A stretch of 64,000 nucleotides of DNA, taken from positions 72,230,001 to 72,294,000 of the forward strand of contig OZ024746.1 in assembly GCA_964016885.1 (NCBI GenBank), written 5' to 3'. Within the stretch, counting starts at the first letter, position 1. The number at the start of each line of letters is the position of its first letter. The translations under genes and the position numbers were made by a program. This stretch comes from Eledone cirrhosa (Eukaryota). Positions 1 to 64,000 of the stretch are shown here, in pieces. The notes beneath the pieces are model-generated. The model was not told the origin of the DNA. It searched no databases and was given only the letters and a program-made list of their open reading frames with translations.

Positions 1-958
1 GCCAGTGTTCATTTGTCTTACTGCAGTCTTAAACTCTTCCAATGTGGGAGGATTGTCAAGCTTGTTAATGATGGGAGCCTGCTCCATGGCTTTAATGACG
101 TCGGGATTGACGAGAGATGTATAGCTTAGGGGGTCGTCATAGTGTTTGAGCCATCTTGTCTTGATTTCATCAGGCTTATGCAACATTTTGTTTCCATTCT
201 TTAATCATTGTGATGCAAAGACTGTGGTGTGTGGGTCATATGCTGTGCGCAGTTTGTGATATAATGATTTCGTATCTCGTCTTTCTGTCAAGGCTTGTAT
301 GTGATGCACTTGATCTCGCCGCCATAAATCTTTTGTTGCTGTACACGCGCCTTACATTCTTTGAAAGCCTTTGCCAGCCGAGATTTCTCTGCATCTTCCT
401 TGGAACATGACAAGAACTTGTCCAGGCATGTTTTCTTTTCCCTTAGAAGGCTTTCCACAAGTGTTTCATTTGCAGTAAACCAGCCCTGATAGGTTTTTTT
501 CTGCATAACCCGAAATCAGATCCGCTGCCTCGTAAAGCTGTTTGCTGAAAAATAGACATGCATCATCACTGTTGGTGACTTCCTTTTGTTGAACTGCTTC
601 TTGAAAATTCTTTTGTTTTACTGGACAGGCCAATTATTAAAGATTTACATGTCTCTGCACCTTGACAACGCCATGTTTCATCTTCTCCAATATACGAATA
701 CGGAGAGTTGCTCTTAGGAGACGATGGCCCGTCCAACACGCTGCTTCTCTCATACAAAGGATAGATCTGACATCCTGCAAATCGTTACGTCTTACAATAA
801 TATTGTGAATGATTTGCTAATTATGTGAACGTGGATGCATCCAGGTTCCCTTTTACTTGTTTTTCGGTCTGAACCATGTGTTTCTTATGACAAGATCCAA
901 TTCCTGGCACACCTGCAACAGAAGTCCGTTGATATTACGCTTTCCCATTCCATGACGA
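1..958 (-). mobile_element. Decayed RTE-clade LINE fragment (AP endonuclease and linker region), intronic
   Basis: Broken minus-strand frames give APE-like RHGMGKRNINGLL..QELDLVIRNTWF..GTWMHPRS..IIVRRNDLQDVR and linker QGWFTANE..KARVQ; many stops and frameshifts. Confidence 0.75.
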
Positions 959-1016
959 CATACATACATTCATACATACATACATACATACATACATACA
1001 TACATACATACATACA

Positions 1017-1047
<31 letters not shown>

Positions 1048-1096
1048 TTCATTAATCCATTATAAACCATATTGATGTATCTTTGTATGTCCACAG

Positions 1097-1171
1097 CGAA
1101 CCCGTTCAGCTATTTAGACGGCGTACTGAAAGTTCATGTACACCAAGTGAGAGAGCTAGAGATGAATATAG
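1097..1171 (+). CDS. BCR/ABR-like C2-RhoGAP gene A, exon (start of C2 domain)
   Basis: ccacag|...ATAG|gtttgt, 75 nt, phase 1-1; NPFSYLDGVLKVHVHQVRELEMNI resembles the ABR/BCR LYGFLHVIVHSA C2 start. Confidence 0.85.
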
Positions 1172-1957
1172 GTTTGTTATTCCATTATATTCCTTCATTC
1201 TCATGAGCTATCAATTTCTCCTCTCATCATTTGTGGATAAATCTTTCCTCTTTATTATATTACAGACATAAAATGTATTGTAAAGTTGTATTGATCACCG
1301 GATAAAATATCTTGTGTTATTTAGTGGCGTTTCTTTATAATTTAATAGAGTTAGGAATTGACAGAGTCGTTAGGGAGACGGATTGAATTCCTTGCAGCAT
1401 TTTCCCCGGTTCTCTGTTCTCTCTGAGTTCAAATGCCATCGAGCTGGGCCATCTTTGCCTTTCATTCTTTCAAAGACAATAAAAATAATACAAGTCGAGG
1501 GAACAGGAATTGTTAAAAAGTCTGACTAGAAGATCTGTGGTATTTGTCCCTGCTCTAAGCGTTATGAGTTCAAATTCCGGCACTTTCTTTCAAGTGTTGT
1601 GAACAGCAGATAGTTCCGGATGGAAAGATCAATGGAAACATAGTCTCGTTGGTCTTATCGGACGATTAGCTTCTTTTTTTTCGCACTGAAGGGGACTATG
1701 TTGTTCGTTTTTCGAGAGGCTCAGTAAATTAACGTACTAAAAATGTCAATCTATTTATCTTTCGTTTGTCGGTCTTTCTAGCTAGATAGATATATTGATG
1801 GATTGATGGATAGATAGATAGATACGTGTATGAGGGTTGTATATTTTGAATGTCTGCGTCTGTGTGCAAGCATATTACTGCGTTCTACTTTTACTGTTTA
1901 CCTAGGTAGGCAATTATCTATCAAACACATTTTACTCTCCCTCTCACACTTTCTATT

Positions 1958-2001
<44 letters not shown>

Positions 2002-2009
2002 TTGATCCA

Positions 2010-2054
<45 letters not shown>

Positions 2055-2059
<5 letters not shown>

Positions 2060-2253
2060 AAAATAGTCAGGACCCCGACGGCTGAGCTCCGGCCGTTTCG
2101 ACAGTTATTTCTGAAGTAGTTCAGAAATAGCTGTCGAAACGGCCGGAGCTCAGCCGTCCGGGTCCTGACTCTTTTCCTATTACCCACTCTACTACCCATA
2201 GTATCGAGTACTCTGGTGCGTTATGGTCCACCTGCTCCCTTACCACTCTTTGT
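2055..2253 (+). mobile_element. Short fold-back element (family C) between (TA)n tracts
   Basis: ~61-bp inverted arms 2055-2115 / 2120-2180 with a 4-nt loop; related copies at 25868-26025, 27677-27732 and ~57270-57370. Confidence 0.7.
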
Positions 2254-2678
2254 TATATATATATATATATATGTGTGTGTATATATATACGTATATCATC
2301 ATCGTTCTGCGTCCACTGTTCTAAGCTCGCATGGGTTGTTTGGTTTTTTTCAGTAAAGCGTCGTATTGATACAAACCTTCGTAAATCAATTTTAAAATTT
2401 CATGCATTTTAACCCTGGTTATTTTATTCTTTTACACACACCTACACACACATATATATATATAACAACTTCAGCCCTCCCTCCTAATATTCTCTATAAA
2501 AACCAAATAGGTCCTCAATAATATTATTCTGATGAAATGACAGTAAATAATAACATTGAAATATTGAATGTCTGCATAACTAAAACTTTGTAGATAGCAG
2601 CTGTTTTCAGGTTATGTAACTGTTATAGAAACACGTGTCAATAAATTCCTTTCAACTAAACTGTATCCATTCAAATCT

Positions 2679-2749
<71 letters not shown>

Positions 2750-2764
2750 TATATTCTCTCTCAG

Positions 2765-2970
2765 CTGCCTTCATCACACTGCAAGTTGACAGTTTCGGCG
2801 GTTACTTCAACAAGTTATTCACCACTGAGATATCAGAATGTAGCTGCTGCCCTTTTTTCGACGAAATTTTTGAGATTCCACTGAACTGTTCTCAGCATCT
2901 GAAAATATGTCTCTACACAAAACATCAGGAAGCAATTGAATTTGAACTATTTTCTACAGGAATATACGAT
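2765..2970 (+). CDS. Gene A exon (C2 domain core)
   Basis: ctctcag|...GAT|gtaaat, 206 nt, phase 1-0; AFITLQVDSFGGYFNK..PFFDEIFEIPLNCSQHLKICLY matches BCR/ABR C2 LYCTLEVDSFGYF..PxWxEEFEIELEGSQxLRILCY. Confidence 0.9.
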
Positions 2971-3552
2971 GTAAATCTTACTGTTTCGTCTCCCCTTAAC
3001 TTTATAAAGAGTATATAGATCCAGGGCCTGATTTATCGGGGGGGGGGGCACCTTTTGTCAAACAGGGCCCGCTCTAGGAACAGCCCAGGGCACCACAAAC
3101 TTGAAATTTCCCTGGCCTGCCAAAATCTAAATATGACCCTGAATAGATCCTGACCGAGGAAGGAGTCCTACAAGGTGAAGTGGGGGATTCAACGGGTATC
3201 ACTGACTGCTGTTCTCCACGGAAATCATTTTGCAATCTCGTCTGCTGGGCCCAACTGAGGTATACCATCCAACCAAGAATTGTAGAGTTGGATTGCGGCG
3301 TGGACTGACTGATGCAATGGTAGTTGCTGTCTGCTGATCTCTACAGGATGGCCTTTGCCATCTTGTCCGAGGAGGCACAGCTGAGAGACACCCTCTAACC
3401 AAGGGCTTAGAGTTGACACAGCGAGGTAAACTGGCTGATTATGTGGATGTCGCTGGCTGCTGTTTTCCAAAGCAATGCTGAAACATAACTTCCAGCCAAG
3501 AGTGTAGAGCTAACCCCTCGCCCATTTTTCCTCCATCAATTTTCTTTGTTTC

Positions 3553-3597
<45 letters not shown>

Positions 3598-6500
3598 GAC
3601 AACCTACGAAGGAAATCGTATCATCGTGAGCTCCGCAAAGGTTTGTTGTATTCGTTTGTTTAAAATTGCCATTTATGGAAAATTTTTGTTGTTAACTATT
3701 TATAAGGTCACAAAATTTGCTTTCGGAAAAGGACACTCAAAAAGATTGGGGCCTTGAGCCCAAAATTTAAACTTTTATAATTATCAAACAAAAAAATTTC
3801 TTTGAAAAATCATGGACGACTCACAGCCACACCTTCCTCACAAACTAACACCTCACACCGACACCACCATTGTAAATATTACTACGTTTGCCAACACTAA
3901 AAATATAAGCAGTAGCAATAATTTAAATTTGTCTCATGCAGACATTCATTTCCCGCCATTACCAATGACTGCAGGTGTTGAAGCCGCCACCCGCACCACC
4001 ACCACAGCGACAACAGAAACAAAAGAAAAAAATAAATTATCTCGTGACATCGAAATGGATTCACCCAAAATGGACTCTTCCACACCGAACACCACTGACG
4101 CCACCACCACCACAATTGAAATTAAAAATAACAATAACAAAAGTAACAATAACAACAACAGCAACAACAACAATGAGAATAACAACATCGTGTCTTTTGC
4201 CAAAGTAGCTAAAACATGCGAAACAATCGAGGTAACTCAGGAGGAACTAGATGAAGCCAAGAAAATGGTAAAGAAAGATGGGTACAGAGTCCCGACCTAT
4301 CGCAACTGGAGACAGATTGTGACGACGAGGAGTGGGAAACGGTATCAGGAAAAAAGAAAAAAAGAAAAAGAAACCAAAAAAGAAAAAATCCTCTTCCTTC
4401 CCCCTCCAAAAACAAAATACAGAGGGAAACAAATAAACTATTAAACAAAAAAGTTAGGACAGCTATGCCACCATCCACACCAGCATCACCAACCCCATCA
4501 CCACAAACACGAACACCATCACCATCATTAACCCCAACACCACCATCACCAACACCACAAAGGTCACCAAAAAGCGAAACAGAAACAAACCCACAACAAA
4601 CGCAAACAAAACAAAACAACCAAAACAATACACACTACACAGCATTAAATTTGAACAACCAACAGTATCAAATTTGAACAACACAACACCAGGGTCACAG
4701 AAAAAGACTACACAACACCCCAAAAGTTCACACCACCTCTACACATACAAATCACTCGCATCACACAGAAAACGTACACGACACTAAAACAAAAATTCCC
4801 CAAAGACATCGGAGACTTCCGACAAGCACTCTCCAGGAGGATTTTTCGGCGGCTACGATGTGTACGCATCTCCCAGCCATCCTGGATCGGGTGGAGAAGT
4901 TGCTGTGCTTTTTCGGAGAGGTTTGGATCTCGCCATACGGGCCATCTTCCTGGACCCAGAAGGTAAGTTGGTGGTGCTGAACGTGACCAGCGGAGACGGG
5001 CAAGCTTTCAGGCTAGTGGCCGTCTATGCCCCGACAGGAGCAGGGCGGCCTGATTTCTTCCGGCGTCTGGAGACCTTTCTTGGAACATCCCGCTCTTTAG
5101 TGTTAGTGGGCGACTGGAACGGGATCTTAGATGCACGCTGGGACTGTGTGGGATTAGCGGATAGGGGAGGAGGGTGCAAGAGCCTCACCAGCCTGCTCAG
5201 GCGTTTTGAACTGTCTGACAGGTACCGATTGGATTTCTCGAATGTGCCAATGTGGACTTGGACAAACCGCATAGGGTCATCCAGATCATATCTAGATAGA
5301 GTATTTTGTAGGGAGATAGATAGGTCTAGCATAGGCTGTCCACAATTCAAGATAGTCAGCTACACGGACCACAAATTCGTGGTCTGTGTGCTGACTTAGA
5401 TAGGCTTCATAGACGAGGACCCGGCTACTGGAAACTAAATGCGTCCTTACCAGCGTGCAAGGCCTACAGAGACCGGATTAGCGAACTAGTTAAGCGGGCG
5501 TTGACGGGGGCCATCGTCAACAACAAGTGGCGGTTTGCTCTGAAAAGAGCGATTAGAGTAGGGTCCATTAGGTTTAGTAAGGCTTTCGCAATAGAGAAAA
5601 ATAGATCAGAGGGAGAACTAGTTAGAAAATTAGAGGAGGCGCTTAGCAAAGGCATCGCGACTGACGTGCTTGCGGCGAAATTGGCCCTTGACCAATTCTT
5701 CAATGCAAAGCACGAAGGCTGCGTTGTCAGAGCTAGGGTGCGTGCTCTCAGACACGAGGGACGAAAGCCGTTCAATGGGCCCGAGTGGCGGAGGCACGTC
5801 GTGGCAACAAAGCCACGATCCGGTCTTTGGTGGACCACGACGGGGGCATGCTACTCGATCCCGGGCAAATGTGTGAAGCTTTTCAGCGACACTTCGTTCA
5901 GCTGTTCGGGGGCAGCGGCGGGCCGGATCGAGGGATGGACTTTAGTGTCAACCTCGACGGACTGCCGCGGCTCTCGGCCACTGAGGCGGAGTGTTGCGAA
6001 AAGCCGATAACAGCCGCTGAAGTACGGGAGGCAATGACTAGCTGCACAAGGGGTAAATCGCCTGGTTTGGATGGTCTGCCCTATGAACTTTACGTACAAA
6101 TGCCAGACTTGTTCGGAGGCCTCTTGGCGGACGTCTACTGCAACAGGCAACAGAACGGGAAAATTCCCAGCTCTGTGAGCCGAGGAGCGGTGGCGCTGCT
6201 GAGAAAGGATCCGAACAAGAGGGATAAGATAGATAATTTTAGGCCCATAACTCTGCTAAACACAGAGTTCAAGATTTTGGCCAAGGTGCTAGCAAAGAGG
6301 TTGGCGCTTGTCGTTGGTGGTCTGGTGGGAGAAACGCAGACATGCGCCATTCCCGACAGATCCATCCACGACAACCTCCACCTCATGCGATACATCGTAG
6401 AGAGGGTAGCTAGGGAACCTGGCACGGGTGGGTCCTTGATCAATTTAGATCAGTCGAAAGCTTTCGATAGGGTCGACCATCGTTACCTAGCGGCAGTCCT

Positions 6501-8340
6501 GAGGGCGGCTGGCTTTGGGCCCGTCTTCAGAGGCTGGATCGCTGCCATGCACAGCGACATCTGCTCTGTGGTGAGAGTGAACGGTCACCTTTCGGAACCG
6601 TTCAACATCATGCGCTCGGTCCGCCAAGGTTGTCCCCTCTCGTCTCTCTTGTACGTATTGACTCTCGAGCCATTACTGCACAAACTGGAGACGTTGAGGG
6701 GGGTCCCGCGCGAACTAGGATGCGGAAGATCCGTGTCAGCATATGCGGACGATGTCATCGTAGTGGTGTCGAACGCCAACACATGGAGGCGATCGGCACT
6801 ACACTAAAAGAATACGAAGCGGTGACAGGAGCAATGATCAACCAGGAAAAGTCAGTGGGCCTGCAGCTCGGCACCTGGAGAGGCAGGTCCATGCCGTCCA
6901 ACAGCGTCGTCGGGCGCTGGATGGACGGACCGGTTAAATTGCTAGGGGTCTGGTTCGGTCCAGACCTCCAGACGGACAAAAACTGGGACGAGGTGACGAG
7001 CAGGGTGGCTTCTCTCACCCAGAAATGGGCGGAGAGGAAGCTATCCCTGAAAGGTCGAGCGGAGGTGGCGAATGCGTACATCGCATCCGTCATCTACTAC
7101 CGCCTGACCGTCGTACCTTGTCCTAAGCCCCGCCTGACTGCGCTGGAGCGTTTGCTCTTTCGCTTTTTGTGGAAGGGACGCGCTCCGATGGTCAGGCGGT
7201 CCATCTGCTGTCAATACCCGCTACGTGGCCGTGGCTGATGATGCGCAGACACACGCTCAGGCTACGACATCTCCACCTCATCCTCGACGGTGATCAGGTG
7301 TGGTCGCCGTTTGCTAGACACGTCTTTCCCCAGCTCGTCTCCTTGACGGAGCTGCAGTCCTGGGTCAAGCGAAGACCGAGAAGGAGCGCTTGGAGACTGG
7401 AATGTCTTCAGGCGCTCACAGCCCTCGACCAATCTGGCAATGTGATCGATGGAAACTCCACCTTGGCGTTCTATAGAGGATTAGTGGAGGGGAAGAGCGA
7501 CGACGTACTTGGAGAAACTCTAGGCGTCGACGAAAATCAACTTGCCAATCTCTTCGGAAGGACTTTCTGGCCGGGGCCTATGGACAACTTCCAGAAATCC
7601 CTGGCCTGGCAGTGCTACCGAGGAGCTTTGCCAGTTCGCGATAAACTCTACAGGCATGGAGGTGCCGTCAGCCGGGCATGTCCGAGATGCGCGCAGGGCG
7701 ACGAAACCGTCCTGCACGCACTCGTCCAGTGTCCGAGCATTGCTGACTTGTGGGTTTATGTCGAACACCTGCTGTCACGTGTGGGACGGATCCAGCTATC
7801 AGCTGAGTCCATCGTGAGGATTTCCCCGCCCTCTTCCTTTAGCCGGGAAGGGCAGGCAGTTTTTATCTGTCTGGTGGCCATGACGAAAGAGATAGTATGG
7901 TGGACACGTTTGAAAGGGCTGAAGACGAGCACTTACCTCTTCGGTGATGCCCTGATTAACTTTTTCAAATTTCATTTGAAAAGGAAAATCAGGGTAGAGA
8001 GGGAAGTGCTCTCTTCCCAGCATTTTGTTGAAAGATGGGTGAGAGAAGCAAGTATGGCCCGAGTGAATGGGCCTACTCTGAGTATGTGTCTGTAAATTAA
8101 AAGTGGAAAACTTGGAGAGTGCACTCGCCCTGGTGGTCAGGGTCACTGTGGTCTTTTAATGGGCTTTCTCCACAAATGTCCCTCGGAAGTCTCCCCCCTA
8201 TTGGGGAATTTTTCTTTGTTATTTTATTACATCTGGTTTTTTTTACACGCAGAAATGCCCATTTGTAGCGTCCTGTATTGTCCTGTACTGTCCTTAATGT
8301 CTACTTTATGTAAACCCTTGTGGTTAATAAAGAAAATATT
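3598..8340 (+). mobile_element. Near full-length Tx1/L1-clade LINE, disrupted, flanked by (TTA)n on both sides
   Basis: Low-complexity ORF1 remnant from 3812; ORF2 with APE, RT and C-terminal zinc finger; AATAAA near 8326 followed by (TTA)n. Confidence 0.92.
4805..8095 (+). pseudogene. Tx1-like ORF2 (APE-RT-CCHC) with a stop at 5397 and about 3 frameshifts
   Basis: VYAP, LVGDWN, SYLDRV, TDHK (APE); GKSPGLDGLPYE, FRPITLLN, LDQSKAFDRV, VRQGCPLS, AYADD (RT); CPRCAQGDETVLHALVQC. Confidence 0.92.
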
Positions 8341-8443
8341 ATTATTATTATTATTATTAATAATAATTATTATTTATAAAATAAAGTACCAGTAATGTAC
8401 TGGGTAATTGCTGCCCTTGTGCCTAAAGTAGAAACACTTATTC

Positions 8444-8548
<105 letters not shown>

Positions 8549-8820
8549 ACCTGCCTGGAATCAATGAGAAGTCAAGTATTCCATGAAATGATCGATGGCC
8601 TAGAAAGGTCCATTGGTTTAAATGAAAAGGGAGCTTTATTACCCTACTTATCAGTCATCTGACCCAAATGCTTGCAATCGGCTAGACTCCATTTAAATCA
8701 TCCAGGGGTTCTTGAGATGGTGTTAAAATATGCAATAGGATACGTTTCTCATTCCAGACTGACATTCCAGAATGTACATCAAGATAAATTGGTTTCGTTA
8801 GTCTTTTCTCTTTTTTTCAG

Positions 8821-8886
8821 ATTTGGAAAGCATCAATAACTTCAGATTATCGTCTGGTCACCATTCCACTATTCTTGCGCGACGTA
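8821..8886 (+). CDS. Gene A exon (C2 C-terminal part)
   Basis: tttttttcag|[22 protein letters not shown]|gtaagt, 66 nt, phase 0-0, compatible with the previous exon. Confidence 0.75.
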
Positions 8887-8945
8887 GTAAGTGAAACAGT
8901 TTTATATATACACATACACACACATACACACACACACACACACAC

Positions 8946-9026
<81 letters not shown>

Positions 9027-9059
9027 TGTGTGTGTTTGTGTGTGTTTGTGTGTGTTTGT

Positions 9060-9120
<61 letters not shown>

Positions 9121-9234
9121 TGTGGCTAAACAGCATAGGTTAATTTCGAAACCATTATTATATATGTATGTGTATGAACTCCACTACACACACATACCTA
9201 TATATATTTAGGCATATAAAACTAATCTGTATTA

Positions 9235-9300
9235 TATTTTATCTGATGAAAGCGGACCATAATCTGCCTTGGTGGCCCTTGAAATATGTATAATAAAATA
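9235..9300 (+). ncRNA. Minimal type I hammerhead ribozyme in family A element (~9210-9440)
   Basis: tattttat-CTGATGA-stem II-GAAA-tatgta-TA-ataaaata; stem I tattttat/ataaaata pairs. Confidence 0.75.
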
Positions 9301-9457
9301 AAAATAAATATGATTTTATAAATATAGTTTCGATTTGTTAATATATTGTATATTTACTCCAATAATTTGTTGAGTGCTTTATATCAGTTATAAAAATATT
9401 TTAGCTTGTTGTATCCCAACAAATTAAATATAACCTCTACATATATATATATGTATT

Positions 9458-9523
<66 letters not shown>

Positions 9524-9525
9524 CA

Positions 9526-9570
<45 letters not shown>

Positions 9571-9571
<1 letters not shown>

Positions 9572-9755
9572 CCAAAGATTAATATGGTTCATTGATTACT
9601 CAATCAATACAGTTTTACAATAGATTAAAAGCACTCAACAATGAAATTTTCCTGGAGTTTTAATATTATTCAAAATATTAACAAATGAAGATATTCACAT
9701 AAAGCATATATTTTGATTATGTGAATATCTTCATTTGTTAATATTTTGAATAATA
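9571..9755 (-). mobile_element. Family-A-related 3' fragment ending in a ~40-bp-arm palindrome
   Basis: Reverse complement of the ACTCC..GAGTGCT motif at ~9628-9660; inverted arms ~9665-9702 / 9717-9755. Confidence 0.6.
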
Positions 9756-10113
9756 TATATATATATATATGTAAATATCTATAAGTCGTTTGGAAGCCTC
9801 GACAATGCAAATGGGTAAATCTCCGGGTAACAAGGTCCGGTGGTGGAGAGAGAGAGATGTAAGTGGGTGTACGTTGAGATGCGTGGTGTGTATAAGATGT
9901 GTGAGATGTGTAGAATGGAGGGAAGAGTAAAAGGATAAAAATAAAAATAATAACACTAGAGAGAGTGTTACCTTGGAAGAGATTTAATAGTCCCTATATA
10001 TTTCGGATTCACATCCATCAACTGGGGGTTTTTTCCGGGTTGGGGGAAAAGGTTGTCTGTCGGACAAGTCCGGAAGGCGTCTTTCGCTGTTTGCTGATTT
10101 GAATATATATGAT

Positions 10114-10182
<69 letters not shown>

Positions 10183-10340
10183 TATACATGTGTATTTATA
10201 TATACATATATATATATGTGTATATACTTGTATATACTTGTATATATGTATATATATATATATATATGCGTGTGGGGGGGGGGTCTGTGTCTGTCTGTGT
10301 ACGTGTAGTTTTTTTAATTTCACAACATTGTGATTTTCAG

Positions 10341-10355
10341 GTGAAGGGTGATACT
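10341..10355 (+). CDS. Possible 15-nt micro-exon of gene A (VKGDT)
   Basis: gattttcag|GTGAAGGGTGATACT|gtaagg, phase 0-0; no homology support. Confidence 0.25.
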
Positions 10356-11170
10356 GTAAGGTACTTTTCTTTTGTAGTCCCCGTTGTATATTTGTTCTTT
10401 TTACATGTTGGTGTTTTGACTTTGGCTGTTTTTGTTGGAGGGAGGGGGCTTTGTTATATTTGTTTTTGCCCATGACCAGCGCCTTGAACTAGCAAACCTA
10501 TGACAAAAAGACATTTCAATTGTCACCATCCATTTTATTTTTCAGACATAGTATGTTCAGAACAAAGCGAGATTTAGCTGTTATTTCTAGCAAGTCAAAC
10601 GATCACTTATAGGCCAACACCTCTATTCTGTATTCATCCACCGGTACAGCATCATATCTCAAATTTATAATTCATCTTTATAATGTTCTTATAATATATT
10701 TTGATTTTGATGCAGGCATAGGAAGACATTTGTATCGATCGACATGCTAAAAATAGCAGCTAAATCACCCACAAATCATACCTTATTATTTTTCTAATTT
10801 GGGTAAAAGGCTAGAGATTCATGGACAGGGTGACAGTCGATTACTAGACCGTAGTGCGTGACTGGTATTTAAATCTTTTTATCACGAAAGAAAAAAGAAA
10901 CAATTTGACCTCGGAGAGATTTGAACTTAAAACGTAAAAAAAAGGAACAAATGCCGAGGGGCATTTTGACTGACGCTCTAACGATTTCTCCAATCCACCT
11001 ATTAGATTATCTTTAAATACATCAAATTTAGATGCATCTAGAATACTTTTGGTTATAAGTCTGCTCTATCAAAGCTGACATGGGGCTAAACAATAATAGA
11101 AACTCTAACATCAATAACATCCACCACAAGGCTAACCTAGAAATTAAACCTGTAATTTCTAATCCATCAG

Positions 11171-11230
11171 GTCACGGAGAGGATCATTCCCCAGATATCC
11201 AACCCAATGGATACTTTATATACACACAAG
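11171..11230 (+). CDS. Gene A exon (C2-GAP linker)
   Basis: ccatcag|VTERIIPQISNPMDTLYTHK|gtatgt, 60 nt, phase 0-0. Confidence 0.6.
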
Positions 11231-11361
11231 GTATGTGATATATATACATACATATATATACACAAACATACACACACATGCACACACACATGCATATGTA
11301 TGGATGCATGCATCCATATATATATATGGACGTTAAACGATGATGATGATCATCATCATGA

Positions 11362-11409
<48 letters not shown>

Positions 11410-11417
<8 letters not shown>

Positions 11418-11819
11418 AGATCAAAAGATGGTTAAAGGAGTTCCATGTATTTTATTATGCGCATTTCAAAAACAAACATCATCATGCAATAATATTTGTG
11501 TTTTCATCAGATAAAACAGGAGAACATGATATGAAGGCTAAAAAACACTTGTGGATAGTGCAGTTTTAAATCAACATATCTGCACTATCCACAAGTGTTT
11601 TTTAGCCTTCATATCATGTTCTCCTGTTTTATCTGATGAAAACACAAATATTATTGCATGATGATGTTTGTTTTTGAAATGCGCATAATAAAATACATGG
11701 AACTCCTTTAACCATCTTTTGATCTTATATTATGCATACTCCAGTCCTACAAACTGTAGAGTGCTTCTTATCCGATATCTGCATTGCTTTATTGTACTAC
11801 AATAAAACTCACCTCCTAC
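11410..11819 (+). mobile_element. Family B hammerhead element with a perfect 154-bp head-to-head palindrome
   Basis: Arms 11410-11563 / 11580-11733 with a 16-nt spacer; hammerhead tgttttat-CTGATGA(11633)..GAAA-tgcgca-TA-ataaaata on +, mirror copy on -; (TA)n on both flanks. Confidence 0.85.
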
Positions 11820-11893
<74 letters not shown>

Positions 11894-12068
11894 GTCTGTG
11901 TGTGTGTGTACATGTTTGTATATATGCATTATACGCAAACGCTAGATATTTACACATCTACAAATGTCAACACATACATGCATATTATTCCAAAAACCTC
12001 CGAAACTTCAACATATTATGTACTAAACTATAATATTTTCAAATGCTCGTCTCATTTAGTCTCAACAG

Positions 12069-12169
12069 AGAACAGTCGTGGCTCTGACATTATGGTTGAA
12101 GCCTGTGGTTGACACTGATAGTCAGAACAGATGTGAAATATTTGGTGAAAGTCTTCAAATAGCCATCAA
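12069..12169 (+). CDS. Gene A exon (pre-RhoGAP, IFG motif)
   Basis: tctcaacag|RTVVALTLWLKPVVDTDSQNRCEIFGESLQIAI(N)|gtgagt, 101 nt, phase 0-2; IFGxxL matches the RhoGAP VFGV motif. Confidence 0.85.
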
Positions 12170-12369
12170 GTGAGTAATGTAATCTGATAGTTTTTTGTAA
12201 CGTGTGACTTGGTACGTGATTTGATACATGATGGTATAACATGGACTGATTCCCGTCTGTTCACGTGATCTTATGTAACAGCTATCACCTTTCAATTTAC
12301 ATGACAATTACATTTTCAAATTTCAAATTCCCCAATATGTAACCCATGTCATAATTATATTATATTATG

Positions 12370-12555
12370 ATGGATTGGCAGTATCGGTAGAGGGTCGGAC
12401 GCCATGCTTTGACGCATAGAGTTACGGCCCTTGCCATTCTCAGTTCAAATCCCGCCGAGTTTAACTTTGCATTTCATCCTTACGGGGTCGACAAAATAAA
12501 GTACCAGTAATACACTGTGTAATTGCTGGCCTTGTGCCAAAAGTAGAAACAATTA
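12370..12555 (+). mobile_element. tRNA-derived SINE, full-length representative of a family with many copies here
   Basis: A-box TGGCAGTATCGG, B-box GTTCAAATCC. Other full or partial copies: 8375, 14155, 14662, 25690, 30652, 42912, 44322, 47092, 49597, 54008, 58168, 59890, 61586, 62436-62878. Confidence 0.85.
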
Positions 12556-12569
12556 TATATATATATATA

Positions 12570-13046
12570 CATGAAATTTTTCGATCGACTTTCGTCAAAT
12601 CGGACCGAGGAAACGATGCTTCCGAATGCTTCTGATGGCCACCACATCTATGTTTAGTAACCTGAGGACGTTCAGCAGGTGACCCTGCTTCCAAGATGAT
12701 CCGAGGCCACGTACATTTACACTGCCTATTCTGAGTACGGCCATGCTGGGTGGGGAACGGGGTAAGTGAGATAGGATCACTTACCTTGAGCGTGTGGGGA
12801 AGGGATAGTAGAACCGTCCCTTCGGCTGGTCATGTGTGTCTCCAAGATGATATTTGTATAGATTCTTTTAGAGAGTGACCCCCTGAAATCCCCAACTGCA
12901 TTGGGGAATTTTTGTTTTAATTGTTTGTAATCTTCGAGTTTAATTTCCACAATGTTAATATTTTTTGGTAATGTTCTTGGTGTTGGTGGGGTGTGGTAAT
13001 TTATATCTGAAATATCGGTGTGCTATTTTATATGTTCCATTAATCC

Positions 13047-13088
<42 letters not shown>

Positions 13089-14137
13089 GGTGGGGGGGGG
13101 GGCTGTTTTCTTTTTGCTGTTGGGTGTGTGTGCTTTGTTGTGTTTGCGATGTTGCTGTTTGTGGCGATGATGGTGGTGGTGTGGTTGTTGTTGGTTGGTG
13201 GTGATCCTTGTGGTGGTGATGATAACGGTGGTGTTGTTGCTGCCAATCTCCTTGCAGCCTTTACCCTCTTTCTTTGCCTTCGCTTTTGGAGGGAGAAGCT
13301 GTGGTGTTTTTGTGTTTGTTTTGTTATTTGTTGACAACCTTTTTCCACTCCTCAGCCGCCTCATACACCATGTCTGACTGTGTGAGAGGTCGGGGAGGGG
13401 TATGAGTTCTACCCTCTCATTTGTCTTTGTTGTTGTTGGTGGTGGTGGTGGTGGTGGTGGTGGAGGAGCGTGGTCTGCCGTTCTTGGCACAGGTGCAGCT
13501 AGTGCAACTGTTTCTGTTGCTGCAGTTGCCGCCGCTCTTTTTAGTTGTCCGTGGCTTTGGTGTGGGTGCCACGGACGTTGTCTTCTTACTCTCTGTAGAA
13601 TCTCCCGACTTTTTCGCTGACTGTTCTGTTTCTGATGGCAGCGGTTCCGGCGTTGGAAAGCGGGGGACCTTCGCCTTTGTTATTATCCGAGGGCAGAAGG
13701 CCCTGAGGTGAGACTTCGATCCACAGTTGAAGCACTTTGGACGCCTTCCTTCCACAGATATGGGAAGTTGGGAGTCAATCCCGAGGTCTATCACGTCGGG
13801 AATAGCGCTGATGTTTTTCAAAATTAGTGTTCTCAGTGTTGTTGTCATTGCTGACTTTGTTCACGTTGTTTGTGGTGGTGTTTGTTGTATAAATTTCTCT
13901 GTTCGCCGTAACCCTCCTCTCAACTTTTACGCCGTTGTCACACGACAGCAGACATATCGCTGGCGGGCGTGGCTCAGCCATGTTGTTTTTTTTTGTTTTT
14001 TTTGTAAAAAGGCCCAAATATTATACTTTCCCCTTCACAGGGCAAAGTACACGACAACAAAAGTTTACAATGAATGATTTATGACAGGTAAATAAAGAGA
14101 CTTACGGGAGCGAGCAAAAAGACGTCTGATCAGACCA
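12570..14137 (-). mobile_element. 5' portion of a second Tx1-like LINE (ORF1 zinc knuckle plus ORF2 start)
   Basis: VEGRRPKCFNCGSKSHLRAFCP (CCHC) and MAVLRIGSVNVRGL (APE motif I); 5' end abuts (TTA)n. Confidence 0.8.
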
Positions 14138-14344
14138 ACAATAATAATAATAATAATTGTTTCTACTTTTTGGCACAAGGCCAGCAATTACCCAGTGCAT
14201 TACTGGTACTTTATTTTATCGACCCCGTAAGGATGAAAGGCAAAGTTAACCTCGGGGGAATTAGAACTCAGAATGGCAAGGGCCGTAACTCTATGCGTCG
14301 AAGCATAGCGTCCGATCCTCTACCGATACTGCCAATCCACCATG

Positions 14345-14389
<45 letters not shown>

Positions 14390-14570
14390 GTAATTTCTGA
14401 TTTAGGTACAAGGCCAACAATTTAGGGGGGAAGGGAAAGTCGATTGAATCGACCTCTGTACGTTATTGGTACTTTATTTCATCGATCCCGAAGGGATAAA
14501 ATAATAATAATAATTATAATGATGATGTTAATAATGATAATTGTATTTTCTTATTGATGTTTACCTGAAG

Positions 14571-14632
14571 TCGAGACGGTGTGTCAATTCCTCTCATCGT
14601 TATCAGCTGCACGGCAGAAATCGAAAAAAGGG
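14571..14632 (+). CDS. Gene A exon (RhoGAP N-terminus)
   Basis: cctgaag|RDGVSIPLIVISCTAEIEKR(G)|gtaagt, 62 nt, phase 2-1; matches BCR RERSKVPYIVRQCVEEIERRG. Confidence 0.92.
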
Positions 14633-14661
14633 GTAAGTAACTCTAACTAACACTCTCATTA

Positions 14662-14848
14662 ATAATTGTTTCTACTTTAGGCACAAGGCCAGCAATTACC
14701 CAGTGCGTTACTGGTACTTTATTTCATCGACCCCGTAAGGATGAAAGGCAAAGTCAACCTCGGCGGGATTTGAACTCAGATCGTAAAGGGACATAACTAT
14801 GCTGGAAAGCATAGCGTCCGACCCTCTACCGATACTGCCAATCCACTC
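14662..14848 (-). mobile_element. SINE with target-site duplication
   Basis: cactctcattaataattg occurs at both ends (from 14651 and from 14844). Confidence 0.85.
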
Positions 14849-15243
14849 TCATTAATAATTGACAACAAAAAGATCACGTTACAACACAATAACATGATAC
14901 CTCCCTGCTCTCTTTTATTCTGTTGTATTATAATTTTGAGGCGAAACCAATGTAGCTTAAAGTATTTTATATTCTTATGCACGTTTTTTTAGGTTTGTCA
15001 GAGATTTTAGTAAATCATATTGCCTTGAAAGAGGAAGGCAACTTAACATTATTGAAGCGGGGATTCATAGTGTAAATAAGACAGAGAAATATTCATTCAG
15101 ACCTGAAATTAAGCTCTCAAATTAATCTAATCTAATCTGGCCGAGGTGCGAAAGGTGTAAGGGAGATAACTGCGAATGTCCCGAATAGATTGTTCGAGTT
15201 GATTAGAATATTAGAATGTTGCTGTTATTCAATCCGGAGCTTT

Positions 15244-15915
15244 TTAGTTATGCAAGAGGTGCTTCCAGACGTGTGGACAACGTGAGAAGATTTCATTTCT
15301 TGAATTTAGGCAATCGCTATTGCGTAATCTTCTTAGAATATTTATCCTTTCTTCAATATAGAGTCCACAAGACAGATTACCCCTTACGTATGGCTTGGAC
15401 TTAGTGATAGCTTTCCATTGAATGGAGTAATTTATACCTGAGTCTTTGAGGGACCATACGTGGCTCGCGAGCTTCGTGGATGATCGTTTTTCCGGGTACC
15501 TAAAGGTCGACTGATGGTTCAGGAAGCGTTCCTTAAATCGGCCCTCCGCCATACCCACATAGGATTTGACCTCCTGTGGTTGATTTGGTCGGCTGAATGT
15601 GATCACATCTTCATAAATTACAGCGGGTGAGTTGCACTGTTGTTGAAGGGGACAAGCTTCAGGCTTTCGGCAAGAACATCTTGGTGAGGTGCCGCTCTTA
15701 GGACGGTTGGTGATGTGGGCCTTCATATTCTTAGCGCAGGAGTACCCTAGTTTTATTCTGTGTCTGTTAAAGATGGAGCGGTATTTGTGACCTATGGGAA
15801 AGTGTTTATCTAAGAGGGCTAAAAATGTTTTTCCTACATTAGTTTTAACGTTGAGTGAGAAGGGAGGAGAGAACCAGATAGTTTGTCTATTGGTACGATT
15901 TCTTTTCTTAACGGT
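15244..15915 (-). mobile_element. Penelope-like element 3' fragment: RT C-terminus plus GIY-YIG endonuclease
   Basis: WFSPPFSLNVKTNVGK, CSCRKPEACPL..C, VIY..YVGMAEGRFKERF..H, LNSRNEIFSRCPH. Confidence 0.88.
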
Positions 15916-15944
15916 AAACAGAAATAACAAAGCAAACAACACAG

Positions 15945-16460
15945 TACAATGGAGATATATTAGTTTTACGCTTGATATAGTAGGAAAATAGTCTTAACGC
16001 CTCGGGCGCTAGTCCTTCATCAGAAAATAGAATGAGAAATTAAAGATGAAATAGGAAGATAGAAGAAAGTGAGCAGTGGTAGAAACGAAAAGAAATGTCT
16101 TGTATGTATGTATTTTTATGACAGTGAATAAAGCAGAACATTATAAATTCATAAATTGGAGAAGTCAGTAAGATATATTCAGAAGAACTAATTATACTCC
16201 CTTGTAGTTGAGTAAAATTGCAAGCTAATAGGTGAGCTATTTCTAGCGCTCCTTTTAAATTGCCACCCGCCCGTCTATTACTTTTCTTCATACCAGACAC
16301 TGAGCACATGATGTTTCTTATTTGGAAAAAACACATATATAGTGGTCATTTAAAGTATCTTTTTATTGTTGTGAGAATGCTTCCTGATTATTCGTGTTCT
16401 CCCGATGTTAGATATCCTGATTTGTTAAGAAACTGCAGTAGGGGTGGGTGAAGTAAGTAT
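15945..16460 (-). mobile_element. Penelope-like pLTR fragment with a degenerate hammerhead at 15992-16027
   Basis: Homologous to 49950-50060; core CTGATGA..GAGG instead of GAAA. Confidence 0.6.
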
Positions 16461-16490
16461 AGTTAATTATGATCTTTGTATTTATTATTA

Positions 16491-16623
<133 letters not shown>

Positions 16624-16719
16624 CATTTATGTGAGTGGGGATGTATTTCCATGCATATAAGTTTGTGTGTATGTAAAAGTTCTAAGAATCAATGTATATT
16701 TCATGCTATATTTTTTAAG

Positions 16720-16797
16720 GTTTGAACGAAGAATTCTTATACCTTACGAAAGGGAATTTGGACAGTATTCGTCGCCTTTTTCAGGCATTTGATAAAT
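16720..16797 (+). CDS. Gene A exon (arginine-finger region, R replaced by L)
   Basis: ttttaag|GLNEEFLYLTKGNLDSIRRLFQAFDK|gtatgt, 78 nt, phase 1-1; aligns to GMEEVGIYRVSG..IQALKAAFD. Confidence 0.88.
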
Positions 16798-17690
16798 GTA
16801 TGTATTGATTTCTACATAATAATATGCAAATAAATCAACAAAAGCAAATGCTTGAACACGTTTGACACTAACCCGCCTGAAGCCGCCCATGATTCTATAT
16901 TTCAAAGCCATTTATTTTAAAGTCTTTCGTTTATCTAAAAACACTTCTATCATAATTCAATGAAAATACTTTAAATTCTATTCCACGAGCTTAATAATGA
17001 GTGAGGTAGTTATATTAATATATCTCTTCAAATTCTCGATTATTTTTTTAATTATTTAAAAACTTTGGACAGTGTCTATCATTGGAAATATGGCGAAGAA
17101 ACAGTTGGAGTCATTTTTTCTGCTAAAGCAGAGGTTGTGGGTCCCATGATAAGCTTCTCTAGTTTGCTTTATCATCAACATATCCCTCACCAGCCCCTTG
17201 GCTTTCATTTCCTTTTCCATCATATTTAGCCAAGGTCTTCCTCTTCTACCACTTCATTTCCACCACCCTTCTCGCCCAATCACTTTTTCTTTTCAAAATG
17301 CATGACCTAGCCATATTATTCCATTTCCCTCCACAACATTCATTACTAGCGAACCTTTCCTTCGCCCGTTACATTCCTTTGTCATGTCCTCTTCGAGATT
17401 CAGCATCTTAAAATGACCTCTGACCGACGGATTTCTTCTTTCACAGTTCCTGGCATATCTTTCACACTTCCTGACACATTTTCATCCAACTTTCATCATC
17501 CATAACAAGGCAATCTTCTCTCTTACACAATGAATCTGATTCCTTCTGTACTCACCTTTGCCTTCAAATTATCTCTATTTCGTTGATCAGTTACATTAAC
17601 ATTGTAAAGAGGAATTTAGTAATTCAGAAAATAAAAACTATAATTAATTACTCCTCTGTTAACATTTCTATTTTACTTTTCTATGGACAG

Positions 17691-17825
17691 GTTCTGATAC
17701 AGGGGCAGAATATATTCAAAATAAATCCTTCACAGTACACGACATTGCACAAGTACTATTGTGGTACCTCCGGGCATTGCCCACATCATTACTGCAACGT
17801 CCAGATACGTTCATTCTCATCCATG
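17691..17825 (+). CDS. Gene A exon (RhoGAP core)
   Basis: ggacag|CSDTGAEYIQNKSFTVHDIAQVLLWYLRALPTSLLQRPDTFILIH|gtgagt, 135 nt, phase 1-1; matches VNAIAGTLKLYFRELPEPLF. Confidence 0.92.
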
Positions 17826-17929
17826 GTGAGTACAACTAACTCCCTCCATCCACGGGCCTTTGACTCCTTAAGCAATCCTATGGGTGCCCTTGTGTCGTAC
17901 GGCATTTAAAATCCAGCAGAACCCATCCC

Positions 17930-18655
17930 ATTCTATGTCTGGATTTCTAGAATGTACCAATGTATACATAGTCTAACTGCATCGGGTCATCCAGATCGTA
18001 TTTCGATAGGGTATTCTGTGGCGATGTAGTCTAGCATAGGTTGTCCACAATTGAAAGTAGCCGACTACACAGCCCACAAATTTGTGATCTGTATAGTTGA
18101 CATAGATAGGTTTTACTGACGGGGACCGGTTGCTGGCACGTACAGAAACTGGATTAGTTAATTAGTTATGTGTACGTTGACGAGGACAATATTCAAACAA
18201 CAGATGGTTGTTTTCTCGGAAGAGGGCCATTGGATTGACATCGATGTGATTTAGCAAAGGTTTAGCGATACAGAGAGCTTGTTAAAAACCACGGCTGCGT
18301 GGTCAAAGCTAGGGAACGTGCTTTTAAACATTAGAGGACGAAAGCCGTTTGATGGACGAGAGGGGCTACGGCACGGCGAGACAACAACTGGGACAGGGCA
18401 CTTGCCCCAGAGATCAGGGCACCCGTGGCTTTAGGAGTTTTTTTTTCTACAAGCATCCCTCGAACGTCTCCTCCCTATTGAGGAATTCCCTTTGTTTAAT
18501 TTTTATTGTTACCTTTCTTTTTCACTATTGTTAAATCTGTTTACACACCAAACCCACACACCAACACACACACACACATACACAATCTGTTTTCGTCCTG
18601 TGTCGTCATAATGTTTTTCTTGGTGTTAACCCTTGAGTGAATAACAAAAATCATT
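17930..18655 (+). mobile_element. Internally deleted, decayed Tx1-like copy
   Basis: Nucleotide similarity to 5225-5810 joined to the 8120-8340 3' UTR; ends at (TTA)n. Confidence 0.75.
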
Positions 18656-18695
18656 ATTATTATTATTGTTGTTGTTGTTGTTGTTACCATTTTAG

Positions 18696-18801
18696 ATATA
18701 CAGAATCACACGAGAAAAGTGTTGGCCCTTAGGTCTTTGATTCACCAACTACCTCATGAAAATCGTTGCGTTTTCTTTCATCTTTTGGATCATTTCGTCA
18801 A
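18696..18801 (+). CDS. Gene A exon (RhoGAP)
   Basis: cattttag|DIQNHTRKVLALRSLIHQLPHENRCVFFHLLDHFV(K)|gtaaga, 106 nt, phase 1-2; matches LPEANLLTFLFLLDHLKR. Confidence 0.92.
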
Positions 18802-19584
18802 GTAAGATGTCTGCCTCTTCCACTTATTCTCCAATACCATCATCATCATCATCATCATCATCATCGTCATCATCATCGTCATAATCATCATCCATGTCAT
18901 CATTCTCTATTGACTTTCTCTACTCTTTGCAGCTTTCAATTGTGATCCTATGATAGGATAATTAGCTCTGACCAATTTCGATCTTGCACATATATAGAAT
19001 AATTCTTTCAGCATTAGTTCAGCAAATACTGTGATGGGAGTTATAAAATTACAAAACCTGTCCGGAGTTATCTCACACGCTTAATTTAAAATGATAATTC
19101 TTTTTTATTAATATTATTACTATTATTACATATCACTGCGTACTTATGTCATGTCAGGTTTTTACTATACGAGTTTCCTCACATTTTAATGTTTTACTTT
19201 TAATGCTCACTGTGTGAAAGCATGTGACTTGGTGGTTAAGGTATTCGACTCACGCCCATAAGGTCGTGTGTTGTATCCTTGAGCAAGGTACCTTATTTCA
19301 CATTGTACCAGTTCACATGGCTGACGAAATTTAAGATGTACCGGTAAACAAACTGTGACACACCGAATCTTCCCAAGAACTACGTTAAAAGTGCATGTGT
19401 CTGTGAAACACTCAGCCACTTGCACAATAATACAAGATCGACTGTATTTGTATTTAAAATGCTCAGCTACTTACAAGTTATTTTCACGGGGGAAGTTGTT
19501 ACGTTATTCGAACAGCAGACACCGACGGATCTAACAACAACCACAACAACACTAACTGTATTTTCATTTTGCTTGCCTCTACAG

Positions 19585-19774
19585 AGTTTGTCAATACCCC
19601 AAGAATAAAGTAACTCCAACTACGGCAGGAAAGATACTCTTTTCTGTGTTTTACGACTTGGAATCTGCAGACAAATTAAGTGAGAAGACAGATCAAGAAA
19701 TGAAATTTGCCGCCGTCATGGTATACACCATGGAGTTACGAATGGGAGGTGTTAATTTATACAGTATTTCATAA
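19585..19774 (+). CDS. Gene A terminal coding exon
   Basis: ctctacag|VCQYPKNKVTPTTAGKILFSVF..MELRMGGVNLYSIS*, phase-2 start; AATAAA overlaps the stop codon. Confidence 0.88.
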
Positions 19775-19966
19775 TAAAACGATAGAATATAATTAAATAA
19801 ATAAATAAATTAACCTAAATGAATAAATAAATATACAAACAAATAAAAGACCAAAAATGGTTACTAAATCATGCAGCTTTTGGCTACATTTCTTTATGAT
19901 ATCAAAACGGTGTATGGGCGGCATCGTTAGAGTGCCAAACAAAATATATATGCGTGGATGTATATT

Positions 19967-20003
<37 letters not shown>

Positions 20004-20024
20004 ATATACACGCACACGCGCGCA

Positions 20025-20153
<129 letters not shown>

Positions 20154-20408
20154 CATAACGTTTTCCTTTTGCTTGTACGTTTAAGTGATGAAATTATGTT
20201 CCCACCAGTGGATACATGTGGTTTCAGTTGGAGTTGCTCATGGAATTCCATACCGCTCCATTATATGGAGGAACATGTACAGGATTTAAAGTACCAGTTG
20301 CTGTTGAGTGGTTGGAGTTCGATAAATTATTCTAATAAATTACTATTTGGAAACACCAATGGTTGAACGAAGTCAAGATATTTCAATATATCTTCAAGCA
20401 AACGTCAT

Positions 20409-20910
<502 letters not shown>

Positions 20911-20917
<7 letters not shown>

Positions 20918-21185
20918 GAGAAGAAAGAATACTGCGTGGTTGCACATGGGTTACATATGATAAAAATAGTCCTTCGTCAGTGATTTTCCAACCTTCATTG
21001 GTATTTCATCGCTTTAAAAATCATATACCTCCGGTTGGTGCGAGCAATAGCTAAATAAAGCTATTGGGACAAGTAAATCGCGTAAAGCGAGCGAGACAGT
21101 AAACAACAAGGAAGGATAGCAACGCAAAGATAGGAAAAAACAAGCGCATGGGGGATCCGGTGAGCTTAAGCTGTGTGGATTTCAT
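20911..21185. repeat. Dispersed non-coding repeat, second copy at 60291-60550
   Basis: High identity starting aaacatgagaagaaagaatactgcgtgg; both copies follow (TA)n. Confidence 0.75.
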
Positions 21186-21222
21186 ATATATATATATATA
21201 TATATATTAATCTGTTATTTTA

Positions 21223-21289
<67 letters not shown>

Positions 21290-21592
21290 TGAAGGAAACG
21301 ACAAAACGGATACAAAACGACTTATATGGAAAGGGGAAAAGAAAGTTCGATATTTTATGTGTGTGTGTTTATTTCTTTACCAGCAAATATCTTCTGTCAA
21401 TTTTGTCAACTTCGATGACGGCTTACTTTATCCATCTCTTCAAAAAAAATTAAACTCTGTATTACGGTACACACACACACAATCCAGCTTTGTAAAATAC
21501 TGGGAATACCAGTGAAATATTTTGTTCTGGTGTCATAGTCTATGTTAATAGTAGCAACGAAATCTCCCTCAAACAATATATATATATATATA

Positions 21593-24500
21593 CTAGCAGT
21601 TTAGCCCGGCGTTGCTCGGGTTTATTTATTTGCTATGAAAAGTTACATACAGGTAAACGTGGCTTGAAAGCGAATAAGCTTATCAATTAAGTGCATAAAG
21701 CAGTTGAACCGGTTATTAAAAGTTACGAACCAATTAGCATTTTGGACAATCAATGATGGGTTAATAATCTTCCAATAGCGAATTTAGCAGACCAAAGTTT
21801 CAAGATGGTGGCCCTGATGCCGCTGGGTGTCAGATCTGTCCGCCATGGGATACCCTACCAGGAAATAGTTTTCCAGATGGCATAACTCAAACACCTGCAC
21901 CAACATCTATAGCACCTCTTTGTAGACGATATTGCGTGTCATCCCTTGAGGAGTGTATGCAAAAAGTCCATTCCTGCTCCCTACGCGGGAACAGGAAACA
22001 AAGTTGGCCATGGGAGAAGCATAGCTCTCCCAAATAGATGCCCGCCACCGACAATGTTTGCCCTTGTGACTTGTTAATGGACATGGCAAAACATGGTCTC
22101 ACCGGGAATTGGGGTCGCCGGAAATCGAACGGGATGTCTGATGCCGAGGGGAAAAGGTTCATCCTTGGAATGAAAACATTCTCCCCTCTTCCGCAACCCG
22201 TTACAATGGTGGCCTCAATCAAGTGGGGTGTCAGTGACTTGACGACCATGCGAGTACCGTTGCACTGCTTTGGTGGACGCAAGTTCCTTATTAGCATAAT
22301 GGGACAGCCAACCCTAAGCTTAATAATGTGAGGTGGGAGCCCTGGGGGCTCAAGGGAATTTAATAACACAACCGGATAATTAACGATATCGTCGGGGTCT
22401 GACGTCCGGTCGATAGATTTGAAGATGTGCTCTTTACCGGGAATCTTCTCAATCAGCTGCTCGTTAATAAAATTAACCATGGTATTTTTCGAAGCAAGGG
22501 TGGCTCTTTTGTTGAGCCAATCGAGGTTTTTAAAGTTAGATGAGACATCAGGAAAAACTGCTTCCCAAAGGTCAGAAGGGCTGCTCACAATGTTGCACAG
22601 GGAGTCGATTGCTATGCTGCCCTTGTCATCCGCCGGGACCTTGCCCTCACCAAGTGCTAAAATGTTCTGAGCAAATGCTGCAGACATGTTGTCACCATGC
22701 AAATGAGCACGCATATTTGTGCTCAGGTACAAACTCTTCACCTGGATCCACAACATGGACGACTTAAGGCAGGCACGCACTTCATCAGCTCTTGTCTCTT
22801 TGGGGATGACAGGCAGCGTTTGCCGAAAATCCCCTGATAGCAGAAGGGTTACGCCACCCATAGGAGCCTTAGAATCCCTAATGTTTTTCAGGGTCCGGTC
22901 CAATGCCTCAAGGGCACCCTTGTGTGCCATTGTGCACTCATCCCAAACAATGAGGCAACATCTTTTGAGAACCAGAGCTTTGTGTGAACTCTTGCTGATA
23001 TTGTATGTTGGTGTCTCAGTTTTTATTAAATCCAAAGGGAGTTTAAAGGTTGAATATGCTGTCCTGCCTCCCGGCAGCAAAGTAGCAGCGATCCCGGACG
23101 ATGCAACGGACAACGCAACTTTTTTCTCCTGACGAATCTTAGCGAGAATCAATTTCGTTACAAAAGATTTTCCGGTATCCCCAGCAGCGTTTTTTATTGG
23201 AGGAGGGGTCCGTTTTTTATTTGGGGGTGTGGTGTTTTTTATTTGGAATCGGTTTTTTATTTGGGGGGGGGCCGTTTTTTATGGGGGTGGGGGCGTTTTT
23301 TATTGGTGGGGGTCTGTTTTTTATTTAGGGGGTCCGGTTTTTATTGGGATGGGGTCCGTTTTTTATTGGGGGTGTCCGTTTTTTATGGGGGGTCCGTTTT
23401 TTATTGGGGGTGGGGTGGGGTGGGGGGCGTTTTTTATTTAGAATCCTTTTTTTATTTGGGGGGGGTCCGTTTTTTATTGAGGTGGGGGCGTTTTTTTATT
23501 GGTGGGGGTCCGCTTTTTATTTGGGGGAATCCGTTTTTTATTGGGGTGCGCTCAATTTTTTATTTGGGGGGGGAGAAGGGTCCGGTTTTTATGAAGGGGT
23601 GATCCGTTATTTAGAGGGGACCCGTTTTTTATTTGGGGGGGGGGTTATTTGGGAGGGGGTCCGTTTTTTATTGGGGGTGGGGGATCACCCAATTCACACT
23701 TTTGAAGCAAAATGGCAAAGAGTTCCCGTAGACTTTTAGGTGATTTCAGCAAAGCACCCTCTGCTAAAGTGGAATCCCATTGCGAATCATCTTCCAAAAG
23801 ACCTCGCTTAAAGCAGGCTTCCCGGTACGTATCACATATTTCTCCATCAACAGTTTTGAGGTCCTGAAAACTTTGTGGGCCTACAACTTCATACAGAAGA
23901 AGGCGGAGATGAAAGCACTCATGCTGACTTGGGGGCACAGTGTAAACCCTTCCAAGACAGCTGTCAACTTTTACACAGGATGTCTTTCAACAGCCTAACC
24001 TGACTTCTTCGCACCCAAGTGTTTTTCGACCATATAAAGTAGGATGGAACCTGGGGGTACACAATTGTTTGCGCAAATGTATCAAACTGGTAAAGTTTGA
24101 AGAAACCCGTCAGAGTGGTCTCCTTCGGATCGGCGGCCAACTTGGTGGCGGTTTGGTCCGTAAAGTAAACCCTTTGCCAATTTTCCAAATGTACCACAAG
24201 CTGTACGATGGCGGGGTGCCGTTGGTGTAGGGGTAAACCAAATAGGCGCCAAAAAGCTTCATTGCTACTGATGTACGGCCCCGCCAGGTATTCTGTGACC
24301 TCGTCCCTGCTATTTTCAGCTTGAAATGCGAACACTGCGGCATCAGAGCCCGTATTTACATATTTGCATATGTATTTTATCGACTTGAGGGAGTTGCAAA
24401 ACTCAACGTTGATGTGGGCGTTGAACATCTTCAAGAGAAGCGGGCAGTAAGGGACCACCCATCTATTGTCGACTTGACCTCTCTTTACTATTGTGGTGAA

Positions 24501-25400
24501 GTCGCCGTTCTAGGGCCGTCTCTCCCAGTCTGAGTCTGGTCAACAAATTTTTGGGGGTATCCCTTACTGCACGACCCCCTTTCAGACACGTGTGATGCTC
24601 ATTAGGACCCAACGCACACGGACCATGTTAGCTTTGACGATGTCATGTAATTCCTGGTCAGTTGCTGGGTTGGGGATTTCAGCCGAAATGAAGCTGTCTA
24701 TGGCATTTGAATTGATTTTATCAGCTAACCAAATCAAAATGTGAGCATGTGGCAGCCCTCGTTTTTGCCATTCGACGGTGAACATGTCACATTTTACAGC
24801 CCCAAATACCTGACCCTTTTTTGATTAAAGCCATGAGTTTAGCCAGTTTCAGTCTGAACACTCTGGCAATGAGGTTATGTCTGTTCGAATAATTTTGCCC
24901 AGGAAAAGGTTCACGGGTTACATTCCAATTCATATGTCTATAGCATTAATCTGTTATATGAAGTGTTATTTTGCGGGTTGTTATTTGCAATAAGCCGATT
25001 GAAAATACCCCAGATAAGCCGTATGTCAATACGGAACGCTCAATATGGAACGCTCAATACGGAACGCTCCACTGCAGTGTTGTCTTATAGGGAGTGAAGA
25101 GCGACAGAGAGAGTAAAGCAGTTAAATTATAGAGAGAGGGAATATACGGAACGCTCCATTTGATCATACTGTTTCTCTCTCTACAGTGTTGGCATATAGG
25201 GAGTGAGGAGCGACAGAGAGAGCAAAGCAGTTAAATTATAGAGAGGGGGAATGATTATGATCGATTTTTGCCCTTATTGTTGATGGATTTGAAATTTTTT
25301 TGTCTCATGAACTTTTCCTGACCAAAAGCAATAATTGTCCCGACTTTCAATAGAATCCGTTGGAAACCTTAACACACATCCTCAGACTTATATATATATA
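21593..25400 (-). mobile_element. Decayed autonomous Helitron (Rep HUH-Y2 plus Pif1 helicase)
   Basis: VEWQKRGLPHAHIL (HUH), KYICKY (Y2), GDTGKS, WDE, GDFRQTLPV, MSINKSQGQT; 3' hairpin cccgagcaacgccggg then CTAG at 21596-21593; 5' end approximate. Confidence 0.92.
23188..23690. repeat. ~21-bp G/T-rich minisatellite inside the Helitron ORF
   Basis: Tandem degenerate TTGGGGGGGTCCGTTTTTTA units. Confidence 0.85.
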
Positions 25401-25835
25401 TATATATATATATCAGATCTATGCTGCCGAGTAAGGGCCGCGGGTGTAACTGGACATTTGGAAACTCTGCTTCGTAGATTCGAGACATATCTGGGTACCT
25501 TGCGATTTCTGAGTCAGGTTCGATCATTACATCGTTCGTGCCTCGAGCACTCAATTTTATAGCGTGTCAGCACTCAATGTCAGCACTCAATTTTATAGCC
25601 ATGTCAGCACTCAATGTCAGCACTCAATTTTATAGCCATGTCTCTCAATTTTATAGCATTGAGGCTTGTTTGCGTAATTGCTTACGAATCGAATGTTTTG
25701 CCTTTCATCGTTACGGGGTCGATAAAATAAAGTACCAGTAATGTACTGGGTATTTGCTGGCCTTGTGCCTAAAATAGAAACAATTATTAATATTCGAAAA
25801 ACTCAGATTACATTTATTATATATATATATGTATG

Positions 25836-25867
<32 letters not shown>

Positions 25868-25869
<2 letters not shown>

Positions 25870-26023
25870 AGATAGGGTGTGGTTAAAAACCAGGGGGATC
25901 ATAGGCCATCAGAGCACTCGTCATTTGGGGTAGTAGAGTGGGTAATATGAAAAGATTCAGGACTCCGATGGATCTAACTGTCGAAACGGCCGGAGCTCAG
26001 CCGTCGGGGTCCTGAATCTTTCC

Positions 26024-26025
<2 letters not shown>
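25868..26025 (-). mobile_element. Family C fold-back element
   Basis: Homologous to 2120-2253; inverted arms ~25947-25971 / 26001-26025; (TA)n flanks. Confidence 0.7.
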
Positions 26026-29095
<3,070 letters not shown>

Positions 29096-29111
29096 CTGTA
29101 TATATATATAA

Positions 29112-29610
29112 TCATCGTTTAATGCTTATTTTCCTTGCTAGCATGGGTTAGACGGGTAATCCCATTGAAGGCAAGTCGGATCAGGTGATTGTGTCTTACT
29201 CATACAGAACTGTTTCAGGCTTGGTTTTTATGACCAGATGCCCTTCTTAACACCAACAACATTTACAGTGTGTGCTGGGTGCTTTTTGTTGTGACACCTA
29301 CACAACCAATTTACAGTGTGGGCTGGGTGCTTTTTGTTGTGATACCTACATGACCAATTTACTGTGTGGGCTGGGTGCTTTTTGTTGTGACACCTACATG
29401 ACCAATTTACTGTGTGGGCTGGGTGCTTTTTGTTGTGACACCTACATGACCAATTTACTGTGTGGGATGGGTGCTTTTGACACCTACACGACAATTTACA
29501 GTGTGGGCTGGATGCTTTTTATTGTGATACCAGCACGACCACTTTACAGTGTGGGTTGCAAACTTTTTATTGTGACACCTTCATGACCACTTTACAGTGT
29601 GGACTGGGGC
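29112..29610 (-). repeat. SINE with RTE-type tail containing a 48-bp tandem array (~7 units)
   Basis: Unit ccaatttactgtgtgggctgggtgctttttgttgtgacacctacatga; related copies at 30410-30610, 32540-32745, 43270-43710. Confidence 0.75.
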
Positions 29611-29699
29611 AGGGGGCTTAAATGTATGGGTGAAGGGTGGTGTGATTAGATGTGGGAGGAGTGTTAGGGATGGGAGGTGTATGGAAGGGGGAGAGAGGA

Positions 29700-30265
29700 T
29701 AGTGGTTAAGAGGTGCATACTAGATGTACGTATGCTTTAATTTATGTGTATGAGAAGGCAGGTCTTCTGTATTACTGCATAATGCAAAGATTTCCTCCTG
29801 TGTTATTGTCTTTTAGAAGTGCAATTGTGCAATGTCAGCTTTTATCACCTCATCCCAAGTCTTCCTCAGTCTTCCTACTCCAAAGCTTCCATCAACTTTG
29901 ATCACCCTGGACCTTTTTATATAGCTGTCTTGCTTCATACACATCACATGGCTATACCAACCAATCCCCTCTCTTTCACACTGCATCTGATCCCTCTTAT
30001 ACCCAATTTCTCTCTGAGTTCATTTACGCTTTGCCATTCATGTATATTACTATTACACATCAATTGGAGCATGCAGGCTTCATTTCTTTCCAATCTTCTC
30101 AGATACTCTGCACATGATACCATGCAACACTGCTGTTTGTATACATGCCTTCTGCAATCTGCCCTTTATTTTGAAAGAAAACTTTTTGTAGCCAGCAAAG
30201 GTAGTAATTCTCTGAATTTTCTTTATTCCATTCTTACTCTGGCTACTGTACTTTTAGAACACCCT
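29700..30265 (-). mobile_element. RTE LINE 3' fragment
   Basis: Decayed [16 protein letters not shown] segment; same family as 31995-32510. Confidence 0.7.
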
Positions 30266-30296
30266 CCTCCATATATATATATATGGCCTCAGATTT

Positions 30297-30407
<111 letters not shown>

Positions 30408-30708
30408 GTTATCATCATTTTCATCACCATTGTTCAAGGTCCATTTTCTATGCTCCCTTTGGGAGAGAATCAGGTCAGAGGACCATGTTTTGCTCACCTG
30501 GGGCTGATTTGGGCTTGGTTTCTACAGCTGGATGCCCTAGCTAACACCAACCACATTTACAGTGTGTGCTGGGTGCTTTTTGTTGTGTTACCGATGTGAC
30601 CACATTACACCATGAACCGGCGCTTTTGTCTTGACAACTGAGGAGGGGTCACTACCAGTAATGCACTGGGTAATTGCTGGCCTTGTGCCTAAAGTAGAAA
30701 CAATTATG

Positions 30709-30761
<53 letters not shown>

Positions 30762-30806
30762 ATATATATACATACACACATATATGTATATATATATATC
30801 ATTATG

Positions 30807-31070
<264 letters not shown>

Positions 31071-31103
31071 ATATATATATATATATATACATATGTGTGT
31101 ATG

Positions 31104-31134
<31 letters not shown>

Positions 31135-31137
<3 letters not shown>

Positions 31138-31876
31138 GAGAGGGAGAGAGTGTGTGCATGAGTTTGATGACACATACATTCTGCATTAACTTCCATAATG
31201 GCTGAGTCAAATTTTCGGTAAATAGACCTTCATTTGGAAGAAAGTCTCATAAAGCTAGGGCATTGAATCTGACCTCCAAATTATGTGAAAACGGATCTGA
31301 CTTCCTAATCACATAAAAACAATTCATTTTTCAGAAAATGGAAAGATTTGGCTGCTTTTTCTAGCATGGCGAGCTACCATGTACCTGTTGAAATGTTACC
31401 ATAGCTAGCTGTCTACTTTCTGAAAAGTATACGTCTCCAGTTCGAATAATGGAAAGCTTAAGTCAGGTTTAGGGTTAGGGTTGGGGTTAGGGATAGGGAA
31501 TCTCATGAAAGAAAACTCCACAGGAGGGAAAAAGTCTGAGGGTCCGCCATCTCTTCTCTTTCCGTATTTCATGGAAAAAAATCATTTGCAGCAAAGTCAG
31601 AGATGAAATTAATTGATAGCCCATGAAGAAACTGAGGAAAAATAATTATTTCTAACAAAAATCGATGAAGTGTTCTAAGAATTTTCTATATTTTTATCAT
31701 AATTTACTTTTATAAGTTTTCTATTTCAAATTGATTATTGTTGTTGATCTGACAGAATTTGTTATGCCAATAATATTAGAATCACTAATCACAATAACTA
31801 TTAATAAAATATATCAAGTTTTGAATAAAATTTAATTATTTACTTTAACCCGGGCAACGCTGGGTACTTCTGCTAG
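31135..31876 (+). mobile_element. Non-autonomous Helitron
   Basis: 3' hairpin cccgggcaacgctggg (31849-31864) plus CTAG at 31873-31876, similar to the autonomous Helitron end; 5' end approximate. Confidence 0.7.
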
Positions 31877-31994
31877 AATATATATATATATATATATATA
31901 TCATCATCATCGTTTAATGTCCATCTTCCACGCTAGTGTGGGTTAGACATATATATATGTACATACATATATATGTACATATATATATATATGT

Positions 31995-32510
31995 ACATGA
32001 AGAATTTCAGGGAGCTACTGCCACTGCTAGCTGCAAAAGGCTTCTCTCTCAAAATGAAAGGCAGACTGTATGATGCGTGCATACAAACAGCAATGTTACA
32101 TGGTAGTGAGACCTGGGCGCTGTGTGTAGAAGACTTGCGTAGATTAGAAAGAAACGAAGCTTGCATGCTCCGATGATTGTGTAATAGTAATATACGTGAA
32201 CGGCAAAGCATAAACGAATTGAGACGGAGACTGAGCCTAAGAGAAATCAAATGCTGTGTGCAGGAGAAGATGATGTGTTGGTATGGACACGTGATGTGTA
32301 TGAAGGATGACAGCTGCATAAAAAGGTGCAGAACACTAAAAGTTGATGGAAGCCATGGAGTGGGGAGACCCAAGAAGACCTGGCACGAGGTGATAAAAGT
32401 GGACCTTGCTCAATTGCACCTCCCTCTCAACAGCGATGACACAGGACCGTGACCTCTGGCGTCACGCAGTAATACGGAAGACCCGACGAAGCCGAAGCCA
32501 AAGCATATAG
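31995..32510 (+). mobile_element. RTE LINE 3' fragment
   Basis: KGRLYDACIQTAMLHGSETW..WYGHV..GRPKKTW. Confidence 0.85.
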
Positions 32511-32810
32511 ACAATATGCCCCCCAATCCCCTTCCCTCTGCAAAGTGGTCATGGAGGTGTCACGACAAAGAAGCACCCAGACCACACTGTAAAGTGGACG
32601 TGTAGGCGCCACGGAAAAAAAGCACCCAGCACTCACTGTAAATGAGGTTGGTGTTAGGAAGTGCATCCAGCTGTAGAAATCAAGCCAGAATCAGTTCCCG
32701 TCCCACCCTTGCAAGCAGGGAAAAGCAGATTTTAAATGATGATATATATATATAAACAACAGTTAAAAAGTGTGACACCAAGATGAACAACCGAAGGCAA
32801 CAATAAATAC

Positions 32811-32843
<33 letters not shown>

Positions 32844-32897
32844 TATGTATTTATATATATATTGGATTGCCTCGGAAACAACCTTATTATGTAACAA

Positions 32898-32971
32898 GCT
32901 GTCTGATGATGTCACGACACTCGCACACAGAACAGTGTGGCCAGTGTCGTCATTGAAATATATATCACAGC
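32898..32971 (+). ncRNA. Minimal type I hammerhead ribozyme
   Basis: gctgt-CTGATGA-..acgacact/agtgtcgt..-GAAA-tatata-TC-acagc; all three stems pair. Confidence 0.8.
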
Positions 32972-35399
32972 ATTATTAAAGGACTTGAACATCTGAAACT
33001 ACTTCGCTTTTACTTATTCTATATGTATATATATATATATATATGTATTTATCATTGTTGTGGTATATGTATACCCACTGTCTTCAGTTGTTCATCTTGG
33101 TGTCACACTTTTTAACTGTTGTGTTTACTCTGGACGGTAATGTATTAACATACCACTATATTCAGTACTTTGTGATTGCCTCAAACAACTCAATTAGTCC
33201 CTGCTATGTGGCAGCTACAACTTCAATTCATACCTAATATAATATATATATTATACATTTTTATATATTATATGTATGTATATAGATATTTACATAAATA
33301 AAATATATAAATATTTATCTTTTTCTTCTTCACCCTCTTATTCCTGTCAGAAGCAACTGTTTCAAACAGATCTGGCTGGATCCCCAAGCGAGACCAGCTA
33401 AGTTCATGGATGTTATCCATTGATCTTGCTCAGCGTTTACCCCTGGGTCTCCTGCCATTTGATTTTGCTCATAAAATCTGTCCTGTGATTCTTTCCTGAA
33501 ACATTCTAACCACATGCCCATAGTACCAGAGCTGTGATCTCCCAAATCGGAGAAGTAACGGCTCTACCTGAAGTGACTTTCTGATCTCCAAGCTATGCAC
33601 TCTATCAAGTAATGTTACTCCAAAGACCCTTCAGCATGGGTTGGATTCCCAAAGTGGATGTTATATTGTGTCAAGATACTAGATTTCATGTTGGCCTAAG
33701 TCAGCTCAGTTGTAAAAACAAATAATGAGTCTGAGCAAAAGTTGGGGCTTACCATTATGACAGACTCATGTATTTTCCAGTGAGAAGTCTTGTATTCTCA
33801 GTCACTTAACACCAATAAAACCAGGGCAAGCTCCAGCCTGTTGAGCCTCTGGGATTGGTTCAAACTTTAACTTAACTATGAATGGTTAAGAAATTGACAT
33901 CACAATTACAAGATTCCAAGTTTGGTCCCAGAGTATGGCATCTTGGGAAAATGTCAGTTACTATAAACCTTGGTATCACTCCAGCCTTATGTTGAAATTA
34001 GGGAGAAATAAACTGTTTGAAAGGCTGTCAGACGAACTATACTTTTAATTCAAGGGACCAACCTTGTGACACATTACTGTGTCATACTGAATCTCCCTGA
34101 AAATTACGTCCGAGGTACATGTATCTGTGGAATATTCAGTCACTTATTCTATGATACATCCTGAATATACCTGTTTTTAGTTGGAAATGTCAAAATTGTT
34201 GTTTCAAATTTTTAAAAAAATAGTAATGAGTTGATCATCAGATCAGACCAAGGAAACTATGTTTTCATTAATCTTTCCATTGCTCATAATATTTGTCTGT
34301 TGCAACTTCTGACAGAAGTATCATTACTATTTAAGTAACAGGAGGCCATATTTAAACTCTGAACATACAGAACTAATACATGTACCACAAATTATCCTAT
34401 CTGATTTCTTAACAATTCCACCAATCCATCACCTCTGAATTGATATTTTAATTATCAATCCTGAAAGGATTAAATGCAAAGTTGACCTCTGCAGGATTTC
34501 AATTCAGAGCTCAAAGAGCCAGAACAAATATCAAGGCATTTAGTCCAATGCTTTAATAATTTGCTACCAATTTACTGCCAAATAACCAGAAATAAAAGTA
34601 GGTTTTAAAAATAGATACAACACAGAAGACAACCCATATTAATCTTATTAGTTTGTATGTCAATATGAGATCAATATGAGATCAATTATTAGTAGAATAA
34701 TATTTATTGGATTGTTGTTACACAGTTGCTCTCCAACAGGTTTGCAGTGGAGCCCGTAGCAATGGAGACGTCTGGTTGGCCCTAGGAGAACCTCCCTACC
34801 TACCACAATCAGCATGGAGTTGGCTACCTGCAGGTGTTAGCCTAGCGAGCATGGGCACCCATTTGCTTATAATAGTAAGAGATGGGGAGAGCGAGAGAGA
34901 TGGTGGCAGTGACAATGGGAATTTGATTCTATTATGTTCAGTCCTTGTTAGGAATTTTTTGTTCCAGTGTGTATATGGAGACACACACAGACACAGACAC
35001 ACACAGACACACACACACACAGACACACACAGACTAAACTGTTGTTATATTTTACTTCATTTTTCATGATATATATATAAAAACAATTCTTTAATCAGGG
35101 AAGAAAGAGTAGAGCCTTTGATAGTTTTCAAAGTTTCTGAGGCAGGGTGAGATGGAGAGAAAAAGCTATCCTTAACCCTTTCTTTGCCATATTTCTAATA
35201 TAATACATTGTGTTTGAATTAAATTAATGAAGAATTTAGAAGGATTTACTAATTATTTCATTATTAAGATAGTATTATCAAAAGGTTCTTATAGAAAAGT
35301 ATGTTAGAATTAATATAAATAGGAACACTTGGATGGTTTTGTTCCATAGAACCAGAGCTGGATTTAGGTTGGTTGCTATCAAAAGGGTTAAACCAAAGA

Positions 35400-35600
35400 T
35401 TTGACCTAAAGACTGTATGTTTCTGTGCAATGTGCACCCCTTTTTGACCAGAAAAATAGCATGTAATGTTGCCAACTTTCAGAAATGGGGATACGCCACT
35501 GATGATTATTCCAACTGCCAATATGGGCAATTACACACTATGGAGCACCTGTTAGTTTGCCCCAATGATTCATGCACACTTAACGACCTTGAAATCTTAA
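35400..35600 (+). mobile_element. Ingi/Vingi-like LINE C-terminal fragment
   Basis: QKWGY..NCQYGQLHTMEHLLVCP resembles the Ingi/Vingi C-terminal zinc knuckle. Confidence 0.5.
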
Positions 35601-35989
35601 AACCCCAGCACTACCACTTTACAGAACAAACTAGGTGCTTTTTATCACGGCACTAATACTACTACTTTATAATGTGGGCTGGGTGCTTATAATTGTAGCC
35701 CCAGCATAATCAGCTTACATGGTTAATTGGGTGATTTTTATCATGGCACCAGTACTTCCACTTTATAATGTAGACTGGGAGTATTTTATTGGGGCACCAC
35801 ATTATAACTTTATCAAGTATCTGGGTGGATTTTATCATGGCAGCAGCCTACAACACTACAGTGTTGGTTGTGTCTTCAGCTTACAGTGGGACATGTGTGC
35901 ATGTGTTGTTATACATAAAATAAAAATCTTCATTTGATGATTAGTTTCCAGCATCCTTGGCCTTGGAAAGCTCCAGTACCAGTCAACCA

Positions 35990-37205
35990 AGATAAATGTA
36001 ATACAGACAACTGAAATACATGTATGGCATCATCCCATCAGTAAATCCCTAACTCCAGCTGCTGTGGCCAATTCATCTAGTTTCTTGAAGACTTTACCTG
36101 AATCACTGATGGCGGCTCATGGGTGGATGTTATCTATTTTAACTTTGCTAAAGTTTTTAATTCTGTGCCACACAAAAGACTTATAGCAAAACTCTCTGCA
36201 ATAGGTGTGAAAGATGATCTTTATAACTGGTTAAAGTCCTTCATTCTCAGTTGAAAAAAGTTGTGGTTCCAGGACAGTGGTTCACCCTATGAGATGACAT
36301 CTAGTGTACCATAGGGATCTATTCTTGGTGCCCTTTTGTTTGTTGCATATATTAATGACATAGATGCCAACTTGAAGAATGTCACAGTGCCGAAATATGT
36401 AGATTACATCAAGCTGTACCTTGAGATAAAAAGGACAGATCCTGAACACTATAGATCTTTTCTGCAATCAGACCTGAACACAATGCAGCAATGTATTATG
36501 GACTGGCAACTCAAGCTTGCTGTGGACAAGTGTACCATCATGCGTTTTGAAAGGAAAAAAAACCAGCATTCACATACTCCCTCCACAACAACAATCTCAA
36601 GAAGTCTTCATGTGAATGTGACCTTGGCATTATTGTCAACAGCAATTTGCATTAGACAAAGCACATCTCTAAAATTGTCAAGAAGGCCGAAGGTGTCTTA
36701 GCATTACTCAGTAAGGCCTTTGTTAGCCGCTCTCCAGCTAGCTATTTAAAGCTGTATATAGCTATGTTGTGTCCACACTTTGAATTTACATTACCAGTCT
36801 GGAACCCCTATCTTGCTTAGAATATTGATCTGGAAACTGTTCAGAAATGTGCAACCAAGGAAATACCTTCCATCAGGAATCAACCATACTCTGAATGCCT
36901 TGCTTCTCTGGACATGGATACATTAAAGCTCCGATGTCTGGTAAGAGACTTGGTAGACACCCACAAGATTATTAACCATCTTACAAACAACAACCCTGGG
37001 CACTTTTTTGAATTTCATATGTCTAACACCATGGGCATGTCTACAAAATCAGAAAACGGTACAGCTTCCATGACTTTCAGAAACATTTTTTCACACTCAG
37101 AGATGCTGAAGCATGAAACAAACAACTTGCATCAGTTATTAGCAGTCAGGACACAGCATCCTTCAAAACTTCCATGCCTCCAGAAATTTGCCAACACTCC
37201 TGATA
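35990..37205 (+). mobile_element. CR1-group LINE RT fragment
   Basis: DVIYFNFAK..VPHKRL, ILGALLFVAYINDI, KYVDYIKL; same family as 44600-45672. Confidence 0.85.
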
Positions 37206-37254
37206 TTCCTCACACACACGCATGTTTGTGTGGTGTGCAAGCACAAAGGTATTA

Positions 37255-38420
37255 ACATCTATAATCTGAGAGTTTTTGTATGCAGATGACTGCGATCTTT
37301 TTGCACACTCACAAAGTGACATGCAGCATATTATGAACTCTTTTTCTGAAGCTTGCAGTGCTTTGGGCCTCACAATAAGCTTGGCAAAGATTGTTGTGAT
37401 GTATCAACCAACACATGGAAAAGAGTACACTACACCAAGTGTGTACGTCTACGGAAAGAGGCTAAAAGTTGCTGAAAGGTTGGTGTACCTTGGTAGTACG
37501 CTGAACAATTCATGCACACTGGATGATGAAATATCCTTAAAAATCAAGAAAGCCAGTGATGTTTTTGGATGGCTGCATGAATGTTTATGGTCCTGACGAA
37601 GTATCACTATCGAAACCAAGGTGAAAGTGTATCTGACTTCTGTCGTCTCCCCTTTGCTTTATGCTTGTGAAAGGTGCATCACATACAGAAATCACCTCAA
37701 GGAACTGGAGAGATTTCACCAACAATCTCTTCATAAGTTACTTGGGGTGTGATGGAAAATGTTCATCATCAGTGATTTGGAAGTTCTCGAATAGAGAGGA
37801 TGCATGACTATAGAGAGCATGATCTTTTGCCACCGGTTGAGGTGGTGTGGACACGTGGTCTGGATGTCGGCTGATTGCATTCCAAAGCAACTTCTCTACT
37901 GAGAACTGTGTGAAGGAAGACAACCACTGCACAAACCAAAAAATGGGACTCTGTCAGTGGCTTGTGCTGGAATTTCATCTGATGAATGGGAGAAAATGGC
38001 TGAGGAGCAAGTGAAGTGGAGACGTTTGATCAAGTCAGGTAGTGAACACTTTGAAACTTGTCGGAGAGAACACCTTGCACTGAAAAGAAAGGTAAGGAAA
38101 AGAGACTGTTCTGAACTGCCTGCTGTTGAACATTATAGAGTCTGCCTGAGTAAAGCTGGTTTGACTAGACACGAACAAAGTCATATCAGTAGAGCTCATG
38201 TAGATTATGATCTGAAAAGGTGTAAGGAATGTGCTAGCATGGGAGGTCTCAAAAGACACATGAGAACACAGAGCCAGAACAAAGCAATGGAAAGTCCCAG
38301 AGTAAGCTACAGTTGCCATATATGTGCCAGAGGATGTAAGTCTTTGGCTGGTTTAAAGAGCCACATTTGTGCCTCACATTTTTTAGCATTTTATCAGGCG
38401 ATGCCAATGCTCGAACACGA
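37255..38420 (+). mobile_element. RTE LINE 3' part with C-terminal C2H2 zinc fingers
   Basis: YADDCDL, YLGSTL, LRWCGHV, CHICARGCKSLAGLKSH. Confidence 0.85.
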
Positions 38421-38517
38421 GTTTGCAGCCATCATATATGTATGCATATGTATATACATATGTATATGTATATACATATGTGTATGTATATATATATATA
38501 TGTATGCATCACTGTAA

Positions 38518-38680
38518 AGCGTTGCCCTTGTTTGAAGTAGAACTTCGATCTCTCTATTAGGTTGACACATATACCACAGTTGGGTCTATCACATTTTTTT
38601 ACTGTTGGTTTCGTTGTTAAGGTCGACTGGACGTTGGCCTGTGTAAGGATGTTTTTCATTAATTTGGCTAAGGTCAGCAC
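38518..38680 (-). mobile_element. Penelope-like linker zinc-finger fragment
   Basis: VKKCDRPNCGIC..FKQGQRF; a degenerate hammerhead-like stretch lies on + at ~38810-38845. Confidence 0.55.
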
Positions 38681-39049
38681 TAAGAGAGAAAGAAAGAAAA
38701 TTACAGACAAAAATGTGAACTTTCCTCCCTATGTATGTAAAAACAATTTTTTTCCCCCATATTCTTATTGTTCTTATTAATATGCAATTTAATTGCATTA
38801 TACACTTCCATCATGTGATAAAGCGTACAAGCTGAAACCGGTACAAATAATGTGGAAATTCCTATTTTGATGTTATTCTGAGAGAAAATCTCTTTAGCAT
38901 TTTCTATTGTTTTTTTTCTTTTTTACTATTTTTTATATATATCAACTCGTGTGTCACTTCTCTATATTCTCTCTATATATATTATATATATATATATATA
39001 TATATGTAACTTTAACTTTAATACATTTTTGCCAGTATTAGCCCAGGCC

Positions 39050-40435
39050 ATGTCTAACTTAATAGCACCACCTGGCGAAGTTTTTCAAATAAGGATTTGG
39101 ACACCATGGCCCAATCAAGTAGAGAGTTATTGTTTACAGAGACATATCTGGGTGAAGGAGGTTTATCTGGGATTTCTTGAACTTTATGGTGTCGGTTTCT
39201 GTTAAAGAGAGCGGAGCCAATCGAGGTGAAATAATAGTGCTGTATTGTTGTTATGAGATGCAAGTGTGATTTTTGTTGTGGGCAGATAGCACGGGGCCCA
39301 AAATGTGGGTGTAACTTAAAGGTGATGCCAACATCATTCGGGCAATGCTGATGGAATATTTTCCACATCATGCAGATGATGTAGCGCTTACAGCGATGTT
39401 GGAGAGAATAAAGTTTGAGCTTTTCTAGTTGACCCCAATAGTCAAGGCCTATCATGCCATCTATCTTTTTTTGTAATTGACCTTTGAGGTGCTTCAACTT
39501 TCATGATACTTTGTTTAGTGTGGGGTGACCACAGTGGACAACAGTATTCAAGGTGGGGTCAGGTGAATGTGGAGGAGAGAATGACAATTGTGTGGATATC
39601 TCTCGACTGGAAAGTTCTGAGAATCCAGGAACACATTCTGCAAGCCATGTCAACTTTGCTGTTTATATGAGTGACACAGCTTGTGTTGTTGTCCACAATT
39701 ACTCCCAAGTCTCTGATGTTGTTGGATGCCATGAGAGTTTCACCTGAAGGAAGGGAGTATGGGAGTTTCAGGGTATCCTCTTTTTCAAAGTGGATTAATT
39801 TGATTTTATCCTCGTTCTGCAGCATATTGTTCTTTTCACCAATTTGGATAACAGCCAGTAGGTCTGACTGAAGGTATATTTGGTCACCCACTTCATTGAT
39901 GACCTTCTGGAGCTTGGAACCATCTGCAAAGATTCTTATGTTGCTCTGCTTGATGATGTCAGTAATGTCATTAATGTAGATGATGAAAAGAAGTGGGCCC
40001 AACACAGTGCCTTGTGGAACGCCACTACTGACTTTGGTTGGGCTTCATTTTACTCCTTCGACTACATGTTGGGCTCTGTCTGTCAGGAAACACTTGATCC
40101 ATTGCAGTAACTTTCCAGAGACACAAATGATGGATAGTTTTTTAAATACAATCTTGTGATCAACCCTGCCAAAGGCCTTGCTGAAATCAAGGTAGATGAC
40201 ATCAGTGTTAGAGCCCTTTCCCAAACCTCTCAAAATGTCATCAAAGTGATGCAGGAGCTGCGTTAGACAGTCCCTTCCATTACGGAACCCATGTTGGTTG
40301 GAGTTCAGCAGTCTGTTGCTTTCAAGAATGTGGGTTATTCGTGATCTCACCACCTTCTCAAATACCTTGATCATATGAGAGATTGGACGGTAATTATGGC
40401 AAGGGATTTGTTTCCCTCTTTGAAAACTGGGACAA
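39050..40435 (-). mobile_element. CR1/L2-group LINE RT fragment (second family)
   Basis: NQHGFR, DVIYLDFSKAF, LGPLLFIIYIND, FADGSKL, RDLGV, NSLLDW. Confidence 0.88.
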
Positions 40436-40457
40436 CAGACTACGACATAAAGTTTTA

Positions 40458-40513
<56 letters not shown>

Positions 40514-40777
40514 ATATATATATGTATATATATATAATATATATATGCATATATATATAATATATATATAACTTTATATATATATATATATAACTTTACA
40601 ACACCACCTGCTCTTTGAGGTCAAATACCAACCCTACTACCATCTACAAACTGACCAATGAGAATCAAGACAATTCCTGCTGACAACATTAAATTATTCC
40701 TAACAAGCTCATATGTCCTAAGGCTCTGATACCATCAACACTATACACACAGAGCTGGCATATCTAAGAACTGACTA

Positions 40778-40833
40778 ACTGCCTGATGAAGTCATAGCCA
40801 TTCATTGGCTATCATCGAAATATATATAGCAGT
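40778..40833 (+). ncRNA. Minimal type I hammerhead ribozyme in a ~300-bp element between TA-rich tracts
   Basis: actgc-CTGATGA-..atagcca/tggctat..-GAAA-tatata-TA-gcagt. Confidence 0.82.
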
Positions 40834-40947
40834 AAATAAAGGATTATGAGTTCATGCAATTGACTTATGTTTCGTCACTATATATAATATATATATGTAT
40901 ATATATATATATATAATATATATGTATATATATATAATATATATATG

Positions 40948-40992
<45 letters not shown>

Positions 40993-41051
40993 ATATATAT
41001 GTATATATATATAATATATATATGTATATATATATATATATAATATATATA

Positions 41052-41487
41052 TGTAGCGGCTCCCAAAGGAGCACTGAGTGCAATGTCAACTCTGGATGTC
41101 GGTGAGCATGTCCAGCTAACCTCAGTCTCTTCTGTGTCACTTTTGAGCTGACTTTTGGGATGCTCCCATACAGCTCTGAGTTTTTCATCCTCAGTGTATA
41201 CTGATTAATGTTCAGAGCCATCCTCAGCATTCTCGTGTAGCACCCATCCACCATCTGAGTGAGTTTCTTGGTCAGTGTCCAAGTCTCAGACCCATACAGC
41301 AGCACAGACTCCACTACAGCAATGAAGAGGCAGACTTTCAGGTCTCTACGAAGGTCCGACTTCCACACTAGAAGAGGAAGACCAAGGTTAACGTATGTTG
41401 ATGCCCTAAGGACAGACACTGGTCTGTTGGAGACGCAGGACATGGCAGCGATAATGAGGGACAGAGACCGCTGGAGAGAACTCGTCT
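41052..41487 (+). mobile_element. RTE-like LINE 3' fragment with 5' inversion
   Basis: 41055-41368 on - ([15 protein letters not shown]) joined to 41364-41486 on + (HTRRGRP..WRELV); CACAC microhomology. Confidence 0.85.
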
Positions 41488-41571
41488 ATGTATATATATA
41501 TGTATATATATATGTGTATATATATGTGTATATATATATATGTATATATATGTATATATATATATGTGTGT

Positions 41572-41604
<33 letters not shown>

Positions 41605-41635
41605 TATATATATATGTATATATATATGTATATAT

Positions 41636-41684
<49 letters not shown>

Positions 41685-41934
41685 ATATATATATGTATAT
41701 ATATATGTATATATATATATAATATATATATGTATATATATATGTATATATATATATAATATATATATGTATATATATATATGTATATATATATGTATAT
41801 ATATATATAATATATATATGTATATATATATATAATATATATATGTATATATATATGTATATATATATGTATATATATATGTATATATATATGTATATAT
41901 ATATATGTATATATATATATAATATATATATGTA

Positions 41935-42066
41935 ACCCTTACTCTACCCTAACTCTAACACTAACCCTAACCTTAACCCTAATCCTAACCATAACCCTAT
42001 CACTAACCCTAACCCAAAACCTAAACCTTAACCTTAACCCTAACCTTACCCCTGAATCCTAACCCT
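41935..42066. repeat. Degenerate interstitial (CCCTAA)n telomere-like tract
   Basis: ~20 imperfect AACCCT units. Confidence 0.7.
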
Positions 42067-42379
42067 GAGGGCCAATGGCATGAATTTGGATAACTATGTG
42101 GAATGGTAACTGCAAGTTAAGGACTTCAGGATGAAAACCATTCAATAGAAAGGAACTGAGAAAGATTTGGGCTGAACAAACGCTTTCAAATGAATGATAG
42201 TCAGCCAATTGGCACAGTTATTAGGGATTCATATTAAATGTCTCTTCACTCATATTTCAAATCTCGCTGATGTCAATTTTAAGCACTACTCCCGGTCGTT
42301 TGATGGCAGTATTGTTAAAGAAGTCATTATTTATTTTTGCAAAGTTTTGTTATGTTGGTGTAAGCAGCAAAATAAGTCA

Positions 42380-42905
42380 AGGTTTTGTTTTTGCTGTTGG
42401 GTCAGACCTGACTCTGCAGACAGACATTATGAAAAGCCATTTGAGCTGTGACCATCTCATTTTTATTTTTGTTGCTATTTTGTTGTTGTTGCTCTTGCAG
42501 TTGGAGTTGTTGTTGTTTTTTTCACTTGTTTCGTTGTGGCTGTTGGTGTTGTCGTTGTTCATGTTGTTGTTGGTGATGTTGCTAATGTTGTGTTTGTAAT
42601 TGTTATTTTTTTCTTTGATCACAATGGTGCCTGTTGTAGTTGTTATCCCTCCTTTCAACTTGTAAGTCACTATGCCGAGACGGCAGTTTTAATGGTGGGG
42701 GTAGGGGACTGTCTCATCCATTTTATAAAAAATATACTGGAAAAATCAAATACAATTCCAAGAAAACAACAACTCAAATTTACAAACTCACAGAGCTTAC
42801 TAAGAATAAGTCTTCTCTTGTCGACGACCAATAATAATAATAATAATAATGCTTTCTTTATTAACCACAAGGGTTGACACAAAGTATAACATTAAGGACA
42901 ACACA
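42380..42905 (-). mobile_element. Tx1-like 3' tip (42851-42905) and a probable 5' fragment separated by (TTA)n
   Basis: 42851-42905 matches the reverse complement of 8290-8337; the 5' part has Asn/Thr-rich ORF1-like composition. Confidence 0.6.
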
Positions 42906-43269
42906 TGATAATAATAATTGTTTCTACTTTTGGCACAAGGCCAGCAATTATCCCAGTGCAAAGGTTTCTGCTTTAGGTACATGGCCAACAATTTTATTTT
43001 GAGGAGGGAGTCAAATAAATCGACCCCAGTGTGTTACTGATACTTTATTTTATTGACCCTTAAAGATGAAAGGCACACACACGCACACATTCTCCCTTTC
43101 CAATATATATATATATAAATACAAAGTATATATATCAATACAAAGTAAAAACCTACTACAGTCAGTAGGCATCTCTATCAAAACACACCCCCGTCCCACC
43201 ACCACCACCCCATCCACACCGCCCCTTTCAATGTAAAGTTATGTTGGTGCCACACCATCCAGGCCGAAA

Positions 43270-43710
43270 CAAATGAGATCGTGTAGGTGTCACGACAAAA
43301 AAACACACAGTCCACGCTGTAAATGTGGTTGGTGTTAGGAAGGGCATCCAGCTGTAGAAAACCCGCCAGACAGTCCACGCTGTAATGTGGCCGTGTAGGC
43401 AACACGGTAAAAACCTCCCAGCCCCACACTGTAAATGTGGTTGGTGTTAGGAAGGGCATCCAGCTGTAGAAAACCCGCCAGACAGTCCACGCTGTAAATG
43501 TGGCCGTGTAGGCAACACGGTAAAAACCTCCCAGCCCCACACTGTAAATGTGGTTGGTGTTAGGAAGGGCATCCAGCTGTAGAAAACCCGCCAGACAGTC
43601 CTATGCGAGCAAGACAATCACTCTTGCCTCAAGTGGGAAAACCCCCGTCCAAACCCATGCAAGCGTGGAACACGGACGCTAAACCTGATGATGATGATGA
43701 TGATGATGAT
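43270..43710 (+). repeat. SINE (Meta-domain-like core) with ~112-bp internal tandem amplification
   Basis: tgtggttggtgttaggaagggcatccagctgtagaaaa at 43324, 43436 and 43549; (GAT)n tail. Confidence 0.7.
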
Positions 43711-44599
43711 GATAAACAACATTTATTTTAGTAGTCACACACAATGGAATTGAAACCGCAATTACCTAGTTACAGAGTGAAAATGTTAATCATGTTTAAA
43801 CTGTTGACTCTCTGCTCTCAAAGTTCAAATCCTGCCACGGTCAACTTCGCCTTTCGAGGTCGATAAAAAAGTATCAGTGAAGTACAGGGGTCGATTCTTT
43901 CACATTGCCATATCTTTCTCCCTTTCATTCTTTCACTCTCTACCCATTTCTGGAAGAAATATCCAGACCTGGAAAGGAGATGGGCTCCGCCAGGTGTTAA
44001 AATATCATAGAAACATTGTATGTAAATACGGTGCCGCAACAATTCCTGCGGGAGATACAGCATCAGGTATGAATGTGTGTATTATGCCTGCTCCTCATGA
44101 CACACAGGTAGTCAGCCGAACGACCAGGTTCAATTCACACTGAAAACTGGGACAATTCTACAATAGAAAGCTGAATATGCTTGTAGAAATTAATATTATC
44201 TGGTTTTATTGACCTTTAAGCTTGACCTAATGACCTTTAGTGAGGGAAGGTCAATGTAAGGTAAATGAAACCAATTCATTTATATTTAGGTTGTTTTTAT
44301 TCTTTTCATTATAATAATAAAAATAATTGTTTCTACTTTAGGCACAAGGCCAGCAATTACCCAGTACATTACTGGTACTTTATTTTATCGACCCCGTAAG
44401 GATGAAAGGCAAAGTTAACCTCGGCGGGATTATATAATAATAAAAATAATGGATTAATGTGTACAGTGCTCAGGTACACTATAACTCATCAAAGGTGCAT
44501 GTATAGTACATAGAATAATATACAAATGTCAGGAAAATGAACAGTGTATGAGTCATGATATACATGTGTGTGTGTGTATGAAGGGGGGGGGGGGGGGGG

Positions 44600-45672
44600 A
44601 TATTAGGTATAGTGTTGGCGAATTTCAGAAAGCATGGATGTTTTAAAGGATGCAGTGTCTCGGCAGCTAACAACTGATGCAGGTAGTTTGTTCCATGCTT
44701 CAGCAACTCTGAGCATGAAAAAATGTTTCAGAACATCATGGGAGCTGTGCTGATTTCTGACTTTGTAGGCATGCCCATGTGTGTTAGTCACATGGAAATC
44801 AAAAAGGTGCTCAGGGATGTTGTTGGCAAGATGGTTGATAATTTTGTGGGTGTTTACTAAGTCAGTTACCAGACATCGGAGCTTCAATGTATCCATGCCC
44901 AGGGAAGCAAGGCGCTCAGAGTATGGTAGATGCCTGATGGAGGGTATTCGCTTCGTTGCACGTCTCTGAACAGTTTCCAGGAGGTCAATGTTCTGAGCAA
45001 GATAAGGGTTCCAGATTGGTGATGCTATATACAGCTTTAAATAGATAGCTGGAGAGCGGCTGACAAAGGTCTTGCTGAGTGATGTTAAGACACCCTCAGC
45101 CTTCTTGACAATTTTAGAGATGTGCTTCGTCCACCGCAAATCACTGCTAACCATAATACCTAGGTCACGTTCACATGAAGACTTCTTGATATTAGTATTG
45201 TGGATGGAGTATGTGGACGATGGGCTTTTCCTCCCAAAATGCATGGTGGTACACTTGTCCACAGCCAGCTTCAGTTGCCAGTCCATGATACATTGCTGCA
45301 TTGTGTCCAGGTTTGATTGCAGGAACGTCTAGAGTGTTCAGAATCTGTCCTTTTTATCTCAAGGTACAGCTTGATGTCATCTGCATATTTCAGTACTATG
45401 GCATTCTTTAAGTTGGCATCTATGTCATTAATATATGCCACAAACAAAAGGGGACCAAGAACAGATCCCTGTGGTACACCAGATGACGTCTCATAAGGTG
45501 AGGAATGCTGTCCTAGAACCGTGACTACCTTTCTTTGACTGAGAATGAAGGATTTCAACCAGTTAAAAAGATCATCCTTCACACCCATTGCAGAGAGTTT
45601 TGTGTGGCACAGAATTAAAAGCTTTAGCAAAGTCAAGGTAAACAACATCCACTCAAGAGCCACAATCAGTGA
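44600..45672 (-). mobile_element. CR1-group LINE RT and 3' fragment
   Basis: SGVPQGSVLGPLLF, KYADDIKL, ERDLGI, VQRRATK. Confidence 0.9.
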
Positions 45673-45784
45673 TCCAGATTTTTTCCAGAGAAGGATAGAG
45701 AGAGAGAGAATTGAAGAAAGAAAGAGACACAGAGAAATGATCGACCCCAGTACTAGATTGGTATTTATTTTTATCGATTGCAGT

Positions 45785-45905
45785 AGCTGGGTGTGATGGA
45801 CTGGTGTCATTTACATGGGGTGTCTTGTATTCTCAGTCACTTAACGCCATGGAAATTGGGAAAAGCAGCGGCCTGATGAGCCTCTGAACTCAAGACAGAC
45901 TTTAA
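45785..45905 (+). mobile_element. Deu/Nin-core-like SINE fragment (related copy ~33750-33870)
   Basis: gtattctcagtcacttaac..ggcctgatgagcctct shared by two loci; family assignment from memory of the core. Confidence 0.5.
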
Positions 45906-45915
45906 ATGTTTCCAG

Positions 45916-46290
45916 TTATACAGATGGGGCACATTTAAAGAAGGGAGTAGGTTGGGAAGGTACTTAGTCTTTCGAAAATAATAATAGAGATAAGAAATTC
46001 AGATTGCCCAAGATTTTCACAATATTTGCTGCAGGTTGGTGGGGAATGATATTATCCAAAGAAATGACATGGGGAGAAGGTTTTTTATTTACTAATAGTT
46101 TGTGGAACATAGAAGTACTTCAATTAAGAAAAAAAAATCATGTTAGACATATTGAAACTTTTCTGCTTAGAATAGATAATTATCTTCCAGAAAATGATAA
46201 TAATACATAAACACCAATTATTTGGATACCAGGTCATACATATATTAGGGGAAATAGGAAAACAGATGAATTGGCAAAGGAGGGAACACA
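45916..46290 (+). mobile_element. Retroelement RNase H remnant (I-group-like LINE)
   Basis: YTDGAHLKKGVG ... WIPGHTYIRGNRKTDELAKEG. Confidence 0.75.
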
Positions 46291-47207
46291 AAGGGAAATA
46301 ATAAATAAAGATTATATCCCAAATCTATCGAAATTCAAGTTATTTAACAGCAATGTAATTATCTAAAGCTCTCAAATCTCAATCCTCCATTACCTCAGTC
46401 AGACCTGTCAATATTTAAAATATAGCAGACAGTGAACAATGTTAATAAACAAAGATTATGTTAGATTCGAACGGGTTGAACTATATTTTTTCCTGAACTG
46501 GTCATATGGAATCGCTTGTGTCCTTGTGGAGACTGACAAGAAATTCTTGTGTCCATGTGAAGACTACCAAGAAATTCTTTGGCACTATTTATTCTAATTT
46601 AGAAACTACCATTTTGAGAAAGGAAGAGAGAGAAAGAGGAGGGCATCTTGAAGTTGGTCTTTAAAAACTTTTAACTTTGGAGGTGAAACATATTGTCAAA
46701 AATCTACCAACTATATACAAATCTTTCAGTACATGTAGGCCACGAAAAGATTCAGCTTTCAGCTATACTATAGTTGCCATTGTTTTTTTGCCTTTTTTAT
46801 TTTGCTTCCTATTGTCATTCACTCTCAGTCTCCCTCTTCTTAACTGGAAGAGATACTAGATAGCTCCCATAGTTTGTCTTGGCTTACTAGGTTTATACGG
46901 ACGTTTAAATTGATTAAACATTTAAATAAATATTAATTTTTTAAAAATCATTTCAAGGGAGGTAACCACACTTATATATTATATCTAATATGAGGTTATT
47001 TCCCTTCAACAGTTTTTGTCAATATTAATTCTCTAATTATAGATTCTTTTTTTTTTTCTCCTTTCCTCATAATCTTTTAATTCATATTTTATAATTGTTT
47101 CTACTTTAGGCATCAGGCCAGCAATTACCCAGTGCATTACTGGTACTTTATTTTATCGACCCCGTAAGGATGAAAGGCAAAGTTAAGTTTTGAAGCAATA
47201 TGAGAAT

Positions 47208-49583
47208 TTTTTTTTTTTTTTTCGCTAGAAACAATAGTTTATAACTTTGCCTATTAATCCGTATGGTGAGCAAATGGGGTCCCACGTACAGGCCTCCCCA
47301 CAGCCCCGGTAGACAGGATGGAGAAGGCGTTTACCCGGAGGATGGTAAGGGAGATGTGCTGGAAGAGCCATTCCAACTCACGTGGCTCACACCTGCGGCT
47401 GGCCAGCTCAGCACCTATGGTGGTGAATAGGGAGGTAGCCCTAGGTCCAAGGACACCAGAAGTCTCCACTGCCAAGGGCACGACCGCAAACCTGTCGGAG
47501 AGTGACTGGTACTTGGAGAGTTTGGCCTCCTCAGCCCGACGTGCAGCAGTACCTGGGTTAGTCGGAGACTGCACCAGTTTGCGGCTGGAGAAAGTGTCGC
47601 TGCAAGTGGCATCCCAGACGAGGGGGTTTGCTACCGCGGAACGGAAGATGGTCATCCCCTCGATCCAGCCCCACCAGCTCGAACTGGAAGGGGAAGCCTG
47701 CAGCGTCCAAGCCATGGTTAATGACCTCGTTGAGGGCAGCATGGCGTGGAAGGCAGCTGGCACTGTGGCGGCAGGAAAGCGGGGTTTGGAGGCCGCGCGA
47801 AAACAGGCAAGGCGGTGCTGGTCGAGCTGGTGCGTGAACCTGTCTGAAGCCAGGCTGCACTGGACGGTATCCCATACGCTTTGGGGGAACTTGACGTCAG
47901 CAGAGGGAAAAGGAGGATGGACGTCTACCGGGCTAAGTCCTAGCCTATCCCACGTGTCACAGGCGACCTCACGTTCCCTGAACACAGAGGGTTCTATTGT
48001 GCTTTGGAGACCCCTGTCGACGAGGACGCGGCATGAGGTTACCGATGAAAGAAAGGCCGGCAAAGCCAGCCAGATCGGGGACCGTAGGCCAAGGCCGCCA
48101 TATCTGACAGGTAAAGTGGCCTGTTGCCATCCAATGTCGTCAAACCTGACGTTGCATATCTCGTCAGCTGCCGCTCAGATAGAAGTATCGAGGTCAGCGA
48201 GGAGAGATGCATGGCTATAGCACGGAACGCTGCGAAGGGTGTAGAAGAGCTTCGGCATGGCGAAGCAGTTCTGCAACAGGAAGAGAGCTGGGTGGCCGTC
48301 GATCAAGCCCCGTCGGATCGTGAGGGTCTGGAGTTGTTGGAACCTAGACCTGATGGTGGAGCGGATGGCCGGCGAGTGGATCGGTGACCCGAGGATGAGG
48401 AATTCCTCTTTGGGGGTCACCTGTACCTGGTGGAGATGGGACCACACGTCCAAGACGGAGGCTGCAAAGCTCTCAGCATCATAGCTGGCATTCACCACCT
48501 CCGATTTGGACAATTGACTTGGAGGCCGATTCCCGCCAGGGCAGAAACCACCAATTGAAGGTCATGGCAGATAGTCTCCACAGTCCCGCCCAGCGTAGCA
48601 TCATCCAGGTACCAAACGTTGAGAGGGGCAGTGATATTCCGGGCAAGCCCTGTTGGACCCCAGTGGCCGTGTTAGCAACAAGGAGCATGCTCGAGCCTCC
48701 ATATGACAAGTAGGCCAGCGGGTAGGCGGAGGGGGCTCGACTGAGGCAGGCATTGAGCAGATGGTCCCGGCGTATGCAGTTAAAGGCATTCTTCATGTCA
48801 AGCTTGACAATGAGGTGCCTGGAGTCCCTGGATGCCGGTTCCGGTGGGCAGCTATTGAAGAACTGCCTGGTTGCATGCGCGGCCCCCTCACAGCCACCGG
48901 ACTGAACTCCTCACCCAGTTCAGGTGTTATGGACCTGCAGACCACCTTAGCAGCCAGCCTCCGGAAGACATTGCCCACAGCGATGGGGCGTATGTCACCC
49001 TCTTTCTTCCTGAGAGCGGTCAGGCTAGCCGAAAAAAAGAGTGTGGGGATCTAGGGCGCCTATTGGTGAGTTCCACAATTGCACTCAGAAGGCGGCGCCC
49101 GGCCTCGGCGGAGAGAAGGGATAGAAACTCCTTGAGGTGGCCTGGTCGGAGACCATCAGCACCTCTGCTGCTGCTAGCTGGGAAGGACTTGATGGCAGAC
49201 ATGATGTCTGCGTCGGATGCCACAAGGAGCAGGTGGGGATCAGGTAGGGGTATGAGTCGGAGGTCAGCAGGTGGCTCAGGGTGCTTGAGTCGTAGATCAG
49301 CCAGGACCTCCTCGGTGGGTTGGAGGACAGTGTCCTCTGAGGCACCCACTCTGACTGAGGCCTTGATTCACCCATGATAAGTTTAGCGTTTACGCGGTCA
49401 CGCAAACGCTTGGCGCTGGCCTCTGAGGTGGAGGATTGGAGGCACCCAAGAGCAGGGTTTCTGGCGTTCTTCGGCACGCTTGGAATGGGCGCTTGCCCAA
49501 AGGACGTAACATTGACCTTGACTGTCGACAGGCCGCCTCGGTCAGCGCCAGAGCTGCGGAGGACGAGGGTGAGTGGGGCGAAA
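47208..49583 (-). mobile_element. CRE-clade non-LTR retrotransposon (RT plus restriction-like endonuclease), 5' truncated and frameshifted
   Basis: GADGLRPGHLK, IRPIAVGNVFRRLAAK, LDMKNAFN, GVQQG, WYLDD, LVWDATCSDT, VPLAVETSG; poly(A) at 47208-47222. Confidence 0.85.
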
Positions 49584-49824
49584 TAGAAAAAAAAATAATA
49601 ATTGTTTTTTACTTTTGACACAAGGCCAGCAATTATCCCAGTACATTACTGGTACTTTATTTTATCGACCCCGTAAGGATGAAAGGCAAAGTTAACCTCA
49701 GCGGGATTTGAACTCAGAATGGCAAGCGCCGTAACTCTATGCATCAAAGCATGACGTCCGACCCTCTACCGATACTGCCAATCCACCATTGATTTAACAC
49801 GTCATAAACTCTTCTCTTAGTAGC

Positions 49825-49863
<39 letters not shown>

Positions 49864-49949
49864 CGGTGTAGTAGGAGGAGGAATCAGTGGAGGAGTGTGT
49901 TGAATATGTCGTCTGCGCTTTTGGCGTATATTATTCCAAGGTCAGCGGT

Positions 49950-50965
49950 ACACTATATGGAAGGTATATATTAGGTTAACGCTTGATATAGCAGGAAGAG
50001 GGTCTTAACGTTTCGGACGCTAGTCCTTCATCAGAAGAAAGAATGAGAAATAAAATAGATTAAGGGGACGGGCGGGATGGAATTGGGAAAAATGTCTTTA
50101 GATAAAAATAACAGGTCCATTCATGTTGACATTTCTTGCAAAATTGGTGCTGCTGGCGTTTTGTGTATGATTTGTTTTTTAGAAAAGTGGATGATGGCAG
50201 GCGTCTACCTGAAATGGAAAAAAAAACGTTTTGTAAAAGGAGCTATACTTGAACAGCTGTGTAAGCATGAGTGTGTGTGTGAGTGTGTTATTATAGGTCC
50301 GTTCGAAACTAAGAAGAGATATGTGTGAATATGTGAGTAAAAGAATGTGTGTGCATATAAGTACGAATCTATGAGCAAAGAGAAAGCGATAGGAATCTAG
50401 GGGTGTGATAATGGACGGGGTATTAGAGAAATTGGCGAGGTGAGTTGAGTCCAAGAGGGAAATAGGACCCAAGACGGTGAATCAGACTTTGTTCAGTCCT
50501 GGTGCGCGAGGCCTGTGATCCATGATGTAAAAGGACACCCATGACTGAAACATGTAGGGAAGAATGACAAGGAAAACAGAAATGACGGGCGACAGGAGTA
50601 TCCAAACCGAATCGTATGTCACTCAAATGTTCGGCAAAACGGTCCGCCATACGGCGTCCCATTTGTCCGATATATAAAAACCCGCAAAGGGAACACCGGA
50701 GGGCAGAGACAACGTGGGTGGATGTGCAGGTGAAGGAATGGCGGATACGGAAAGACCCGTTAGGGCCTGTAAGAGTGGTGAGGGTGGAAATAAAGGGACA
50801 AGTGTTGCAGCGGGAACGGGAACAAAGATGAGAGCTGGGTGGTGTCGTGGGAGAGGATGAAAAAGAACTGCGAACCAAGGGGTCGCGGGGGTTTCGAGCG
50901 CGCTTAAAAGCAGTGGTTTTAATGGGTGGGTTTGGGAAAAAGCGAGAAGGATACGGAAGGAACGG
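49950..50965 (-). mobile_element. Penelope-like 3' end: GIY-YIG ORF fragment (50423-50878) plus pLTR
   Basis: RCNTCP..FTCTSTHVV..C..C..LYIGQMGRRMADRFAEH..PVARHF..PLGLN. Confidence 0.88.
50003..50038 (-). ncRNA. Minimal Penelope-type hammerhead ribozyme
   Basis: tctt-CTGATGA-a-ggac-tagc-gtcc-GAAA-CG-TT-aaga, ~390 nt downstream of the GIY-YIG stop. Confidence 0.82.
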
Positions 50966-50968
50966 AGG

Positions 50969-51663
<695 letters not shown>

Positions 51664-51977
51664 ACTCCTTTCCTGCTCTTTACTTCCACTACGGTTTTTT
51701 TACCTGCTGAATCCACGTTCTGTACTCTCGTATTCTCTTTCTCCCTTATCTCCCCTTATATTTAAACCTTTTCCTATGTCATTTATTTCCCCTTTTTCTC
51801 CCCTACTTTTTTTTTTAGATATTTATTTGTGTGTGTTGCGTATATGTGTGTATATGTATATATATATATATATAAGTATTGAAGTTTCCGTTGAAAATTG
51901 AAAAAGTCATAGGAGTGAAGAGTGCTCTATGTGAGTACCAGAGCAAAATTTAATGTATAATAAACAATACAATATAA

Positions 51978-52053
51978 TTACCTCATTACCAGAGGTTTCC
52001 CGAATAAGACGAATACGAAAAAAACGTCCTCATTCGTTCGTCGGACAAGGTAA
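51978..52053 (-). ncRNA. Hammerhead with one core substitution (CCGACGA)
   Basis: ttaccttgt-CCGACGA-cgaatgaggacg/cgtcttattcg-GAAA-cc-tct-gg-TA-atgaggtaa; downstream of the Penelope-like C-terminal remnant at 53336-53435 (TEIFTSCPHMKSHLL). Confidence 0.65.
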
Positions 52054-52767
52054 TATAAAACATAGTGAAATATTTGGAAAGTCTCCTCAAGAAATGCAAA
52101 AAATATATAAATAAAAGTAATGCAATAGATATATTAAAAAATATTTAAAAAATATATAAAAAATATAAGGAAATATAGTTAGGTATGTGTATATGTATGT
52201 ATATACACTCACAAATGTACATATGTGTGTATGTACAAATGCATGTGTATGGTGAAAATGTGTGCGTAAGTACATATATGAGGGCAAGTATATTTGTGTA
52301 TGTGTGACCACAAATACGGATATAATATGAGTTGAAAAAGAAAATGATAATATAGTTGACACGCATCCAGATACAGGTATTAAATACACATACGAGTATG
52401 AAAGCACGCGTATAAACACACACACGCGCGCGCGGTCACTTATATGCGGAAGATAAAGAGGGAAGGGGGTGTAATAGTGAAAAGAAGTGTCATTCTCGAT
52501 ATATGTATAAAAATGAAACAGTATATGAGAATGAAAAAAATGTTTAAATGAAAGAGAAAGTAATCAATTAACACCAGAGAAAAGAAAACAAACATAGGGA
52601 TGCACGTACATACACATATATCTATAAAAAACATATATCTATAAAGAAAATATTTATACACACAAATACGTACAGACAAAAGCGCATGCATGCGTACATA
52701 CATACACACGAGGCACGTATATATATATATCGCCCCATGTATATCTAATCACACGTACGTACGCGAC

Positions 52768-52799
<32 letters not shown>

Positions 52800-53434
52800 C
52801 ACACCCATACATACATATACATATATACACATATACACACACATTCACGTACATTCACCCGCTTACACACACACGTAAAAATAAGAATGTAAAAAACATA
52901 GATGTAAAAACATAGATATAAAAACACACATACACACACATATATATACACGTACGCACGCACACATACGGAGGCGCTCGTATACATATACAGAACGTAT
53001 ACACACATAAGCATACTCAGACACATAGATACATAGTATAAAGCAGCCTTATGAATAAATGAGTACAAATATAAAATCGGCTGCGAAACAACAGAATATA
53101 TCTGGTGTGGAAAACGCAAGTGACAAGTGAAATCAGGTTGTGAAAGAAAATGGGGAAGTAAAATGTGGAATGTGAAGATATTAAGTAAGTGAATTGAAGA
53201 GTAGGGGGGGGGGGGGGTTACTGGTGGATGTGAAGTAAAAATAAAAGTAAAATTAAAAATAAAGTTAAAAATGAAAGTAAATCAGAAAGAGAAGTCTGTA
53301 AAGAGAATAATTTAAGGAAAGTGAAGAATAAGAGTTTATGGAGGACAAGTATCTGAAAGTGAGTTAAGTTTATATGAGCTGGAAAGCAAGTGTGATTTCA
53401 TGTGTGGGCAACTAGTGAAAATTTCTGTTTTTGT

Positions 53435-53484
<50 letters not shown>

Positions 53485-53501
53485 CTCCATATATGTGTGT
53501 G

Positions 53502-53563
<62 letters not shown>

Positions 53564-54292
53564 GACACGTAATTTTAATGGTTTGACAAAAAAAGAGAAC
53601 GATAAAATAAACACTAGACTTGAAAATATATGTAAATACGTCGAAATGATCGGCTAAATCGATGGGATGCTACGGCATGGCCACAGTCTAATGGCTAAAA
53701 CCAATAAAGAAAGAAAGGATGTGTCATTCTAAAATATATAATGGATTGCGTTTCACAAAAAATATCTAGAGAGTTATTTCCCTTTCAAAGTAAATTAGCG
53801 ACGGGGGATAACTCATGTTCTTTTGCATGACTAAAAAGAATATGCTTGGCATATGGAACGTAGTATGATATTCAGAATGCAGCAATGGCAAATTGGTATA
53901 CGAACTTAAATGTATGTAAACATATATAAGCATTGCCACAAACAATTGGATTGGTATTTGCTATATTGCGGTTACGACTTCGATTTATAACTATTATATA
54001 TATATAGTGTTCAATCCCGCCGAGGTTAACTTTGCCTTTCATCCTTACGGGGTCGATAAAATAAAGTACCAGTTATACCCTGGGATAATTGCTGGCCTTG
54101 TGCCTAAAGTAGAAACAATTATATATATATAGTGTAGGTAGCACGATGAAATATTCTATGCACAGGCAGTGTATATAATAGAAAAAACGAGAGAATTTCG
54201 TTTACATATGAAAAATATTTATTGCGAAAGGCGCGTAACATGTCGATATGCCATAAATATTTTTCATATATAAACGAAACTTCCTCATTTTT

Positions 54293-54790
54293 TCTACTAT
54301 ATATAAAGTTGTATTCCTGTCTGTTTGTTTGTTCACGAACTCCTCCTATGGTTTTGGAGATAAATCCCCATAACCATATATATTCTGAAACTACATTGCC
54401 CAGGGTACTTGGATAAGTATATTTCATTTTAATCAAAGGGTTCCCCGAGGGCACAAACTCCCGCTGAAAAGTTTTTCCCTTCGATTTATATGAAATTTAA
54501 ACCATAGGTAAATGACAAGATATGATGACTATTCACAAAAGTTTTGAATTGATATTTTTAAAAAAATTATTTACAAGAAACAAAATTAGAATAAGATTTA
54601 ATAATGTAATTTTGATTTGATATATTACAAAAAATAATGTTTTCCAATTTTACATGCATCATAACATTTTACATTGAGTAATATTGAAATACAGAGTTTT
54701 TCTCCATAAATTATATCACTGATTTAAAATTAATCATCATTTTCTTACAAAAACATGTGTGAAACGCAGCAAGCGTGGATAATTCGGCTA

Positions 54791-54791
<1 letters not shown>
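54293..54791 (+). mobile_element. Non-autonomous Helitron
   Basis: 5' TCTACTATATATAAA; 3' hairpin acgc-agcaa-gcgt then CTAG|T at 54788-54791. Confidence 0.72.
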
Positions 54792-54838
<47 letters not shown>

Positions 54839-54974
54839 TAGTTAGGGACGCAGAAAATTGCTTATTGTAATCCAGTTCGTGGTTAAGATAGCCAGTTTCA
54901 TGGACGGTTTCAACGTACGGTTAGGGGTAACTCCACAAGTTTGTAAGAATCACGTTCAATCTTGGAGTATAGAG

Positions 54975-55449
54975 AATAAAAGAGAAAACACAGGTAAGCA
55001 TTAAAAAAAAGGATTTTATCCAGGTATTTACGACCGTTTCATTGGTAAGTGCAACCTTATATTGCTATACTGCAAGTAGCAGCCACTCAATAATAATAAT
55101 TGTTGTTCACCTCCAAATTTTCAAAATAATGAATAAGTTACTTTTAAAAAGTTCTTAATATATAAAAAAACATTTTTGGGGAATTGTATTTACTAGTATA
55201 GAGAGAGGGGAAGGGGGAGAAGAATTAGGAAGTAGAGGGACAAACGGAGTAGTATAGAGAGAGAGGAGAAGGGGGGGGAGAATTAGGAAGTAGAGTGACA
55301 AACGGAGGTGGAGGAAGGGGTAAGGTGGAAGGATTCCTCGATCAGTTTTGAAACGTAGACTTGATGACGTCAATTTACAGTGTAGGGAGTTAAAGAGAAT
55401 TAAATTGTTTATAGTGGGAGGGAGAGAGAGAGAGAGAGTGGGAGAGAGA

Positions 55450-55499
<50 letters not shown>

Positions 55500-57201
55500 A
55501 GAGATAGAGACATAAATATATATATAAATAAAAATAAGTTACTCAAACATTAAAATAAATTAAATAAATATATATATAAATAAAAAATAATAAATAAAAT
55601 AAATATATATATAAATAAAAAATAATAAATAAAATAAATATATATATAAATAAAAAATAATAAATAAAATAAATATATATATAAATAAAAAATAATAAAT
55701 AAAATAAATATATATATAAATAAAAAATAATAAATAAAATAAATATATATATAAATAAAAAATAATAAATAAAATAAATATATATACAAATAAAAAATAA
55801 TAAATAAAATAAATATATATACAAATAAACAATAATAAATAAAATAAATATATATACAAATAAAAAATAAATAAAATAAATATATATATAAATAAAAAAT
55901 AATAAATAAAATAAATATATATATAAATAAGAAATAATAAATAAAATAAATATATATATAAATAAAAAATAATAAATAAAATAAATATATATATATAAAT
56001 AAAAAATAATAAATAAAATAAATATATATATAAATAAAAAATAATAAATAAAATAAATATATATATAAATAAAAAATAATAAATAAAATAAATATATATA
56101 TAAATAAAAAATAATAAATAAAATAAATATATATACAAATAAAAAATAATAAATAAAATAAATATATATATAAATAAAAAATAATAAATAAAATAAATAT
56201 ATATATAAATAAGAAATAATAAATAAAATAAATATATATATAAATAAAAAATAATAAATAAAATAAATATATATATATAAATAAAAAATAATAAATAAAA
56301 TAAATATATATATAAATAAAAAATAATAAATAAAATAAATATATATATAAATAAAAAATAATAAATAAAATAAATATATATATAAATAAGAATAAGTTAC
56401 TCAACAATTATATCGAAAGATCAATTTATTGTAACCATAGACTCAAAGAAAATGTTCGCACTACAAGTGCAAATCGAACCCTTAACCTCTTACTACCACC
56501 TGACAAACTGCATATACTTAGACCTTCTACCCTCTTATTGAATCTAACCCCTTTAATTATCCACAATAACTAATACCTATGCCCCTCCCTCCTCCTTCAT
56601 TCCTTTTCTCTTTTTCGTTTTATTCTTTTCTTCTCTCCCTTTTTTGCTATCTTTTCTTTTCTTTTCTTTTTTCTTCACCCCCCCCCCCTTCTTTATTTTT
56701 ATTTATATATATATTTATGTCTCTCTCCCTCTCTCTCTCTCTATCTCTCTCTCTCTCCCTCCCTCCCACTATAAACAATTTAATTCTCTTTAACTCCCTA
56801 CACTGTAAATTGACGTCATCAAGTCTACGAATCAAAACTGATCGAGGAATCCTTCCACCTTTACCCCTCCCTCCATCTCCGTTTGTCACTCTACTTCCTA
56901 ATTCCCCCCCCCCTTCTCCTCTCTCTCTATACTACTCCGATTGTCCCTCTACTTCCTAATTCTTCTCCCCCTTCCTCTCTCTCTATACTAATAAATATAA
57001 TTCAAAAAAAATGTTTTTTTTTATATATTAAGAACTTTTTAAGAGTAACTTATTCATTATTTTGAAAATTTGGAGGTGAACAACAATTATTATTGAGTGG
57101 CTGCTATTTGCAGTATAGCAATATAAGGTTGCACTTACCAATGAAACGGTCGTAAATACCTGGATAAAATCCTTTTTTTAATGCTTACCTGTGTTTTCTT
57201 T

Positions 57202-57205
<4 letters not shown>
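54975..57205. mobile_element. Penelope-like 3' end with a ~550-bp inverted copy enclosing a minisatellite
   Basis: Arms ~54975-55537 / 56690-57205; 56391 onward encodes NKLLNNYIERSIYCNHRLK, like the LNxxxExxxxCxH C-termini of the other GIY-YIG ORFs here. Confidence 0.75.
55560..56390. repeat. 35-bp AT-only minisatellite (~24 units)
   Basis: Unit ATAAATAAAAAATAATAAATAAAATAAATATATAT. Confidence 0.9.
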
Positions 57206-57268
<63 letters not shown>

Positions 57269-58171
57269 GATGGATTCAGTTTAAAACTAGTTGGACCATA
57301 ACTCAACAGAGTACTCGATACTTGGGGTAGTAGTAGAGACTGGTTACTAGCTGTTGAAACGTCTTGTCTGAGAAGATCAGAAACATGCGCCATGCTACCT
57401 GTAAAAGAAGCTTCAAGTTTCCAAAGAATAAATTCGAGTGTTTATTAAAAATTAAATTAAAGGTCTGTTCAAATATATATATAAAATTAGGAGGAACTCA
57501 GGAGAGTCAACAGCCATCCAATAAAGTTTATTTTGTTGGTTTTTTTGTGGAGAGGGAGACTCCTAGTCTTCATAAAGACATCTCTCTGGGAGAAGGCTGC
57601 TCTGATATAAAATCTGCGACTTCGTTTGCATCCAATAATGTAGATCAGTTCTACTTTTGGGGCAAATGCATTCGATGTTCAGAGGAGTGGGACTGGCCGC
57701 GTGCAATGCCTTTCCTCACTTAAAAAAGCTTCAAGAACAGGCATTGCTTGATATGTGACATTTTTTGCGATGCATCGTATTGCTAGTCATAGGTAAGTCC
57801 CTAGCAGGACTAAAACCTCACGTCTGTGATGCTCATACTTAAGTATCAAGCGATGACATTACTCGAAATCAAGTTGCGACCATCCTATCCTGTATATGTA
57901 TGTATGTATGTTAGCAGTGAATTAGCAGAGGTGTTATAACGTGGGCCAAAGTACCTTGTGGTATTTTATCGCTGTGCCGAAATCAACTTTGCTTTTTATT
58001 ATTTCGGAGACGATAAAATAAAGTAAACGTTCTGCTAGTGGAATGGTGGAATTGTTATAGCTTCGGGCAAAATATCTAGGGCGTTATTTGTTCCCTCTCT
58101 TTGCGTTTTGAGTTCAAATCCTTCTGCGTTAGACTTAATCCGTCGTCCGGTTTAATACCACCAAATTTAAT

Positions 58172-58363
58172 TGTTTCTACTTTAGGCACAAGGCCAGCAA
58201 TTACCCAGTGCATTACTGGTACTTTATTTTATCGACCCCGTAAGGATGAAGGATGAAAGGTAAAGTCAACCTCGGCGAGATTTGAACTCAGATCGTAAAG
58301 GGACGTAACTATGCTGGAAAGCATGGCGTCCGACCCTCTACCGATACTGCCAATCCACCGCCC
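58172..58363 (-). mobile_element. Full-length SINE with a 20-bp TSD
   Basis: ttaataccaccaaatttaat at 58152-58171 and 58364-58383. Confidence 0.9.
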
Positions 58364-58619
58364 TTAATACCACCAAATTTAATGTGTTCCATTCAGCTGC
58401 ATGTAGTCAGGTACCAACCACCATCCTTCCCTCCCACCTTCCAGACATCGCCCCATGATTAAATGGTAAATATTAATTAAAAATAAAAACATATATACTT
58501 ATTACTATTTTTATTGTTTTTATTATTATTGATATTTTCATTAGTCTTGTTATTTTTGTTATTATTGTTGTTGTTGATTCTCTTGTTGCTGATATTGTTC
58601 TTATTGCTGTTGTCGTCGT

Positions 58620-58815
58620 TCAACTATCGGCATTATCCAGATTGTATCCTTCAATCTTCAGTTCTATCATACATTTCAAAATACCGGCGAAATGATTCCG
58701 TTTCCTTATGTATTCCTCGAGTGTTAGGGACACGTCCGAGTCGAGGATCACAGAACTGAAGATTCCACCCAAAATACCAGGACTCACTCGGTTATTGCAT
58801 TCGTTTTTACAAATT
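58620..58815 (-). CDS. Paralog gene B terminal coding exon
   Basis: tttcccag|ICKNECNNRVSPGILGGIFSSV..HFAGILKCMIELKIEGYNLDNADS*, phase-2 start; aligns with 19585-19774. Confidence 0.85.
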
Positions 58816-58853
58816 CTGGGAAAACCACCGGAGAAGGAAGAGAAAAAGTAAAG

Positions 58854-58938
<85 letters not shown>

Positions 58939-58979
58939 ATATACACATACATTATATATATATATATATATATATATAA

Positions 58980-59409
58980 GCAAAAGGGATATTCAATTTG
59001 TTGGTAATTCAACAAATATAAATGTTTATAACTGATTTAGAGCACTCGATAAGTTTTCTGGAGTATAATATTCAATGATATTAAATAAATGGAAACTATA
59101 TTTATAAAACCATATTTATTCTATTATATATATTTCAAGGGTACCAAAACTTTGGTACGCTTTCATCAGATAAAATACAAAGTTTGTTTTATAAATTTTG
59201 ACATAACCAAAAAAAGATACCTTAACGGTTAACAAGGAAAACTTGAACCGTTAAGTTGAACCGTTAAGTTCTTGGTTATGTCAAAATTTATAAAACAAAC
59301 TTTGTATTTTATCTGATGAAAGCGTACCAAAGTTTTGGTACCCTTGAAATATATATAATAGAATAAATATGGTTTTATAAATATAGTTTCCATTAATTTA
59401 ATATCATTG
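58980..59409 (-). mobile_element. Family A hammerhead element with a 138-bp palindrome
   Basis: Arms 59073-59210 / 59272-59409; tattttat-CTGATGA(59313)-aagcgtacca../tggtaccctt-GAAA-tatata-TA-atagaata, mirrored on -. Confidence 0.85.
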
Positions 59410-59579
59410 TGTGTGTATATATATATATAACGTTGAATAATGAAACAAGAGAAGATTTGTTAGTAATTAAATCCATTGTTTTACGATCGTTTCAAAGGGT
59501 AAAAAGACAATAGCATAATTGCTATCAATAAGTCAACCTTATTTTATTTTTCATATGGTGATTTAACACTTCACTGCTC

Positions 59580-59805
59580 GCAAGTGTTTTTTAAGCTTCA
59601 TATCATGTCTCCCTATTTTATCTGATGAGAACGCAAATATCATCCCATGATGATATTTGTTTTTGAAATGCGCATAATAAAATACATGGAACTCTTTTAA
59701 CCATCTTTTGATTTTATATTATTTATACTCCAGTCCTATAAACTGTTGAGTGCTACTTATCCGATATTTGCATTGCTTTATTGTGCTACAATAAAACTCA
59801 CCTCC

Positions 59806-59808
<3 letters not shown>
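59580..59808 (+). mobile_element. Family B hammerhead element (single arm)
   Basis: Homologous to 11590-11819; CTGATGA at 59622, GAAA-tgcgca-TA-ataaaata at 59665; a further 3' piece at 28178-28250. Confidence 0.82.
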
Positions 59809-59893
<85 letters not shown>

Positions 59894-60256
59894 TTGTTTC
59901 TACTTTAGGCACAAGGCCAGCAATTACCCAGTGCATTACTGGTACTTTATTTTATCGACCCCGTAAGGATGAAAGGCAAAGTCAACCTCGGCGAGATTTG
60001 AACTCAGATCGTAAAGGGACGTAACTATGGTGGAAAGCATGGCGTCCAACCCTCTACCGATACTGCCAATCCACCAGATATAATTTCAGCGAGATCGTAT
60101 TTCGGCGGCTGCCAAAACAAAACGAAACACAATTTTCGAGATATGCCGGCAAGCGGTCAATGGACTAGAAGCCAGAGCAATTAACATACGTTATAAGGGC
60201 CGAACACATTATAAAAATGGCTGTGAATCGACAAACCAGGCAGCCGAGAAAACGAG

Positions 60257-60296
<40 letters not shown>

Positions 60297-60754
60297 GAGA
60301 AGAAAGAAGAATACTGCGTGGTTGCACATGGGTTACATATGATAAAAATAGTCCTTCGTAGGTGATTTTCCAACCATCATTGGTATTTCATCGCATTAAA
60401 TATCATATACCTCAGGTTGGTGTGAGCAATAACTAAAAAAAGTTATTGGGACCAGAAAATCGCATAAAGCGAGGGGGACAAGTGAACCAAGGAAAGGAAA
60501 AAAACAAGCAACATGGTTGTCCTGGTCAGCATAAGCTGGGTGGATTTCATGAGCGAAAGGTACAGACGTCCGACGTGAGTGAGATGTAAGCAAGAAGAGA
60601 CCCACTGTAAGCCAAACAGGAGGAAGTGAGAAGGGGAGAAACAGAGAGTGAGTGAGTGGAAGTGCGAGGAAGCGGTCAGTCGAGAGAAAGTGTAACTGAC
60701 AGAGGGGGCGAAAGAAGGTGAGAGAAACAGAGAGAACGGGGAAGCAGTAAGAGA

Positions 60755-61476
60755 ATATATATATAAATAAAAAATAATAAATAAAATAAATATACATACA
60801 AATAAAAAATAATAAAATAAACATATATATAAATAAAAAATAATAAATAAAATAAATATATATATAAATAAAAAATAATAAATAAAATAAATATATATAC
60901 AAATAAAAAATAATAAATAAAATAAATATATATATAAATAAAAAATAAATAAAATAAATATATATATAAATAAAAAATAATAAATAAAATAAATATATAT
61001 ATAAATAAAAAATAATAAATAAAATAAATATATATATAAATAAAAAATAATAAATAAAATAAATATATATATAAATAAAAAATAATAAATAAAATAAATA
61101 TATATATAAATAAAAAATAATAAATAAAATAAATATATATATAAATAAAAAATAATAAATAAAATAAATATATATATAAATAAAAATAATAAATAAAATA
61201 AATATATATACAAATAAAAAATAATAAATAAAATAAATATATATATAAATAAAAAATAATAAATAAAATAAATATATATATATAAATAAAAAATAATAAA
61301 TAAAATAAATATATATATAAATAAAAAATAATAAATAAAATAAATATATATACAAATAAAAAATAATAAATAAAATAAATATATATATAAATAAAAAATA
61401 ATAAATAAAATAAATATATATATAAATAAAAAATGATAAATAACAAATATATATACAAATAAAAAATAATAAATAA
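60755..61476. repeat. Second array of the same 35-bp minisatellite (~20 units)
   Basis: Same unit and orientation as 55560-56390. Confidence 0.9.
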
Positions 61477-61831
61477 TATATATATATATATGAATTTTCG
61501 TAAAATTGTAGTATTATCAGCACGAAGAGTAGCCGCTAACAGCTGGATACTATATGTATAGTAAAAAGTCGGGTTAAGAAATAACTGTTTCTACTTTAGG
61601 CACAAGGCCAGCAAGTACTCAGTGCATTACTGGTACTTTATTTTATCGACCCCGTAAGGATGAAAGGCAAAGTCAACCTCGGCGGGATAACCTCTTATTC
61701 TCTCTCACCCTCCGTTCGATGTGAGGTTATATCTTAACCCGACGTTTCACTATATATATAGATGTCAGTTTCACATGGTATTCCTCAATGTTGCCTCGAA
61801 TTGGAGGCAATCCCTCTGTTGATAGTCCTAC

Positions 61832-61937
61832 CTTGTCATGTGATCCAATAAATAAGAAAACACTGAACAACCAGGCTCTGGGATATTTGTCAGAAGAAAG
61901 GAAATCATTCTAACTTTCACTGCAATATCCTCTATGT
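61832..61937 (-). CDS. Paralog gene B RhoGAP exon
   Basis: ctctttcag|DIEDIAVKVRMISFLLTNIPEPGCSVFSYLLDHMT(R)|gtagga, 106 nt, phase 1-2; same size and phase as 18696-18801. Confidence 0.9.
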
Positions 61938-62061
61938 CTGAAAGAGAAATCATGTATATACATATAGACATACACAAAAATATATACAGAATTTCTCATT
62001 CAGGCATGAAGGATATTGCAGTGAAAGTCAGAATGATCTCCTTTCATTAAGATCTTAACTG

Positions 62062-62200
<139 letters not shown>

Positions 62201-62958
62201 TGTGTACATGTACCTATATATATACAGGTATGTATATATACATACACACACACACACACACACACATATATACAGCGTGCCTTTTCATTTACTGAGTCAA
62301 TTTAATGTCTGGCATTATTTATCTGAAAAATACAAAAAAAAAACATTTAATAAGAAAATTAGAGCTCAAATAAGAAGTGTCCTCAAAAAACTGACGCATC
62401 CTGTATATAACAGTTAAATTTTGATGATAAACGTAAATAATTGTTTCTACTTTTGGCACAAGGCCAACAATTACCCAGTGCATTACTGGTACTTTATTTT
62501 ATCGACCCCGTAAGGATGAAAGGCAAAGTCAACCTCGGCGGGATTTGAACTCAGATCGTAAAGGGACGTAACTATGCTGGAAAGCATGGCGTCCGACCCT
62601 CTATGTAAATAATGTAAATAACGTTTCTGCTTTTGGCACGAGGCCAGCAATTATCTCAGTTCATTACTGGTACTTTATTTTATCGACCCCGTAAAGATGA
62701 AAGGCAAAGTCAACCTCGGCGGGATTTGAACTCAGACCATAAAGGGGCGTAACTCTATGCTGCAAAACATGGCGTCCGACCTTTTACCGATACTGCCAAT
62801 GCCCCACCCAAACGTAAATAATTGTTTCTATTTTAGGCACAAGGCCAGCAATTACCCAGTGCATTACTGGTACTTTAAATGCCATTATTTATATAGATGA
62901 ACTGTATACACAAAGATTTAGAAAGAGACAGATAAGAAGGAAAGCCGATTTAACTTAC

Positions 62959-63093
62959 CGAAGACAGCCAGATAGTTATTAGGACAGAGTAGAATGGAAT
63001 AAGGGAGGGCCCTCAGGTACCGTGTTAGAACTTCTGTTATGTCGTATGGTGTGTACCGTTTCTGTTTGATGTAATGAGATCCCGTGAAGCTAC
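62959..63093 (-). CDS. Paralog gene B RhoGAP core exon
   Basis: tttatgcag|SFTGSHYIKQKRYTPYDITEVLTRYLRALPYSILLCPNNYLAVF|gtaagt, 135 nt, phase 1-1; homolog of 17691-17825. Confidence 0.9.
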
Positions 63094-63195
63094 CTGCATA
63101 AAAAAAAATTATATTGATTAACAACTAGGCCAATTTTAGTAGTTTATATACACACAAACAAACACACCATATATATATAGTCTTCACATTTATTA

Positions 63196-63311
<116 letters not shown>

Positions 63312-63369
63312 AATAACAGGAGGCTGGTGGACTGGTGTAAATCCTTGAAAAGTTTATTATACTATGATC

Positions 63370-64000
63370 ATTTCAATGAATGAAATGATCATAGTATAAT
63401 AAACTGGTCTTACTTTATGACTGCGAAGATGACTTTCGAATCCAGCTTTGCTTAGGCAGAGTCTCGCACAGACGCTGCATGTCAGCACCATAGGAGGACC
63501 CTCGCCGTCTGGAAGTGCAACAGCAATGCCCTTCCTCACATCCCGCTTTACTTTCTCGTATGCGATTCGAGATGCCTCAAAGGCAACTTTTCCCTCATAT
63601 ACAGTCTTTCTCCATTTATTACGATCAGCAGCAATATTTTCCCATGTATCAGCAGAGATGTTAGCGTCTTTCAGAGAGGCTTTCAAGGAATCCTTATACC
63701 TCTTTTTTGGTTTATGTGGCGGTCGTTTTCCTTTAACCAACTCTCCATAAAAGAGTTGTTTTGGTATTCTAGAGGTGACCACTCCAACGGAGTCGTTGCT
63801 TAAGCACAAGAGCTTCTATACTGTCACACATAGAGCTTTCCAAAATCTCGACATCACTGATGTGGTCCCTCCAGTGAACGCCATGGATCCGTCTGAGACA
63901 CATCTGATGGAAACGCTCCAATTGCTTAAGGTGGTGTCGATATGTGACCCAAGTATCGCAGGCATAATGACCACACATGCCCTGTACACCTTTATCTTTG
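63370..64000 (-). mobile_element. RTE LINE 3' fragment with C2H2 finger, intronic in gene B
   Basis: LERFHQMCLRRI, LRWSGH, RIPKQLFYGEL, CSVCARLCLSKAGFESHLRSH; related to 37255-38420. Confidence 0.85.

What the first reader, a model, noticed from the sequence alone, without database searches (positions are those of the whole stretch)
61896..62045. Intron-exon hairpin over a 3' splice site with A:C mismatches, a candidate ADAR recoding or splicing switch in gene B
Seen: intronic 61981-62045 is an inverted copy of 61896-61960, which covers the first 42 nt of the exon and its acceptor. This gives a ~65-bp stem with a 20-nt loop in the - strand pre-mRNA. Within the exon the differences are three G:U wobbles and two A:C mismatches. 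One A:C is at 61933 in a U-A-G context (ATA Ile to Met if edited), and the other is at 61937 (GAC Asp to Gly). Known: ADARs favour A:C mismatches and UAG triplets, use intronic editing-complementary sequences, and recode extensively in coleoid cephalopods. Inference: this is a functional editing-complementary sequence or exon-skipping structure. I saw no equivalent next to the paralogous exon at 18696.
Basis: partly seen in the sequence, partly recalled or inferred. Interest (0 to 1): 0.75.

Follow-up and report, generated by a model that had tools for sequence, protein, structure and literature searches.

The report
Fold-back copy masks octopod splice site
In an octopus-type signalling gene, a 65-base backwards copy of an exon start sits just upstream in the intron and is predicted to pair over the splice site; it is likely a young DNA-repair scar that may get edited by accident, not an evolved RNA-editing switch.

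Summary
The hairpin is real: arms 61896-61960 and 61981-62045 pair at 57 of 65 positions (-89.2 kcal/mol, z -16.8). It covers the acceptor and first 42 nt of the 106-nt penultimate exon of an octopod BCR/ABR-like RhoGAP paralog. It is single-copy, and 0 of 97 other exon stretches tested have anything like it, the paralogous exon at 18696 included. The editing reading is not supported by the mismatches: 6 of 8 differences are transitions, which give A:C or G:U equally, and two A:C at exon As is a 55% chance outcome. The two recoded positions vary among orthologs. The arm carries an exon substitution that Octopus and Argonauta lack, so it is probably young. Best reading: a local fold-back duplication beside a (TA)n tract, decaying by drift; a second one lies in nearby non-coding DNA. 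It would still be an incidental ADAR substrate and would burden splicing (opening cost 24.5 versus 3.8-7.5 kcal/mol at three other acceptors). No RNA or ortholog DNA was available, so editing, skipping and conservation are untested. Unchecked notes of this scan report similar inverted exon copies in other genes of this genome and two others.

The parts
61896..61960 (-). Original arm: first 42 nt of the exon plus 23 nt of acceptor (pyrimidine tract, CAG at 61940-61938); 3' arm of the predicted stem
61961..61980 (-). 20-nt spacer (loop), flanked by the perfectly paired 8-mer TGTATATA / TATATACA, the likely fold-back priming site
   Evidence: priming role inferred
61981..62045 (-). Intronic inverted copy, 57 of 65 matching; 5' arm of the predicted stem; single copy in the genome
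62046..62062 (.). 17-nt junction holding a 12-bp perfect palindrome (62047-62058); the 23-mer across it occurs once in the genome
62063..62121 (.). (TA)n tract next to the outer end of the copy, followed by (TG)n; likely break site
   Evidence: role inferred
61832..61937 (-). Penultimate coding exon of gene B, 106 nt, phase 1 to phase 2, RhoGAP domain; skipping shifts the frame
61933..61933 (-). A opposite C, UAG context, ATA (Ile) to ATG (Met) if edited; editing untested
61937..61937 (-). A opposite C, first exon base, GAC (Asp) to GGC (Gly) if edited; editing untested
61877..61879 (-). Candidate cryptic acceptor (AG 61879-61878, first base 61877), 60 nt into the exon, in frame, 18 nt beyond the stem; use untested
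62959..63093 (-). Upstream exon of gene B (donor GTAAGT; intron 61938-62958 is 1021 nt)
58620..58815 (-). Coding part of the last exon of gene B, ending in TGA
18696..18801 (+). Paralogous exon of gene A; begins with the same Asp-Ile codons; no inverted partner within 600 nt

Best explanation
The intronic arm is a single-copy inverted duplicate of the exon start and its acceptor, likely made by one fold-back DNA-repair event beside the (TA)n tract after this lineage split from Octopus, and likely decaying by drift rather than kept as an editing guide. Inferred steps: a break at or near the (TA)n tract is resected; the + strand end folds back at the TATATA match across the 20-nt spacer; polymerase copies about 57 nt of acceptor and exon; the end is joined back through a short palindromic junction. 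Predicted consequences in RNA: the arm is transcribed first, so the stem can form as the acceptor emerges; it would lower splicing efficiency at this acceptor and would attract low-specificity ADAR editing over many of the 41 As of the two arms, not just the two A:C sites. The reading frame is intact, so the burden is likely tolerated (incomplete folding, unwinding, or weak selection on one of four tandem paralogs).
For: Single copy in the genome and host-derived, since the exon has paralogs and orthologs. Anatomy matches yeast local fold-back insertions of 10 to over 150 bp primed across a short loop (PMC11724301, abstract and section 15). A second locus-specific fold-back (51-bp arms, 92%) lies in an old repeat 243 kb away; 4 of 4 other family members fetched have no inverted repeat. 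Differences look unselected: 6 of 8 transitions, 4 G:U to 2 A:C (P 0.34), 2 of 5 at exon As (P 0.55), one at a UAG (P 0.23); 5 of 42 in the exon part versus 3 of 23 in the intron part (Fisher P 1.0); stability no better than random placement of 8 changes (116 of 400 as stable or more). The arm shares Ile at a codon where both Octopus orthologs, Argonauta and one paralog have Thr, and Ile where the three orthologs have Val. No equivalent at the matching exon of genes A and 2.
Against: Such structures are rare at exons: 0 of 97 others, and 2 of the 3 other seemingly unique fold-backs tested genome-wide were repeat-family copies, so the neutral background rests on one other example. A stem costing 24.5 kcal/mol to open over an acceptor should be harmful, yet it has persisted to 12% divergence in an intact gene. 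Both A:C mismatches most likely arose in the intronic arm (Asp-Ile is ancestral), the direction that creates editing sites; in primates one such mutation switched on ASNS editing (PMC8897444 section 12). Six of 8 differences lie within 10 nt of the AG (P 0.011 for that window, chosen after seeing the data; 0.12 for any window). Age is inferred from protein parsimony only; arm-to-arm conversion would mimic youth.
Confidence: 0.6

Rival explanations
1. An older duplicate kept in step with the exon by arm-to-arm gene conversion or quasi-palindrome repair, still without RNA function.
For: Outer 36 bp carry 2 differences, inner 29 bp carry 6; conversion would also explain the shared lineage-specific codons. 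An unchecked note reports this pattern for PIG-S in this genome.
Against: The outer-inner contrast is not significant (Fisher P 0.13); no ortholog intron was available.
Confidence: 0.13
2. A co-opted splicing attenuator: the stem, with or without ADAR bound, blocks the acceptor and shifts output to exon skipping (frameshift, stop in the last exon, C-terminal 90 residues shorter) or to the in-frame cryptic acceptor at 61877 (20 residues lost); temperature or editing would tune it.
For: Tract and AG are paired with probability near 1; opening costs 24.5 kcal/mol at 37 C and 35.9 at 10 C, versus 3.8, 6.5 and 7.5 at three other acceptors. The cryptic CAG has 11 pyrimidines in -20..-4 versus 12 for the true site, and costs 10.3 to open. 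RELL2 exon 3 is regulated by an exon to pyrimidine-tract duplex bound by ADAR (review PMC7404189, passages).
Against: No RNA evidence; absent from paralogs; skipping breaks the domain; the differences weaken rather than keep the acceptor pairing (41.2 kcal/mol if fully paired, 24.5 observed; 49 of 400 random placements as low).
Confidence: 0.12
3. A selected editing-complementary sequence that directs Ile to Met and Asp to Gly recoding.
For: 65-bp duplex with two A:C pairs at exon As; coleoids recode heavily, mostly in neural tissue (PMC8382921 passages); squid ADAR1 and ADAR2 edit perfect duplexes (PMC10278661 passages).
Against: Mismatch types match chance. The two columns vary: Thr-Leu in Octopus, Glu-Val in Argonauta, Lys-Lys in ARHGAP15. 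A61937 has a 5' G and A61933 a wobble-paired 3' G, both thought unfavourable (recalled, no call). The domain lacks the catalytic arginine. A long near-perfect stem predicts scattered editing, including the acceptor A.
Confidence: 0.1
4. An assembly artefact (fold-back chimeric read).
For: No read or contig support was obtained across the hairpin.
Against: Arms differ at 8 of 65 positions; the unique exon and intron beside the hairpin were also uncovered in those runs, so the blank is a filter or coverage effect.
Confidence: 0.03
5. A copy of a hairpin transposon or a microRNA gene.
For: The region is rich in fold-back elements: 63 in 359 kb, 44 with further copies in the region; many start at (TA)n.
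Against: Single copy; one arm is a conserved exon; no element tail; best Rfam match 44 bits against a cut-off of 84.
Confidence: 0.02

Closest known systems
Local fold-back templated inversions at DNA breaks in yeast (Yu et al. 2024, PMC11724301; abstract and section 15 read)
   Same: Inverted copy of adjacent DNA in the 10-150 bp range, short loop, short inverted match at the hairpin tip, little homology at the far junction.
   Different: There the break is induced and most copies are 5-34 bp; here the break is inferred, the copy is in an animal genome, 12% diverged, and includes a splice acceptor and coding sequence.
Primate ASNS exon-intron 50-bp duplex (Gabay et al. 2022, PMC8897444; section 12 read)
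   Same: An exon pairs almost perfectly with a nearby intronic copy; an A:C mismatch from one intronic mutation creates lineage-specific editing.
   Different: ASNS editing is measured and the duplex is conserved across primates; there the mismatched A is intronic. Here nothing is measured, the mismatched As are exonic, and the stem covers the acceptor.
RELL2 exon 3 / pyrimidine-tract duplex bound by ADAR (as reviewed in PMC7404189; passages read, primary paper not seen)
   Same: A duplex covers the pyrimidine tract of an acceptor and could block U2AF65.
   Different: There the exon itself pairs with the tract and skipping is shown; here an upstream intronic copy pairs with both tract and exon, and skipping is untested.
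Penelope-like fold-back insertions at (TA)n (Craig et al. 2021, PMC8557442; passages read)
   Same: Inverted arms next to (TA)n; many neighbours in this region have that layout with a one-sided tail.
   Different: This hairpin is single-copy host sequence with no tail and starts 17 nt from the tract.

Membership tests
ADAR editing-complementary sequence (site-selective recoding) | Exon pairs with an intronic partner in the same pre-mRNA | tested here: met
   In silico only: 65-bp stem, -89.2 kcal/mol, z -16.8
ADAR editing-complementary sequence (site-selective recoding) | A-to-G differences between RNA and DNA at the paired exon As | not testable with these tools
   No RNA holder listed
ADAR editing-complementary sequence (site-selective recoding) | Partner conserved in orthologs, with compensatory changes | tested here: inconclusive
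   No ortholog intron DNA found; absent at the matching exon of two paralogs; shared derived codons point to a young or converted arm
ADAR editing-complementary sequence (site-selective recoding) | A:C mismatches or preferred context beyond what random mutation gives | tested here: not met
   P 0.55, 0.23 and 0.34; 116 of 400 random placements as stable or more
ADAR editing-complementary sequence (site-selective recoding) | Recoded residue conserved or functionally placed | tested here: not met
   Both columns differ among the orthologs and solved RhoGAPs
ADAR editing-complementary sequence (site-selective recoding) | Gene expressed where recoding ADAR activity is high | not testable with these tools
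   No RNA run; no paper on this gene family in octopus found
Local fold-back templated inversion | Insert is an inverted copy of immediately adjacent host DNA, 10-150 bp | tested here: met
   65-nt arm, 20-nt loop, single copy, source is a conserved exon
Local fold-back templated inversion | Pre-existing short inverted match at the hairpin tip | tested here: inconclusive
   Innermost 8 bp are a perfect TATATA-rich pair, but primed and copied bases cannot be told apart without the ancestral intron
Local fold-back templated inversion | Origin at a DNA break joined with little homology | not testable with these tools
   Junction has a 12-bp palindrome then (TA)n; suggestive only
Splice-site-masking stem | Pyrimidine tract and AG paired | tested here: met
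   In silico: unpaired probability near 0 at 61938-61941 and 61944-61951; opening cost 24.5 kcal/mol
Splice-site-masking stem | Skipping or acceptor shift observed and dependent on the stem | not testable with these tools
   No RNA run
Hairpin transposon (Penelope-like fold-back or MITE) | Dispersed copies and element-specific ends | tested here: not met
   Only the self matches in 3.0 Gb; no tail
Known microRNA precursor | Rfam score above the gathering cut-off | tested here: not met
   Best 44.1 bits versus 84

The most novel reading that the evidence does not exclude
A newborn editing and splicing switch caught early: one DNA-repair fold-back created an exon-intron duplex over an acceptor in an octopod, later intronic U-to-C changes opened two A:C sites, and the animal's strong ADAR activity now recodes the exon or melts the stem to release splicing, in a temperature-dependent way. 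Fold-back repair beside (TA)n tracts would then be a source of lineage-specific recoding sites in cephalopods.
Probability: 0.15. Interest if true: 0.65.

Novelty: new member of a known kind. Interest (0 to 1): 0.27.

Why it matters
As most likely read, it is a minor example of a repair scar that happens to touch an exon. It still offers a clean natural test: a very stable predicted stem sits over the acceptor of an intact gene in a lineage with very high editing, so RNA from this species would show at once whether such accidents are edited or mis-spliced. If edited selectively, it would show how new cephalopod recoding sites can be born in one step. A practical warning follows too: the intronic arm read on the other strand has G at exactly 61933 and 61937, so mis-mapped reads would fake both edits.

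Tried and rejected
RNA: the one run search, with the last exon and 3' end (58440-58830), listed 6 runs and no RNA holder; this is no evidence on expression. Laying runs X1, X4, X5, X6 on 61500-62062 was swamped by a short dispersed repeat at about 61580-61690 and left the hairpin nearly uncovered; X1, X2, X3, X5 on 61770-62062 laid 0 records. Ortholog DNA: no relative genome is held; a metagenome scan with the O. sinensis protein gave 106 pattern hits and none confirmed. Isoforms: the 3 O. bimaculoides ortholog models do not show skipping of this exon alone; two include it and end there, one diverges two exons earlier; they are predictions from another species. A first exon scan and a six-frame self-comparison were mostly repeat noise, and both outputs were cut. 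The matching exon of cluster gene 1 was not found, so only 2 of 3 paralogs were tested. Rejected: fossil of ADAR-edited RNA written back into DNA (changes on the - strand run both ways: two U:G, two G:U, two A:C, two transversions). Rejected as unsupported: selection to loosen the acceptor (49 of 400). My first guess that the neighbouring (TA)n fold-backs are Helentron-like was not tested. Papers: searches listed nothing on this gene or on fold-back-born editing guides in cephalopods (listings only); most subscription papers are not held, a recalled id for the 2017 cephalopod recoding paper was not held, and no supplementary editing-site tables were opened, which could list the Octopus ortholog.

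Full report
Observation. The - strand of 61880-62060 folds into one long stem at -89.2 kcal/mol, and 0 of 200 dinucleotide shuffles fold as well. The arms are 61896-61960 and 61981-62045, with 8 differences in 65 nt and a 20-nt spacer. On the - strand the differences give U:G at 61903 and 61912, G:U at 61932 and 61951, A:C at 61933 and 61937, U:U at 61943 and U:C at 61952. The exon runs 61937-61832 (106 nt), so 42 exon bases and 23 acceptor bases are in the stem.

The gene. The last exon found one relative, an Octopus sinensis BCR/ABR-like protein. That protein maps gene B exon by exon on the - strand at 46-84% identity, and further exons lie out to about 98,900 in window coordinates. Orthologs are named in O. 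bimaculoides and Argonauta, so the host is an octopod. Gene B is one of four tandem paralogs in 359 kb. The three 3' exons join into an open frame ending in TGA. The domain is a RhoGAP, but the arginine of the canonical IYRVSG motif is Ala in gene B and Leu in gene A, and is also missing in the six octopod-type proteins aligned, while 5 of 5 canonical relatives keep it. It is likely a pseudo-GAP.

Is the hairpin special? A genome search with 61800-62050 returned only the place itself and its own inverse (that search skips very common words), and the junction 23-mer occurs once. I tested 98 exon stretches for an inverted partner within 600 nt: 40 tblastn-defined exons of the cluster and 58 RhoGAP hits elsewhere (57 of the 76, one). 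This exon scored 41 and the next best 13; the matching exons of gene A and gene 2 scored 3 and 6. The matching exon of gene 1 was not found. So it is rare at exons and not inherited from the cluster ancestor, unless lost twice.

Background. Fold-backs as such are common: 63 in 359 kb, of which 44 have further copies in the region and 19 do not. Many start at a (TA)n tract and end in a 70-110 nt one-sided tail, the layout described for Penelope-like insertions (PMC8557442 passages). I tested 4 of the 19 genome-wide. This one is single-copy; two are repeat-family copies; one, at G000:C6:72048541-72048647, is a 51-bp, 92% fold-back inside an old repeat whose 4 fetched relatives have one arm only. 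That is a second locus-specific inverted duplication, in repeat-derived DNA. From this single example the genome would hold thousands, and at an assumed 2% chance of touching an exon, on the order of a hundred at exons. This is a rough extrapolation from n = 1 with an assumed exon count.

Do the mismatches signal editing? Any transition in a paired arm yields A:C or G:U with equal odds. Six of the 8 differences are transitions, split 4 G:U to 2 A:C (P 0.34 for four or more G:U). With 14 As in the 42 exon bases, two or more of five differences fall on an A 55% of the time, and one hits a UAG 23% of the time. The exon part differs at 5 of 42 and the intron part at 3 of 23 (Fisher P 1.0). Starting from a fully paired arm, 116 of 400 random placements of eight like changes were as stable as the real stem or more so. 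Nothing here needs selection. The two target columns hold Asp-Ile in genes A and B and two other paralog lineages, Thr-Leu in Octopus, Glu-Val in Argonauta and Lys-Lys in ARHGAP15. Because Asp-Ile is ancestral, both A:C pairs most likely arose by U-to-C changes in the arm. That is the direction that creates editing sites, and in primate ASNS one such change did (PMC8897444 section 12), so incidental editing is plausible.

Age. Read in the exon's frame, the arm gives MKDIAVKVRMISF against the exon's IEDIAVKVRMISF. Both have Ile where the two Octopus orthologs, Argonauta and one paralog have Thr, and Ile where the three orthologs have Val. By parsimony these are changes on this lineage, so the arm was copied after them or has been converted since. 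The outer 36 bp have 2 differences and the inner 29 have 6, which fits conversion but is not significant (P 0.13).

Mechanism. The innermost 8 bp are a TATATA-rich perfect pair across the spacer, and the outer end meets a 12-bp palindrome and then about 59 nt of (TA)n. In yeast, breaks yield inverted copies of adjacent DNA, 10 to over 150 bp long, primed by fold-back across a short loop and closed by end joining (PMC11724301). I infer the same origin. That (TA)n tracts are break-prone is recalled, not from a call.

Splicing. The tract and AG are predicted paired; opening 61958-61935 costs 24.5 kcal/mol at 37 C and 35.9 at 10 C, against 3.8, 7.5 and 6.5 for three other acceptors of genes A and B. 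Skipping would shift the frame and stop ten codons into the last exon, 90 residues short. A CAG 60 nt into the exon is in frame, has a comparable pyrimidine count and costs 10.3 to open; its use would drop 20 residues. Six of 8 differences lie within 10 nt of the AG (P 0.011 for that post hoc window, 0.12 for any window) and lower the opening cost from 41.2 to 24.5, but 49 of 400 random placements do as much. If selection acted, it more likely loosened the stem than built it.

What could not be tested. The run search listed three contig sets of one sample and three reduced-representation DNA runs, and no RNA holder. Neither laying covered the hairpin. No ortholog intron was reachable. Editing, skipping, expression and conservation therefore remain open.

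Comparison and verdict. It looks like an editing-complementary sequence and would work like an accidental one, but it fails the two membership features that could be tested from sequence. It fits a local fold-back duplication. Earlier notes of this scan, unchecked, describe inverted exon copies in EPS8, PIG-S and TM9SF4 in this genome and in two other genomes, read mostly as repair debris; I did not test them and do not count them as support. Papers seen: PMC11724301 abstract and section 15; PMC8897444 passages and section 12; PMC8382921, PMC8557442, PMC7404189 and PMC10278661 passages; the rest as search listings only. Verdict: real, a new member of a known kind, interest 0.27; the newborn-switch reading stays open at about 0.15.

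Noticed in passing
G000:C6:71,999,000-72,329,000 (window 1096-19775 and 58620-63093 included): Four tandem short BCR/ABR-like paralogs (C2 plus RhoGAP, upstream exons resembling a PH region), in alternating orientation. Genes A and B and the six octopod-type proteins aligned all lack the catalytic arginine of the RhoGAP motif, so the cluster likely encodes pseudo-GAPs.
   Followed up: partly
window 2055-2180, 9663-9756, 11410-11733, 26087-26451, 59073-59409 and many more in L003-L035: Short fold-back elements of several unrelated sequences share one layout: (TA)n, long near-perfect arm, loop, arm, then a 70-110 nt tail with an ACTC...GAGT motif, then (TA)n. Three of the five in the window carry a CTGAnGA...GAAA hammerhead-like core; Rfam listed no hammerhead match. 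Probably Penelope-derived.
   Followed up: partly
L019:3541-3647 (G000:C6:72048541-72048647): A locus-specific 51-bp inverted duplication (92%) inside an old repeat; four other copies of the repeat have one arm only.
   Followed up: yes
G000:C6:72,033,000-72,070,000: The two RhoGAP exons of cluster gene 1 that should precede its last exon were not found by low-stringency tblastn; the gene may be broken or very diverged.
   Followed up: partly
window 21985-24086, - strand: Fragments resembling a Helitron-type PIF1 helicase (recognised from recall, not searched).
   Followed up: no
window about 4700-8100, 15400-15800 and 63360-64000: Retrotransposon remnants: an L1/Tx1-like C-terminus near 7500-8100, a GIY-YIG-like Penelope fragment on the - strand at 15400-15800 inside gene A, and an RTE-like fragment in the gene B intron (names recalled, not searched).
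   Followed up: no
window 61829-61831, - strand: Read-through of the exon's donor gives an immediate stop; two O. bimaculoides ortholog models end exactly at this exon, so a short form without the last exon may exist or be an annotation gap.
   Followed up: partly
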